Of a stretch of 64,000 nucleotides of DNA, positions 1 to 64,000 are shown one piece after another; position 1 is the stretch's first letter, and every line of letters begins with the position of its first letter. Position numbers and translations under genes: made by a program. The stretch covers positions 43,956 through 107,955 of the forward strand of contig CAVVTZ010000005.1 of NCBI GenBank assembly GCA_963751275.1, read 5' to 3'. The DNA comes from an uncultured Gemmatimonadaceae bacterium. GTDB lineage: Bacteria > Gemmatimonadota > Gemmatimonadetes > Gemmatimonadales > Gemmatimonadaceae. Under the pieces are notes generated by a model. The model saw only the letters and a list, made by a program, of their open reading frames with translations, made no database searches and had not been told where the DNA came from.

Positions 1-40
1 AGTGAATGGGGCGCGGATCGGAAGAATCGAGGAGTGACAT
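1..40 (-). CDS. murC: 5' end of probable UDP-N-acetylmuramate--L-alanine ligase (runs off window)
   Basis: ATG at 40 reads MSLLDSSDPRPIH; lies directly downstream of murG in dcw order. Confidence 0.6.
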   Translation of the reverse strand, partial: MSLLDSSDPRPIH

Positions 41-77
41 TCGGCGCTGCGAATATACGGCGCGCGCGCGGCTTACC

Positions 78-1187
78 TCAAGTGCGACGTTGCTTGAGGC
101 GAGCGAGGGTAACTATCCGCCGCGCAATGTCCTCGGCCGCGTCGGGTCGCGCGCGGCGGCGCGCGGCGGCGGCGAGCGCACCGAGGCGCGAGGGGTCGGC
201 CGAGAGCACGCCGACCTTGTTCGCGAGTCGGTCGAGCGTGAGTTCATCCTGCGTGAGCACGACGCACGCGCCGGCGGCTTCGAGCGCGCGCGCGTTCGCG
301 GTCTGGTGATCCGCCGCGGCGGTGGGCAGCGGGATAAGCACCGACGGGATCCCCCACGCACAGAGTTCCGCGAGCGTGAGCGCGCCGGCGCGCGTGAGCG
401 CGAGATCGGCCGCGGCGTACGCGTCGGCGATCGGAGCGAGATACGGACGCACCACGACGCTCGAGGAGGCGAGTTTCGCGTAGCGGTCATAGTCCGCCTT
501 GCCCGTCGTCCAGATCACGCGGAGCGAGGCCGGGAGTCCGCGATCGATCCAACCAGCCATCGCGTCGTTGATCGCGCGCGCACCCTGGCTGCCGCCCACC
601 ACGAGCAGCACCGGCGGTCCGCTCTCGGGAAATCCCCACGCGCGGCGCGCGGCGGCGCGATCGGGGCGCGGCACCGGCGGCGGCTCGATGGGATTGCCGG
701 TGTCCACGATCACGGAGGGATCGCTCACCTTGAGCGCGGCGGCGGCCTCGGGCACGCCGAGGAAGATCGCGCTCGCGCTGCGCGCGAAATACTTGGTGGT
801 CATTCCCGGGGCGCTGTTCTGCTCCTGCAGCGCGATCGGGATGCGCCGCGAGCCGGCGAGGAAGAGCGCGGCGCCCGACGCGTAGCCGCCCGTGCCGACC
901 ACGACGTCCGGCGGATCCCGGAAGAACTCGCGGCTCAGCACGTTGCTCGAGGTGACGAGCCCGACGAGCGTCTTCCAATTCTCGAGGGGCTGCCGCCGGT
1001 AGAACGGGTGCAGGTCGAGCAGGAGGTACTCGTAGCCACTCGTGGGCAGGACATCCTTCTCGATGCCGCGCTGCGCGCCGATGAACAGCACGCGTGCACC
1101 GGGCTCGATGCGCACGAGCGCCTTCGCGATCGCGAGGCCGGGATACAAATGCCCGCCGGTGCCGCCGCCGGCGAAGACGATGCGCAT
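78..1187 (-). CDS. murG: Undecaprenyl-PP-MurNAc-pentapeptide GlcNAc transferase
   Basis: MRIVFAGGGTGGH, GTGGYAS, EQN, GGSQGA, RAGA, DHQTANA motifs; start overlaps ftsW stop. Confidence 0.97.
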   Translation of the reverse strand: MRIVFAGGGTGGHLYPGLAIAKALVRIEPGARVLFIGAQRGIEKDVLPTSGYEYLLLDLHPFYRRQPLENWKTLVGLVTSSNVLSREFFRDPPDVVVGTGGYASGAALFLAGSRRIPIALQEQNSAPGMTTKYFARSASAIFLGVPEAAAALKVSDPSVIVDTGNPIEPPPVPRPDRAAARRAWGFPESGPPVLLVVGGSQGARAINDAMAGWIDRGLPASLRVIWTTGKADYDRYAKLASSSVVVRPYLAPIADAYAAADLALTRAGALTLAELCAWGIPSVLIPLPTAAADHQTANARALEAAGACVVLTQDELTLDRLANKVGVLSADPSRLGALAAAARRRARPDAAEDIARRIVTLARLKQRRT

Positions 1188-2365
1188 CAGCGCGCCACCG
1201 CGAGCGGATCGGTGGGCGGCCGCAGCGCGACGCGCTCGCGCGTGCTGCCGATGTTCACGAGGATCCCGGTCATGAGCATGGTGAGCACGAGATTCGTGCG
1301 GCCGTAGCTGACGAACGGGAGCGTCAGCCCGGTGGTCGGCAGCAGCCCGATCACCACGCCCAGATGCAGATACGCCGTGCTCACCGTGCAGAAGGTCATG
1401 CCCAGCGCGAGCAGTTGCTGGAAGGGCGTGCGCGCCTGCTTCGAGATCCGGAAGCCGAGCCACGCGTAGAGCGCGAAGAGCGCCGTGACGCCGAAGAGAC
1501 CGAGGAAGCCCCACTCCTCGCCAATGTTGCTGCCGATGAAGTCGTTGAAGGGGAACGGCAGGAAGCCGGTCTGCTGCTTCCCCTGCCCGAAGCCCACGCC
1601 GAAGAATCCGCCGGAGCCCACGGCGATCAGCGATTGCTTGAGCTGGTAGCTGGCCTCGGTGGGCGCCTTGCCGGGATCGAGGAAGGAGGTCATCCGCAGC
1701 AGCGCGTATTGCGCGCGCTCCACGAGCTTCCAGATGAGCGGCAGTGTGAGCGCGCCGAGCAGCAGCGCGTGGCCCAATCGCACGCCGCCGGCGAAGAGCA
1801 CCACGCCCATGAGCAGCGCGAAGGTCATCACCATCGAGAGGTCGGGCTCGAGGATGACGAGAGCGCTCATCACGATGAGCACCACGACGAACGGGAGCAG
1901 CCCCGTGGTGAACCGCCGCAGCGCGTCCCCCTTCTTCACGACGAGCATCGCGGTCCACGCGATCACCGTGAACTTCGCGAACTCGGAGGGCTGGAAGGTG
2001 AGGCCGATGCGCAGCCAGCGGCGCGAGCCGTGGATCTTGGGCGCGATGTATGGAATGCCGGGGATCACCGGGATGAGCAGCAACACGATGCTCAGTCCCA
2101 GCAGCGGCCACGCCCACCCGCGCCAGCGCTCGGCATCGGTCTTGGCGGCCAGCGCGAACGCGACGGTTCCGAGCCCCACGCCGCTGAGCTGGAGAAGGAC
2201 ATAGTAGGCGCTGCCATGCTTCTCGCTCACGGCCAGGAACTGGCTGGCGCTGTAGAGCACGGCCAGCCCGAAGGCGAGCAGCACCGCGCTCACGATCACC
2301 AGCGCGCGCGCCTCGACGCCCATGCGCCAGCGCTCGCGCGCCACGGGCGCCACGGGTGCGCTCAC
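1187..2365 (-). CDS. ftsW: SEDS peptidoglycan polymerase FtsW
   Basis: GSRRW, FQPSEFAK, EPDLS, EEWGF, PTTGLTLPFVSYG; multi-TM; dcw position. Confidence 0.95.
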   Translation of the reverse strand: MSAPVAPVARERWRMGVEARALVIVSAVLLAFGLAVLYSASQFLAVSEKHGSAYYVLLQLSGVGLGTVAFALAAKTDAERWRGWAWPLLGLSIVLLLIPVIPGIPYIAPKIHGSRRWLRIGLTFQPSEFAKFTVIAWTAMLVVKKGDALRRFTTGLLPFVVVLIVMSALVILEPDLSMVMTFALLMGVVLFAGGVRLGHALLLGALTLPLIWKLVERAQYALLRMTSFLDPGKAPTEASYQLKQSLIAVGSGGFFGVGFGQGKQQTGFLPFPFNDFIGSNIGEEWGFLGLFGVTALFALYAWLGFRISKQARTPFQQLLALGMTFCTVSTAYLHLGVVIGLLPTTGLTLPFVSYGRTNLVLTMLMTGILVNIGSTRERVALRPPTDPLAVAR

Positions 2366-3736
2366 GCCGGTCTCGCCGCGAGGCGGCGGAACGCGTCGCC
2401 GCGCTGCAGATAGTTCTCGAACATGTCGTAGCTCGAGCAGGCCGGGCTGAGCAGCACCGCATCGCCCGGCGCCGCGAGCGCGCGCGCCCTCGCCATCACC
2501 GCCTCGAAATCGTTCGACATCAACTCCACGCGCACCGCGGCCTCGAGATCACGCACGATCTCCGGGCCCGCCTCGCCGTACGCGATCACGGCCTTCGCGT
2601 GACGCTGCAGCGGCTCGATGAGCGCGGTGTACGGTTCGCCCTTGTGCCGCCCGCCGAGCAGGACGATCGCGGGCCGCGTCATCCCCTCGATCGCGACCAG
2701 CGTCGAACTCACGTTCGTCGCCTTGGAGTCGTTGATCCACAGCACGCCGCCGAACTCGCCCACGGTCTCGAGCCGGTGCGGCAGCGCGCGGAAGGAGCGC
2801 AGCCCCTCCGCGATCCGCCGGCGCGCGTCGGGCGAACGGTGCGCGTCGCTCAGGTCCATCACGCTCAGCGCCGCCGCGAGCGCGTTCGCCACGTTGTGAT
2901 CGCCGAGGAGCGGCAGGTCGCGGCGCGCGAGCAGCGGCACGTCGCCCAGCACGAACAACTCGCCCGCGGCGCGGTCGTACCAGGCATCCTCCACGCTGTG
3001 CACCGAGAAGCAATGCACGTCACCGGACGGCCGCGCGCGGAACATCGATTCCTTGTCGTCGGCGTTCAGGACGGTCTTGGAGGCGGCGTCGGAATTCCGG
3101 AAGAGCAGCAGCTTGTCGGCGTAGTAGTCCTCCACCGAGGCGTACCGGTCGAGATGGTCGGGCGTGAGGTTCGTCAGCACGCCCACCGCCGGGCTTGATC
3201 GATGGCGTGTCGTGCAGCTGGAAGCTCGACATCTCGAGCACCATCACCGACGGCGACTTCGGAGCCAGCGCGAGCGCGCACACGGCCGTGCCGATGTTCC
3301 CCGCCTCGACGGCGCCGGCTACGCCCACCGCGCGCAGCAGATGCGCGATGAGCGCGGTGGTGGTGGTCTTGCCGTTGGTGCCCGTGACCGCGACGTACGG
3401 GACGCCGGGCAGATAGCGCAGCCCGATCTCCACTTCGCTGACGATCTCCACCCGGGCCTCTTGCGCGCGCGCGAGCGGCGGCGCATCCGGCGGGACGCCG
3501 GGCGATGCGACCACGACCGCCGCGCGCGCGATCCGGTCGAGATCGTGCCCGCCCGTGTCGACGGATACGCCGGCCGCGCGCAGCCGCGCCGCCGTGGCCT
3601 CGAGCGCCGCGCCCGTGCCGGCGTCCGACGCGTACACCCTGATCCCGTCGCGCGCCAGCAGCTCGGCGGCCGCCGCGCCGCTCTTCCCCAGCCCGATCAC
3701 CGCCGTCTCCCCGGCGCGCCAGGCCGCGGGGATCAT
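2362..3736 (-). CDS. murD: UDP-MurNAc-L-Ala--D-Glu ligase (frameshift ~3190)
   Basis: GLGKSG, TGTNGKTTT, EMSSFQL in one frame; NLTPDHLDRY, NDSKATN, LSPACSSYD in another. Confidence 0.93.
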
Positions 3737-4873
3737 CGCAGCTTCAGCGTGCTGAGCGCGATGAGCGCGCAGAGGATGCCGAGGATCCAGAACCGCACCA
3801 CCACCTGCGACTCGCTCCACCCCTTCATCTCGAAGTGGTGATGCACCGGCGCCCGCAGGAAGACGCGATGCGCACGGGCGTACTCCACCCCGTGTGCGCG
3901 CTTCCGCTGTTTGAACACCGCGCGCTGCAGGATCACCGAGACCGTTTCCGCCACGAACACGCCGCCGATCAGCACGAGCAGGAACTCCGACTTGAGGAGG
4001 ATCGCCACGGCGCCGAGCGCGCCGCCGAGCGCGAGCGAGCCGGTGTCGCCCATGAAGATCTGCGCCGGATACGTGTTGTACCAGAGGAATCCGATGAGCC
4101 CGCCGATGATCGCGGCGCAGAACACGCTGAGCTCGCCGGCGCCCGGGAGATAGTAGATCTGCAGGTAGTGGCTCGTGTCCGAGCGGCCGATCACGTACGC
4201 GAACAGCCCGAAGGTCGCGAAGGCGATCGCCGAGAGGCCGGCGGCAAGGCCGTCGAGCCCGTCGGTGAGATTCACCGCGTTGCTCACGCCGGTCAGCACG
4301 AAGGCGACCCACGGCACGTACATCCACGCGAGCAGCGGCACCACGAGCACGTACTTGTAGAACGGCAGCGTGGTCGAGGCGCCGGGCAGATTCGACAGCG
4401 GATCGAGCCAGAGCCACGCGCCCAGCGCGATGCCGATCGCGACCTGCCCGAACAGCTTGTAGCGCTCGATGAGCCCCTGGTTCTTCTTCCCTTCGCGCTG
4501 CTGCCGCAGCTTGAGATAGTCGTCGGTGAACCCGATCGCGCCCATCCACGCCGTGACGGCGATCGCGATCCAGACGTAGCGGTTGCTCGGGCCGCGCCCA
4601 GAGCACGGTGCCGAGCAGCGCGGAGACCAGGATGATCACGCCGCCCATCGTCGGCGTGTTGCCTTTGCTCTGATGCGAGTCGGGCGTTCCTTCGCGCACG
4701 CCCTGGTTCACCTTCATCGCGCGCAGCCGCGCGATGACCGCCGGACCGATCAGGAACGCGATGAGCAGGCCGGTCATCGCCGCACCGGCGCTCCGGAACG
4801 TGATGTAGTTGAAGACGTTGAACACGCCGCAGTAGCGGCACGCGCCGGTGAGCTGCGTCAGGTAGTAGAGCAC
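3733..4873 (-). CDS. mraY: Phospho-MurNAc-pentapeptide transferase (frameshift ~4590)
   Basis: KGNTPTMGG; DDYLK, NAVNLTDGLDGL, FMGDTGS, HHHFE. Confidence 0.95.
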
Positions 4874-6243
4874 TAGCGCACGGACCAGGCGTTGAGTTGC
4901 GGGAGGAGGCGTTCGAGCTGCACGCCGCGCGACGCTTTGAGAAGGATAACCGCATCGCGCTGGAGGCGCGGCTCCAGCGCCGGCCAGAGGTCATCCACGT
5001 CGCGCGCGACCACCACCCGCGGGTCACCGCGCGCGGCGTCCCCGAGCGCCGCGCCGAGCTCGCCGATCCCGGCGATCAGCTCGGCATCGGAGGCGAGCGC
5101 GTAGCGGGCGACCTCGTCGTGCAGGCGTGCCGCGTGCGTGCCGAGCTCGCGCATGCCGCCGAGCACCGCCACGCGCTGGCGGCCGCCGCCGGCTTCCGCG
5201 AGCAGATCGAGCGCCGCGCGCATCGAGGCGGGGCTCGCGTTGTACGCATCGTTGATCAGCGTCGCCTTGCCCAGCGCCTCCCACGACACGCGCATCTTCG
5301 AGAGCGTCGCGCCGGCCATGCCGCGCGCCGCATCCGCCGCGCTCACGCCGCACTCGCGCGCGGCGGCGAGCGCGAGCATCGCGTTGCGCAGGTTGTGCGC
5401 GCCGCGCGCCGGCGGCCGCACGGTGGCGCCCTCGAACTCGATCTCGCCGAGTCCGCCGGCGCCCAGCGACCATCGCGTCGCGCGCACGTCGCCGCCGTCG
5501 AGCCCCGCCTGGATCACGCGGCGCACCCGGCCCTTCGCCGCGGCCGCGACCTCCGGCTGCGAGGCGGGCGTCACCGCGATCGCGGCGCCGTCGAGGATCG
5601 CGCTCTCCTCGCGCATCACGCCATCCAGACTGCCCAGTCCCTCGAGGTGCTCCTCGTCCACGCACGTCACGATCGCGAGGTCGGGCGCGGCGATCGCGCG
5701 CAGCCGCGCGATCTCCCCCGGCACGTTCATGCCCATCTCGATCACCGCCACATCGCACTGGTCGGGCATCGCGAGCAGCGTGAGCGGCACGCCGATGAGA
5801 TTGTTGAGGTTCCCGCTCGTGGCGTGCACCTCGAGCCGCGCACCGAGCGCGGCGGCGAGCAGGTCCTTCGTGGTCGTCTTCCCGGCGGAGCCGCCGACGC
5901 CGATCACGGGCCCGCCCCACGCGCGCCGGCGGAAATGCGCCAGCGCACCGAGCGCGGCGAGCGTGTCGCGCACCGCGAACACGGGCACGCCGAGGTGGCG
6001 CGTGAGCACGGGCCGGTCCACGACCACCGCCGCCGCCCCGGATGCGACCGCGCTCGCGAGGAAGTCGTGCGCGTCGAAGCGCTCGCCGCGCAGCGCCACG
6101 AAACAGTCGCCCGGCTGCAGCGCACGCGTGTCGGTGGTGATCGCGCGGACCGGCGCATGCCCCGCGGGCCGCGCTCCCGTGAGCTCCCGCGCCAGCGCCG
6201 CACCCACCCGGTCGAGCGTCCAGAACCCGACCGGAACGGTCAC
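4873..6243 (-). CDS. murF: UDP-MurNAc-tripeptide--D-Ala-D-Ala ligase
   Basis: GSAGKTTTK, NNLIGVP, EMGMN, DAYNASP, KASRG. Confidence 0.95.
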   Translation of the reverse strand: MTVPVGFWTLDRVGAALARELTGARPAGHAPVRAITTDTRALQPGDCFVALRGERFDAHDFLASAVASGAAAVVVDRPVLTRHLGVPVFAVRDTLAALGALAHFRRRAWGGPVIGVGGSAGKTTTKDLLAAALGARLEVHATSGNLNNLIGVPLTLLAMPDQCDVAVIEMGMNVPGEIARLRAIAAPDLAIVTCVDEEHLEGLGSLDGVMREESAILDGAAIAVTPASQPEVAAAAKGRVRRVIQAGLDGGDVRATRWSLGAGGLGEIEFEGATVRPPARGAHNLRNAMLALAAARECGVSAADAARGMAGATLSKMRVSWEALGKATLINDAYNASPASMRAALDLLAEAGGGRQRVAVLGGMRELGTHAARLHDEVARYALASDAELIAGIGELGAALGDAARGDPRVVVARDVDDLWPALEPRLQRDAVILLKASRGVQLERLLPQLNAWSVR

Positions 6244-7709
6244 GCGACGGCTCCGGTCAGCTCCGCGACGATCGCCTTCTCGTCGAAGGGAAGACGCGCG
6301 GCGCCGCGGACCTGGTAGGTCTCGTGTCCCTTCCCCGCGAGCAGGATCACGTCGTCGTTCGCGCGGGCGATCTCGAGCGCGCGCGCGATCGCGAGGCGCC
6401 GGTCCTCGAGGCGCTCGTGATTGTCCTTGCGCATCCCACGCTCGATGTCATCGAGGATCTCGTCGGGATCCTCGGTGCGCGGATTGTCGCTCGTGAGGAT
6501 CGCGAAGTCCGCGCACCGCTCGGCGATCGCGCCCATGAGCGGGCGCTTGCCGCGGTCGCGGTCGCCGCCGCATCCGAAGACGACGATCAGCTTCTTGCGC
6601 GTGAACGGGCGCACCGCCGCCAGCGCACGTTCGAGCGCATCGGGCGTATGCGCGTAGTCGCGCAGCACGGTCGGGCACTCGTGGATCACCTCGAGGCGCC
6701 CCGGCACCTGCGGCACCGTGCGCAGCCGCGCCGCGATCGCGCTGAACGTGAGGCCGAGATGCCACGCCGCACCGGCCGCGGCGAGCGCGTTGCGCACGTT
6801 GAAGTCGCCGATGAGCGGCAGACGCAGCGCGTGACGCTGCGTGCCCGCGCAGAGGCGCCATTCGCTGCCGCGCGGCTGGTAGTGCACCGCCTCGGCGCGC
6901 ACCGTCGCCACGGGATTCAGCCCGAAGGTGATCAGGCACGGCGCCGGCGGCAGATGCTCCCACGCCGGATCGTCGATGTTGATCACCGCCGCGCCGCGCG
7001 GCGTGAGGTACTCGATGAGCCGCGCCTTCGCCGCGAAGTACGCTTCCATCGTCGCGTGATAATCGAGATGGTCGCGCGTGAGATTCGTGAACACCGCGGC
7101 CTCGAACTTGAGCCCATCGATGCGGCGCTGGTCGAGCGAGTGCGACGAGACCTCCATCGCGACCGACCGCACGCCCTGGTCCACGAGGGAGCGCAGCACG
7201 CGCTGCAGCTCCACCGGTCCGGGCGTGGTGAGTCCCGCGCCGCCTTCCACGGGCGTGCCCGCGCTGCCGAGGAGCACGCCCAGCGTGCCGATCGACGCGG
7301 AGCGCGCGCCGGGCGCATCGAGCAGGTGCCGGAGGATCCCGACCGTGGTGGTCTTGCCGTTCGTGCCGGTGACCGCCGCGATGCGCAGCGCGTTCGCCGG
7401 CTCCTCGAACGCCGCGGCCGCCGCGATCGCCGCGGCCCGCCGTCCCTCGCGCACCACGATCGACGGCAACGCGGTGCGTCCCGCCTGCTCCACGATCACG
7501 GCCGACGCGCCGCGGCCGGCCGCGTCCTCGAGGTACTCGTGGCCATCCTGCATCGAGCCGCGTACCGCAATGAACATCGAGCCGGTCGTCACCGCGCGGC
7601 TGTCATCGGTGATGTCCCCCGCGCGTTCCGGGAGCGCGCCCGTGATCTCGACGAGCAGGCCGGCTCGCTTGAGCGCGTCGGCCACGCGCGCCATGGGGAA
7701 CGGCTTCAC
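6240..7709 (-). CDS. murE: UDP-MurNAc-dipeptide--mDAP ligase
   Basis: TGTNGKTT, MEVSSH, DHLDYH, DYAHTPD, DNPR (mDAP-type), GKGHE. Confidence 0.96.
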   Translation of the reverse strand: MKPFPMARVADALKRAGLLVEITGALPERAGDITDDSRAVTTGSMFIAVRGSMQDGHEYLEDAAGRGASAVIVEQAGRTALPSIVVREGRRAAAIAAAAAFEEPANALRIAAVTGTNGKTTTVGILRHLLDAPGARSASIGTLGVLLGSAGTPVEGGAGLTTPGPVELQRVLRSLVDQGVRSVAMEVSSHSLDQRRIDGLKFEAAVFTNLTRDHLDYHATMEAYFAAKARLIEYLTPRGAAVINIDDPAWEHLPPAPCLITFGLNPVATVRAEAVHYQPRGSEWRLCAGTQRHALRLPLIGDFNVRNALAAAGAAWHLGLTFSAIAARLRTVPQVPGRLEVIHECPTVLRDYAHTPDALERALAAVRPFTRKKLIVVFGCGGDRDRGKRPLMGAIAERCADFAILTSDNPRTEDPDEILDDIERGMRKDNHERLEDRRLAIARALEIARANDDVILLAGKGHETYQVRGAARLPFDEKAIVAELTGAVA

Positions 7710-9712
7710 GGCGCGCTCTCCAGCCGCACGAGCGTGCCCGCCTTGAGCGCGACGCCCGCAGCGGGCACCGTCCCCGACGCCGCGACGCCGACGCCTCCGA
7801 CCTGCACCCGGAATCCGGCGCGATGGAGCATCAACACCGCGGCGCGCAGATTCAGGCCCCGGACGGCCGGCACCGCGTGCACGCCGAGCGCCGGGCCGCT
7901 CGCCTGAGCGACGGTGCCGACGTCGAAGCTCACGGAGGGATCGCTCCGCGTTCCGGGCGCCTCGCTCGGCGCCGCGGGCGGCGCGTCGGTGTCATTCGCG
8001 GTGGCGAGGGCCGAGGCACCCGGAACGAGGCGCGCATCGACCGGGGCGAGCGATTCCGCCGCCAAGGCATTCCGGTCCAGCGACGCATCGCGCGAGGCGA
8101 GCGCCGCTTCGATCACCAGCTTCGACACGGGCGCCGCCGCCCGGCCGCCGAAATACTGCCGCGGCGGATCGTCGAGCTTCACCAGCATCACGTACTGCGG
8201 ATGCTCGGCGGGGAAGAGCGCGACGAACGACGCCGTGTAGTGTCCCGCGGTGTAGCCGTTGTGCGTGCCCGGCGCCGCGCGGCGCGACGTGCCGCTCTTG
8301 CCCGCGATCTGGAAGCCGCGGATCGCCGCGCTCATGCCGGTGCCGAGGTCCACCACGTCCACCATCATGCTCCGCACCTGGGCCGCGGACGCGGCGTCGA
8401 TCACGCGGCGCACGACGCGCCGCTGGTGGCGGTAGAGCACCGTGCCGTCGGGCGCGCGGATCTCCTTCACCAAGGCCGGCTCGAGGAGCTCGCCGCCGTT
8501 CGCGATCGGCACGTAGGCCGCCGCGAGTTGCAGCGGCGTGACCGCCACCTCGTAGCCCATCGCGAGCGACTGCGGCGATTGACGGGACCATGCCGCCGGT
8601 GCGCGCAGTGTGCCCGGCGCCTCCGAGGGGAACGGCACCCCGGTCACGGTGCCGAAGCCGAAATCGCGCAGCGCGCCGTATTCCTCGTGCACGGAGAAGC
8701 GCGACGCGAACTTCCCGATGCCGATGTTGCTGGACCACTTGATCACCTCGCGCAGGCTCAACGACGCCGCGGGATGCTCGTCGGTGATCGTGCGGCCGGC
8801 GACGGTCCACTTGCCGCCCTCGGTATTCACGCGGTCGTCGGGCTGAGCGCGTCCGGCGGTGAGCAGCGACGCCGCGATGAGCGGCTTGAGCGTCGAGCCC
8901 GGCTCGAAGGGCTCGGTGAGGGCGGGGCTGCCGGCCGAGCGCGGATCGCGCCGGCGGCTCGCCATCGCGCGGATCTCGCCGTCCTCGGGATCGAGCACCA
9001 CCAGGTCGCCGCCGCTCGCGCCGCTCGCCGACACGGCGGAGTCGAGCGCGCGCTGGGCGATCTCCTGCAGCTCTTCGTTGATCGTGAGCACCACCACATC
9101 GCCCGCGCGCGGCGGCAGCGCGGTATCGCCGGCGAGCACGAAGCGGCCGCCGCGCGTGAGCCGCTCGAGCGTCGCGCGGCCCGGCGTGCCGTGCAGCACC
9201 GTGTCGAGCGCGAGCTCCAGGCCATCCACCGGCGCGCCGGCGCCGTCGACCACGCCCACCACGCGGCGCGTCGCCTCATGCTCCGTGTACACGCGCTCGA
9301 GCGCGGGCTCGGCGTACACCCCGCGCATCGCGATGAACTTCGCGGCGGAAGCCGGCGCGTAGAGACCGGGGAACTGCACCCAGGCGAGCGCGGTGTCGAG
9401 GGCGCGGCGCATCACGTCGCGCGGCACGCCCATCCGGTTCATGGCGATCATCGCGCTGTCGGCGTGCACGATCTCGCGCGGCGCGACGGCGATGCGCACC
9501 GAACTCCGGGTCACGGCGAGGGGGCGGCCGCGCGCATCGAAGATGTCGCCGCGCCGCGCGGGCAGGTCCACCGGCTTCAGATGCTGGGCGTCGGAGCGCG
9601 CCTCCCAGAGTCCCCCCTGCCACAGTTGCACTTGTCCCGCGCGCCCGACGAGCGCGATCGCAAAGAGGACAAGGAGCGCATGCAACAGCGCGAGGCGGCT
9701 GGGGCGAAGCAT
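7706..9712 (-). CDS. ftsI: Class B penicillin-binding protein FtsI/PBP3
   Basis: N-terminal TM, RRGDIFD, EPGSTLK (SxxK), SSN, KSGT; PASTA-like C-terminus. Confidence 0.9.
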   Translation of the reverse strand: MLRPSRLALLHALLVLFAIALVGRAGQVQLWQGGLWEARSDAQHLKPVDLPARRGDIFDARGRPLAVTRSSVRIAVAPREIVHADSAMIAMNRMGVPRDVMRRALDTALAWVQFPGLYAPASAAKFIAMRGVYAEPALERVYTEHEATRRVVGVVDGAGAPVDGLELALDTVLHGTPGRATLERLTRGGRFVLAGDTALPPRAGDVVVLTINEELQEIAQRALDSAVSASGASGGDLVVLDPEDGEIRAMASRRRDPRSAGSPALTEPFEPGSTLKPLIAASLLTAGRAQPDDRVNTEGGKWTVAGRTITDEHPAASLSLREVIKWSSNIGIGKFASRFSVHEEYGALRDFGFGTVTGVPFPSEAPGTLRAPAAWSRQSPQSLAMGYEVAVTPLQLAAAYVPIANGGELLEPALVKEIRAPDGTVLYRHQRRVVRRVIDAASAAQVRSMMVDVVDLGTGMSAAIRGFQIAGKSGTSRRAAPGTHNGYTAGHYTASFVALFPAEHPQYVMLVKLDDPPRQYFGGRAAAPVSKLVIEAALASRDASLDRNALAAESLAPVDARLVPGASALATANDTDAPPAAPSEAPGTRSDPSVSFDVGTVAQASGPALGVHAVPAVRGLNLRAAVLMLHRAGFRVQVGGVGVAASGTVPAAGVALKAGTLVRLESAP

Positions 9713-10087
9713 CTAGGGCGTGCGCGGCGTCCGGCGAAGGATGACGAGCTCGGTGTCGTTCGGAACGTGCATGTGGAGGCGGCTCTCAGCGACCGGCGCC
9801 AGCTTCGCCCTGCTCGAGAGGTCCCGAATGTCGCTCTCGAGCTGCGAACGCTGCGCATCGAGCTGCGTGCGCCGGGCTTCCAGCGCCTGTAGTTCGACCG
9901 CCTGCGCGCGGCCCACTGCCCTCCTCCAAATGACGCCCAACGACAGCAGGAGGAAACCGAGGATGAGCAGCGCGACCCACGTCCGTCCGCGCGGCGCCCG
10001 TCCTCCGGCGCGGCGCCGTTTCCCGGTGCGGGACGGCTCTCCCCGTGGCGGCGTCGCGCCGCCCCCTGCTACTCGGCCTTTCGCCAT
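9713..10087 (-). CDS. ftsL: FtsL-like cell division protein
   Basis: Basic N-terminus, single TM, coiled coil; lies between rsmH and ftsI. Confidence 0.7.
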   Translation of the reverse strand: MAKGRVAGGGATPPRGEPSRTGKRRRAGGRAPRGRTWVALLILGFLLLSLGVIWRRAVGRAQAVELQALEARRTQLDAQRSQLESDIRDLSSRAKLAPVAESRLHMHVPNDTELVILRRTPRTP

Positions 10088-11019
10088 GCGCGGAGCCGCG
10101 CGCTCCGGGCGCGCGGGTTGCCTGCAATCTCGAGTGCGTCCGCCACCGCGGCTTTTCGCGTGAGCGTCGTGCCGAGCGCATGCCCGCGGCAGGTGCACAC
10201 CGGCTGCCGCGGCGGACAGACGCACGCCGCGCTCCACTGGCGGAAGCCGTGCTTCACGAGCCGGTCCTCCCCCGAGTGGTAGCTAATGACCACCAGTGTC
10301 CCTCCCGGCAGCAACTGGTCGCGCAGCATGGGCAGCGCGGTCTCGAGCCCGGCGAGCTCGTCATTCACCGCGATCCGCACGGCCTGGAAGAGGCGTGCGA
10401 AGTCCGGTGGTCCGGTGCGCGGACCGAGCGCACCGCGGATCGCGCCCACGAGATCGTCGCTCGTCGCATACGGGCGCGTGGCGCGGCGGCGGATGATCTC
10501 GCGCGCCAGCCGGCCGGCGCGCGGCTCGTCGGCGTAGTCGCGGAAGGCGTGCGTGAGTTCCGCTTCATCGGCGCGGTCGAGCCACGCGGCGGCGGTCTCG
10601 GCGCTGTCGTCTCCCATGCGCATGTCGAGGGGCGCGCCTTCGCGGAAGGAGAAGCCGCGCGCGCCGTCGTCGAGCTGGTGCGACGAGACGCCGAGGTCCA
10701 GCAGGATCCCGTCGAATCCATCGCCCGCCGCCGCGGCGACGGCGCGCTCGTCGGAGAAGTTCGCGAGCACGGCGTCGAAAGCGCCGCTCCGTTCATAGGC
10801 GGCGAGGCGCTCGCGCGCCACGGCGATCGCGCGCGGATCGCGGTCGAACCCGGTGACGCGCGCGCCGCGCTCGAGCAGGGCGAGCGCGTGCCCGCCCCCG
10901 CCGAGCGTGCCGTCGAGGACGCGGCGCGCTCCGGAGAGGTGCTCCACGACCGTGGCCGCGAGCACCGGGGCGTGGTACCCGCTCGCCCACTCGGATCGTG
11001 CCGCCGGCGCACCGCTCAT
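10069..11019 (-). CDS. rsmH: 16S rRNA m4C1402 methyltransferase
   Basis: DGTLGGGGH, DLGVSSHQLD, PLDMRM, FQAVRIAVN, ISYHSGEDR, NPRARSA. Confidence 0.97.
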   Translation of the reverse strand: MSGAPAARSEWASGYHAPVLAATVVEHLSGARRVLDGTLGGGGHALALLERGARVTGFDRDPRAIAVARERLAAYERSGAFDAVLANFSDERAVAAAAGDGFDGILLDLGVSSHQLDDGARGFSFREGAPLDMRMGDDSAETAAAWLDRADEAELTHAFRDYADEPRAGRLAREIIRRRATRPYATSDDLVGAIRGALGPRTGPPDFARLFQAVRIAVNDELAGLETALPMLRDQLLPGGTLVVISYHSGEDRLVKHGFRQWSAACVCPPRQPVCTCRGHALGTTLTRKAAVADALEIAGNPRARSARLRAWRKAE

Positions 11020-11040
11020 TCAGGACCTCGCTGTGGCGCA

Positions 11041-11076
11041 AACGACGAGCGCCCGCCGGAACCCGGCGGGCGCTCG
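11041..11076 (-). terminator. GC-rich hairpin, probable intrinsic terminator after the TPR gene
   Basis: Perfect 14-bp stem CGAGCGCCCGCCGG/CCGGCGGGCGCTCG, 3-nt loop, followed by TCGTTT on the minus strand. Confidence 0.6.
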
Positions 11077-11099
11077 CGCGTCGGGCCCAGCGGCGTCCG

Positions 11100-12906
11100 T
11101 CACTTGCAGAATTTCTTCAACTGTCCGTCGACGGCCGGGGTGTACTGCTGCAGCGCGGAGAGGATCTGCTGCGCCACCTTCGGGTCGATCGACCCGCCGG
11201 CGGCGACGTTGATCTGCGCGATGAGCAGGTAGTCCTGCGCCTCGTGCGCGAGATCGCACCGCTTCGCGTTGACGTTCGCGCGCACCGCCAGATCGCCCAC
11301 GGAGAACGCCGCGAGACCCTTCACGAACTTGGCCTGGGCGCTCGGCGCGATGCTGTCATCGAGCGACAGGATCGCGACGGCGCGCTTGTAGTCCTCCGCG
11401 TTCTGCGGCTGGGCCGCCTTGGCCGCCTTGAACGCCTGGTTGCCCACGACGAGCAGCAGCTGCTTGCCCGCGATCATGGAATCGGCGCTGAGCTGCTGGG
11501 CCCAATGCGCGGAATCCACCGCTGATTTCGGACTCTTCGGATCGCCCTTCGGCGGCTTCAGCGCCAGCCGGATCGCGGCCACCGCTTGGTCGGGGCGCTG
11601 CAGATCGATGAGCGCCTGCGCCGCGAGGATGTACGAGTGGCTGTTGGTGGAGTCGAGCTTGATGAGCTGGTTCGCCGCATCGAGCGCGGCCTGCGGATTG
11701 CCGCTCAGCCGCTGCACCTGCGAACTCAGGCCCCACAACGTGGGATTGAGCGGGAACTTGGCGAGGCCGGCGGCCGTCTCGGTCGCGGCCATCTTCACCT
11801 CGCCGAGGCGGGCGTACGCCGCGGTCTGGCGGATGAAGAACGTGGTGTCGGCCGCCGACGTATCGACCTTCACCATCTCGTCGCCGATCTGCGTCGCGCG
11901 GCGCATGTCCGCGGTGTCGCCCGTGGCGAGCAGGATCTGCCACTCGAGCTTGATCGAGATCCGGGTCGCCCGGATTCTCCTCGACCGCCTTCATGATGAT
12001 CGGCTTGGCGGCCGGCGCGTAACCGCTCGCGCCGATCTTGATCACCACGTCGGAGACGAGCTGCGGATTCTTCGGGTCGATCGCGATGAGATTGCCCCAC
12101 GCTTCGACGGCCTTGGTGAGGTAGAACCGCGTGCTGTCGGACTGGCCGGCGGCTTTCGCCGCCTGGCCACGCTTGCGGTACTCCTCGCCGAGCATCGTCC
12201 ACGCGAGCTTGTTGCGCGGATCCAGCTCCGTGACCCGCAGCGCCACCGCGACGATCGAGTCGCTCGAGTAGTCCTTCTTGATCCACGCGTTCGCGAGGCA
12301 GATGCGGCCCACCGTGGAGGCGGGATAGACCGCGATCGCCGCGCGCGCCGACGCGATGGCGCCGTCCAGATCGTTGTTCTGCGTCTTGTGGAGGCAGGCG
12401 ACGAAATCGGGCACCTCTTTGCGCGCCGCCTGGAAGGACTTGGACACCTGCGAGGCGACGTCGCCGAGCTTCGTGCCCGACGCCGGCGGGAGCGGCTGCG
12501 ACATGTCGATGGAGCCGGTCACGAAGAAGCGCGTGTCGAGCTTGTACGCGTTGCCCGTCTTCACCACGTTGCCCTCGAGATACTCCTCGGTGCGGAGCGT
12601 GGTCGCGAGCAGGCGCGCGGTCAGCCCGTCGGGCGCGCTGTCGCAGCTGAAGCCGGAGGCTTCGAGGTTCGCGCAGACGGTGGTCTTCGCGATCACCGCG
12701 AGCTGCTTCACGCTCACATCGGAGGCAATGCGCTGCCGCACTTCCTCGGACGCCTGGGGACCCAGTCCCTTCTCGTTGCCGCGGAACGGCACGACCATGA
12801 GACGGGGCACCTCCTCGCCGGCGCGCTGCGCGGCGAGCGAGCCCAGCGGGGCGAGCGCGGCAGCGGCGACGAGCACCGCGACGAGTGAGCACTGAGCACG
12901 ATTCAT
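11100..12906 (-). CDS. Secreted TPR-repeat protein (frameshift ~11955)
   Basis: Signal peptide MNRAQCSLVAVL...LAAQ; TPR-like repeats (ELDPRNKLAW, IDPKNP, FPLNPTLW); two ORFs join across one indel. Confidence 0.7.
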
Positions 12907-12984
12907 TGCCTTCACGGGCGACGACCTCCGAATGTGTACACTGAATACCCCCGCCGTGACGCTGCGGCTCCGGCGGGACACCAA

Positions 12985-13058
12985 TGGGCGAAGAGGGATT
13001 CGAACCCCCGACATCCTGCGTGTAAGGCAGGCGCTCTAACCAGCTGAGCTATTCGCCC
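12985..13058 (-). tRNA. tRNA-Val(TAC), CCA not encoded
   Basis: GGGCGAA/TTCGCCC acceptor stem, D-arm TAGCTCAGCTGGTTAGAGC, anticodon arm CCTGC-CTTACAC-GCAGG, T-loop GTTCGAATC. Confidence 0.97.
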
Positions 13059-13131
13059 AACGCAACCGCCGGCGACGGCCCCACGCGCCGCGCATCGCGC
13101 GGGGCCGGGGCCGCCCGAGACTGCGGAGAAA

Positions 13132-13302
13132 TTACGTGAGAATGGCCACCGGAACCAGCACGCAATAGCCGATCACAAGGAGCACCGGGGCGATCGTGTC
13201 GCCGCCACGGACCAGGTCCGCATAACCGCCGGCGAGCGCGAGCGCCGCGAGCGACCACCAGATCGCGGCCTTGATGCGTGGAGTCGATTCCGTTTTCTGC
13301 AT
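13132..13302 (-). CDS. Small two-TM membrane protein (56 aa)
   Basis: MQKTESTPRIKAAIWWSLAAL...VLVPVAILT; consensus-like promoter directly upstream. Confidence 0.6.
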   Translation of the reverse strand: MQKTESTPRIKAAIWWSLAALALAGGYADLVRGGDTIAPVLLVIGYCVLVPVAILT

Positions 13303-13311
13303 AAGTTGTAA

Positions 13312-13340
13312 AGGATAGACCCCCCCGCTGGCAGTGTCAA
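13312..13340 (-). promoter_or_regulatory. Sigma70-type promoter
   Basis: TTGACA-N17-TATCCT on the minus strand. Confidence 0.7.
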
Positions 13341-13359
13341 GCAACGGCGCGGCGCGCAG

Positions 13360-14403
13360 TTAGGACCTCGTAACGCCTTCGGGAGGCTCCTCGTCGCCCG
13401 GCGGCCGCGGCGGGGGGATCGCACTCGCCAGGAGCGCCTCGATCGCGCTCTGCCGCGCCGCCCGCTCGGTGGCCTCTTCGGACGCCAGCATCGCGTCCAG
13501 GCGACGCCGGTCGCGCCGCCGTCGCGCCGAGTACAGCGGGATCAGCAGGAGCCCGAGGACCGATGCGAGCACGGTGATGTTCGCGAGCAGCGCGAGCGCG
13601 CCGTACCGGCGCATCGTGCGCGCGCGCCAATCCTTCTCGAACGACGCCGCCGTGAGACCGTACGCCTCGCGCATCGCCTTGTCCATCGACCCGGTCGCGC
13701 GCCACCGCTCCAGGAAGAGCGACAGCCCGCGCACGGTGTCGATCTGCGCGAGATCGGCGACGGCCCGGTACGCGAGCGCGTATGCGGTGCCCGCCCGCAC
13801 GGCGCCGCCGGTGAAGCCGGCATCGAGCGAATCGAGCGGTGGCATGCCGCCGAGCACGAGGCCCACGCTCGCGGCGAGCACTTCGTCGCGCGCCCACTCG
13901 CGCGCGCAATAGCTGGCGTAGCCCTCATCGAACCAGCGCGGCGGCAGGTCGCCCATGGTCTCGAACAAGGCGAGATGCGCGAGCTCGTGCCGCAGCACGG
14001 ACACCGGCTCACCGGCATCCGAGCCCGCGTGACTCCCCTGCATCACGATCCGGCGCTCCGAGGGGATCGCGATCGCCGCGCCCCACTCCGGCGCGCCGGC
14101 GCCCGTCCACTCGCGGAACTGCCGCGCGCCCGGAGCGATCGCGATGAGCACCGCGTCCCGCGGACGCGGCAGGCCCGGGAACGTGTCGCGCGCGGCCGCG
14201 CTGTCGAGCAGCGTGCGCGCGAGCGGCAGGTCGGCATCGCCCGCCATGATCGTGAAGCGTCCGGCGGTGAGGCGCGTCATCTTCCCGTCCTGCGCGCGCG
14301 CGCCCGCCGGCGCGGCGAGCGCCAGCAGCAGCGCTACGATGAACGCGAGGGAGTGCCGCCGTCCTCGACGTGCTTGAGCATCTCGCCGCAGCGCTTCCCC
14401 CAT
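13360..14403 (-). CDS. Peptidase MA-like (gluzincin) metalloprotease, exported and membrane-anchored; start uncertain
   Basis: Hydrophobic signal FIVALLLALAAPAGARA, HELAH...WFDEG zinc motif, C-terminal TM. Confidence 0.75.
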   Translation of the reverse strand: MGEALRRDAQARRGRRHSLAFIVALLLALAAPAGARAQDGKMTRLTAGRFTIMAGDADLPLARTLLDSAAARDTFPGLPRPRDAVLIAIAPGARQFREWTGAGAPEWGAAIAIPSERRIVMQGSHAGSDAGEPVSVLRHELAHLALFETMGDLPPRWFDEGYASYCAREWARDEVLAASVGLVLGGMPPLDSLDAGFTGGAVRAGTAYALAYRAVADLAQIDTVRGLSLFLERWRATGSMDKAMREAYGLTAASFEKDWRARTMRRYGALALLANITVLASVLGLLLIPLYSARRRRDRRRLDAMLASEEATERAARQSAIEALLASAIPPPRPPGDEEPPEGVTRS

Positions 14404-15195
14404 GGATTGAACTTGTTGGCGGCGAGTCCGTCGCGCCACGCCTGCTTCGCATCCTCCTGCTTGCCGTCGAACCAGAGCGCGCGGCCCAACTCGTAGTACG
14501 CTTCGATCAGGTTCGGCCCGATCGCGAGCGTCTTCCGGAAGAAGGTCTGCGCATCCTCGTACATCTCGCGCTCGGCATACGTGAGCCCCAGGTAGAAATG
14601 CGCGTAGAGCGTCGCCTTCCGGTCGTTGTCGAGGCGGATCGCCTTGGAGAGATGCTCGATCGCCTCGCCGAAGATCTTCTTCTTCAGGCAGATGTATCCG
14701 AGGTTGATGCGCGCCAGCGAGTTCGTCGGCTGGCGCATGAGCACCTTCTGGAAGTTGAGCAGCGCCTCGTCGTACTTCTCCTGCAGCATCTGCGCCCAGC
14801 CGAGCAGCGACTCGGTCTGCGGATCGTTCGGCGACAGCTCGAGCGCCTTGAGCAGCGCCTTCTCCGCGCCTTCGTGATCGCCGAGCGAGATGAGGCTCCA
14901 TCCCTTCTCGATGAAGGTCGACGCGCCGATGTGGTCGGCGACCACCGGTCGCTCGCTCACGAACTCCGGCGCGTTCGAGGGCGCGGTGGATTGCTGCAGC
15001 TGCTTCCACCGCTCGACGAGCTTCTTCACATCATCGCGCAGCGCGGTCATCTCGTGCGATCTCCTGCTCCGTCTGCTTGAACAGGCTGATGATCTCGCCC
15101 TTGATCGCGTCGCGCGCGTCCGGCGCGCCCGCGTCCTCGAGGCGGGCGGCGATCGCGTCGTACTGCTGGCGCAGGCTGTTCGCGTCGTCAGTCAT
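14334..15195 (-). CDS. TPR protein with N-terminal helical/coiled-coil region (frameshift ~15055)
   Basis: MTDANSLRQQY... joins the 238-aa ORF carrying ~5 clear TPRs. Confidence 0.8.
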
Positions 15196-15665
15196 GCGTC
15201 GCCGCCTTCACCGCTTTCTTGAGTTCGACCCGCTCGCTCGAGTTGAGCAGATGCGGCACATCCAGGAAGATGATGAGTCCGTCGTCCTGGCGCACGAGGC
15301 CGCGGAGATACTCGGCCTTGAGCCCGCGGAAGACCTTCGGCGGTTCGGCGACCCGGTCCGCCGGGATCGTCGCCACTTCGAGCACGGCATCCACGATCGC
15401 GCCGATCCATTCGTCGCCGGTGGCGAAGATGATGATCCGCGTCTCCGGCCGCGGATCGCGCCGCTCGAGACCGAATCGCGCGCGCAGGTCCACGACCGGC
15501 ACCACTTTCCCCTGATGCTCGATCACGCCCTCGAGCCAGCCGGGCAGGTTCGGCAGCACGGTGGGCTTCGCGTAGCGCAGCACGCGCTCCACCGCCGCCA
15601 CATTCGCCGGCGAAGCGGTCGTCGCCGAGGCGGAACGTCACGACCTGCTGGAGGGCGCCGGTCAT
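15188..15665 (-). CDS. cheW: CheW (frameshift ~15603)
   Basis: VVTFRLG..., LEGVIEHQGKVVPVVDLRARF, IVDAVLEV, IFLDV. Confidence 0.88.
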
Positions 15666-16129
15666 GCGCGCGCTCCGAGGCACGCGCGCACGAGCGCGTC
15701 GGGATCGCACACCGCCACGAGCTCCGCGCCGCGTGGCAGCACGCCCGAGAGCACCGGCTCCGCCGACGCGGGGCCGGGCACCGGGCGCAACGACGCGATA
15801 TCGGCGAGGATCACATCCTCCACGTCGTCCACGATCACGCCCACGCGGCCGCCGCGGCCGCGCACGACGAGCGTGACCTCGTCCCCCGCGCCGCTCCGCG
15901 CGATGCCGAATACCTGCTCCGCCGCGTACACCGGCAGCCGCGCGCCGCGATACTGCGCCACGCCCGCCATGTCGCGCGGCATGCCCGGCAGCGAATGGCG
16001 CTCGAGCGCTTCCACGGCTTCCTCCGCGTTCGCGAGCGGCATGGCGAAGAACTCCTTCCCCACGCGGAAGAGCAGGAATTCCGCGAGCCCGGTGAGCGGA
16101 GCGGCCGGCGCGGCATCGATGGGCGTCAT
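15662..16129 (-). CDS. cheW: CheW-like protein (divergent)
   Basis: FLLFRVGKEFFAMPL, GVAQYRGARLPVY, GVIVDDVEDV. Confidence 0.8.
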   Translation of the reverse strand: MTPIDAAPAAPLTGLAEFLLFRVGKEFFAMPLANAEEAVEALERHSLPGMPRDMAGVAQYRGARLPVYAAEQVFGIARSGAGDEVTLVVRGRGGRVGVIVDDVEDVILADIASLRPVPGPASAEPVLSGVLPRGAELVAVCDPDALVRACLGARA

Positions 16130-17262
16130 GTCCTCTCCTTGCGCGTGACCGGGCGGCCGGCGCGTGCGGGCGTGGAGGGCGGCCGCCGCGCCGCGACGGT
16201 CTCGGCGATCGCGGCCGCGATCTCTCCCAGGGCGACGACGCGCGTCGCGCCCCCCGCCGCCGCGGCGGCCTGCGGCATGCCGAAGATGATCGAGGTCGCG
16301 CGATCCTGCGCGATGCCGGTCCCGCCGGCGTCGCGGATCGCGCGCAGTCCCTCGGCGCCATCGCGCCCCATGCCCGTGAGTACGACGCCGATCGCCGCGC
16401 CGCCCAGGCACTCGGCGGCCGAGCGGAAGAGCGGATCGGCCGCGGGGCGCACGCCCCAGATCGGTGGTCCATCGTCGAGCGCGAGCGCGGGGCCATCGGC
16501 GCCCGCCCGCAGGCGCAGGTGGCGTCCGCCGGGGGCGATGTACACGTGGCCGCGGCGCAGCAACTGGCCATCTTCGGCCTCGCTCACCGGCATGCGGCTG
16601 TGCGCGTTGAGGCGCTCGGCGAGACTGCGCGTGAAGCCGGCGGGCATGTGCTGCACGACGACGACGGCGGCGTCGAGCGTGCGCGGGAGCGCGGGGATCA
16701 CTTCGGCGAGCGCGCGCGGTCCGCCGGTGGAACTCGCGATGGCCACGACGCAAGCGGCGGCGGCGCTGGCCGGCGCTCCGCGCACTTCGGCCGACGGGAT
16801 CCGCCGCGCCGATCCGGCTTCCGTGAACGCCGCGACGCCGCGGAGATTCACCTCGGCGGCGGCGCGGAGCGCCTCGAGCAGCGGACCGCGCACCGTCGCG
16901 AGATCGAGGCTGATCGGGCCGGATGGTTTCTTCAGGAAATCCACGGCGCCGAGTTCCAGGGCGCGGAACACGGGATCGTTCGGCCCGCCGGTGGCCGCGC
17001 CGCTCAGCATCACGACCGGCCGCGGCGATTCCTGCATGATCCGCTCGAGCGCGGCGAGGCCATCGAGCTCCGGCATCTCGATGTCCATCGTCACGATGTC
17101 GGGCTCGAGCGCGCGCACCTTCTTGAGCGCGTCGGCGCCGTGGCGCGCCGTGCCCACCACGCGGAACTCGCCCGACCCGTCGATGAGATCGACGACGAGC
17201 TTGCGCATGAAGGCGCTATCGTCCACCACCAGCACGGTGCGCAGGGCGCTAGAGCTCGACAT
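16126..17262 (-). CDS. cheB: Chemotaxis methylesterase with receiver domain
   Basis: VLVVDDSAFMR, TMDIEMP; catalytic SSTGG, VQHMP, TGMGRDG. Confidence 0.95.
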   Translation of the reverse strand: MSSSSALRTVLVVDDSAFMRKLVVDLIDGSGEFRVVGTARHGADALKKVRALEPDIVTMDIEMPELDGLAALERIMQESPRPVVMLSGAATGGPNDPVFRALELGAVDFLKKPSGPISLDLATVRGPLLEALRAAAEVNLRGVAAFTEAGSARRIPSAEVRGAPASAAAACVVAIASSTGGPRALAEVIPALPRTLDAAVVVVQHMPAGFTRSLAERLNAHSRMPVSEAEDGQLLRRGHVYIAPGGRHLRLRAGADGPALALDDGPPIWGVRPAADPLFRSAAECLGGAAIGVVLTGMGRDGAEGLRAIRDAGGTGIAQDRATSIIFGMPQAAAAAGGATRVVALGEIAAAIAETVAARRPPSTPARAGRPVTRKERT

Positions 17263-17732
17263 TGCCCCTCGCCATCGAGCGCACTTCGACGCGCCCGTCA
17301 CCCGTGTGGAAGTACACGCTGCGGCCGTGTCCGCCACCGACGTCCTCGCCGATCACCGGGATGCGCGCGAGCGCGAGCGCCTTGCGACTCGCCAGGAGAT
17401 TGCGCTCGCCGATCTGCATGCCGGTGGAGGAAAGCAGCGACGTGAACATGCTGGCGCCGCCGACGAGGCGCGCGGTGATGCGGCGGTCCAGCGCGCCCAG
17501 CGCGCGCATCTCGCTCGAGGAGCAGCGGCACCGCGGAGGACGGGAACTTCGCGCGATTGCTGCGGTCGCGCGCCATCGAGTCGCTGGGCAGCAGCACGTG
17601 CGCCAGGCCGCCCACCTGCGCCTCGGGGTCGTGGAGCACGATGGCCACACAGCTCCCCAGGCCGATGCTGGCGATGACCGCATCCCCCTGCGCGACCGCG
17701 GCGTCGGCGACGTGCACGCGGATCTCCTTCAC
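17249..17732 (-). CDS. cheD: Chemoreceptor glutamine deamidase (frameshift ~17513)
   Basis: GLGSCVA, GGLAHVLLP, GGASMF, IGERN, EDVGG..GR. Confidence 0.92.
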
Positions 17733-18550
17733 GACGCCCGGCGGAAGATGCGCTCGCGCGCATCCACGACCTCGAAGCGCGACCGCGCGGGGCCGGTGAG
17801 CGTCTCGACTTTGCCCTGGAAGAGCAGGCCGCCGGGGGCGAGCGCGTCGTGGAACTTCTCGAGCAGCGCCTCCTGGGAGCGGCGGTCGAAGTAGATCGTG
17901 ACGTTGCGGCAGACGATGAGCTCGAACGGGCCGCCGGGCGGCGGATCGGCGAGCAGGTCGTGCCGGCCCAGGCGGACGAGCGCGCGCACGGCCGGCGCGA
18001 TGGCGTACGGCCCGTCGCCGGGGAAGTACGCGGCCCGCAGGTCGGCGGGCACGTCGGGCAGCGTGGACGCGTCGTACACGGCGCGCTCCGCCGCCTCGAG
18101 GCTAGCCGCGTCGATGTCCGTGCCGACGATCTCCACCGCGCGCGCCTTCTTGCCGAGCGCGGCGAGACGACGGTGCACGAGGATCGCGAGCGTGTAGGTC
18201 TCCTCGCCGCTCGCGCAGCCGGCGCTCCAGATGCGCAGCGGCGTGCGCGCCGCGGTGATCAGCGGCGCGAGCACTTCCGTGTCCAGCGCCGCCCACGCCT
18301 CCGGGTTCCGGAAGAAGCGCGTCACGTTGATGGTGAGCGCATCGAGGAGACGGTCGTACTCGGCGCCGTCGCTGTCGAGCACGCGCGCGTAGTCGCGGTA
18401 GGTGTGCACGCCGCGCGCGCGCATGCGCACCGCGATCCGGCGGCGCAGGCACTTCTCCTTGTAGCTCGCGCAGCCGAAGCCGCGCTCGCGCGTGATCTTG
18501 GCGGTGAGCGCCGCGAAATCCGCGTCGGACAAGGCGGTGCCGGCCGTCAT
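17729..18550 (-). CDS. cheR: Protein-glutamate methyltransferase
   Basis: TINVTRFFR, WSAGCASGEE, GTDID, CRNVTIYF. Confidence 0.95.
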   Translation of the reverse strand: MTAGTALSDADFAALTAKITRERGFGCASYKEKCLRRRIAVRMRARGVHTYRDYARVLDSDGAEYDRLLDALTINVTRFFRNPEAWAALDTEVLAPLITAARTPLRIWSAGCASGEETYTLAILVHRRLAALGKKARAVEIVGTDIDAASLEAAERAVYDASTLPDVPADLRAAYFPGDGPYAIAPAVRALVRLGRHDLLADPPPGGPFELIVCRNVTIYFDRRSQEALLEKFHDALAPGGLLFQGKVETLTGPARSRFEVVDARERIFRRAS

Positions 18551-20172
18551 GCGGGCATCGTCCTCACGAGATCGAGGTTCGTGCGGATCACTTCGTTCTC
18601 GGGGTTGAGCGCGAGCGCACGCTCCCAGTAGGCGAGCGCCTGGTCCTTCTCCTGCCACTTGAAGCGGATGTTGCCGAGCTTGAAGTACACGTCATCGCCG
18701 AGCGCCGGGTCGAGCTTGATCGCACGCTGGAACGCCTCGAGCGCCTCGTCGTAGCGCGAGCTGCGATAGAGGCAGTCGCCGAGGTTCTTGAACAGCTGCG
18801 GGATCGAGCCATCCTCGTGCAGGCCGCGCTCGGCCGCCTGCGCGGCGGCGGCCATGTCGCCGCGTCGCTCGTGCACCGCCGCGAGCGTGTTGTAGAGCAC
18901 CGCGGCGTGCGGATGCAATTCGACGCCCTCGTTCACGATCTCGAGCGCGCGGTCGAGCTCGCCGGTGAGCGCGGCGGCGAGCGCCGCATAGTGGAACCAC
19001 GCCGGCGATGGCGGGCGCTTCCCCCAGAGCAGCCGCGATGCGGTGAGCAGCGCATCGGCCTCATCCACGTCGCCGCTCTTGAGCGCGAGCACGCCGAGCG
19101 ACGTGCGGATGCGCGGATCGTCCTGGCCGCCGCGCTGGATCGCCTCCTGCAGCGCCTCGCGCGCGTCGTCGTAGTGGCCCATGCGCTCGAGCGCGTAGGC
19201 GAGGTTGTGGAAGATCGCCGGGCGCACATTGGGCTGCGCGCCGGCCTCGCGCAGCGTGAGCACGGCCTCGGACCACTTCCCCTCGCGCATCGCGACGAGC
19301 CCGAGATAGAATCGCGCGGGGACGTCGGTCTCGTTCAGCTCCACCACGCGGCGGAACTCGCGCGTGGCCTCCTCGAACATCGCGGTCTTGTAGAACGCGA
19401 CGCCGAGGTTGCGGTGCTCCTCCACGCGCGCCTCGCGCACGCCGTCATCCACCGGGCGCGACTTGCCGGCGCGGTGGAGGAAGCCCGCGGTCGCGAGCGC
19501 GTACAGCGCCTTCCCCACCTCGAACTCGCCGATCCCCGAGGCGTCGATGAGCGTCGTGACGTCGCGGCGGCCATCGATGAGCGGGATCAGCTGCTCCTGC
19601 GTCGGCGTCAGCTGCGCCTCGCTCTGCGACAGGCGCGCGCGGTCCACTTCGAAGATGATGTCGAAGCTCGGCACCTTCTTCTCGATCAGGCTCCACTCGT
19701 CCACGCGCCGCGCGCCTTCCAGCAGCAGCGACTCGGGATTGATCGACACGAGGACGTCGTGCTCCTCGGGGCGCATGTCGGCCTCGAAGCTGAACGTCCC
19801 CTGCGTCCACGTGAAGAGGTAGTACACCGCCTCCTCGATCTGCACGCGGATGTAGCGGTGCAGCTCCTCGCGCGTGAGGATCTGCTGCTCGATGAGGATC
19901 TCGCCGAGCCGCTTGCCGCGGTGCGCCTTGCTCTGCGCCTCGATCGCGACGTCGAGCTCGAGCTGCGTGACCACGCCGTGCTTCACGAGCAGGTCGCCAA
20001 GGCGGTCGCGGCGGTTGACGATGGACGCGTACGAGATGCGCCCGCGGTCGAAGAAGATGTAGCCGAAGTTGTTCCGATCGGCGACCGACAGGCAGCCGGT
20101 CTTCTGCCCCATGGCGAGGAGCTGCAGGACGTCGGGGAGCGACGCCTCCTTGAGACTGCCCTTGATCGCCAT
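18547..20172 (-). CDS. DUF4388 (PATAN-like) + MshEN-like + TPR protein
   Basis: GSLKEASLPDVLQLL..KTGCL; tandem RLG motifs; ~8 C-terminal TPRs. Confidence 0.8.
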   Translation of the reverse strand: MAIKGSLKEASLPDVLQLLAMGQKTGCLSVADRNNFGYIFFDRGRISYASIVNRRDRLGDLLVKHGVVTQLELDVAIEAQSKAHRGKRLGEILIEQQILTREELHRYIRVQIEEAVYYLFTWTQGTFSFEADMRPEEHDVLVSINPESLLLEGARRVDEWSLIEKKVPSFDIIFEVDRARLSQSEAQLTPTQEQLIPLIDGRRDVTTLIDASGIGEFEVGKALYALATAGFLHRAGKSRPVDDGVREARVEEHRNLGVAFYKTAMFEEATREFRRVVELNETDVPARFYLGLVAMREGKWSEAVLTLREAGAQPNVRPAIFHNLAYALERMGHYDDAREALQEAIQRGGQDDPRIRTSLGVLALKSGDVDEADALLTASRLLWGKRPPSPAWFHYAALAAALTGELDRALEIVNEGVELHPHAAVLYNTLAAVHERRGDMAAAAQAAERGLHEDGSIPQLFKNLGDCLYRSSRYDEALEAFQRAIKLDPALGDDVYFKLGNIRFKWQEKDQALAYWERALALNPENEVIRTNLDLVRTMPA

Positions 20173-22104
20173 TACCGGAGATCCTCGATCGCGCGGCCCG
20201 ACACGTCAGGCCAGTCCCACACGACCTTCTCCTCGTCGAGGAAGAAGCTGTCGGCCTCGCGGCCATCGATCACGCGCGCCGGCGCGGGCGCGAAGCCGCC
20301 GCCCTCGAGCTCCTTCCGCGCGAACGACGCGTTGAGCGGCACGCCCACGACGCCGGCCGCCTTCACGAGGCGGTCCACCGTGGCCGCGAGCTCATCGACG
20401 TTGGCCACCGCGCGCGCCGAGAGGAAATCGACGAGCACGCGGTCGGCGTGCTGCCCCGACGCGGCGAGCATGCGCGCATAGAGCTTCTCGCGCAGCGAAT
20501 GGTCGGGCGGCTGGATCTCGACCACGAGCCCGCCCTCGAAGCGCGAGCGCAGCCGGTCCTCGAGGCGCTCGATCTGCCGCGGCGCGCGGTCGGCGCCGAG
20601 CACGATCTGCTTGCCGGCCGAGTAGAGGCTGTTGAAGACGTGGAACAGTTCCTCCTGCGTGCGCTCGCCCGTGGCGCAGAGCTGCACGTCGTCGATCAAG
20701 AGCGCATCCACGAGGCGGTAGCGCGCGCGCCACCGCTCGATGGTGCCTTCCTGCAGCGCGGCGATCAGCTCGTCGATGAACTGCTGCGCGTTCACGCACG
20801 CGACCGGCCGCGCGCCGCCGCCCGCCGCGATCATCTCGTTCGCGAGCGCGTGCAGCAGATGCGTGACGCCCACGCCGGGCGGCCCGTACAGGAAGAGCGG
20901 ATTGTACTTCCGCCCGGGTTCGAGCACGACCGTGTCCGCCGCGTGCACCGCGAGCTGGTTGGAGGGCCCCACCTCGAACGTCGCGCGCGTGAGGTCCGGA
21001 TCGGGTCCCGGCGGCGGCTCGGCGCCCCCCATCTGCCGCGCGACCAGCAGCTCCGCCTCGCCCACGCGCTCGGGATCCTTGAACACCTCCGACTCCGCGA
21101 GCACCGGATCGAACCGCATCGCCTCCTGTTCGAGTGCGCGCAGCCGCGCGATCGACGCTTCGTAGCCCTGCAGCAGCGCGTCGACGTCGGGCTCCTCCGT
21201 CTGCTCGAGCGTGCGCTCGAGGAGCGTCGTGCCGTAACCCAGCTGGTGCCAGTACGTCATCGCCTCCACCACGCGCACGCGCCAGGTGTCGATGTGCTGC
21301 GCCACCACGTCGCTGAGGTCGGAGAGGAAGCTCGCGAACTCCTGGCCGCGCGCCGGCGCCTGCGCCATCACCGGGGCCGGCATCGGGCTTCTCACCGAGC
21401 AGCTCGCGCACGTTCCGCACCGTCACCTCGGCCTCGCCCAGCGTCTGGCAGGCGATGAGGCGGTTGAGCGCGCCCTGCAGCTCGCGCACGTTGGAGAAGT
21501 TCATGCGCGCCACTTCGTCGAGCACGCCAGGCTCGAACGCCGCCTGGCGCTCCTCGCACTTCGCGCGCAGGATCGCGACGCGCGTCTCGTAGTCGGGCAG
21601 CCCGACATCCACGACCAGGCCGCCGGCGAAGCGCGAGATGAGCCGCTCGTCGAGGTCCGCGATCTCGTTCGGCGGCCGGTCGCTCGTGAGGATGATCTGC
21701 TTCCCCGCGCGCTGCAGCGCGTTGAAGAGGCGCAGCATCTCGCTCTGCGTCTCGCGCCGGCCGGCGAGGAACTGCACGTCATCCAGCAGCAGGATGTCCA
21801 CGTCCTGGAAGCGCTGCTTGTAGTTCTCGATCGTGCCCGACGACACGGCGGCCGTGAGCTCCTCGACGAACTCGTCGAGCGTGATGTACAGCGAGCGCAG
21901 GCTGGGCTGCAGCTGGATCGCCAGGTGGCCCACGGCGATCATGAGGTGCGTCTTGCCGAGCCCCGAGCTGCTGTAGATGAAGAGCGGGTTGTACGCCGTG
22001 CCGGGCGCCTGGGCCACGGCCTTCGCGGCGGAGACCGCGAGACGATTGGCCGACCCGACGATGTAGTTCTCGAAGCGATAGCGCGGATCGAGCTCCACCG
22101 TCAC
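20172..22104 (-). CDS. DnaA/Hda-family protein with two tandem AAA+ domains and no DNA-binding domain (frameshift ~21385)
   Basis: FENYIVGSAN..YNPLFIY..GLGKTH..DDVQFL..RLISRF..NVRELQGAL, then a second FEVGPSN..YNPLFLYGPPGVGVTH..DDVQ..RLRSRF; GTG start overlaps reconstructed mglA stop. Confidence 0.85.
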
Positions 22105-22710
22105 CGGCTCCCCGCGGGCGCCGCGGCGCTCAGCCGCCGCAGGACGAGCTCGCGCGATGCCGCGCAGCGTCTCGAACACGCCCGCGCCGTGCAGCGCGTC
22201 CGCCGCGAAGGACGGCACGCCGCGAAAATTCAGCGCGTCCTCCAGCGCGGGCACGCCGAGGATCATCTCCGACGGCAGGTCCTGCTTGTTGTACTGGATC
22301 ACGAGCGGCATGGTGCGCACGTCGATGCCGTGCTCGGCCGCGTTCGTGTGCAGGTCCTGCATGCTCTCGATGTTCTCCTGCAGCTGGCGCGCCTGGCTGT
22401 CGGCCACGAACACCACGCCGTCGGCGCCCTGCAGCACGAGCTTCCGGGTGGTGTGGTAGTACACCTGGCCCGGCACCGTGTAGAGCTGGAAGCGCGTGGT
22501 GAATCCGGAGATCATCCCGAGATCGAGCGGCAGGAAGTCGAAGAAGAGCGTGCGGTCGGTCTGCGTGGCGAGCGAGACCATCTTCCCTTTCCGGTCGCGC
22601 GGCACCTGCTCGTAAATGTAATGCAGGTTCGTCGTCTTCCCCGAACGGCCGGGGCCGTAGTAGACGATCTTGCAGGTGATCTCGCGGGTGGCGTAGTTGA
22701 CGAGGGACAC
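22101..22710 (-). CDS. mglA: MglA-family small Ras-like GTPase (frameshift ~22152)
   Basis: KIVYYGPGRSGKTTN, TDRTLFFDFLPL, YTVPGQV, DGVVFVADS, QYNKQD. Confidence 0.93.
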
Positions 22711-22717
22711 GGCGCGC

Positions 22718-23233
22718 TCAGGAAGTCGGGGGGACGATCGCGTCCCCGTTGGCGGCGCCGGCGGGCACGCGGCCGAAGAGCGCCGCGAGACTCCGCGCGA
22801 GATCCTGCTCGAGGCTCGCGGCCGCGAGCGGCGGTCCGTCGGCGCGCGGCGGCACCACCGTGGCGAGGCGCGCCGAGAGCGTGCCGAAGAACACGCGCAC
22901 CAGGCCGAGTGAACTCTCGTCGCCGAACGCCGTCAGAAGGATGAACGCGTCGCGCGCCGTGCGCACCTCGCCGATGAACACGTGGCGGTCGCGGCCGGCA
23001 TGATAGAGCTCGCGGAAGGGCTTCCCGTCGAGTTCGCGGCCGAGCTGGCCGGCCGACGCATGGATGCCGGCGGCGAGCGCGCACGCCGCCATCACATCCA
23101 CCGCGCGCGTGAAACCGAACTGGCCCAGCACCTGGCCGCTCGGGTGCAGCAGCAGCGCGAAGAGCACGCGCGCGTCGTCCACGAACTCCTGGAGCGGCGC
23201 CTCCACCCAGGCTTCGGCGACGTGGGTCTTCAC
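22718..23233 (-). CDS. MglB-like roadblock/LC7 protein (divergent)
   Basis: LLHPSGQVLGQ, ALAAG, SSLGLVR; directly upstream of mglA. Confidence 0.7.
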   Translation of the reverse strand: MKTHVAEAWVEAPLQEFVDDARVLFALLLHPSGQVLGQFGFTRAVDVMAACALAAGIHASAGQLGRELDGKPFRELYHAGRDRHVFIGEVRTARDAFILLTAFGDESSLGLVRVFFGTLSARLATVVPPRADGPPLAAASLEQDLARSLAALFGRVPAGAANGDAIVPPTS

Positions 23234-23577
23234 GTGAGCGACTCCACGCTCTGGAGCATCGCGCCGCGGATGAGCCCGATGTGCGCGCGCGGCTCGGCGA
23301 GCGTGATGATCACGAGTCCCTCGCGGCCGACCACGCACACGTGGCCGTCGGTGGCCTCCAGCTGGAGGAAGGTCACCTGCCCCAACCCCGCCGCCTGCGA
23401 CGACAGGCGCGCGCGCCGGTAGAGCGCGGCCGCGAGCGCCGCGACGACGCTCTCCGGCACCCCCACCTGGACGTTCGAATCCACGATGATCCCGTCGCGC
23501 TCGCCCACCACGAGGCAACCCAGCACGCCGCGCTGGCGGATGAGCGTCGCGAGGAGATCCTCGAACGGGGAGCTCAT
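23230..23577 (-). CDS. Roadblock/LC7 domain protein
   Basis: GVLGCLVVGERDGIIV..AALAAAL..HIGLIR. Confidence 0.85.
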   Translation of the reverse strand: MSSPFEDLLATLIRQRGVLGCLVVGERDGIIVDSNVQVGVPESVVAALAAALYRRARLSSQAAGLGQVTFLQLEATDGHVCVVGREGLVIITLAEPRAHIGLIRGAMLQSVESLT

Positions 23578-24419
23578 CCGACCTCCGACAGCCACATCGT
23601 GGCGCGGCGCACGCAGCGGTCGAGCACGCGCCGCACGAATCCGAGCGGCATCGCGTGCGATGCCGCGACGAGCACCATCGAGTCGTCGAGCGCCGGCGCG
23701 ATCGCGACCACGGCGACATCGGTCTCGTACAGGACGAGCTTCCACTCGCCGAGATCGAGATGGCGCACGGTGCGCTGCGCATCATCGCGCACGCCGGAGA
23801 GCTGCGCGCCCACCTCCTGCGCGACGTCCTCGCCGGTGGCGCTCACGTAGGCGCCCGCGGTCACGAGGCCATCGGAGTTGAGCAGGAGCGCCGTCTGCTC
23901 GCCGTCGCCCAGGATGTCGGCGAACAGGAAGTGCGCTTCCTCCTCTACGCGACGCTGCGCCGCCTCGAGCTCGGCGGGCCCCGGTTCGCTCGCGCCGTTG
24001 CCCGCGAGCCGCGCGTAGCGCAGCAGGCGGCGCACCATGCGCAGCGCCGTCGAGATCGACGCGTCGGAGCGGTCGCCCGACGCCGCGGCGCTGAGGTGGT
24101 CCTCCGCCTCCTCGAGTTTCCCCTGCTTGTACAGGACGTAGCCCATGCCCTTGCGCGCGCCGACGTGGTTCGGCGCGAGGCGCAGCACCATGTCCCACTC
24201 GTCGAACGCCTGCTCGAGCTCGTTGCGGTCCACGCAGATGCGCGCGAGCAGATCGTGCGCGTCGGCGTTGTGCGCATGGCGCTCGAGGCCGCGCGTCGCG
24301 ACGCGCAGCGCGAGATCGAGCTGCCCGCCCTTCCGCAGCGCTTCGCCGAGCTGCAGGAAGACCAGGCTCGACGGGTCGCGGGCGAGTTCGTCGCTGAGGC
24401 GGCGGATCTCGTCAGACAT
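23574..24419 (-). CDS. TPR + roadblock/LC7 domain protein
   Basis: N-terminal DPSSLVFLQLGEALRK TPRs; C-terminal LLNSDGLVTAG..LGEW..PLGFVRR. Confidence 0.8.
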   Translation of the reverse strand: MSDEIRRLSDELARDPSSLVFLQLGEALRKGGQLDLALRVATRGLERHAHNADAHDLLARICVDRNELEQAFDEWDMVLRLAPNHVGARKGMGYVLYKQGKLEEAEDHLSAAASGDRSDASISTALRMVRRLLRYARLAGNGASEPGPAELEAAQRRVEEEAHFLFADILGDGEQTALLLNSDGLVTAGAYVSATGEDVAQEVGAQLSGVRDDAQRTVRHLDLGEWKLVLYETDVAVVAIAPALDDSMVLVAASHAMPLGFVRRVLDRCVRRATMWLSEVG

Positions 24420-25818
24420 CGCCGAGCTCCTTCATCGCATTCCGCAGTCGCGCGGCCGCATCGGCCACGGCACGCACGTGCGAGGTGTCGGGGGCATCCG
24501 GCGCGAGGCGCTGGTAGCGCTCCCAGCCGGCGACGGCGTCCGCGAGATCGCCGCGCGACGCGGCGCAGGCGCCCAGCAGCAGGTACAGCGCGGGATTGAG
24601 CGCGTCGCGCTCGAGCGCCGCGCTCACCGTCTCCAACGCATCGTCCACCTGCCCCCCCTTGAGCTGGGCCCGCGCGAGCACGATCCGCGCCTCGACGGAG
24701 CCGTTGCTCGCGGCGACAGCCGCGGTCGCGGCATGCACCGCCTCATTGACGTGGCCATCGCGGAGCGCCGCGTGCGCGCGCTCGAGATGCGCCAACGCAT
24801 CGTCGCCTTCGCGCGCGACGGTCTGCGTCATCCGGGTCGTGCGCGTCGCGCGCACGGGCCGCGGGGGCGGCGGCGGCGCGGACGGTGGCGCGGGCGGCGG
24901 CGCGGCCACCGGCTCGGCCGCCGGCGCGGCGTCGGGCGGCGTCATCACCGACGCGCGATGCATCCCCGTGTGCTCGAGCGACGGCACGTGCAGCAGCGAT
25001 CCGGGCAGCGACACGACGTCCGGCGCTTCGGCGGCGCGCGCGGGCGGCGTCGCGCGGCGCGGCGGCAGCGACGGCGGAGGCGGCGGCGTGCCCGTGCCCG
25101 GCCGCAGCTCGACGATCCCGGTGGTCACCAGCCCGTAGATCACGCGCGCCACGTCGAACTCGCTCATCGACGTCGAGTTCGAGATCTCGCGCAGATCGCG
25201 CGATCCGTCGATCTGCGCGAGCACTTCCCACTCCTTGGGCAGCAGGTCGAGCGCGCCGGCGTGATCGGTGTCCACGCTCGAGAGCACCGGGACCACGCCG
25301 AGGTGCGGCACCTTCCCTTCGATGAGCGACCACTCATCGATGCGGCGCGCGCCTTCCATGAGCAGCGACTCGGTGGAGATGCGGATGTCCGCCTCCACCG
25401 GCGCGTCCGTCACCTCGCCTTCCTCGAAGGAGAAGAAGCCTTCGCGCCACGACATCATCTCGAAGACCACTTCTTCCACCTGGATGCGCACCTGGCGCTC
25501 CAGCTCCTTGCGCGAGAGCGCGCCGGCCTCGACGAGGATCGCGCCGAGTTGCCGCTTGTCCCCCTCGCGCCGCTGCTGTTCGCGCATGCGCGTGAGATCG
25601 CCCTCGGTGATCTTGCCCGCGCGCAGCAGCAGTTCGCCCAACCGGTGCGGATTGCTGCGGATGGACGCCGAGAGCACGCCGCCCCGGTCGAAGTACACGG
25701 TACCCTGGTTGTCGCGCAGCACCGACGTGACGGTGAGCGTCCCGGTCTTCCGGCTCAGGTCCAGCAGCTGGAAGACATCGTGGATGCCGAGCTCGCGGAG
25801 CGGGCCTTCGATCGCCAT
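24412..25818 (-). CDS. DUF4388 + MshEN-like + Pro-rich linker + TPR protein
   Basis: MAIEGPLRELGIHDVFQLL..KTGTL; ESLLMEGARRIDEW; C-terminal TPRs. Confidence 0.8.
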   Translation of the reverse strand: MAIEGPLRELGIHDVFQLLDLSRKTGTLTVTSVLRDNQGTVYFDRGGVLSASIRSNPHRLGELLLRAGKITEGDLTRMREQQRREGDKRQLGAILVEAGALSRKELERQVRIQVEEVVFEMMSWREGFFSFEEGEVTDAPVEADIRISTESLLMEGARRIDEWSLIEGKVPHLGVVPVLSSVDTDHAGALDLLPKEWEVLAQIDGSRDLREISNSTSMSEFDVARVIYGLVTTGIVELRPGTGTPPPPPSLPPRRATPPARAAEAPDVVSLPGSLLHVPSLEHTGMHRASVMTPPDAAPAAEPVAAPPPAPPSAPPPPPRPVRATRTTRMTQTVAREGDDALAHLERAHAALRDGHVNEAVHAATAAVAASNGSVEARIVLARAQLKGGQVDDALETVSAALERDALNPALYLLLGACAASRGDLADAVAGWERYQRLAPDAPDTSHVRAVADAAARLRNAMKELGDV

Positions 25819-28535
25819 CAGCTGGCCTCCTGGCGATGCCGGAAGATCCGGAGCAGGTCGGACGCCGTGCGCATCTCGCGCCGCGCGTTCTTGCCGAACT
25901 CGCCGTCGGGCTCGAGCTCCACGACGCGTTCCCATTCGCCGATCGCTTCGCGATAGCGGTGCTGGTCGGCCAGCAGCACGCCATGCAGGAAGAGCGCGCC
26001 CACGTGCCGCGGGTCGAAGCGCAGCACGCGCTCGATGGAGATGGCGGCGTCGCGCGGCCGGTCCAGCTCCAGCAGCGTCTCGGCGAGCACGAGCAGCGCC
26101 TCCACGTTGTACGGGTCGCGGCGCAGCAGGTCCACGAGCGGCGAGAGCGCGTCCTTCGCGCGGCCGAAGCGCCGGCGCACCTGCGCGAGCGCGAGGGTCG
26201 CCTCGACGTACGTGGGCACCGCGTCCAGCGCCGCGAGCAGTTCGGTCTCGGCGCCGGTCGCATCGTCCCGCTCGGCGAGCAGCCGGCCGAGTTCGTAGTG
26301 CACCACGGCGACGTCCGGATCGAGATCGAGCGCGTTCTTGTACGCCGCGATCGCCCCCTCCACGTCGCCGGCGGCGCGCGCCACATTGCCGAACTGGCGC
26401 AGCACATCGGCGCGCGCCGGCGCCAGCCGCCGCGCGTTCTTGAGCAGCTCGCGCGCCGCCGCCGGATCGCCCGCGTCGGCGCGCGCGCTGGCCACCAACA
26501 GGATCGATTCGACGGTGGATGGATCCGCGAGCAGCAGTTCCTCCGCCACCGCGCGCGCCTGCTCGGAGCGTCCCAGCAGCAGCAGCGCCCGCGTCTCGCC
26601 CGCGAGCGCGCGCGGCGCGTTGGCCGTGACGCTCCGCGCGTTCTTGTACCGCTCGAGCGCCTCGCCGTGCAGCCCCTGCCGGAGGAAGATGTCGCCGAGC
26701 AGGATCAGCCCTTCGCCGGTGTTCGCGCCGCGCACGAGCGCGCGGTTCACCTCGGCAGCCGCGCGGTCGAGCATCCCCTTCGAGAGATACTCCACCGCCA
26801 TCGCGTACGCCGTCTCGAGCGGCGCGGCGGCGGTCTCCACCGGCGGCGGCGTGAGCGGCTTCAGCTCCGTGAACAGCGCATCGAGCCGCGCGGAGTCGAA
26901 GGCGAACGTCTCCACCGCCTGCTCCACGCGCTGCGCGTCGCCCAGCGCGGGGGCGATGGAGAGATCGGGATCCTCGTACTCGAGATCGATCGCGAGCTCG
27001 AACTTCTGGCGCACGTAGAACGGATCCAGCTCCAGCGCGCGGCGCGTGGCGCGCAGCGCCCCCTCGAAGTCGCCGAGGTTCGAGAGCGTGAAGCCGAGGT
27101 TGTAGTGCGCCTCGGCGTAGTTGGGCCGCGTGTGGATCGCGCGGCCGAAGGCGTTGCGCGCGTCCTCGTACTTCTTGAGCTCGGCGAGCACGAGGCCGAT
27201 GCCGTTCCACGCCACCGGCTGCTCGGGATCCACCGTGAGTCCCTGGCGGTACGCCTCGAGCGCGAGCTGCAGCCGCTTCCCCTGGTAGAGCAGCAGCGCG
27301 AGGTTGAGCCACGCCTTCACGAAACCCGGATGCGCGGCGAGCGCGGCGCGGAACGCATTGATCGCGGCGTCGGTGTTGCCGCCGTGGTACTCGGCGACGC
27401 CGAGGTTGTTGTGCGCGATGGCGTACGCCCCGTCGAGCGCCAGGGCGCGACGGTAGCTCTCCGCGGCTTCGCGATGCCGGCCCTCCTGATGCAGCGCGAC
27501 CCCGCGCTCGCACCAGAGCTTGGGGCTCTCACTCTCCTCTTCGAGCAGCCGGTCGTACAACTCGATCGCCGACTTCGGATCGCGCTTGAGCAGGTGTACT
27601 TCGGCCATCGCCTGCAGCACCAGCGCGCGGTCTTCCTCCCGCTCGAGGGCGAGCCGGTATTCCCGCAGCGCCTCGGCGTAGTAGCCCTTCTGCCGGAAGG
27701 CGAGGCCGAGGTTGTAGTGCGCGAGCCCGCCCTCCGCCGCGACCTCCATCTGCGACGAGCGCCGCTCGTGCCGCTGCGGTACGAGCTCCTCGTACTTCGC
27801 GGCGTTGTAGCGGTCGATCGACAGGTTCGCCTGCGCGCGCGAGAGCGAGGGGTTGAGCTGGATCGCGCGCTTCGTGGAGGCGCGCGCCTCCTCGTGGCGG
27901 CCGAGGTCGCCGAGGACGAAGCCGAGCAGGTAGTGCGCGTCCGAGTTGTCCGGGTTGATGTCGATCGAGCGGCGGAGCGCGACGAGCGCCTCCTCGTTCA
28001 GTCCGCGGTTGTAGAGCACCTCGCCGATGTAGAAGCTGATGAGCGGGCTCTTCGGCTCCAGCGCCAGCGCGCGCTCGAACCAGCGCTGCGCGTGCTCGAG
28101 ATCGCCGCTCGCCTTCTCCGCGAGGCCGAGCTGCACGATCGCGCCGGCGTCATTGGGATGATGCTCGAGGATCGCGGTGAACTCGGCGACCGCCTCGGGC
28201 ACGTCGCCGAGCGCGGCGTAGGCGCGTCCCAGCTCCCAGCGCGCGTCGCGGTCGTGCGGATGCGAGCGGAGCCGGTCGCGCAACTCGGCGACGCGCCGGT
28301 CGTAATAGCCGGTGTTGAAGTACGCGACCTCGAGATTGCGCTGCGCCACCTGCATCTTGGGGTCCAGCTCCAGCGCCTGCTCGAACGACGATACCGCTTC
28401 GGCGTACATCCCCTTGTTGTAATAGAGGACGCCGAGGTTGTTGTGCGCCCCCGCATCGGATGGATCGATGCGCCGCGCGAACGACCGCAGGATGTCACGG
28501 TCGCGCTGCGACACGGGGGACAAGGGGCTCGTCAC
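25818..28535 (-). CDS. Large cytoplasmic TPR protein (905 aa)
   Basis: About 20 TPR-like repeats (AHNNLG, AHYNLG, AWNGIG); no signal peptide. Confidence 0.9.
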   Translation of the reverse strand: MTSPLSPVSQRDRDILRSFARRIDPSDAGAHNNLGVLYYNKGMYAEAVSSFEQALELDPKMQVAQRNLEVAYFNTGYYDRRVAELRDRLRSHPHDRDARWELGRAYAALGDVPEAVAEFTAILEHHPNDAGAIVQLGLAEKASGDLEHAQRWFERALALEPKSPLISFYIGEVLYNRGLNEEALVALRRSIDINPDNSDAHYLLGFVLGDLGRHEEARASTKRAIQLNPSLSRAQANLSIDRYNAAKYEELVPQRHERRSSQMEVAAEGGLAHYNLGLAFRQKGYYAEALREYRLALEREEDRALVLQAMAEVHLLKRDPKSAIELYDRLLEEESESPKLWCERGVALHQEGRHREAAESYRRALALDGAYAIAHNNLGVAEYHGGNTDAAINAFRAALAAHPGFVKAWLNLALLLYQGKRLQLALEAYRQGLTVDPEQPVAWNGIGLVLAELKKYEDARNAFGRAIHTRPNYAEAHYNLGFTLSNLGDFEGALRATRRALELDPFYVRQKFELAIDLEYEDPDLSIAPALGDAQRVEQAVETFAFDSARLDALFTELKPLTPPPVETAAAPLETAYAMAVEYLSKGMLDRAAAEVNRALVRGANTGEGLILLGDIFLRQGLHGEALERYKNARSVTANAPRALAGETRALLLLGRSEQARAVAEELLLADPSTVESILLVASARADAGDPAAARELLKNARRLAPARADVLRQFGNVARAAGDVEGAIAAYKNALDLDPDVAVVHYELGRLLAERDDATGAETELLAALDAVPTYVEATLALAQVRRRFGRAKDALSPLVDLLRRDPYNVEALLVLAETLLELDRPRDAAISIERVLRFDPRHVGALFLHGVLLADQHRYREAIGEWERVVELEPDGEFGKNARREMRTASDLLRIFRHRQEAS

Positions 28536-29152
28536 GCGATCCGGATGGCGCGCAGGATCACGCGCAGCGAAGCGAAGTCCGGCAGCAGCAGGAAGAAGCC
28601 GCGCAGATGGTCCGCCTGGTCATCGAACAGGAACTGCGTCTCCACCGCGAACACCGTGTCGCGGTCGGCGCCGAACTGCGCGTGCGCCGTCGTGAGCACC
28701 GCGGCCGACATGTCCACCACGAGACTCGGCGGCGAGGGCAGCAGCATGAGACCCAGGAAATCGCTGAGCGCGTTGAGATACGCGCCGCTCAGGATGTTGC
28801 CGGCTTCCTTCAGCGCGCTCTGTTCGAGCTCGGCGAAGGGCGCGGACGTGTCGCGCGGCCGCCGGAGCATCAGCTGGGCGAGGCGGATCGCCGTGCTGCG
28901 CGGGAAGACGAGCAGCGAGCGCCCCGTCAGGTCGCCGAGCATCTGCATCATCACGGCCGCGATCGGCTCCTCTTCATCCGCGATCTGCTGCGGCACGTCC
29001 TCGAGCGCCGCGATCGTGATGTGCGGCACCGAGATCATGATCCGGCTGTTGGTCATGAGCGAGAGCGCGGTGGCGGCGTGGCCGGCGCCGATGCTCGCCG
29101 TCTCGCGGAGCGCGTCGAGCTCCTTCGGCGTCAGGGAGAGAAGGTCGGACAT
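28532..29152 (-). CDS. cheC: CheC-family CheY-P phosphatase
   Basis: DALRETASIGAGHAATALS; SALKEAGNIL; LPSPP. Confidence 0.9.
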   Translation of the reverse strand: MSDLLSLTPKELDALRETASIGAGHAATALSLMTNSRIMISVPHITIAALEDVPQQIADEEEPIAAVMMQMLGDLTGRSLLVFPRSTAIRLAQLMLRRPRDTSAPFAELEQSALKEAGNILSGAYLNALSDFLGLMLLPSPPSLVVDMSAAVLTTAHAQFGADRDTVFAVETQFLFDDQADHLRGFFLLLPDFASLRVILRAIRIA

Positions 29153-29162
29153 GCGCGCTCCG

Positions 29163-31029
29163 CTAGAGTAGACTGCCGACATCGAGGATCAGCGACGGCG
29201 CCCCATCCGAGAGGATCGTGGCCCCGCTGAACAGTGCCATCCCGCCGCGCACCGGATCGAACTGCTTGACCACGATGTCCTGCTGTCCGGCCAGTTCATC
29301 CACCACGAGCGCGGCGTGCTTCTCGCCGACCTCCACGATCACCACCTGCTGCATCGGCGCCGCCGAGGCGGCCAGCGACAGCCGGTTCCGCAGCCGCACC
29401 ACCGGCAGCACGTCCTCGCGCAGGATGATGGCCTCGCGGCCGCGCACGGTGCGCACGCTCGCCGCATCCAGCTCCACCGTCTCGGTCACGTGCGTCATCG
29501 GCACGGCGTACGTCTCCTCGCCCACCTTGGCGAGCATCGCCCGCACGATCGCGAGCGTGAGCGGCAGCCGCGCGGTGACGGTGGTGCCTTCGCCCGACAC
29601 CGTCCTGATCTCGACCGATCCGCCCAGCGCGCGCACGCGCGTGAGCACCACGTCGATCCCTACGCCGCGTCCCGACAGATCGGTCACCCGCTCCGCCGTC
29701 GAGAAGCCCGGGCGCGAGATGAGCCGCACGAGCTCCTCGTCCGGCAGCGCTTTCACCGTCGAGAGCACGAGGCCCATCGTGCGCGCCTTCGCGAGCACCT
29801 TCGCCCGGTCGATCCCGCGGCCGTCGTCGCTCACGCGGATCGTGACCGCCGAGCGCTCGCGCGAGATCATGAGCTTGAGCGCGCCCTCGCGCGGCTTGCC
29901 CGCCGCCTCGCGCTCGGCCGGCATCTCGATCCCGTGGTCCACCGCGTTGCGCAGCAAGTGCATGATCGGCTCGCCGATCTCGTCGAGCATCGAGCGGTCG
30001 AGCTCGCTCTCCTGCCCCTCCACCGTGAACGAGACCTCCTTGTGCAGCGCCCGCGCCGCGTCGCGCACGAGGCGCGGGAAACGGTCGAACACCTGCGCCA
30101 CGGGCACCATGCGGCAGCGCATGATCTCGTCCTGCATCTCGCCGATGAGCCGCGCGCCCTGCGCGACAGTCTCCTCGAGCGCGGGATCGCCCGCCGCGCC
30201 GGCCATCTGCTGCAGCTGCCCGCGCGCGATCACGAGCTCGCCCACCAGGTTCATCAACGCATCGAGGCGCGTGAGCTCGATGCGCACGTGTCGCGTGCCG
30301 CCCGCCGACGGTTCGGCCGCGGGCGCGACGCTCACCGCGGCGCCGTCGATCGTCACGCTCGCGACGTCCCCCGCCGTGCGCAGCGCCTCCGCCACCAACG
30401 AAGGCTCCACGCTCGGCGCGAGACGGATCGTGAACTCGCGCTCGAATTCTTCGCGCTGCAGCGCCGCCAGCGCGGGTTCCACCGCCACCACCTTCCCGTA
30501 CTCCGCCGCCCGCTTCACCACCAGGAACGCCCGCGCCCCCTTGAGCGCGATCCCCTCCTTCAGCACGACGCGAATGCTGATCCCGCGCTTGCCGCGGTAC
30601 TTCGCGACCTTCGCCTCGGGCTTGCGCCGGCCGGCAGCCGCCGGCCGCGCCCCTTCGGCGTAGTCCTTGAGCTTCCGAGCCATCGCCAGCGCCGCCGGAT
30701 CGTCGGCCTTCCCCGCCACCGCCGACGCGATCGCCTTCTCCAACGCGTCCACGCCCTTGAACAGCAGGTCCATCAGGTCGGGTGTCACCCGGCGCACCTT
30801 CTGCCGCACGCCGTCGAGCAGCGACTCCAGTCTCGTGCGCCAGCGCCGTCACGCCGGTGTAGCCCATCGTCGCGCTCATCCCCTTCACGCTGTGCACCGC
30901 GCGGAACATCCACGCCACCGGCTCGGTGGCGCGCGGCGCGCGCTCGAGCGAGAGCAGGAGATGGTTGATCGCCGAGAGCTGCTCGCGGCTCTCCGTGCGG
31001 AACAGGTCGGCGTAGCGCGTGAGGTCCAT
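29163..31029 (-). CDS. cheA: Chemotaxis histidine kinase (frameshift ~30832)
   Basis: Hpt FRAVHSVKGM; P2-like domain; HLLRNAVDHG, DDGRGI, GFST, SGRGVG; CheW-like P5. Confidence 0.95.
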
Positions 31030-31047
31030 GCGGCCGGCCCCGGAACG

Positions 31048-31416
31048 TCAGCGCGAGCCGACACCCGCTGCACGGCCTCCAGCACGCGGCTCGGCTGGAA
31101 CGGCTTCACCACGAAGTCCTTCGCGCCCGCCTGGATCGCCTCCACCACGAGCGCCTGCTGGCCCATGGCGCTGCACATGAGGATCCTCGCGTTCGGATCG
31201 AACTTCGTGATCTCGCGCACGGCATCGATGCCGCCCATGTCGGGCATCACGATGTCCATCGTGACGAGGTCGGGCTGAAGCTTGCGTATACTGCGCCACG
31301 GCCTGCGCCCCCGTCTCGGCTTCGCCGACGACGTCGAAGCCCGACTGCTGGAGGATGTCGCTGATCATCGTCCGCATGAAGATCGCGTCGTCACAGACCA
31401 GTACCGTATGGGACAC
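31048..31416 (-). CDS. cheY: CheY response regulator (frameshifts ~31280 and ~31060)
   Basis: VLVCDDAIFMR, TMDIVMP, MCSAMGQQ, DFVVKPF. Confidence 0.9.
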   Translation of the reverse strand: MSHTVLVCDDAIFMRTMISDILQQSGFDVVGEAETGAQAVAQYTQASARPRHDGHRDARHGRHRCRARDHEVRSEREDPHVQRHGPAGARGGGDPGGREGLRGEAVPAEPRAGGRAAGVGSR

Positions 31417-31429
31417 CGTTACCTCTCGG

Positions 31430-31876
31430 TTAAGCGAGCACGTGCGAGAGAAGATCATGAATGTCGAGCACGATCACGACGCCGCCCTCATGCGTGCCGA
31501 GGGCGCGCACCGCGCCGCCGGCCTGCACGTCGAGCGGCGCCGGCTCCAGCCCTGCGTCCGGCGCGGCCTGCACCTCCAGCACCTCGTCCACCATCGCCCC
31601 CACCAGCTTCGGCCCATGCTCGATCAGCATCACCGCGCCGCCCGCCGGCGCGGTGCGCACCTTGAGCGCCACACCGAGATCGATCACCGTCACGATCGCG
31701 CCGCGCACGTTGAGCAGCCCCACCACCGACTTCGGCGCGCCGGGCAGGCGCGTCGCCGGCCGCGTGCGCAGGATCTCGCGCACCGCGCCCAGGTCGATCC
31801 CGTACGACGTGTCCCCCAGCCGGAAGACCACCAGCCGGCGGGCGGAGATGTCAGTCGGAGACACGGTAGAAGCCAA
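31430..31876 (-). CDS. cheW: CheW
   Basis: LVVFRLG..VREIL..GLLNVRGAIVTVIDL..VDEVLEV. Confidence 0.9.
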   Translation of the reverse strand: MASTVSPTDISARRLVVFRLGDTSYGIDLGAVREILRTRPATRLPGAPKSVVGLLNVRGAIVTVIDLGVALKVRTAPAGGAVMLIEHGPKLVGAMVDEVLEVQAAPDAGLEPAPLDVQAGGAVRALGTHEGGVVIVLDIHDLLSHVLA

Positions 31877-32863
31877 ATTGGGCCAGCGGATCCGGGTCGA
31901 GTGGCGTGTCCGTCCCCGCGGCCGCAGCGAGCGAGCGCGCGAGGTCCTCGGGCAGCGGAGCGCGGAGATCGATCGACTCCCCGGTCACCGGATGCGGAAA
32001 GATCAGCCAGGCCGCGTGGAGGAAGTGTCGCTTCGGCGGCAGCGCCAGCAGACGCCGCGCCCCGCCTCCGCCGTACACGTCATCTCCCGCCACCGGATGG
32101 CCGATCGACGCGAGATGGACGCGGATCTGATGCGTGCGCCCCGTGTGCAGATGCGCGCGCAACAGATCAGCTGCGTCGAACCGGGCGAGCCGGACGAAAT
32201 CCGTCCGCGCCGCCCTTCCGGTACTGACGATTGCCATGCGCCTTCGGTCTCGCGGACTGCGCGCGACCGGACGGTCCACCGTGATCCGGTCCGTCTCGAG
32301 GTGCCCCCACGCCAGAGCGGCATAGCGCCGCGACGATCTTCCGTTGCGCGATCGCCCCCGAGAGCGCCTGTGCGCGCGGTCGGTCTTCGCGACCACCAGG
32401 AGCCCCGACGTGTCCTTGTCGAGGCGGTGGACGATCCCCGCCCGCTCGCCGCCGGCGGCCGCCGCCAGCGCGCTGGCCGCGCCCCTTGAGCGCGTTCACG
32501 AGCGTGCCCGTCCAGTTCCCGGGCGCCGGATGCACGACCATCCCCGCCGGCTTGTCCACGACGAGCACATCCGTCGTCCTCGAAGACGATCGTGAGCGGG
32601 AAGTTTCTCCGCGCCCACCTCGCGCGCGCGCGCTCGCTGGGATCTCCACCACGATCACGTCGCCCGGCTCGGCCTGGAAGCTCGCCTTCTCGCGCTTCCC
32701 CGTCGACGAGCACGGCTCCCGTCGCGATCAGCGTCGCCGCCTGCGTGCGGGAGAGGTCGAGCCGGCGGGCGACGAGCAGATCGAGGCGGACATCGCTGTC
32801 CGCCTCGGCCGTCCACTGCTCGCGGCGCCCGGGCACGAGGCCCGGCGCGGGCGGCTCGCTCAT
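31851..32863 (-). CDS. RluA/RluD-family pseudouridine synthase (several frameshifts)
   Basis: S4-like RLDLL, VVDKPAGMVVHPAPG, HRLDKDTSG (frame-shifted), TGRTHQIRVH, FLHA. Confidence 0.88.
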
Positions 32864-33401
32864 GTGCTGCGCTCGGAGATCACCGACGGCGTCCCGCCCG
32901 GCACGTGCGAGCCCTGCTCCTTCCTGCCAGAGCACGCAGCGCGAGCAGCACCGCGCCGCAGCTCACGCGCCATGTCCGCCACGTTGAACGTCGGCCAGCG
33001 CGAGCGCGCCGACGCCGACGTCGATGAAGTCCACGACGCCCGCGCCGAGCGCAGCCGGTCGATCAGGTTGCCGAGCGCGCCGCCGCACGACGATCGCGAG
33101 CGCGGAGACGCGGCACCAGTCGCCCGCGCTGCGTGTGCGGAGCATCCCACGAGGATGACGATCGCGCCACGGTGAGCACGATGAAGATCCAGCGCGACCA
33201 GGCGCCGAGGTAGAGCCCGAACGCCGCGCCCTGGTTGTAGACCAGGCGCAGCTGGATCGCAGTCGCCGATCACCTGCGCGCGGCACGTAGCGACGGCACG
33301 AGCTCCGCGACCGCGAGCAGCTTCGTGATGACATCGGCGACGCACGATCACCGAGGCGATCCACGCCGAAGAGGAGGCGCGTTACGCCTGCTTCTTGCCA
33401 T
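32860..33401 (-). CDS. lspA: Lipoprotein signal peptidase II (several frameshifts; start approximate)
   Basis: Fragments DVITK, YNQGAAFG, GGALGNLIDR, VVDFIDVG, WPTFNVAD. Confidence 0.85.
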
Positions 33402-33807
33402 TCTCTTCCCGCTGCTTGCAGGCGATGCAGAAGCGCGCGTGCGGCAGCGCGTCGAGCCGGTCGAAGTCGATCTCCTCGCCGCAGCTGTGGCACTTGCCCG
33501 AACGTCTCGGGCGAGCGGTAGAGGCGGCGCAACGCCTCGTCGATGTGCCAGAGGAACCGCCCTTCCTGGCTCGCGAACAGGAACGCCTTCTCGCGCTCCA
33601 TGGCGTCGGTGCCCTGGTCGGCCATGTGGAACGAGTACGACGAGAGGTCGCCGTCGGCGCCCTGCGGCGTCGAGCCGAAGGTCTCGTCGTAGTGGCCGAG
33701 TTCCTTCAGCACGCGCTGACGCTCTTCGAGCAGCCGCTTCTCGAAGTGCGCGAGCTGCTTCTTGCTCATCGGCTTGAACTTCTCTTCGCCGCCCGTGTCG
33801 GCGCCAT
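33382..33807 (-). CDS. DksA/TraR C4 zinc-finger protein (frameshifted)
   Basis: HMADQGTDAMERE, IDEALRR, CHSC..RLDALPHARFCIAC. Confidence 0.85.
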
Positions 33808-33809
33808 CG

Positions 33810-36800
33810 TCAGCGTCCCTCGTGAGAGCGAGGTGTGCGGTCATGCCGTCGAGCTCGAGGGCGATGGCCGATGGATCGCCGAGAGAGCGTCGCGTGACAA
33901 CCGATCGTCTCGCGGGCGAGCACTTCGCCGGCGATCCACTGCCGGTGCTGCTCGCGCGACCGCCGCACGCGTCGGGGCCCGGCGACCTACAGCCGGATCC
34001 GGTCGCTCACCGCGAGCCCCGCGTCCTTCCGCAGCCGCTGCACGCGGCTCACGATTTCCCGTGCAATACCCTCGGCGCGCAGCTCCGGTGTCACGCGTCG
34101 TGTCGATCGCCGCGAAGACGCGCGCCGTCCTCCTGCACCACCAGCGTCGCCCGCTCGCGCGGCGGTGGATCGTGACGTCGTCGGCCGTGAGGCGGTGGTG
34201 CGTGCCGTCCACGCCGATGATCGACCGGCTCGCCGCGCTCGAAGCGCGCAGCATGTCCGTGGACGAGCGCGGCCACCGCCTGCGGCGGCGCGCGGCGTCG
34301 TCCTTGCCGAACCGCTGGCCGAGCGCGCGAAAGTTCGGCTTCGCCTCGAGCGACACGAGCGCGTCGGCGCTCGTCGCCAACTCCACCGACTTCACGTTCA
34401 GCTCTGCGGCCAGCAGCGGCACCAGCGCCGCACGAGTCGACGCCACCGGTCCGCGTGCCGCGGCAGCACGCAGACCATCCGGCGCGAGCGGCTGGCGCAC
34501 GTTGACGCCCGCCGTCCTCGCGCGCGCGCGCGGCCAGCGTGGCGAGCGTGCGCATCTCGCGCCATCGCCTGCTTCGAGGTCGGCGCCTCGGCGCAAACGG
34601 CAGCGGACGGACGTACGGCGCCACGTGCACCGACTCGCCGGTGAGCTCGCGGTGCATCCAGTCCGTGAGGAACGGCGCGAACGGCGCCAGCAGCCGGCAG
34701 TCACGATGAGCACCTCGTGCAGCGTCGCGAACGCCGCGCGGCTGTCCGGCGCTCGTCACGTCGTAGAACCGCTCGCGCGATTGAGCCGCACGTACCAGTT
34801 CGACACGTCGTCCGTCACGAACTCCATCACGACGCGCGCGGCGCGCCGTGGCGTCGTAGCCCGTCCAGCAGCGCGGTCGCCTCGCGCCTCGACCGTCGCG
34901 AGCCGCGAGAGCAGCCAGCGGTCCGGCGCGCGGCCGCGCCGCCGGCGCCGGATCGGCGCGGCGGGCGCCCAGCCAAGTCGGCGTACAGCGCGAAGAGGTC
35001 GTACAGGTTCTTGAGCGTGATCAGGAAGCGGCCCGCCGTCTCGCGGATCACCGACTCGTCGAAGCTGCGCGGCATCCACACCTGGCTCGAGGTGAGCAGG
35101 AACAGCCGCACCGCGTCGGCGCCGTGCTTCGCATCACCGCCATCGGCTCCACGACGTTGCCGCGGCTCTTCGACATCTTCTGCCCGTTCGCGTCGAGCAC
35201 CAGCTCGTTCACGACCACGTTCCGGTACGGCGATGCCAGCGGGTTCGCCGCGGTGCGCGGCGCCCGGCGCGGCGTCGTCGCGGCGCGTCCCGCGGCGGCC
35301 AGCGCGTCGCCGACGCCCGTCGCGATCGCGAGCAGCGAGTAGAACCACCCGCGCGTCTGGTCCACGCCCTCGGCGATGAAGTCCGCCGGGAAGTGCGCGC
35401 GCGAACTCGCTCTCGTTCTCGAACGGATAGTGCCACTGCGCGAACGGCATCGAGCCCGAGTCGAACCAGGTGTCGATCACCTCGCGGCGCGCGGCGCATC
35501 GTGCCGCCGCCCGCGTGCGCGCGGCCACGTGTACGCGTCGATGAACGGCTTGTGCGGATCGAAATCGGCCGGCAGCGCGCTGCCCCGATCGCGCCGCGAG
35601 CTCGGCGTAGCTGCCCGATCACCTCGACGTGCCGCGGATCCGCGTCGCACACCCACACCGGGAGCGGCGTGCCCCAGTAGCGGTCGCGCGAGAGCGCCCA
35701 GTCGACGTTGTTCTCCAGCCACTCGCCGAAGCGCCCGCTGCCCGACCTCCGGCGGGTGCCAGTCGATCGCGCGCGTTGAGCGCGAGCATCCGGTCCTTGA
35801 CCGCCGTCGTGCGGACGAACCACGACTCGCGCGCGTAGTAGAGCAGCGGCGTGTCGCAGCGCCAGCAGTGCGGATAGGAGTGCTCGATCGTGCCCGCTTT
35901 CCAGAGCACGCCGCGCCCTTCAGCTCCTCGATGATCGCCGGCGTCGGCGTCCTTCACGAACATGCCCGCCGACCACGGGCAGGTCCGCCGGGAATTCGCC
36001 CGCGCGTCGTCCACCGGGCTGCAGCAGCGCCAGCCCGTGCCGCTTGCCCGCCGCGTAGTCGTCCGCGCCGAACGCCGGCGCCATGTGCACCACCCCGCTG
36101 CCGTCCTCCGCCGACACGAAGATCTCGCCGACGATGATCTCGTGTCTCGCCCTCGGGATACGGCAGCCAGTCGAGCGGACGCTTGTACGTGCGGCCCGAC
36201 GAGCTCAGTGCCCGGGAATCGCGACACGATCTCCCACCGATCCGCCCAGTCCTCGCCGAGCACGGCCGGCGCGCGCGATTCGGCCATGATGAGACCGGGC
36301 TCGCTCTTCGCCTTGCGCTTGACCTCGACGTACGTGAACTCCGGATTCACCGCGAGCGCGACGTTCGAGACGAGCGTCCACGGCGTCGTGGTCCACACGA
36401 GGATTCGGACCGGACTCGGTCGATTCCGACTCCCGACTCCCGAACAGGCTCAAGCTCGAGCATCAGGTACACGCTCGGATCTTCGACGTCGTCGTACCCC
36501 TGCGCCACTTCGTGCGACGAGAGCGCCGTCCCGCACCGCGGGCAGTACGGCAGGATCTTGTGCCCGACGTACAGCAGCCCCCGCGTCGTGCAGCGTCTGC
36601 GAGCGCCCACCACACACTCTCGATGTAGTCGTTCGAGTACGTGACGTACGGATCGGAGTAGTCGAGCCAGTAGCCGATGCGCGCGCTCAGCCGCTCCCAC
36701 TCGCCCTTGTACTTCCACACGCTCTCGCGGCACTTCGCGTTGAACTCCGCCACGCCGTACTTCTCGATCTCGGGCTTGCCGTTGAGGCCGAGCTGCTTTC

Positions 36801-37102
36801 TCGACCTCGATCTCCACCGGCAGCCCGTGCGTGTCCCAGCCCGCTTTGCGCAGCACGTGGCGTCCCTTCATCACCTGGTAGCGGCAGAAGAGATCCTTGA
36901 TCGTGCGCGAGAACACGTGGTGGATGCCGGGGCGGCCGTTCGCCGTGGGCGGGCCCTCGAAGAAGACGAAGTCCTTCGCGCCCTCGCGCTCGCGGATCGT
37001 GCGCGCGAGCAGATCCTCCGCCGTCCAGCGGGCGAGCATCTCGAGCTCCAGCGCGTCGGCGGTCTGGTCCGCGGGGGGAACGCGGAAACGGGGCGCGGTC
37101 AC
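33810..37102 (-). CDS. ileS: Isoleucyl-tRNA synthetase, type 2 (many frameshifts)
   Basis: [61 protein letters not shown]. Confidence 0.93.
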
Positions 37103-37979
37103 AGGCGCTCCAGCACGCCGCGCACGAGCGCCGTGAGTTGGGTTCGGCCGCATTCGCCACCGCGACGATCCGCTCGAGCGTCACCGGCTCGAGCGTGTCG
37201 GGGATGCACAGATCGGTGATCATCGAGATGCCGAGCACCTTCATCCCGCCGTGCACCGCGACGATCACCTCGGGCACGGTGGACATCCCCACCACGTCCG
37301 CGCCGAGCGCGCGCAGCATGCGGTACTCCGCGCGCGTCTCGAAGCTCGGCCCCGTCACCGCGGCGTAGACGCCCTCGCGCAGCGTGATCGCCGTTCTGCC
37401 GTCGCCACGCGCGCGCGCGATCGCGCAACGCCCGCGTCGTACGGCGCGGACATGTCGGGGAAGCGCGGGCCCAGCGACGTCGTCGTTCGGGCCGATCAGC
37501 GGATTGTCGCCGAGCAGGTTGATGTGATCGCCGATGAGCATCAGATCGCCGGCGCGATATTCGGGATTCAGCGCGCCGCACGCGTTGGAGACGATCAGCG
37601 TGCGCGCGCCGAGTTCGCGCATCACGCGCACCGGGAAGCTCACCTGCTGCGCGGTGTAGCCCTCGTACAAATGGAAGCGCCCTTGCATCGCGACGACGCT
37701 CTTCCCGCCGAGCGTGCCGCCAATGAGCCGGCCCGCGTGCGACTCCACGGTGGAGAGCGGGAATCCGGGGATCGACTCGTACTCGATCGCGACGGGATCC
37801 GCGATCTCGCGCGCGAGCGCGCCCAGTCCCGTGCCGAGGATGATGCCGACGGCGGGCGCAACGGCGAAGCGGTCGCGCACCGCGGCGGCCGCGACAGCGA
37901 TCGCGGCCCGCGTGTGAGCATGCTGGGGAGGCGCGACGCCGAGCGTCCGGGGGTCGTCGAGCCTGTACGGCTGCTTCAT
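37099..37979 (-). CDS. punA: Purine nucleoside phosphorylase (frameshifted)
   Basis: IILGTGLG, GRFHLYEG, DHINL, GPSFETRAE, VGMSTVPE. Confidence 0.92.
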
Positions 37980-38650
37980 TCCTTGACGAGCGACTCCAGC
38001 CAGGCGGGGGTCTTCACGTGGCCGCGCGTGTCGGTCGCGGCCTCGCTCTCCGCGCTCGCGCGCCGCGGAGCCGCCGGAGCCGCCGGAGCCGGCGGCGCCG
38101 GCGGTGCGCCGGACGCGGCGGGCGCAGCCGGAGCAGCGGGTGCGGCGGGATTCGCCGGAGCCGCGGGCTTCGCCGGTGCCGCCGGCGGCGCGTGCAGCGC
38201 GCCGAGCTCCGCGAGCTGCCGCTCGATCACCGCGCGCAGTTGCGCGATGTACGTCACGCGCGACTTGTCGAGCCCGACCAATTCCGATTCGAGCCGCCGC
38301 ACTTCCCCCTTCGCCGCATCCACGAGACGCTCAGCATCCGCGCGCGCCTCGCGCAGGATCAGCTGCGCTTCGCGGTCGGCCTGCTCGCGCATCTCGGAGC
38401 GCAGCTGCTGCGCGCTCACGAGCGCGTCGTTCAGCGCCTTGTCGCGCTCGCGGAACGCGCGCAGCTGCTCGTGGAAGCCGCGCGCCTTCGCGTCGAGCTC
38501 CTGGTTCAGCTTCGTCAGACGCTCGAGCTCGTCGGCCACCTGATTGCGGAAGTCCTCGACCTTCTGCGCGTCAAAGCCGCGGAAGGCCTTGCTCCCGAAA
38601 TCGTAGCGCCGGATGTCGAGCGGGGTCAGATGGAAAGATTCGTCGGTCAT
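37976..38650 (-). CDS. divIVA: DivIVA-domain protein
   Basis: LTPLDIRRYDF..FRGFDAQKVEDF, long coiled coil, Pro/Ala-rich tail. Confidence 0.88.
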   Translation of the reverse strand: MTDESFHLTPLDIRRYDFGSKAFRGFDAQKVEDFRNQVADELERLTKLNQELDAKARGFHEQLRAFRERDKALNDALVSAQQLRSEMREQADREAQLILREARADAERLVDAAKGEVRRLESELVGLDKSRVTYIAQLRAVIERQLAELGALHAPPAAPAKPAAPANPAAPAAPAAPAASGAPPAPPAPAAPAAPRRASAESEAATDTRGHVKTPAWLESLVKE

Positions 38651-39330
38651 GTGCCTCTCGCTCCAAACAGGACGGTGCCCAACCGGACCATCGTCGCTCC
38701 TTCTTCCACCGCGATCTCGAAATCGTTCGACATGCCCATCGAGAGCACCGACGCCGGATGTCCGGCGGCGATCAACAGATCCCGGGCCTCGCGCGCGCCG
38801 CGGAACACCGTTCGCAGCGTGCGTTCGTTCGCATCGAGCGGCGCCATCGTCATCACACCCGCCACGCGCACGCCCGCCCTTCGCGTGAATCGTTCGGCCT
38901 CCGCCGCGAGTTCCGCGGGCGGGAAGCCGCCCTTCGATTCTTCGCCCACGACACTCACCTGCACCAGCGACTCGATCGCGCGATGCTGCGCCACGCCGAA
39001 CTCGCTGATCGCATCCGCCAGCCGCGCGCTGTCCACCGACTGCACGAGCGCGAAATGGCCGGTCTCCTTCACCTTGTTGCGCTGCAGGTGGCCGATGAGA
39101 TGCCACCGCACCGCGACTGTCACCGCATCCATCTTCGCGCGCGCTTCCTGCACGCGATTCTCACCCACATCGTGCAGGCCGGCGCCGTACGCCGCCTCGA
39201 CCGCGTCGGGACCGTGCGTCTTCGTCACCGCCACGATCGTGACGTGTTGCCCATGTCCGCCGCGGGACACCGCCGCTTCGATCCGGCCCTGCACCTCCGC
39301 CAGCCGGCCGGCGAGGTCCTGGAAATCCAT
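38647..39330 (-). CDS. yggS: PLP homeostasis protein
   Basis: AVTKT, GENRVQE, WHLIGHLQRNK, SMGMSNDF, VRLGTVLFG. Confidence 0.95.
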   Translation of the reverse strand: MDFQDLAGRLAEVQGRIEAAVSRGGHGQHVTIVAVTKTHGPDAVEAAYGAGLHDVGENRVQEARAKMDAVTVAVRWHLIGHLQRNKVKETGHFALVQSVDSARLADAISEFGVAQHRAIESLVQVSVVGEESKGGFPPAELAAEAERFTRRAGVRVAGVMTMAPLDANERTLRTVFRGAREARDLLIAAGHPASVLSMGMSNDFEIAVEEGATMVRLGTVLFGARGT

Positions 39331-39341
39331 AAGGCATTAAG

Positions 39342-41213
39342 CTATCGAAACTTACACCGCGAATCAAGAGAATCGGCAGGAATGGCCTTTCGGGCCGCCT
39401 TCAGGTACCCCGCCGGGCAGCCGACGATCGCCATCCAGGTGCGCGCGGTGCCATCGATCGCGCCATCCGGCGGCAGCGCCGGCTCGCCGAATTCATGGAC
39501 GAATTCGCGAGCCGCGAGCGTGTCCACGAGCGGCATGCCCGGCCCCACCCGTACAGCAGACGAGTCGGCCCGCACGAACGTCAGCCCGCGGAGCATCCAC
39601 TCGCCACCCGCCATCGCGCGCGTGGAAGAATCGGCGACGACGGTGAACGCGAGCGGACGCCCCCCGCCTCGCGCGTTCACGTCGAGCGAACGGAGCGGTT
39701 GCGTGCTGTCCGCGATCACGATCGCGTACCGGCGCGCGGTCTGCGCGCGATACCAGTCCTGATAGAGGAAACCCCAGAGGAGCACGGCGACATCCGGACG
39801 CTCGTGCTCCGCGATCTGCGCGTACCAGGAGAGGAACGTGTCGTCGTCCGCCGACGTGAGCAGCACGGCATTCCTGGGCGCGCCCCAGAGCATGGCGCGC
39901 GACACGGTGTGCGCCGCATCGCGCTCGACGCTCCGCGCACGGTCCATCGCGCTCCAATTGAGCGCGAGCGGCAGCGCGGCCACCGCGACGCCCACCATGG
40001 CCGCGCGTGGCGCGAACCTCCGCGCGAGCGCCACCGCGCCGATCCCCGCCCACGCGCCCCACGTCCAGAAGGCGAGCGCGAAGAAATAGTCGCGCTCGCG
40101 CACTTCGTGCCGCACATCGGCCGGGAGGATCCCGTAGCCGAGCGAATATCCGGGATAGAAGTTCAGATACGCGACAAGGCCAATGCTCGCGCCCACAAAG
40201 AGCACGAGGAACGCGAGCCAGCTGCGCCGGTCGAGCCGCCGGTGCGTCACCGATCCGAACACACCGAGTGCGATGAACAGCAGCGTGATCGCCGTTCTCG
40301 CGACCGCGGGCGCCGCGCGCGGCGCGAGGCTGAGCGCCACTTGCCAGTCCGCGTACTCGAAGAAGTTCACCAGCTGCAGCCACACGGGCGCGTTCCGCGG
40401 CCAGAGCGCGAACGATCCGAACTGCCGCCGCCCGATCACGTCCCACACCGCCTGCAGTGTGCGCGGGTCGTTCTCATTGAGCGCCGGATCATGCCGCGCT
40501 CTCAGCATGAGAATGAGGCACGCGGAGAGCGCGATGACGACAGAGAGCGCCGTGCGCCAGGAGCGCGAACGCAGGACGACGCCGAGGCCTAGCACCAGGC
40601 CTGCCGTCACGATCGGCCCGCTCGCCCGCCCCATGCCGATCGCGAGCACGAATACGCCACCCAGCAGCGCCATGGTCTCCCATCGCCAGCCGCCGCCGTT
40701 CTGTCGTCCCGCGAGTACGATCGCCGCCGGCGCCGCGACGAGCGCGCTCAAGTGCATCGGCACCGCGAGCGCCATCGCGTACGCCGTGAGCGCGACCCAT
40801 CTCGCATCGCCGTCGCGCCCCGCGCGCTCCGCCGCGAGCAGCATCGCCGTCGCGAGCAGCAACGCGGTGGCGTACGCCTCCGTCTCCGTGGCGCTCGACC
40901 ACACGGTGCTCATCCCCCCCGCGCAGAGGGCCGCCGCGAACGCCATCACCGCGTCCTTCGTGACGCGCGCGACGAACAGCGCGAGCGCGCCCGCCGCGAG
41001 CGCTGTCGCGAATCCGGAGAGCAGCGTGGCGGCGCGCGCCACCGGCACTGCGCCGAGCAGCACCACCCATGCGCGGCCGATGGTGATGTACAGCGGCGTC
41101 GCCGGCGGATGCGGGATCCCCCACGACGCCACCGCGGCGATGAATTCCCCGCTGTCCCAGAAGGTGACGCCCGGCAATGCGGTGGCCCAGTACGCGGCGG
41201 CGAGCACCGCCAC
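39342..41213 (-). CDS. DUF2723 polytopic membrane protein (GT-C-like); start uncertain
   Basis: TFWDSGEF, GIPHPP, ETEAY, EVRERDYFF, DDDTF. Confidence 0.75.
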   Translation of the reverse strand: MAVLAAAYWATALPGVTFWDSGEFIAAVASWGIPHPPATPLYITIGRAWVVLLGAVPVARAATLLSGFATALAAGALALFVARVTKDAVMAFAAALCAGGMSTVWSSATETEAYATALLLATAMLLAAERAGRDGDARWVALTAYAMALAVPMHLSALVAAPAAIVLAGRQNGGGWRWETMALLGGVFVLAIGMGRASGPIVTAGLVLGLGVVLRSRSWRTALSVVIALSACLILMLRARHDPALNENDPRTLQAVWDVIGRRQFGSFALWPRNAPVWLQLVNFFEYADWQVALSLAPRAAPAVARTAITLLFIALGVFGSVTHRRLDRRSWLAFLVLFVGASIGLVAYLNFYPGYSLGYGILPADVRHEVRERDYFFALAFWTWGAWAGIGAVALARRFAPRAAMVGVAVAALPLALNWSAMDRARSVERDAAHTVSRAMLWGAPRNAVLLTSADDDTFLSWYAQIAEHERPDVAVLLWGFLYQDWYRAQTARRYAIVIADSTQPLRSLDVNARGGGRPLAFTVVADSSTRAMAGGEWMLRGLTFVRADSSAVRVGPGMPLVDTLAAREFVHEFGEPALPPDGAIDGTARTWMAIVGCPAGYLKAARKAIPADSLDSRCKFR

Positions 41214-41251
41214 CGCCGCCGCAGCCGCGAGGGCCGCCGGCGACGGACGCG

Positions 41252-42052
41252 CTACGCGCGTAGCGACACCGCCGCCTGTTCGGCCGTCACGCGCGGCGTG
41301 ACACCGGACAACAGGCTCCGCAACTCCTCCGGCGTCACGTCGCGGCGCAGTCGTCCATGCTCCGCCACCGACACCTGGCGCGTCTCCTCGGACACGACGA
41401 TCGCGATCGCGTCGGTCTCCTCGCTCAAGCCCAGCGCGGCGCGATGTCGCGTGCCCAGCGTGCGATCCGTCGGGTCGTTCGCCGTGAGCGGCAGGATGCA
41501 GCCCGCGCCGATGATGGTGTCGCCGCGGATGATCACCGCGCCATCGTGCAGCGGCGAGTGCGGCGTGAAGATCGTTTCGAGCAGTCCCGCGGAGACCCGC
41601 GCGAGCACCGGCGTGCCCGTCAGCGCGTAATCGCCCAACCGCACCCCGCGCTCCACCGCGATCAGCGCGCCCGTGCCGGACTTGGCCAGCCGCTCCACCG
41701 CATCGGTCACCTGCGTCGCGATCTGGGTCGTCGCACGGCGGCGCAGCAATCGCATGGCGCGCGACTGCCCCAGATGCGCCAGCGCCGCGCGCAATTCGGG
41801 CTGGAAGAGCACGAGCGCCGCGAACGCACCGTACGTGAAGACGATCCCCAGTAGATAGGTGATCATCGTCAGCTTGAAGATCCAGGCGAACGCGTACGCG
41901 AGCACCAACACGACGATCCCCACCAGCATCTGCAGCGCGCGCGTGCCCTCGAACAGCAGCAGCAGCCGGTAGATCACGAGCGCCGCGACACCGATCTCGA
42001 TCAGGTCGCGCCAGCTGAAGCTCAGAAAGCGCAGCATCGCGAATCCGCTCAC
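41252..42052 (-). CDS. cdaA: Diadenylate cyclase, CdaA type
   Basis: Three TMs, FQPELR, PLHDGA, GTRHRAA, VSEET. Confidence 0.93.
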   Translation of the reverse strand: MSGFAMLRFLSFSWRDLIEIGVAALVIYRLLLLFEGTRALQMLVGIVVLVLAYAFAWIFKLTMITYLLGIVFTYGAFAALVLFQPELRAALAHLGQSRAMRLLRRRATTQIATQVTDAVERLAKSGTGALIAVERGVRLGDYALTGTPVLARVSAGLLETIFTPHSPLHDGAVIIRGDTIIGAGCILPLTANDPTDRTLGTRHRAALGLSEETDAIAIVVSEETRQVSVAEHGRLRRDVTPEELRSLLSGVTPRVTAEQAAVSLRA

Positions 42053-42921
42053 GCGCCGCCCCCCGCCTGCAGCACTGACCACGCCACGTCCAGTGCGCGG
42101 CGCGCCGCGAGCACGTCGTGCACGCGGAACACACGCGCCCCCGCGGCCAGGCCGAGCACGTTCACGGCGTTGGTGCCCTCCGCGCGCTGCGACGGATCAT
42201 CACCCGGCGTGCCCACCACGCGCTTGCGCGACACGCCGAGCACGAGCGGATAGCCCAGCGCCGCGAACTCGCGCAGATGCGCGAGCAGCGCCAGCGAGTG
42301 CTCGGGGCGCTTCGAGAATCCGATGCCGGGATCCACCGCGATCGCCGTCGCCGCCACGCCCGCGCGCTCGGCGAGCGCCACGCGCGCGACCAGCTCGCCG
42401 ATCACCTCGGTCACCACGCGGTCGTAATGCGCGTGCTCGTACGTGGACATGTCGCTCACGGTGCCGCGCGAATGCATCACGATCACGCCGGCGCCGCTCT
42501 TCGCGCATACGTCCGCCATGCGCTTGTCCAACCGCAGCCCCGACACGTCGTTCACGATGTCCGCGCCGGCGGCGAGCGACGCCTCCGCGACATCCGCCTT
42601 CACCGTGTCCACCGAGAGCGGCAGATCGGGGAATCGCGCCCGCACGCGCTCGATCACCGGCAGCACGCGCTGCGATTCCTCCGCGGCGCTCACGGCCTTC
42701 GCTCCCTGCGGCCGCGTACTCTCGCCGCCGATGTCGAGCATGTCGGCGCCCTCCGCCACCATCCGCCCGGCGTGCGCGAGCGCGGCGTCGGGCGCGAGGA
42801 AAGTCCCGCCGTCGCTGAAGCTGTCCGGCGTCACGTTGAGGATCCCGAGAATGAACGGCCGGTCGAGGCGGAGCGCGCGGCCGCGCATGACCCAGGCCGC
42901 GCGCTCGCCCACGTGCGTCAC
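42049..42921 (-). CDS. folP: Dihydropteroate synthase
   Basis: ILNVTPDSFSDGG, GGESTRP, DPGIGF, SRKR, RVHDV. Confidence 0.96.
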   Translation of the reverse strand: MTHVGERAAWVMRGRALRLDRPFILGILNVTPDSFSDGGTFLAPDAALAHAGRMVAEGADMLDIGGESTRPQGAKAVSAAEESQRVLPVIERVRARFPDLPLSVDTVKADVAEASLAAGADIVNDVSGLRLDKRMADVCAKSGAGVIVMHSRGTVSDMSTYEHAHYDRVVTEVIGELVARVALAERAGVAATAIAVDPGIGFSKRPEHSLALLAHLREFAALGYPLVLGVSRKRVVGTPGDDPSQRAEGTNAVNVLGLAAGARVFRVHDVLAARRALDVAWSVLQAGGGA

Positions 42922-44921
42922 GCGGGCGCGACCTCGGGGCCGCCGAGCAGCCCGGGCTTGGGCTTCGCCACGATGGGAGCCGCCGGCGGTGCGGCCGACA
43001 CCGGTCCCGCCGGCCGCGGCGGCAGCGGCGGCAACATGCCGCCCTTCACGAGGATCTCGATGTCCTCGCTCGTGAGCGTCTCGCGCTCCAGCAGCGCCTC
43101 CGCCATGCGGCGGTGGAGATCCGCGTTCTCCGTGAGCACGCGGCGCGCGCGCTCGTACGCCTCGCCGAGCAGACGCGTCACCTCGGCGTCCACGATCTGC
43201 GCCGTCTTCTCCGACACCTCGCGCCGATGCCCCATGTCGCGGCCGAGGAAGACTTCCTGTTCGTTGTCGCCCACGAGGATCGGGCCGATCGCCTCGGAAA
43301 GTCCCCACTGGCTCACATAGCGCCGTGCGAGCGACGTCACCATCTGGATGTCGCTCTGCGCGCCGGTGGTCACGTTGTCCTGGCCGAAGGTGAGTTCCTC
43401 CGCCACGCGGCCGCCGTAGCCCATGACCATCCGCGCGAGCAGCTGCTTCCGCGAGATGGAGTAGCGATCCTCGGACGGCAGCGTGACCGCCACGCCGAGC
43501 GCGCGCCCGCGCGGCATGATCGTGACCTTGTGCATCGGGTCGTTGCCCGGCGTCATGATCGCGCACACCGCGTGCCCCGCTTCGTGGTACGCGGTCATCT
43601 TCTTCGTCTCGGCGTTCATCACCATCGACTTGCGCTCGGCGCCGAGCATGACCTTGTCCTTCGCTTCCTCGAGATCGGCCGGGTACACCTTGTCGTGATT
43701 GTGCCGCGCCGCGAGCAGCGCCGCTTCGTTCACGAGGTTCGCCAGATCGGCGCCCGACATGCCGGGCGTGCCCCGCGCGATGATGCCCACTTCCACATCC
43801 TCGCTCACCGGCACCTTGCGCAGATGCACCTTCAGGATCTCCTCGCGGCCGCGCAGGTCGGGGAGATCCACGATCACCTGGCGGTCGAAGCGTCCCGGGC
43901 GCAGCAGCGCGGGATCGAGCACATCGGGGCGGTTGGTGGCCGCGATGAGGATCACGCCTTCGTTCGACTCGAAGCCGTCCATTTCCACGAGCAGCTGGTT
44001 GAGCGTCTGCTCGCGTTCGTCGTGCCCGCCGCCGAGTCCGGCGCCGCGATGCCGGCCCACCGCGTCGATCTCATCGATGAAGATGATGCACGGCGCGTGT
44101 GCCTTCCCCTGCTCGAACAGGTCGCGCACGCGGCTCGCGCCGACGCCCACGAACATCTCGACGAAATCGGATCCCGACATGGAGAAGAACGGCCGCCCCG
44201 CTTCGCCGGCCACGGCGCGCGCGAGCAGCGTCTTGCCCGTGCCCGGCGATCCGACGAGCAGCACGCCCTTGGGCAGGCGGCCGCCGAGCCGCGTGAACTT
44301 CTGCGGATCCTTCAGGAACTCGATGATCTCCTGCAGCTCTTCCTTCGCCTCTTCCACGCCCGCGACATCGAGGAAGGTGACCTTCGGCGACTCGCCGCTG
44401 AGCAGCTTCGCCTTGCTCTTCCCGAAGCTGAACGCCTTCGCGCCTCCCGCCTGCATCTGGCGGATGATGTAGATCCAGAGGCCGAACATCAGCAGGATCG
44501 CGAGCGGCATCAGGTACGTGCCGATCCCCTGGCGCCCTTCGGCCGAGCGCACGCTCACGTTCTTGTTGCGGAGCCGCTCGGATTCCTTGGGATCGTTCGC
44601 CACCGGCAGCCGCACGATGAACTTCGACACATCGCGCGCCGCCACCTTGTCGTGCGCGGGCACGTGCACCTTCGTGCGGAAATCGCCGGTGATCAGCTTG
44701 CCGTCCTCGATCGTCACGGCGCTGATGTTATCGGCGTCGAGCTGCTGACTGTACGTCGAATAGTCGACCTCGGTCGCGGTCTCGCGGCTCGCCCAGCTCC
44801 ACTGGTAGAGCACGATGGCGACGATGACCATGAGCAGCCAGAACGAGAGCGTCTTGGAGAAACGCCCCCAATCGAAATCGCGGGAGGGTGGTGTGCGCGG
44901 AGTTGGTGTGCGGTCGGCCAT
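42918..44921 (-). CDS. ftsH: ATP-dependent zinc metalloprotease
   Basis: Two TMs, [26 protein letters not shown]. Confidence 0.98.
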
Positions 44922-45475
44922 TACTTCAGACTCGCGATATAGGGCAAGTGACGGAAATCCTCAGCGTGATCCAGCCCGTAGCCCACGAGGAACTCGTTGG
45001 GTGCATCGAACCCCACGTAGCGCACAGGGTGCCGCAGGTGCTCGGCGATGTGCTTGTGGAGCAGCGCGCAGATCGCCAGCGATTTGGGCTGGCGGGTGGC
45101 GAGCCGGTCCCACAGGACGCCGATGGTACGCCCTGAATCTACTATGTCTTCCACCAAAATGATGTGCTTTCCCGACAAATCGGTCTCGGGGTCGTAGACC
45201 ATTTGGACGTCACCGCTGGATGCCATGGCGTGGCCATAGCTCGACGCGACGACGAAATCGACCTGGATGGGCCGGTGAATCTCGCGCACGAGGTCGCCGA
45301 GGAAGATGAAGCTCCCCTTGAGCAGCCCCAGCACGAGCAGCGGACTGTCCGGATAGTCGGCCGTGATCGCGGCGCCCAGTTCGCGCACACGATGCGCGAT
45401 CGCCGGCGCATCGTAGACGATCCGGCGCACGGCACGGCCAGCGAGACGGGGATCAGCGGTCGTCGAGAGGTTCAC
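44921..45475 (-). CDS. hpt: Hypoxanthine phosphoribosyltransferase
   Basis: LLKGS, VEDIVDSGRT, FLVGYGLD. Confidence 0.95.
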   Translation of the reverse strand: MNLSTTADPRLAGRAVRRIVYDAPAIAHRVRELGAAITADYPDSPLLVLGLLKGSFIFLGDLVREIHRPIQVDFVVASSYGHAMASSGDVQMVYDPETDLSGKHIILVEDIVDSGRTIGVLWDRLATRQPKSLAICALLHKHIAEHLRHPVRYVGFDAPNEFLVGYGLDHAEDFRHLPYIASLK

Positions 45476-46748
45476 AGAAGTATCGCACCACCGGCCGTCC
45501 GGACCGGGCGGTCGCCGCGAGACTGCGGCGTACTCCGGGGATCCATACGATCTCCTCGCCGGCGAGCACCACCGGCCAACCCGCGCGGCGGCCGGCATTG
45601 ATGCCGGCGTCGCGCAGCAACCCCTTCACCTTGCGCGGCGCATCGGCGCCCAGCGGCGTCATCCGGTCGCCCGGCCGCCACGGCCGCGCTACGAGAGAAA
45701 CCCCCAAGGGCAGCTCCGCGTTCCAGAGCGAGTCGCCGCCATCCGCCGCGCGGCGGAATCGCCACCCACCCATCGCGATCGCATCGCCCGCGAGCGGTAC
45801 CTGCCGTCCGCCGTCCACCGTCGCCCGTGCTGTTCGGAGCACTACCGTTCCGCGATGCAGGAGCGCCTCGAATCCACCGGACAACTGGATCCGTGCACCC
45901 GCCTTCCCCTCGCGCGTCAGCGCCGCGAGGCGCCCGGCACCCCGCCGGTCCAGCGCGATGCCGCTCCGCGCGGCGATGGCCGGCCAGAGCAAGGCGAGTC
46001 CTTTCGCATCATAGCGGACAAGCGGATCGCGGGCAACCAGCGTGACGCGTCCATCCGACGTCACCGGCAGCACGTTCGCGGCGAAGTGCTCCACCTCGCG
46101 GCGGAGTTCCGCGGCGCGCTCCGAGAGCCGCAGCATGTCGAGCGAGAAGCCCGGCCGCGCACGCTCGAGTGCGGGGCGCAGATCCAGGCGGATCCGGTTG
46201 CGCAGATGGCGGCGCGAGACGTTCGTCGGATCCTCCATCCACCGCAGGTCGTGGGAGCGTGCGTACGCGAGCACCGCCTCCCCGTCGCACACGAGGAGCG
46301 GACGCAGCACGGGCGATTCGGCGTACAACCCGGCGAGACCGCGCGCGCCGCTGCCGCGCAGGATGCGCATGAGCACGGTCTCGATCTGATCCTCTCGCGT
46401 ATGCGCGGTGGTCACCGCTGCGCCGAGCTCCGCGGCCACGCTGCGCAGGAACGCCCACCGCGCGGCGCGCCACGCCGCTTCCGTGCGCGCCGCGGCCTTC
46501 GCGCGGCCGCGCCGCACTGGCAGCCCCAGCGCCTTCGCCTCGCGCGCGACCATCTCGGCTGCCCGCGTCGCCGCGGCGCCGGTGCCGTGATCGAAGGTCG
46601 CGACCGCCGTCACGAGGCTGGGATGTTCGCGCGCCATCGCCTGCATCAGCACCATTGAATCCCGCCCGCCCGAGATCGCGAGCACGACCGGCGCGCCGGG
46701 CGCGAACCGGCCGATCGCCTCCTCCACTGTCCGTCGCGAGTCGGTCAC
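45453..46748 (-). CDS. tilS: tRNA(Ile)-lysidine synthase
   Basis: SGGRDS, AHTREDQIET, RPLL, EDPTN..RNRIR. Confidence 0.93.
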   Translation of the reverse strand: MTDSRRTVEEAIGRFAPGAPVVLAISGGRDSMVLMQAMAREHPSLVTAVATFDHGTGAAATRAAEMVAREAKALGLPVRRGRAKAAARTEAAWRAARWAFLRSVAAELGAAVTTAHTREDQIETVLMRILRGSGARGLAGLYAESPVLRPLLVCDGEAVLAYARSHDLRWMEDPTNVSRRHLRNRIRLDLRPALERARPGFSLDMLRLSERAAELRREVEHFAANVLPVTSDGRVTLVARDPLVRYDAKGLALLWPAIAARSGIALDRRGAGRLAALTREGKAGARIQLSGGFEALLHRGTVVLRTARATVDGGRQVPLAGDAIAMGGWRFRRAADGGDSLWNAELPLGVSLVARPWRPGDRMTPLGADAPRKVKGLLRDAGINAGRRAGWPVVLAGEEIVWIPGVRRSLAATARSGRPVVRYFCEPLDDR

Positions 46749-46864
46749 AACTACCAACCTACGCGCTCCACCCCTCCCGCTCCACTGGCGCGGCAATGCC
46801 ATCCAACCCTACATTTCCCCCGTCGGTATCGAAGCCATCTTCCGTCAGCCTCCTCTCCGTGGAT

Positions 46865-47047
46865 ATGGAAACTTCCGGCACGCTTGGCACACTGTGGGTC
46901 GGTCTCGGCCTCGGCGGATTCTACATCGCGCTCATCTGGGTGAACACGCTCCTCGGCATGGTGCTGACCCCGCTTTTCCTGCTGCCCGCCACCTTCTTGA
47001 TGGACAAGAAGAAGAAGGCCGGATCGGCCGCGCCCGGAAAGCACTGA
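46865..47047 (+). CDS. Small membrane protein (60 aa)
   Basis: Two hydrophobic segments plus KKKK tail; codon usage GC3-like. Confidence 0.55.
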   Translation: METSGTLGTLWVGLGLGGFYIALIWVNTLLGMVLTPLFLLPATFLMDKKKKAGSAAPGKH

Positions 47048-47140
47048 CACCACCGCCACCGCGATTCTCGTAGTGCATAGCGGGGCGGGCGTTACTGTCC
47101 GCCCCGTTCGTCGTTTTCTACCCAACCGGCACAGGAGCGC

Positions 47141-47743
47141 ATGCGCATGCTGATCCTCATCGGCGTCATCGTCATCGTCGGTTTCTGGTTCGTCAGCGCC
47201 TACAACGGGCTGATCTCGCTCAAGAACCAGGTGGCCAACGCGTGGAAGCAGATCGACGTCCAGCTCAAACGGCGGCATGATCTCATTCCGAACCTCATCG
47301 AGTCCGTGAAGGGCGCGATGAATTTCGAGAAGTCCACGCTCGAGGCGGTCGTCCAGGCGCGCAACACGGCGATCGCGGCCGGCACGGGCGGCGGCGCGGG
47401 GCTCCCGAACGCCCAGCAGGTGCAGCAGACCGCCGCCGCCGAGGGGCAGCTCACCGGCGCGCTCGGCCGCCTGTTCGCCGTGGTGGAAGCCTACCCCGAT
47501 CTCAAGGCGACCGGGAACATCAAGGCGCTCCAGGAGGAGCTGACGAGCACCGAGAACAAGATCGCGTTCTCGCGCCAGCTCTACAATGACACGGCCACCG
47601 AGTACAACACCAAGCAGCAGCAGTTCCCGACGAGCCTCGTGGCGGGGATGGCCGGCGCGAGCGCGGCGTCGCTGTGGGAGATCACGGACGCGGCGGAGCG
47701 CGAGGTGGTGAAGGTCGATCTGGGGATGAATCCCAAGTCGTGA
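47141..47743 (+). CDS. lemA: LemA family protein
   Basis: IDVQLKRRHDLIPNL, EAYPDLKA, TENKIAFSRQLYN. Confidence 0.95.
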   Translation: MRMLILIGVIVIVGFWFVSAYNGLISLKNQVANAWKQIDVQLKRRHDLIPNLIESVKGAMNFEKSTLEAVVQARNTAIAAGTGGGAGLPNAQQVQQTAAAEGQLTGALGRLFAVVEAYPDLKATGNIKALQEELTSTENKIAFSRQLYNDTATEYNTKQQQFPTSLVAGMAGASAASLWEITDAAEREVVKVDLGMNPKS

Positions 47744-48786
47744 GCGACGAACCGGTCAATCTCTTCGCCCAGCAGGCCGCGAACCGCCGGCGGTCCAAGT
47801 GGCTGGTGATCTGGTTCGTGATGTTCTTCCTCTGGCTCGGCTTCGGCGCCGACGCCATCCAGTACTGGATGGCGAAGAGCGCGCATCCCGACCGGCCGGC
47901 GCATTTCTCGCCGGTGTTCGGGATCATCCTCGGCTTGATCGCGATGGCCTTCGCGTGGTCGGCGTGGAAGAACGGACCGCGGCGCGTGCTGGCCGCCACC
48001 AACGCGCGCGAAGTCATCGATCCGCAGACGCCCGAGGAGAAACAGCTGGTGAACGTCGTGGAAGAGATGGCCGTCGCGTCGGGCATCCCGCGGCCGCGCA
48101 TCTGGATCGTGCCGGATCCGGATCCCAACGCGTTCGCGACGGGGCACGATGAGCAGGGCGCCAACATCGCGGTGACGCAGGGGCTGCTCGGCACGCTCTC
48201 ACGCGATGAGCTGCAGGCGGTGATCGGTCACGAGATGGGCCACATCAAGAATCTCGACGTGCGGCTGATGACCCTGCTCGCCGCGTTGGTTGGCGCGATC
48301 GCGCTCGTGGCGCAGGGATCCATGCGCATGGGGATCCTGCCGGGCGGCAGCAGCGGCAGCCGCGACCGGAATGACAGCAAGAGCGACAACTCCGGCCTGG
48401 GCATGATCCTGATGGTGCTCTGGGTGGTGAGCTGGATCCTGGCGCCGATCATCGTGCGCGCGCTCGCGCTGGGTGTGAGCCGTGACCGCGAGTATCTCGC
48501 CGACGCGATGAGCGCGCAGTTCACGCGCAATCCGGGTTCGCTCGCGAGCGCGCTCGAGAAGATCGACGCCGCGAGCGAGCCCACGAAGGCGATCCCGAGC
48601 GGAACGGCGCATCTCTGCATCGCCGATCCGCTCGGCCGGAGCGTGAACGACCGCCAGGGATTCCTGTCCAACGTCTTCGGCACGCACCCGCCGATCGCGA
48701 TGCGCATCGCGCGGCTGAAGGCGATGGCCTACCAGGAGATGAAGCGCACCGGCACCTTCGTTCCTCCGGACGCCGCTACGGCGTGA
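47740..48786 (+). CDS. htpX: M48 zinc protease, HtpX-like
   Basis: PNAFATG, HEMGH, SRDREYLAD, THPP; GTG start overlaps lemA stop. Confidence 0.88.
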   Translation: MSDEPVNLFAQQAANRRRSKWLVIWFVMFFLWLGFGADAIQYWMAKSAHPDRPAHFSPVFGIILGLIAMAFAWSAWKNGPRRVLAATNAREVIDPQTPEEKQLVNVVEEMAVASGIPRPRIWIVPDPDPNAFATGHDEQGANIAVTQGLLGTLSRDELQAVIGHEMGHIKNLDVRLMTLLAALVGAIALVAQGSMRMGILPGGSSGSRDRNDSKSDNSGLGMILMVLWVVSWILAPIIVRALALGVSRDREYLADAMSAQFTRNPGSLASALEKIDAASEPTKAIPSGTAHLCIADPLGRSVNDRQGFLSNVFGTHPPIAMRIARLKAMAYQEMKRTGTFVPPDAATA

Positions 48787-49462
48787 GCCGGAAGCTGAAC
48801 TCCTGACGGACCAGGATGCGCACGCGGTGGCCGTTGGTCGCCGCGGGAATGAAGCGCCAGGTCGATAGCGCGCGGCGCGCGGACGCCTCGAACAGATCAT
48901 CGCCGCCGCTCTCGAAGGTGACGCTCGCCGGTTCCACGTGGCCAAGCGTGTCCACTACGAACCGGGCGACCACCGCGCCGGCGACGCGCAAGTTGCGCAG
49001 TATCGGCGGGTAGACAGGAGGCGCGTTGCCGCTGAGCGGATGCGCGAGCTGGTCAGCGGTCTCGTAGATGCAGTCCACGCAGCCGCTCTCGCCGGTGCCG
49101 GGGCCCGAGCCGGTGGCGCCGCCTGGTGTGCCGATCGGAAACGCGATCGGCGGGACGTCCGGATCTGCGCCCGTGCCAATGACCGGTGTGACCGCCGGGT
49201 CCGGGATGTTCGGGATCCGGATGCAATCGACGCAGCGCGGCGGCGGCGTGCCCGGCGCGACCGCACCACGAGGCGGCGTGGGCGTGATCGGTGTGTAGAT
49301 GATGCCTGTCGGCGTGACCGCAACGTGGGCATTCGCCGCCGCGGCGCCGAGCGTCGCCCACGTCACCCCGCCGATCAGGACGACGTGCGCGGCGACGCTC
49401 GCCGCCGTCCCGAACGCGCTCCGCTCGCGCGCCCGCTTCGATTCGATCAGTCCCGTGAACAT
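48776..49462 (-). CDS. TonB-like energy transducer
   Basis: TM with S..H, Pro-rich linker, C-terminal YP..FVVDTLG..WRFIPA. Confidence 0.85.
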   Translation of the reverse strand: MFTGLIESKRARERSAFGTAASVAAHVVLIGGVTWATLGAAAANAHVAVTPTGIIYTPITPTPPRGAVAPGTPPPRCVDCIRIPNIPDPAVTPVIGTGADPDVPPIAFPIGTPGGATGSGPGTGESGCVDCIYETADQLAHPLSGNAPPVYPPILRNLRVAGAVVARFVVDTLGHVEPASVTFESGGDDLFEASARRALSTWRFIPAATNGHRVRILVRQEFSFRLTP

Positions 49463-49596
49463 GTGCGGTCTCCCGCGCTGAGGTGTGAGTCACAGTCCCC
49501 AGTGTGAGAGTACCGCGCACGGGTTTCACCCTCGTGACGGCCGGATTACGTGAGGCTCGCGAACGGATTACGTTCGCGTGAAGCGGCGCCGGAGCG

Positions 49597-50445
49597 CTAC
49601 GCGCGCTCGAAGAGCACGAACATCGTCATCCGCCGGATGGCTTCCTTCTTCTTCGCCGACTGGAAGAGCGCCATGAACTTGATCATCCACATCATGGCCA
49701 TCTCGCGATCGAGCCGCGTGGATTCCAGCAGCGACGAGCGCCATTCCTTAACGCGCCAGCCGTGCGGCCGGAAGAATTCGGTGCTCCCTTCGGGGCCGAA
49801 CTTGAACGGCGCGTTCTGCTTCAGCGTCGGGCTTTTCAGCCACCGGTCCATCATCTTGAGCAGCATGGGGCTCGCGAGGTCGATCGACCACCAGGTGAAC
49901 GACGGCACGGCGTGCAGATCGTCCGCGAGCGCCGCCACCTGCTCTTCGCTGAGATAGATCAGGAGCCCCTCGGTGACCACGAGCACGCGCTGCGACTCCG
50001 CGCCAATGCGCTGGAAGAGCGCCTGGCGCGTTGCGCGATCGGTGAGATCCGTCGTCACCGCCTCGTAGCGGCAGCGCGGCGTCTGTCCTTTCATCATGTC
50101 CGTCTTGTAATTCAGGATGCCGGGCAGATCGACATCGATCCACCGAAGCGTGGGCGGCAGCTCCATGCGCCAGGGCCGCGCGTCGAGGCCGGCCGCGAGG
50201 TTCACGACCGTGTCCGCGCCGTCGCGGATCGCGGCCATGATGAACTCGTCGAACACCTGCGTGCGCACGATCATCGCCCACGCCATCTGGCGTCCGCGCT
50301 TGATCCCGTTCACGATCGCCTCGCCCTTCTCCCCCGCCAGCCGCCGCGCGTACGGATCCTTGAAGAGCGCATCCGGCCGCTCCGTTTCCATCGCGCGATA
50401 TACCGCGACCCAGCGGGCGGTGTCTGATACGTTCTCAACGGTCAT
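49597..50445 (-). CDS. SAM-dependent methyltransferase (LCM/YktD-like)
   Basis: DTARWVAVYRA, DPYA, NLAAGLDAR, TEGLLIYL. Confidence 0.88.
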   Translation of the reverse strand: MTVENVSDTARWVAVYRAMETERPDALFKDPYARRLAGEKGEAIVNGIKRGRQMAWAMIVRTQVFDEFIMAAIRDGADTVVNLAAGLDARPWRMELPPTLRWIDVDLPGILNYKTDMMKGQTPRCRYEAVTTDLTDRATRQALFQRIGAESQRVLVVTEGLLIYLSEEQVAALADDLHAVPSFTWWSIDLASPMLLKMMDRWLKSPTLKQNAPFKFGPEGSTEFFRPHGWRVKEWRSSLLESTRLDREMAMMWMIKFMALFQSAKKKEAIRRMTMFVLFERA

Positions 50446-50457
50446 TCGAAGCTCCGT

Positions 50458-50565
50458 GTTCGCGGGGCGCGGGGCGCGGGACGCGCCGCGGGAAGCGCAA
50501 CCGAGTGTGAATCCATTGAGCTGTTCTCGCGTCCCGCGGCGCATCCCGCGTCCCGCGTCCCGAAC
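50458..50565. repeat. Imperfect inverted repeat built of CGCGGGR heptamers
   Basis: Left GTTCGCGGGGCGCGGGGCGCGGGACGCGCCGCGGGA; right TCCCGCGGCGCATCCCGCGTCCCGCGTCCCGAAC. Confidence 0.8.
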
Positions 50566-50644
50566 GTTGATCGTGCACGTGCCTCCCAGGAACAACGAAG
50601 CGGACCCAACCATGAGTCCGCTCGATGATCGCGACCCGCGCGGA

Positions 50645-50866
50645 TCAGCTCTTATGCCGAAACGTGATCCGACCTCTCGTGAGATCATACGGACTGACCT
50701 CGATCCGCACCCGGTCGCCCGCGAGGACGCGGATGCGGAACCGGCGCATGTTGCCGCCGAGGGTCGTCAGGACTGTGTGGTCTTCACTCACCGCGACGCG
50801 AAAGGTCGCGTTGGGGAGTACTTCGGTGACCGTGCCTTCCAGCTCGATCGCGTCCTTCTTCGCCAT
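50645..50866 (-). CDS. infA: Translation initiation factor IF-1
   Basis: [35 protein letters not shown]. Confidence 0.97.
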
Positions 50867-50878
50867 CCGGAGCGGCGC

Positions 50879-51073
50879 TTAGCGGGCGTTACGCTGCGCG
50901 CGGGCGCTGCGCTGACGCGCGGCCTCCGCCTTCTTCTGGCGTGCCTCGCTGGGCTTCACATAGAAGCGCTTCTTGCGCACGTCCTTCAGCACACCCGCGC
51001 GAATGACCTTGCGCTGGAACTGCTTGAGCGCGACTTCGATCCGGTCGTTCTCACCCAGAATGATTTCGACCAC
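50879..51073 (-). CDS. rpsU: 30S ribosomal protein S21
   Basis: ALKQFQRK...RFYVKPS. Confidence 0.92.
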   Translation of the reverse strand: MVEIILGENDRIEVALKQFQRKVIRAGVLKDVRKKRFYVKPSEARQKKAEAARQRSARAQRNAR

Positions 51074-51160
51074 GATTTACCCGTCCTCTTGAATTAGGCT
51101 CTCGGCCATCGGTACACCCGTAGACGCACAAAGTTACCCCCCGATACCCCGAAAGGCAAT

Positions 51161-51187
51161 GCGGGCGGGGACTTAGCCCCCGCCCGC
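51161..51187 (-). terminator. Hairpin downstream of gltA
   Basis: 10-bp stem GCGGGCGGGG/CCCCGCCCGC, 7-nt loop, weak U-tract. Confidence 0.45.
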
Positions 51188-51245
51188 CCCATCCGCCGCG
51201 CCCGCCGTCGAAAGCCGGGCGCCGAGAGCTGATGTCCGCCGTTGG

Positions 51246-52532
51246 CTACTTCTTGAACCCCGGGTAATTCCGCTCCGCCGGCCCCGTGTAGATCTGCCGT
51301 GGACGCGCGATCTTCTGCTCCTTGTCCAGCAGCATCTCCTCCCACTGCGCCAGCCAGCCCGCGGTGCGCGCGATCCCGAACAACACGGTGAAGAAATCGG
51401 TCGGGAAGCGCATCGACCGGTAGATCAGTCCCGTGTAGAAATCCACGTTCGGGTACAGCTTGCGGCTCGTGAAGTAATCGTCGCTCAGCGCGATCCGCTC
51501 CAGCTCCAGCGCGATCTCGAGGTCCTTGTCGATCCCGACCTCCTTGAACACATCGTCCGCCAGCTTCTTCACGATGCGCGCGCGCGGATCGTAGCTCTTG
51601 TACACGCGGTGGCCGAAGCCCATCAGCCGCTGTCCCTTGCCGCTCTTCACCTCTTCGATGAACGCCGGCACGTTCTTCGGGTGCTCGATCTCCTCGATCA
51701 TGCGCAGCACCTGCTCGTTCGCGCCGCCGTGCAGCGGGCCGAACAGCGCCGCGATCCCCGCCGCGACCGCCGAGAACGGATCCACGTGCGACGAACCCAC
51801 CGCGCGCACCGCGTTCGTCGAGCAATTCTGCTCGTGGTCGGCGTGCAGGATGAAGAGCACCTCCAGCGCCTTCGCGAACACCGGGCGCGCCTCGTACTTC
51901 GGCTCGCTCATGCGCGCGACCATCGACAGGAAGTTCTCGCAGTACGGCAGCGCGTTGTCGGGATACACGAACGGCATCCCCTTCACGTGCCGGTAGGTGA
52001 ACGCCGCGAGCGTCGGGACCTTGGCCAGGAGCCGCACGATCGAGATGTCGCGCTCCACGGGGTCGAAGATGTTCTTCGCCGACGGATAGAACGCGGACAG
52101 CGCGGCCACGGTGCTGCAGAGCATCGACATCGGGTGCGCGTCGTAGCGGAACCCCTGCACGAAGCTCTTGATGTTCTCGTGCACGTACGTGTGGAAGGTG
52201 ATGTCGTGCACCCACTGCTCGTACTCCTTCGGCGTCGGCAGCTCGCCGTGGCGGAGCAGCCACGCCACCTCGAGGAACGTCGCCTTCTCGGCGAGCTGTT
52301 CGATCGGGTAGCCGCGGTAGCGCAGGATCCCCTTGTCGCCGTCGATGAAGGTGATCGCGCTGCGGCAGGATGCGGTGTTCAGGAACGCGGGGTCGTAGCT
52401 CATCAAGCCCGGGTCGTCGCCGCCGGTGCTGAATTGCTTGAGGTCGCTCGCGCGGATCGCACCATTGGTGATGGCGACCGGAGCCGCCTTGTTGGTGCGC
52501 GAATCCGTGATGTTCAACGTCGAAGGGGTCAC
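51246..52532 (-). CDS. gltA: Citrate synthase
   Basis: HADHEQN, HGGAN, MGFGHRVYK, YPNVDFY. Confidence 0.97.
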   Translation of the reverse strand: MTPSTLNITDSRTNKAAPVAITNGAIRASDLKQFSTGGDDPGLMSYDPAFLNTASCRSAITFIDGDKGILRYRGYPIEQLAEKATFLEVAWLLRHGELPTPKEYEQWVHDITFHTYVHENIKSFVQGFRYDAHPMSMLCSTVAALSAFYPSAKNIFDPVERDISIVRLLAKVPTLAAFTYRHVKGMPFVYPDNALPYCENFLSMVARMSEPKYEARPVFAKALEVLFILHADHEQNCSTNAVRAVGSSHVDPFSAVAAGIAALFGPLHGGANEQVLRMIEEIEHPKNVPAFIEEVKSGKGQRLMGFGHRVYKSYDPRARIVKKLADDVFKEVGIDKDLEIALELERIALSDDYFTSRKLYPNVDFYTGLIYRSMRFPTDFFTVLFGIARTAGWLAQWEEMLLDKEQKIARPRQIYTGPAERNYPGFKK

Positions 52533-52571
52533 GTGCCGATCTCCACTAGGGGATGAAGCTGCCCCAGAAAG

Positions 52572-53735
52572 CTATCGAGCGGTGGGCGGAGTGGTATGGG
52601 GTACTTTCCCCTCCCACAGTCGTCCCAAACGGAAGGGCTCGAGATCGAATCGCGGCGCCTCGCCTGATGCCAACCCCGCCAGCAACTCGCCGATCGCCGG
52701 CGCGAACTTGAAGCCGTGCCCCGAGCATGGACTCGCGATGATCACGCGCGGCGCGTCCGGGTGGACGCCGATCGCGAAGTGGCCGTCGGGGGTGTTCGTG
52801 TAGAGGCACGTGCTCTGCTCGATGACGCGCCCCACGCCGTCGGGCATGAGACGCTCCATGATGGCGCAGAGCGCCGCGGTCTCGGCGGCGGTGACGTCCT
52901 GGCGCGGCGCGTCGGGATCCACCGCGATCCCCTCGTGGTGGATGGAGGCCTTGAGGCCATCGCCGGCGTCGGGGAGCGAATAGAAGAAGCGCTCCGGCGC
53001 GTGCTCCCAGAGCAGCACCGGCAGCCGGTCCGCGCGAAAGCGCTCGGGATGCGCCTTGGGCGCGAACCAGTGGCCCATTTGCCTCGTGGGCGTGAGCGCC
53101 GCCGCGAGCTCGGGGACGAGCGATCCCATCCACGCGCCGGCCGCGAGGATCACGCGCGCGGCGCCCACGTCGCCATGGTCGGTGCTCACGGTCACGGCAT
53201 CGGCATTCGCGCTCCAGCCGGTGACCCGCGCGCCCGTGCGGATCTCCGCGCCGGCGGCGGCCGCGGCGGCGAGCATCGCGGACACGCCCTGCTCGGGAAA
53301 GAGGAGTCCGGCGCGCGGTTCGTGCACACCCACTTGCCCGTTGGGGAGCGTGAGCGCGGGAAAGCGCCGGCGCACCTCGGCCGCGCCCAGCAGCTCGTAC
53401 GTGAGATGATGCTCGCGCGCGCTGCGGAGCGCGCCGCGCACGAGCGTGCCCTGCTCCGCGCCGAGCATGAGGCCGCCGGTGGGGCGGAAGAGCTCCGTGC
53501 GCGCCTCGCGGGCCAGCTCGTTCCAGAGCGTGTAGGCCCGTTGCACCAGCGGCACGTAGAGCGGGTGCTCGTAGTACGCCTCGCGGATGATGCGCGTGTG
53601 TCCGTGCGTGGAGCCGCGCGTATGCGGCGGCACGAAGCGGTCGATCCCCACCGCCTTCACCCCGCGCTTGGCGAGCTGCCAGAGCGCCGCGCTCCCCATC
53701 GCCCCCAGGCCGATCACCGCGACGTCGTAGGGCAT
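52572..53735 (-). CDS. solA: N-methyltryptophan/sarcosine oxidase-like FAD oxidoreductase
   Basis: [31 protein letters not shown]. Confidence 0.85.
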
Positions 53736-53814
53736 TCTCCGTTGCCGCGGCGGCGCGGCGGCGGCAGATTCTCCCGAGGCGATCATCACTCACGGTATCA
53801 CGGGAACCCAGCCG

Positions 53815-55070
<1,256 letters not shown>

Positions 55071-55071
<1 letters not shown>

Positions 55072-55252
55072 AACGGGAGTGGCGACCCGAACGCCGTACT
55101 TGGTCCCCCGAACGCCGTCGTTGGCAGATGAGGCGTGGTAACGGCTCGGGCGTCCTTGGCATGCTATGTCCGCTCGAGCAGTGACCACACCTCAAGTGCC
55201 AACAACGGAGTTCGGGGGACCAGGTACGGAGTTCGGGTCGCTACTCTCGCTC
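55071..55252. repeat. 182-bp imperfect palindrome between convergent genes
   Basis: Gapless 91-bp arms centred on GCATGC; 74/91 match by manual count. Confidence 0.9.
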
Positions 55253-55255
55253 GGG

Positions 55256-57337
55256 CTACCAGATCTGAGCGCGTAGGGAGTCCGGCCTCACCATCGCGTC
55301 TCCCGCCTTGCAGGAGAACGCCGCCGCGAATTCGGGCATATTGGACAACGGCCCGTTCACGCGCCACATCCCCGGCGCATGCGGATCGGTGAGGAGCTGC
55401 CGGCGCAACGCTTCCGGCCGTTCCAGCTGCCGCCACACTTGCGCCCAGGAGAGGAAGAATCGCTGCGGCCCCGTGAAGCCATCGATCACCGGCGCCGGCT
55501 TCCCCTTGAGCGACAGGATGTACGCCGTGTACGCGATCTTGAGGCCGCCCAGGTCGCCGATGTTCTCGCCGAGCGTGAGCTTGCCGTTCACGTGCAGCGT
55601 GTCGATGCCGATGTAGGACGAGAATTGCTCCTCCACCAGCTTGGCGCGCCGGTTGTATTCCGCCGCGTCGGCGGCCGTCCACCAGTCGCGCAGGTTGCCC
55701 TGCGCGTCGAACTGCCGCCCCTGATCATCGAAGCCGTGCGACATCTCGTGGCCGATCACCGCGCCGATGCCGCCGTAGTTCACGGCGTCGTCCGCGTTGG
55801 GATTGAAGAACGGCGGCTGCAGGATGCCGGCCGGAAAGGAGATCTGATTGCGGAGCGGGTTGTACGACGCGTTCACCGTCGGTGGCGTCATCGACCACTC
55901 GAGGCGGTCCACCGGCTGGCCGATCTTCGCGAGGTCGCGGTGCGATTCGAACACGTCCGCGGCGAAATAGTTGTTCACGAACGGCCCCTTCTTGATGTCC
56001 ATCGCGCTGTAGTCACGCCACTTGTCGGGATAGCCGATCTTGTTGAGGAACGCGGCGAGCTTGGCCTGCGCCTGCTGCTTCGTCGCCGCGGACATCCACG
56101 CCAGCGAGTCGATCCGGGCGCTGAGTACGCTCTCCATGTTCTTCACCATCGCGAGCGCCCGCGCCTTCGCTTCCGGCGAGAACGTGACCGCGACATACGC
56201 CTGCCCCACCGCCTCGCCCATCTGGCGGTCGGTGATGCCCAGGCAGCGCTTCCAGCGCGGGAGCAATTCCTTGGCGCCCGTCTGCGTCTGCTGGTACTTG
56301 AAGTCCTCGTTCACGAACGCCGACGACAGCCACGGCGCCGCGCGGCTCACATAGTGCCAGCGCAGGTACGTCTTCCAGTCATCCAGCGGCACGCTCACGA
56401 GCATCGCGTTCGCGGCCTTGAAGAAATCGGGCTGCGCGACATTGAGCGACGCGATCGTCGGGGCGTTCCACGCCGCGAGCATGCTCGCCATGCCGACGTT
56501 CGGCGCCATCGAGTCGAACGCGGCGAGCGTCATCGGGTGGTACGTCGCGTTCGGATCGCGCATCGCCACGCGCGGCATTGATGCGGTCGCCAGCGCGGTC
56601 TCGATCGCCATGATCTTCTCCGCGCCCGCCTTCGCCGCATCCGGCGTGTCGCCGATCAGCTGGAGCGTCCCGCTGATGTCCGCGACGTACGCCTCGCGGA
56701 TCTTGACCGACGCGGAGTCCTTGCGCAGGTAATAGTCGCGCTCCGGGAGGCCAAGGCCGGCCTGCCCCACGTGGAAGATCACGTGCGTGCTCGCCTTGAA
56801 GTCCTGCCCCGAGCCCTCGCCGAACACGACGTTGACATTCATCAGATGGAGCCGTGCGATCTCCTCCTGCATCTCCTTGAGATCCTTCACCGCGTTGATC
56901 CGCTTCAGCTCCTCCTCGAGCGGCTTCGCGCCGGCCGCCTCGATCGCCGCGGAATCCATGCAGCTCGCATAGTAGATACCGACCTTCTTGACGTCGGCGC
57001 TCTGGCTGGCGCTCTTGTTCATCGCCGCATCGTCGAGCACCTGGTGCAGCACGGCCTGGTTGCGGTCGTTCAGCTCATTGAACGCGCCCCAGCGCGAATA
57101 CGCCGCGGGGATCGTGTTGTTCTTGAGCCAGCCACCGTTGGCGTACTCGTAGAAGTCGGCGCACGCCTTGCACGTGGTGTCGAGGTTCGCCAGGCTGATC
57201 GGCGGAGCGGCCGGCGCGGCCGCCATGGCGGGCGCCGCCGGTGCGGGCGCGGGCGCCGCTTCCGGCTTCTTGCCGCACGCGACGATCGCGGCGACGGTGA
57301 ACGCGAGCGCCAAGGGGCGCGCGATGGGCAGAGACAT
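55256..57337 (-). CDS. M13 (neprilysin/PepO-like) metallopeptidase lipoprotein
   Basis: IVAC lipobox, DFYEYANGGW, VNASY, HEMSHGFD, GENIGD. Confidence 0.93.
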   Translation of the reverse strand: MSLPIARPLALAFTVAAIVACGKKPEAAPAPAPAAPAMAAAPAAPPISLANLDTTCKACADFYEYANGGWLKNNTIPAAYSRWGAFNELNDRNQAVLHQVLDDAAMNKSASQSADVKKVGIYYASCMDSAAIEAAGAKPLEEELKRINAVKDLKEMQEEIARLHLMNVNVVFGEGSGQDFKASTHVIFHVGQAGLGLPERDYYLRKDSASVKIREAYVADISGTLQLIGDTPDAAKAGAEKIMAIETALATASMPRVAMRDPNATYHPMTLAAFDSMAPNVGMASMLAAWNAPTIASLNVAQPDFFKAANAMLVSVPLDDWKTYLRWHYVSRAAPWLSSAFVNEDFKYQQTQTGAKELLPRWKRCLGITDRQMGEAVGQAYVAVTFSPEAKARALAMVKNMESVLSARIDSLAWMSAATKQQAQAKLAAFLNKIGYPDKWRDYSAMDIKKGPFVNNYFAADVFESHRDLAKIGQPVDRLEWSMTPPTVNASYNPLRNQISFPAGILQPPFFNPNADDAVNYGGIGAVIGHEMSHGFDDQGRQFDAQGNLRDWWTAADAAEYNRRAKLVEEQFSSYIGIDTLHVNGKLTLGENIGDLGGLKIAYTAYILSLKGKPAPVIDGFTGPQRFFLSWAQVWRQLERPEALRRQLLTDPHAPGMWRVNGPLSNMPEFAAAFSCKAGDAMVRPDSLRAQIW

Positions 57338-57445
57338 GATTGGACGCGGTCCTGAGGAGGGGAACTCTTGGCGCCGTTGTATGGGCGCGAGGGTCCTCAG
57401 AATCTCGCGCGGGGAAGCGGGCACGGCAACTGCGGACTGACAGAG

Positions 57446-57506
57446 GAGACGCTAGACGTTAGACGCCCGCCTTCTTGGTCTCACTTCTCACGTCCTACGT
57501 CCGTCC
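57446..57506. repeat. Short heptamer tandem repeats in opposite orientations
   Basis: GAGACGC TAGACGT TAGACGC ... TCTCACT TCTCACG TCCTACG. Confidence 0.55.
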
Positions 57507-57507
57507 T

Positions 57508-57792
57508 TCAGGGTTCCAGCAACCCTGCGTTGATCCGCCGCACATCCTTCGCGCCCGCCGCCACGCCCAGTCCGACGCTCGCGCCGAACAGGATCGCGGT
57601 ACCGATGCCGACCAGCGGCAGGATCGCGACGATCGGCCAGGCCACGAGCGCGGCCACGGCGCCCGCGATCACGGGCGCGCTGCCCTTCTGAACCGCATCC
57701 ACGTAGCGGAGCTTGTTGCGCACGAAATAGCGGCTGTTCACGTACCCGAAGAGCACGGTGGCCACTGCGATCGCGATGCTGATGATTCCCAT
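57508..57792 (-). CDS. Small membrane protein
   Basis: Hydrophobic helices; FVRNKLRYVDAVQK. Confidence 0.7.
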   Translation of the reverse strand: MGIISIAIAVATVLFGYVNSRYFVRNKLRYVDAVQKGSAPVIAGAVAALVAWPIVAILPLVGIGTAILFGASVGLGVAAGAKDVRRINAGLLEP

Positions 57793-57961
57793 GGTGTGTT
57801 TCCTCCTGGGCACAATACGTCATGTCCAAGCTCCCGGTTTCGTCAGGCGCCGAGTCACAGCGTGTGGCGTATGGCGTGTGGGACTGCGGCATGTAATTCC
57901 CCGACCATTTGAATCGTCTAACTGATGTCCCGCCCGACCCAACGCCCCTCCGCCGAGTCTC

Positions 57962-58186
57962 ATGGCCGACGTCGCAGACCCGCTCCTCACCACCAGCCCC
58001 GGCAGCGATTCGTTCCTCGCATGGGCCGCCGGGCTCTGGCAGGTGGAGGACGATGTCTACGAGATCACGCTCCGCCCCGACGGCGGGCTCGAAGGGCACA
58101 TGCCGAACGGCGCCGAAGTTTCCGCGGCTTGGGTGATCTCGCGCGGGCGCAAAGTCCCCACCGAAACGAGCGCCGGCCACATGTAG
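57962..58186 (+). CDS. Hypothetical small protein
   Basis: 74-aa ORF with GC3-like codon usage filling the gap. Confidence 0.4.
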   Translation: MADVADPLLTTSPGSDSFLAWAAGLWQVEDDVYEITLRPDGGLEGHMPNGAEVSAAWVISRGRKVPTETSAGHM

Positions 58187-58237
58187 CGGGCGCCGCGGCG
58201 CTATCGCGCTCCGCGGACGCTCCCTAGATTCGCGCAG

Positions 58238-59251
58238 GTGAGCCATTCACCCACGCGCGGCGCCGCGCCCGGTCGCATTCTCCTCATCCAAAAAGGACTG
58301 CTGGGCGACGTGGTGCTCACCACCGCCCTGCTGGATGACTTGCACCGCGCGTTCCCGTCGGCCGTGATCGACTTCGGCGTGGGCGCGGCCGCGGCGCCGC
58401 TGCTCCAGCATCATGCGCTGATCGCCGAGCGGGTCATCGTGGACGCCGCGCCGCCTCTCCGTTTGGCCGGCGCGATCCGGCGCCGCGGCTACGACTGGGT
58501 AGTGGACGTCCAGTCGAGCCCGCGCACGGCGATCCTCACGCGCCTGTCGGGCGCGCCGGTGCGCATCGGCTGGCGGCAGCGGGTGTGGGGCGCGGCCTAC
58601 ACGCATCCGGTGGAGCGCGTGCTCGACCGGGAGTACGCGGTGCGCGCGCGCCGGCGCCTGCTCGAGGCGGGCGGCATCGCGGTGGGCGACACGCTGCCGC
58701 ATCTCGAGGTCACCGCGGAGGAGCGCGCCGCGGGAGAGCGCGCGCTCGTGGAGGCCGGCGCGCCCGCCGGCCCGCGGCGCGTCGGCATGCAGCTCAGCAC
58801 ATCCGAGCGCGCGCGGAACTGGCCGCTCACGCACTTCGCGGCGCTCGTGCGGCTGGTGCGCGGCGCGGGATGGACGCCGGTCGTGTTCGATGCGCCCGGC
58901 GACGAGGAGCGCATCGCGCAGCTGCGCGCGCTCGCGCCGGAGGTGGTCGTCGCGCCGCGCGGGCTTCGGAAGTTCCTGGGCGAACTCGCCGCCTGCGACG
59001 TGTTCGTCTCGGGCAATACGGGCCCCGCGCACATGGCTGATGCGCTCGGCGTGCCGCGTGTCACGATCTTCGGATCGACGCCGGCGCTCGCCTGGGCGCC
59101 GCCGCGTGGCACCGTGATCGCGCTCGCCGGCGCGCGGCCGCCGCACGCCGATCGACGCGCGCGGGCGCGCGCGGCGAATGACGGTGAGGACTACAGCGCC
59201 GACGTCCTTCCCGAGCACGTGTTCGCCGCGGTGCGGACCCTCCTCGCGTGA
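58238..59251 (+). CDS. GT9 family (heptosyltransferase-like) glycosyltransferase
   Basis: LGDVVLT, RNWP, NTGPAHMADALGVP..IFG. Confidence 0.88.
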   Translation: MSHSPTRGAAPGRILLIQKGLLGDVVLTTALLDDLHRAFPSAVIDFGVGAAAAPLLQHHALIAERVIVDAAPPLRLAGAIRRRGYDWVVDVQSSPRTAILTRLSGAPVRIGWRQRVWGAAYTHPVERVLDREYAVRARRRLLEAGGIAVGDTLPHLEVTAEERAAGERALVEAGAPAGPRRVGMQLSTSERARNWPLTHFAALVRLVRGAGWTPVVFDAPGDEERIAQLRALAPEVVVAPRGLRKFLGELAACDVFVSGNTGPAHMADALGVPRVTIFGSTPALAWAPPRGTVIALAGARPPHADRRARARAANDGEDYSADVLPEHVFAAVRTLLA

Positions 59252-60972
59252 CCGGCGCCAACCGTTCGGCGCGCCGTGCCGCGGTCGCGATCCTGCTCGC
59301 GACGGCCGCACGCGGCGCAGCGGCGCAGGTGGCACCGCCCAACACCACCTGTGCCGGCCAGACGATCACGGCGGTGACCGTGCTCGCGCTCCCGCCGCTC
59401 GAGAATCCGTCCAAGGATTGGTGGGAGACGCCGGTCCGCCTCATGAACAACACCCACGTCGTGACGAAGCCCGATGTCGTCACCTCGCTCATGCTGCTCA
59501 AGGCCGGCGACAAGTGCGACCGGTTCCTGCTGAAGGAATCCGAGCGCGTCCTGCGCGCGCAGCCGTTCATCGCCGATGCGCACATCGCGGTGGTGCCGGA
59601 CAGCGGCGGCACCGTGCTGCTCGTCGTGTCCACCCAGGACGAATACTCGTTCATCATCGCGACGCGGCTGTCGGGACAGAGCCCCTTCGTCACCGCGCTC
59701 ACGGTGGGCGACGGCAATTTCAATGGCAGCGGCATGAGCATCGCGGCGAACTGGACGCACACCTCGAGCCGCGAAGGATTCGGGATCGCCTACACGGACT
59801 ACGCGTTCGTGCAGCGGCCCTGGCAGCTGCAGCTCGCGGCGGGGCGCGGTGAGATCGGCCAGGCGAGCTACCTGGCCGATCTCAGCCATCCGTTCTATTC
59901 CGACGCGCAGCAGAACGCGTGGCGCGGCTCCTTCGCCGACGTCACGCTGGTGCAGCCGTTCCAGCGCACCGACACCTCCGCGTTCAACATGGCCCAGCAC
60001 CGGCAGTTCTTCTTCGCCGGCGACGCGGTCCGGCTCGGCAAACCGGGCGCCGTGCTGCTGCTCGGCGGCGCGCTCAGCACCGAGTTCGACGCATCGGGAA
60101 TTCCCCGCACCGGCTACGACAGCACCGTGCCGTACGACAGCCTGCTGACGCGCTATGTGGCGCGGCGCAGTGTGCGGCTCAATCTCATTGCGCAGCTGCG
60201 CGGGATCCGCTTCGAGCGTGCGACGCGCTTGGGCACGGTGAACGGATTCCAGGACCTCCGCACCGGATTCGAGTTCGACATGGTGGTGGGGCGCGGTTTC
60301 GGGAACATCAATGGGTCGCAGGCCGATCTCTTCCTCTCGGGCAAACTCTTCGCCGGCGGCGGCGCGGGGCGCACCTACGCGTTCGTGCAGGCGAACATGG
60401 AATCGCGGCGCGGCGGCGAGAACGGCACGTGGAGCGATGCGCTCGCGAGCGGCACCGCGAAGCTCTACAAGCGGTTCGGCGAGATCAACACGTTCCTCGC
60501 GGACGCGGAATTCGGCGGCGGGTGGCAGACCACGCGCCCCTTCGAGCTCGGCCTCGGCCAGCCCGAGGGCGGGGTGCGCGGGTACGGCGCGTCGCATGAC
60601 GCGGGCGGCGAGCGTGTGGCGCTCAAGCTCGAGGACCGCTGGTTCCTGGGCACCATGATGGATCGCGCCGACATCGGGCTCGCCGTCTTCGCCGACGCGG
60701 GCAAGGTGTACGCCGGCGACATCCCGTTCGGCACCACGACGCCGGTGAAGGTCGGCCTGGGCGTTGGATTGCTCGTGGCGTCGCCGGTGGGTTCGCGGCG
60801 CACCTACCGCGTGGACTTCGCGGTGCCGGTGAGCCCGGATACCTACGCGAGGTGGGAGTTCCGGCTCACCGTCACCAACATCGCGCAGCTGGGGGCGTTC
60901 CATGAGCCGCTGGATATGGCGTTCGGGCGCGAACTGGTCTCCACGTCAACGAGCCTGACGTACCCGCGCTAA
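59248..60972 (+). CDS. Omp85/BamA-TamA-like outer membrane protein (POTRA + barrel)
   Basis: Signal peptide, ESERVLRAQPFI, NFNGSG, GVRGY, FADAG, GLGVGL. Confidence 0.7.
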   Translation: MTGANRSARRAAVAILLATAARGAAAQVAPPNTTCAGQTITAVTVLALPPLENPSKDWWETPVRLMNNTHVVTKPDVVTSLMLLKAGDKCDRFLLKESERVLRAQPFIADAHIAVVPDSGGTVLLVVSTQDEYSFIIATRLSGQSPFVTALTVGDGNFNGSGMSIAANWTHTSSREGFGIAYTDYAFVQRPWQLQLAAGRGEIGQASYLADLSHPFYSDAQQNAWRGSFADVTLVQPFQRTDTSAFNMAQHRQFFFAGDAVRLGKPGAVLLLGGALSTEFDASGIPRTGYDSTVPYDSLLTRYVARRSVRLNLIAQLRGIRFERATRLGTVNGFQDLRTGFEFDMVVGRGFGNINGSQADLFLSGKLFAGGGAGRTYAFVQANMESRRGGENGTWSDALASGTAKLYKRFGEINTFLADAEFGGGWQTTRPFELGLGQPEGGVRGYGASHDAGGERVALKLEDRWFLGTMMDRADIGLAVFADAGKVYAGDIPFGTTTPVKVGLGVGLLVASPVGSRRTYRVDFAVPVSPDTYARWEFRLTVTNIAQLGAFHEPLDMAFGRELVSTSTSLTYPR

Positions 60973-60988
60973 GACGAGTCTGATGCGC

Positions 60989-61019
60989 GAAGGGCGCCCG
61001 CACGCTGCGGGCGCCCTTC
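60989..61019 (+). terminator. Intrinsic terminator-like hairpin
   Basis: Perfect 14-bp stem GAAGGGCGCCCGCA/TGCGGGCGCCCTTC. Confidence 0.7.
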
Positions 61020-61033
61020 CTTGGCGCTTAATG

Positions 61034-61149
61034 CGTAACCCGAACTCCGTTATTCGTCCCCCGAACTCCGTCATTCGAAGTAGTTCGTGGTACCACGAAC
61101 TACTTCGAATGGCGGAGTTCGGGGACCAATGACGTGGTTTGGGTCTACG
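61034..61149. repeat. 116-bp palindrome of the same family as 55071-55252
   Basis: Perfect 40-bp core 61072-61111 centred on GGTACC; CCCGAACTCCGT twice, 21 bp apart. Confidence 0.9.
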
Positions 61150-62941
61150 GCGAAGGTGGCGTCACCGTGAGTTGTGCATCGACGAATGCATCCGTGCCAC
61201 GATCGCGCGCGCGGATCGCGAGCACGTTCGTGCCGGCCACGAGCATCGAGGCCGGAATGGTGAACACCGAACTCCCGCGCGTCGCACATCCCTCGTGCGT
61301 GAGCAGGCCATCGGTGATCTGATTCCCGTTGATGAAGATCTGGATGTCGTTGTCGATCGCGATCGAGAGCGTGAGGCTCTGCGTCCAGCCGGCCGGTATC
61401 GTGAACGTGTGGCGCAGCAGCATGTCGGTCGGAGACGGCACGGACACCCAGTTCGTGTGCACGCTCGCATCGAGCGGACAGTACAGGTTGTCGGCGCTGT
61501 GGTCGCCGAAGCCGCCGCGGCCGGTGCTCCACGAGGCATCGTTGAAGCCGGTCGCCTCGAAGCCGGGTGTCTGGTCGGCCGTGCCCACGAGGTACTTGTA
61601 GCCGTCACCCTCCCACGGGATGATGTCGCCGCCGGTCGCCGTGAAGACGATCGGATTCCCGTCGACACCGATATTCCCGCCCTGCGCCGGCGGCGGGAAC
61701 GACGCCGTGGCGCTCACGGTGTTGGCGCCCGCGTTGATCGTCCAGCTGCTCGCGCTCGCCGTGCCGGTGATGTCCGTGACCGCGCTCGAACCGGTGAGCG
61801 ATCCGCCACCCGACGTCACCGCGAAGAGCACATTGGCGCCATCGAGCGGCGTCTTCGCGCCCGTCGTGTGCACCCACACCTTCGGCGGGACCGGCACCGC
61901 GCTGCCGGCCGGCGCGAACTGGAAGATGTTCGACGGTGTCACCGTGTCGATCACGACCGCCGTGTCCACGCCGCCGTACGGGCTGAAGCTCGATGTCTTG
62001 CCGCCCACGCCCACGCCGCCGGCGTTCGCGACGCCGGGCAGGATCGCCCGCGCCATACTGCGGCCGATCGCCTTCATCGCGCCCCACGTCTCACCGCGCG
62101 CGTACAGCGCCGCTGCGCTCGGCGGATTCGTGGCGGTGCCGCTGCAATCCAGGAAGGGCGATTCCCGTCCAAGAATCTCGATCCCGGTGCCCACGTTGTG
62201 CGCGATGTGCGTGCTGGCGGGCGGCGCATTGTCGAAGCACTGCGCAATGTCCACCGGCTGGACCAACGCATCGAGCGGGACCACTTCGAAGAGGAAGAAG
62301 GGACCGTACTGATCGAGCTTGGTGTTCAGCGGACCCTTGAACGGATCGAACGGGTCGGTGATGAGCGAGATCGTGACCGTCACCGGCGCGTTGATCGCGC
62401 CCGGGGGGACGCGCAACCCGCCGTCGCCATCGCCGTGCACCACGTCGGTATTCTGATCGCTGGGGAAGACCACCTGCGTCACGTCGCCATCGCCCAACGC
62501 GTCGCCCAGCGCGAGGCCGGAACCGTCGAGGCCGACGAGGCAGTACAGGAGCTGGCCGAGTTCGAGGACATTGTCCTGCGTGTCGTTCGACGTGCCACCC
62601 TTGAGATCGCCCCGATAGTACGCCTTGAGCACGAGGTCCCAGAGCTGGAACATCTGGTTGCGCGCATCGACGGTCTTGCCGCGGCGCATGAGGAGCCGGA
62701 TGAACGCGATGTCGGCGCGCACGAGCCCGCGCGTGCCGGGTTTGAACAGATCCTGGAAGACATCGTCGCCGAACTGGCGGCACGCGATCGGATGGTGCCG
62801 GCGATAGCCGCCGTAATCCTCACCATGATGCCGGTCCGCACTGATCGCGGGCGCGGTGGTCGCATCGCTGCCGCCGTCCGAACAGGCGACCGCAAGGAGC
62901 GAGCCGAAACAGAAGATCGAGAGGAGTACGATACGGCGCAT
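61145..62941 (-). CDS. Modular lipoprotein (ZU5-like, Ig-like, C-terminal beta-sandwich)
   Basis: LAVAC lipobox; GLRVPPGAI..VTVTI; FAVTSGGGSL..GANTVSA; IDNDIQIFING..GTNVLAI. Confidence 0.7.
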   Translation of the reverse strand: MRRIVLLSIFCFGSLLAVACSDGGSDATTAPAISADRHHGEDYGGYRRHHPIACRQFGDDVFQDLFKPGTRGLVRADIAFIRLLMRRGKTVDARNQMFQLWDLVLKAYYRGDLKGGTSNDTQDNVLELGQLLYCLVGLDGSGLALGDALGDGDVTQVVFPSDQNTDVVHGDGDGGLRVPPGAINAPVTVTISLITDPFDPFKGPLNTKLDQYGPFFLFEVVPLDALVQPVDIAQCFDNAPPASTHIAHNVGTGIEILGRESPFLDCSGTATNPPSAAALYARGETWGAMKAIGRSMARAILPGVANAGGVGVGGKTSSFSPYGGVDTAVVIDTVTPSNIFQFAPAGSAVPVPPKVWVHTTGAKTPLDGANVLFAVTSGGGSLTGSSAVTDITGTASASSWTINAGANTVSATASFPPPAQGGNIGVDGNPIVFTATGGDIIPWEGDGYKYLVGTADQTPGFEATGFNDASWSTGRGGFGDHSADNLYCPLDASVHTNWVSVPSPTDMLLRHTFTIPAGWTQSLTLSIAIDNDIQIFINGNQITDGLLTHEGCATRGSSVFTIPASMLVAGTNVLAIRARDRGTDAFVDAQLTVTPPSP

Positions 62942-62994
62942 GGTCGGTTCCCTTTCTTGAAAGTTCCCGCGGCGCGGTCGCGCGGCGGCAGTGC

Positions 62995-64000
62995 CTACTT
63001 TGAACTCTTCGCGAGAGCCTGGAACCTCGGGTCATCCCTGAGATTCCGCCACATCCAATTGTTTTCACTGTTCAAGTCGCTGGCTGTAGCGGGGTTAGCC
63101 GCCACATACGCCGCCAGCGCCTTCAGCGCCTGGTCCTTGTCGCCGAGCAGATTATACGCGATCCCCTTGTCGAGCGTGAGGTCCTTGGTGGGATCGAGGT
63201 CGGCGGGATCATCGATGCGCCCCAGCAGGCGGCGCGCGCTATCGGCCTGGCCCGCGCGCGCGAGCGCCGCCGCGACAAGCACCTCGCCCTGCAGCTTCGC
63301 GAGCGGCCGGTCGCTCTCCGGCGTGAGCTTCTGGATGGAATCGGCCAGCCGCCACGCGAGCGGCACATTGGCCGGCACCTGCTTGGCGATCATGAGACGC
63401 ATCTGGCACTGCAGGAAGCGGACATCGCCCGGATAGCGGCGCGCGCCTTCGGCGCACCAGTGCATCGCATCCGGGATCTGCTCCAGATCGTAGCTCGAGG
63501 TGAAGAGCCGCCAGAGCACGACGTCCGCGTTGGAGAGAAAGGCATCCTCCTCGTACGCGCTGCGGGCCGCGAGCTTGGCCGACGACACGTCGTTGTACTG
63601 GTAGTAGAGATGGCTCAACACCGCCCACGCGCTGGCCTGGGAGCGGGAGATCTTCGTGGACGCCTCGAGATCGGCGCGCGCGGAGTCGAGCAGGATCTTC
63701 GATTTCCGGGGATCGGTCTCGAGGTTGAGCAGATAGCGCCAGTACCGCAGCGTGCCCAGCAGCTCGAGCGCATCGGCGTTGTTCGGCGCGATCGCGACGG
63801 CCTTCTGCGCCTGCATGAGGCCCTTGTCGATCCACGTCGACGCGCGCAGCGGGTTGGCGCGGTAGAAGCGCGAGGTCTTGTAGTCGATCGTGCCGCGCCG
63901 GATCTCGGGCTCCGGCCAGTTGCCGTCCATCGCGGCCGCCGCGGCGAGGAGCGAATCGGCGGAGAGGAACGACTTGTGCATGGCGACACTGTCGCCCGCG
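62995..64000 (-). CDS. C-terminal TPR-like region of a larger protein (5' end outside window)
   Basis: Helical repeats ending WRNLRDDPRFQAL, a tail typical of kinase/TPR proteins. Confidence 0.7.
   Translation of the reverse strand, partial: AGDSVAMHKSFLSADSLLAAAAAMDGNWPEPEIRRGTIDYKTSRFYRANPLRASTWIDKGLMQAQKAVAIAPNNADALELLGTLRYWRYLLNLETDPRKSKILLDSARADLEASTKISRSQASAWAVLSHLYYQYNDVSSAKLAARSAYEEDAFLSNADVVLWRLFTSSYDLEQIPDAMHWCAEGARRYPGDVRFLQCQMRLMIAKQVPANVPLAWRLADSIQKLTPESDRPLAKLQGEVLVAAALARAGQADSARRLLGRIDDPADLDPTKDLTLDKGIAYNLLGDKDQALKALAAYVAANPATASDLNSENNWMWRNLRDDPRFQALAKSSK

Follow-up and report, generated by a model that had tools for sequence, protein, structure and literature searches.

A two-headed DnaA-type AAA+ protein encoded between mglA and a PATAN-TPR gene in Gemmatimonadota: a putative adaptor of a polarity module

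AAA+ domains of the DnaA family take part in replication initiation and its control, and also occur as helicase loaders and transposition helpers. Within this family, Hda carries an N-terminal beta-clamp-binding motif. Regarding the small GTPase MglA, a dedicated study reported its group 1 in Gemmatimonadetes, and also that certain mglA genes are located close to PATAN genes (Wuichet and Sogaard-Andersen, 2014; PMC4316618).

The window, i.e. the whole stretch of 64,000 nucleotides of DNA analysed here, comes from a soil bacterium of the Gemmatimonadaceae. Compared with the MglA-MglB module and its PATAN neighbours as presented in that study, one single cluster here unites mglA with a PATAN-TPR gene and two Roadblock/LC7 genes; besides, a DnaA-like gene encoding two AAA+ heads (hereafter D1 and D2) sits between mglA and the PATAN-TPR gene. 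The passages of the study retrieved by term search mention no DnaA-like or AAA+ neighbour, and the word "DnaA" occurs 0 times in its text. No published description of this two-headed DnaA-like protein was found in the literature, as searched by titles and abstract openings.

Gene neighbourhood and reading frame

The tandem AAA+ gene is located on the minus strand, within a cell-polarity and chemotaxis gene cluster read from that same strand. On its upstream side are encountered mglA (22101..22710, with a GTG start at 22710), a gene for a Roadblock/LC7 (MglB-like) protein (22721..23230; PF03259, E 7.1e-07) and a gene for a TPR plus Roadblock/LC7 protein (23574..24419, as given by the Pfam scan); on its downstream side come the genes for a PATAN (DUF4388) plus TPR protein of 541 aa (18547..20172; PF14332, E 7e-39, together with TPR families) and a CheR methyltransferase (17729..18658; PF01739, E 1.3e-50). 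Further chemosensory genes are present on both flanks, namely CheB with receiver and methylesterase domains (16129..17352) and CheW (15191..15637) on one side, as well as CheC/CheX (28535-29188) and CheA (29166-30848), together spanning 28535..30848, on the other. The order Roadblock-mglA-AAA+-PATAN/TPR-CheR, with CheA, CheW and CheB on the flanks, is conserved: the succession from mglA to the AAA+ gene and then the PATAN-TPR gene was recovered in 17/17 loci of relatives in which both flanks were available, and likewise in a further order-level family (L026). Family f7 has its tandem gene next to the PATAN-TPR gene, mglA being absent from the 1.5-kb flank. The gene had been described in an earlier note as translationally coupled between mglA and the DUF4388 gene, and both overlaps are indeed present, the GTG start at 22104 sharing bases with the TGA of mglA (GTGA) and the TAA stop sharing bases with the ATG that starts the DUF4388/TPR gene (TAATG).

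The same note pictured a single ORF of ~640 aa downstream of mglA, which does not hold for the window as assembled. The span 20172-22104 comprises 1933 nt and is not divisible by 3; D1 is read in an ORF of 772 aa (20392..22710) with mglA at its start, and D2 in an ORF of 407 aa (20172..21395) in another frame. Alignment with the 92%-identical locus of the closest relative, G005, reveals one extra base in the window at about 21372 and another at 22153. As located by comparison with G005 and with the contigs of relatives, the former, which splits the frames of D1 and D2, falls in the run CCCCGG of the minus strand (21371..21376). In contigs from other metagenomes, all belonging to relatives of other strains (word share of at most 0.25 in every run), the base at 21373 is missing in 4/4 runs and the base at 22153 in 3/3 covering runs. 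The extra base at 22153 shifts the last ~17 codons of mglA, which then reads into D1 in frame; without this base, mglA ends in ...ELVLRRLSAAAPAGSR with its TGA at 22101-22103. Once both extra bases are removed, the picture of one ORF downstream of mglA is restored, the mglA stop being GTGA-coupled to one ORF of ~643 aa. All full-length orthologues (15/15) are single ORFs of 634-686 aa, and most of the 120 homologue clusters listed have ~640 aa. The G005 assembly in turn bears two insertions of this kind, both in the PATAN-TPR gene, which is intact in the window. Because both bases are missing from the closest relative as well as from every covering contig of four metagenomes, this sequence comparison indicates that they are most likely assembly errors.

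Two DnaA-type heads, a helical module and a C-terminal peptide

The Bac_DnaA family (PF00308) matches both halves of the protein (D1, E 3.2e-57; D2, E 4.3e-50; whole protein, E 2.8e-109), which bears out the DnaA origin and the pair of AAA+ domains claimed earlier. D1 (21400..22104, minus strand, including the lid) displays the Walker A GLGKT (21949-21963), the Walker B LLLDDVQ (21772-21792), the box VII RLISRF (21628-21645) and the sensor II NVREL (21478-21492). In D2 (20304..21011, minus strand), the P-loop reads GVGVT (20862-20876), with a Lys to Val change encoded by GTC, followed by the Walker B LLIDDVQ (20682-20702), the box VII RLRSRF (20538-20555) and, at the sensor II position, NVDEL (20388-20402) with an Arg to Asp change; each of the motifs previously listed for the two domains is thus present at its position on the minus strand. 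Both heads share with DnaA domain III (PF00308; 8bv3, 2z4r, 1l8q, 2hcb, 3r8f) the fold with its two-helix insertion, the Walker A and B motifs, the box VII arginines and the lid. The best solved structural match by Foldseek is domain III of Bacillus subtilis DnaA (8bv3; TM 0.94, rmsd 1.8 Å, 44% identity), ahead of DnaA from Thermotoga maritima and Aquifex aeolicus. This initiator clade matches both heads far better than do classical tandem AAA+ proteins of the p97/Cdc48 or Rix7 type (TM 0.22-0.33, rmsd above 22 Å). The AlphaFold model gives no confident relative placement of the domains (pTM 0.48). D1 is ~48-50% identical to DnaA of Gemmatimonadota, and in the AAA+ tree, which is devoid of an outgroup from other phyla or of Hda, the order of the split between D1, D2 and DnaA is unrooted. 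In the ESM Atlas, the whole protein matches only tandem clusters of Gemmatimonadota and short DnaA-like fragments.

Apart from this shared head, the protein departs from DnaA in several respects. It has two heads per chain with a helical module of 109 aa between them, a conserved C-terminal peptide and no domains I, II or IV. As previously claimed, families for DnaA domains I and IV are absent from the Pfam scan of the tandem protein, even at E<=1, and the ORF opens at the very start of the PF00308 profile (residues 5-166 corresponding to profile positions 1-162). The gene is not beside dnaN, as also stated earlier, nor is it the dnaA of the genome: a canonical dnaA with domain IV (PF08299, the sole Bac_DnaA_C match of the genome) adjoins dnaN on contig C7. 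Against the DnaA model TIGR00362, the single heads score 297 bits (D1) and 221 bits (D2), below the cut-off of 343.9, whereas the two-head sum of 516.7 exceeds it.

Like Hda/HdaA, the protein is a DnaA-derived AAA+ protein with a conserved arginine finger and no DNA-binding domain, but it is double-headed, lacks the N-terminal extension with the clamp motif and lies in another genomic context. An identity as Hda was considered and rejected: TIGR03420 yields 83.2 and 82.3 bits for the two heads and 161.8 for the whole protein, below its cut-off of 194.8 and, because the ORF starts directly at the AAA+ domain, there is no N-terminal segment that could host a clamp-binding motif. The suggestion of an Hda-like regulator made from the sequence alone is therefore disfavoured.

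Between the heads, what had been taken for a helical linker is in fact a conserved domain of 109 aa (21024..21350, minus strand; delimited by alignment and profile search, model pLDDT 86.8), which profile search also detects elsewhere, with repeats in archaea. Within the phylum, 199 of 301 genomes carry this module, each with one copy. Its start bears motif A, EFASFLSDL (21315-21341, minus strand). It matches no Pfam family and, by Foldseek against the PDB, nothing at E<=0.001. The best Z values from VIA-align, 5.7 for a helical adhesin repeat (6gv5) and then 5.5 for EzrA, fall within the common range for helical bundles, so no fold is assigned to it. At the other end, the C-terminal tail (20175..20246, minus strand, before the TAA stop at 20172-20174) contains motif B (FFLDEEKVVWDWPD...GRAIEDLR), of which the segment FFLDEEKVVWDWPD, reported earlier, is found at 20205-20246. 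Residues 602-643 have low pLDDT in the model; in the family alignment, the tail residues E625, K626, W629 and W631 are invariant.

The slot between mglA and the PATAN-TPR gene can also be occupied by reduced forms. Three genomes (G078, G134 and G305) encode one-headed forms made of D1, the module and the tail, and in three others (G022, G016 and G021) mini-proteins of ~70 aa are pared down to motif A (EFxxFLxDL...) plus motif B (..VWDWP....R.IEELR), with mglA and the PATAN-TPR gene retained; CheR was matched downstream of the mini-protein locus in G022 and G016. A homologue search with the 69-aa mini-protein, by a method that needs shared 5-residue words, returned the query itself and one relative of 74 aa, and the ESM Atlas gave no usable match for the mini-protein.

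Differences between D1 and D2

The earlier note described the protein as having an intact ATPase site beside a degenerate one and named orthologues with an intact second site as evidence against its view; such orthologues prevail. Searched with the G005 orthologue, 95% identical to the second half of the window, the P-loop Lys of D2 is kept in 103 of the 115 listed clusters with two readable P-loops; it is replaced by Val or Ile in 15 of the 120 homologue clusters listed, all of which share 84% identity or more with the G005 orthologue. The loss of the D2 lysine is thus a genus-level change confined to the shallow clade of the window, instead of a family trait. In this Val clade, D2 is still conserved, with 86.8% identity vs. 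90.6% for D1.

In an alignment of 24 sequences with Escherichia coli DnaA, D1 keeps the equivalents of K178, D235/D236, R285 and R334 throughout (24/24). For D2, the R285 equivalent is kept in 23/24, the P-loop Lys in 20/24 and the R334 equivalent in only 15/24. In E. coli DnaA, V211 and R245 constitute the H/B motifs binding single-stranded DNA, as described in PMC9198467. D2 likewise has their equivalents, with Ile or Val at the former position (23/24) and Arg at the latter (23/24); D1 instead shows Thr, His or Asn at the former and Glu at the latter in 24/24. As for R227/L290, presumably the "AID" motifs, they were not found in PMC5716108.

Functional readings of the locus

The reading preferred here, with a probability of roughly 0.6, is that this Gemmatimonadota-specific protein of ~643 aa serves the MglA/MglB-like/PATAN-TPR polarity module as an accessory, ATP-dependent adaptor and is not an initiator. 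Of the two roles proposed earlier for a repurposed initiator ATPase, the tie to MglA is favoured over the Hda-like one because the place of the gene, flanked by mglA and PATAN-TPR, is kept in all 17 loci. With its layout of D1, helical module, D2 and disordered C-terminal peptide, and with the polarity module embedded in a chemosensory (CheA-CheW-CheR-CheB) cluster, the protein would contact its neighbours through motifs A and B, i.e. MglA, the PATAN-TPR protein or both, as gene order and the retention of these motifs lead us to infer. The AAA+ heads would add a DnaA-like, nucleotide-dependent self-association, the arginine finger of one domain reaching into the ATP site of another, and this self-association would control how motifs A and B are presented. 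D1 is probably the constant site of ATP binding and hydrolysis, and D2, which in the clade of the window may no longer bind nucleotide normally and has retained its arginine finger, could there lend this finger to D1 or support it structurally.

More tentatively, a DnaA-type filament former may have moved from replication into a small-GTPase polarity switch, a possible but rather doubtful extension of this adaptor role. ATP-bound heads would then polymerise head-to-tail at a pole, the displayed peptides EFxxFLxDL and VWDWP...IEELR would capture MglA and/or the PATAN-TPR effector, and hydrolysis would be the timer of polarity reversal under chemosensory control. Owing to its residues for contact with single-stranded DNA, D2 could also connect the switch with the chromosome or with DnaA itself.

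As judged from the alignments, retention of these residues in D2 is not explained by the polarity reading, so that a role directed at nucleic acid or at DnaA is still conceivable. The protein could then be a replication regulator, whose heads, above all D2, would co-assemble with DnaA-ATP filaments, capping them or stimulating their hydrolysis as Hda does, or would bind single-stranded DNA at the origin, in effect linking chemosensory and polarity functions to initiation. Both heads are nearest to DnaA of all families, and arginine fingers are retained in each of them, but domains I and IV and any segment for a clamp-binding motif are missing, the Hda model stays far under its cut-off, the R245 position of D1 is invariably Glu, and the gene is never beside dnaA or dnaN here. 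Moreover, where D2, or both heads in some genera, were lost, the mglA and PATAN neighbours and the two motifs stayed. A regulator of replication is regarded as unlikely. An assembly or remodelling ATPase serving chemosensory arrays, type IV pili or another nearby machine, with MglA as a mere neighbour, would suit the Che genes on both flanks and the f7 tandem gene, which keeps PATAN-TPR rather than mglA as its immediate neighbour. It is nonetheless improbable, considering the poor match to p97/Rix7 tandem AAA+ proteins and the dispensability of the heads in several genera; nor are AAA+ domains of the initiator clade known to act as unfoldases.

There is also little chance that the gene and mglA are truly broken here, two real frameshifts producing either an MglA-D1 fusion and a separate D2 or a decaying pseudogene. 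The assembly as given does contain both extra bases, the contigs it was compared with belong to relatives instead of the same strain, and the gene is reduced or lost elsewhere in the family. However, each site is an insertion of a single base within a G/C run, and the nearest assembly, G005, shows two similar insertions in a neighbouring gene intact in the window; the genome is rated 83% "complete" though in 14 contigs, which fits an indel-rich assembly. Besides, the sequence past each break is conserved in the shifted frame (D2 being 95% identical to G005) and neither the GTGA nor the TAATG overlap is disturbed.

Several sources label the tandem protein "chromosomal replication initiator protein DnaA" and, as the two-head sum passes the cut-off of the NCBI DnaA equivalog, automatic annotation can report a false second dnaA in such genomes. 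If the adaptor reading is true, a conserved, phylum-wide DnaA fold within an MglA/Roadblock/PATAN cluster would represent a novel function of this fold, and the protein would join the Ras-like GTPase modules of bacteria as a new component. The series from two heads to one head and then to a peptide of 70 aa singles out two short motifs as candidate binding elements open to direct tests.

Reading frames in the window and its relatives

In the window, whose G+C content is about 70%, the tandem gene lies on the minus strand, and the frame running from 22104 to 20172 encodes a clean DnaA-like domain before its translation turns, past '...VRNVRELLGEKPDAGPG', into Arg/Ala-rich nonsense. The second head (D2) stands in a separate frame, an ORF of 407 aa at 20172..21395, and the first (D1) is part of an ORF of 772 aa (20392..22710) with MglA at its start. 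The span read in the earlier note as one ORF of about 640 aa is 1933 nt long and not divisible by three, so that no such ORF exists in the window sequence; the claim holds for the orthologues, all 15 of those extractable whole being single ORFs of 634-686 aa. The motifs listed there were all recovered, including GVGVT, its valine encoded by GTC, and NVDEL replacing NVREL, and both halves match the Pfam family Bac_DnaA (PF00308) far beyond chance (E-values of 3.2e-57 and 4.3e-50).

In G005, a genome of the same genus with 95% identity to the window in the D2 protein and 91.7% along a DNA stretch of 4.2 kb, mglA ends in '...RGIAELVLRRLSAAAPAGNR' and overlaps through GTGA a single ORF of 643 aa with both domains. 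DNA alignment with G005 places one extra base of the window at 22153, within the last mglA codons, and another at about 21372, in a CCCCGG run between D1 and D2, the remaining four gaps forming two compensating pairs. Logan contigs from four soil or rhizosphere runs, aligned to window positions 20100-22800, leave out the base at 21373 in all four runs and the base at 22153 in all three covering that site. Spurious indels introduced during assembly are thus the most likely cause of both breaks. A genuine double frameshift peculiar to this strain is improbable given the lack of the extra bases in G005 and in every covering run, though it draws some support from the Logan contigs being those of relatives rather than of the same strain, the share of sampled words recovered in any run not exceeding 0.25.

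The genome of the window comprises 3.1 Mb in 14 contigs and was scored 83% complete. The PATAN-TPR gene of G005 is itself broken by two single-base insertions (locus L007, about 3582 and 3840), unlike its intact counterpart in the window. At this locus, either assembly seems to have about one indel error per 2 kb. Upstream of the Roadblock genes, at 24412-28619 (minus strand), a 933-aa TPR frame (25821-28619) is overlapped by a 1033-aa frame with a second PATAN-like segment ('MAIEGPLRELGIHDVFQLLDLSRKTG...') in its C-terminal half, which suggests that the sequence has another frame break there or that two genes overlap.

Two unequal heads related to DnaA

The tandem gene is not the dnaA of its genome, as a canonical dnaA (PF00308, 240.8 bits; PF08299, 91.4 bits) resides on contig C7 with dnaN directly downstream. 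The reported absence of DnaA domains I and IV was borne out, neither family matching the tandem protein in a Pfam scan at E<=1. On the NCBIfam DnaA model, D1 and D2 reach 297 and 221 bits over profile positions of about 102-336, i.e. domain III; on the Hda model they score 83 and 82 bits, far under the cut-off of 194.8, and the Hda-like identity proposed earlier was rejected. Taken on the whole tandem protein of L007:784-2712, the two heads sum to 516.7 bits on the DnaA equivalog model, over its cut-off of 343.9, at which each head alone fails. This explains the misleading names, many family members being called 'chromosomal replication initiator protein DnaA' by JGI, and makes the tandem protein an annotation trap. 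In its AlphaFold model the domains are predicted with confidence (mean pLDDT 82.9) and the tail (602-643) is disordered, the pTM of 0.48 leaving the relative arrangement of the predicted domains unfixed; the best solved match is DnaA domain III in 8bv3 (TM 0.94, rmsd 1.8 A), followed by 2z4r, 1l8q, 2hcb and 3r8f.

Across an alignment of 24 sequences (A1), GLGKTH, the Walker B DD, both box VII arginines and the sensor II NxR are invariant in D1; GVGVT in the D2 P-loop is restricted to G005, G003 and protein P0010, the other 21 having Lys (20) or Arg (1). Among the 120 homologue clusters listed, pattern matching found two readable P-loops in 115, that of D1 being GLGKT in 115/115 and that of D2 carrying Lys in 103 and Val or Ile in 12; the second site of P0085 and P0089 fell outside the search pattern and these were left out of the D2 counts, and three N-terminally cut sequences also carry GVGVT. 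One intact and one degenerate site is consequently not a property of the family. All 15 Val/Ile sequences are those at least 84% identical to G005, so that the loss of the D2 lysine is derived and belongs to the shallow clade that includes the window. Between G005 and G003, D2 is 86.8% and D1 90.6% identical, and D2 of the Val clade is not decaying.

Both heads of the 24 sequences were also aligned with E. coli K-12 DnaA (NC_000913.3), in which, according to PMC9198467 and PMC5716108, Val211 and Arg245 are the ssDNA-binding H/B motifs and Arg285 the arginine finger. The equivalent of K178 (Walker A) is Lys in all 24 D1 (K 20, R 1 and V 3 in D2), that of R285 is Arg in 24/24 D1 and 23/24 D2, and that of R334 (sensor II) is Arg in 24/24 and 15/24, respectively. 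At V211 (H motif), D1 has Thr, His or Asn throughout (24/24) and D2 Ile or Val (23/24); at R245 (B motif), Glu (24/24) and Arg (23/24); at R227, Arg occurs once in D1 and in 23/24 D2. By these equivalences, D1 keeps the whole nucleotide site and has lost the DNA-contact residues, and D2 is the reverse. The retention in D2 of the V211 and R245 equivalents would fit a replication-linked role of the heads, which is nonetheless doubtful in view of the Glu at R245 in every D1, the lack of domains I and IV and the low Hda score; as the asymmetry of the heads is unexplained by a reading in terms of polarity, this alternative retains a small probability.

Distribution, reduced forms and the helical module

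Protein searches place the family in Gemmatimonadaceae by source names, e.g. 'DnaA/Hda family protein [Gemmatimonadaceae bacterium]'. The query was matched in 41/41 related genomes searched, in most of which a single open frame of 640-740 aa spans both domains, and the tandem form was found in other orders too (genomes G058, G246 and G143). With the profile of the 109-aa helical module joining the heads, 199 of 301 genomes from the phylum gave exactly one locus each, module-bearing genomes amounting to 54/69 in family f1, 121/125 in f2, 3/3 in f3, 4/6 in f4, 1/1 in f5, 0/23 in f6, 11/47 in f7, 4/4 in f8, 0/3 in f9 and 0/19 in f10-12 (other classes); the genome counts given here include the unpublished genomes G012 (one alignment row, L016), G086, G125 and G204, on which alone no conclusion rests.

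The module, with the pattern W..GEGY.T..LE ... F.DP.R..EAE, lies at 21024-21350 (minus strand) in the window. It matches no Pfam family and, modelled alone, gives a confident fold (pLDDT 86.8, pTM 0.70) for which a search of solved structures returned no informative look-alike. Its profile retrieves 406 representatives at E<=0.001 and, beyond the family, giant Lys/Glu-rich proteins in which it is repeated 7-22 times in tandem (P0121-P0124, P0130, P0200), some named Thermoplasmata or Thermoplasmatota (archaea) by their sources and one bearing an N-terminal DUF835. A C-terminal zinc ribbon was seen in one repeat protein.

One-headed forms (D1, helical module and tail) occur between mglA and PATAN-TPR in G078 and G134, examples being a 401-aa ORF (L029:1471-2676) and the Longimicrobium protein P0155, and G305 has a divergent one-headed gene at the same place. 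Short ORFs stand there in G022 (69 aa) and G016 (73 aa), and a comparable C-terminal segment in G021. These pieces of about 70 aa (L036:1478-1687, L037:1427-1648 and L039 at about 4197-4376, minus strand), from genera without AAA+ heads, retain just motif A, which opens the helical module, as 'EFxxF[LVM]xD[LI]S..[VI]A', and motif B, from the C-terminal tail, as '[IV]V[WE]WP....R.IEE[LM]R'. In Gemmatimonadaceae genera without detected module, a close mglA (67-75% identical) is kept in four of five genomes checked (G305, G022, G016 and G021), G100 having only a weaker match (66% over residues 1-148).

In a maximum-likelihood tree computed by a quick search for 63 AAA+ domains (midpoint root, no outgroup; P0010 omitted as a duplicate of L008), D2 (support 99), the DnaA of the phylum (97) and D1 with all one-headed forms (100) form separate clades, the one-headed forms being nested at three or more places. 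Branching within D1 and D2 follows taxonomy, which indicates an old two-headed state passed on by vertical descent, and heads have been lost repeatedly.

Gene neighbourhood and proposed working

The placement between mglA and the DUF4388 gene was confirmed in 17/17 loci with both flanks, mglA being directly upstream and the PATAN(DUF4388)+TPR gene directly downstream (two further loci, cut by contig ends, are outside this count). In the window, the cluster runs on the minus strand from CheW (31433-31984) through CheA (29166-30848), CheC/X (28535-29188), the 933-aa TPR protein, a TPR+Roadblock protein (23574-24419) and a Roadblock protein (22721-23230) to mglA, the tandem gene and PATAN-TPR (18547-20172), followed by CheR, CheB, CheW and a TPR protein. 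Directly after it begins a division and cell-wall cluster (mraW, transpeptidase PBP, Mur ligase; 6243-11019, minus strand). Five Gemmatimonadaceae genomes carry, at another site, a second MglA-like gene with 61-66% identity across residues 1-148/161 (G016:C3:149464-149904, G021:C25:75619-76062, G022:C3:1002088-1002561, G305:C1:3345563-3346009 and G100:C37:87251-87694, the last being the sole match in G100 with the query used). Group 1 MglA in Gemmatimonadetes, with occasional PATAN neighbours, has been described by Wuichet and Sogaard-Andersen (PMC4316618), whose main text does not contain 'DnaA', though the neighbour might be mentioned in their table S2, on gene neighbourhoods. Judged from listings, literature searches found no paper describing the tandem family.

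Common to every reduction are motifs A (EFxxFLxDL in the large protein) and B (VWDWP...IEELR), the position between mglA and PATAN-TPR and the overlapping stop and start codons. As the motifs and the position survive every reduction, A and B may be read as putative contacts to the neighbouring gene products. By analogy with DnaA, the heads would contribute a further layer, dependent on ATP, by associating head to tail via arginine fingers, with D1 as the constant predicted active site, and D2 in the window's clade may serve as finger donor or structural partner only.
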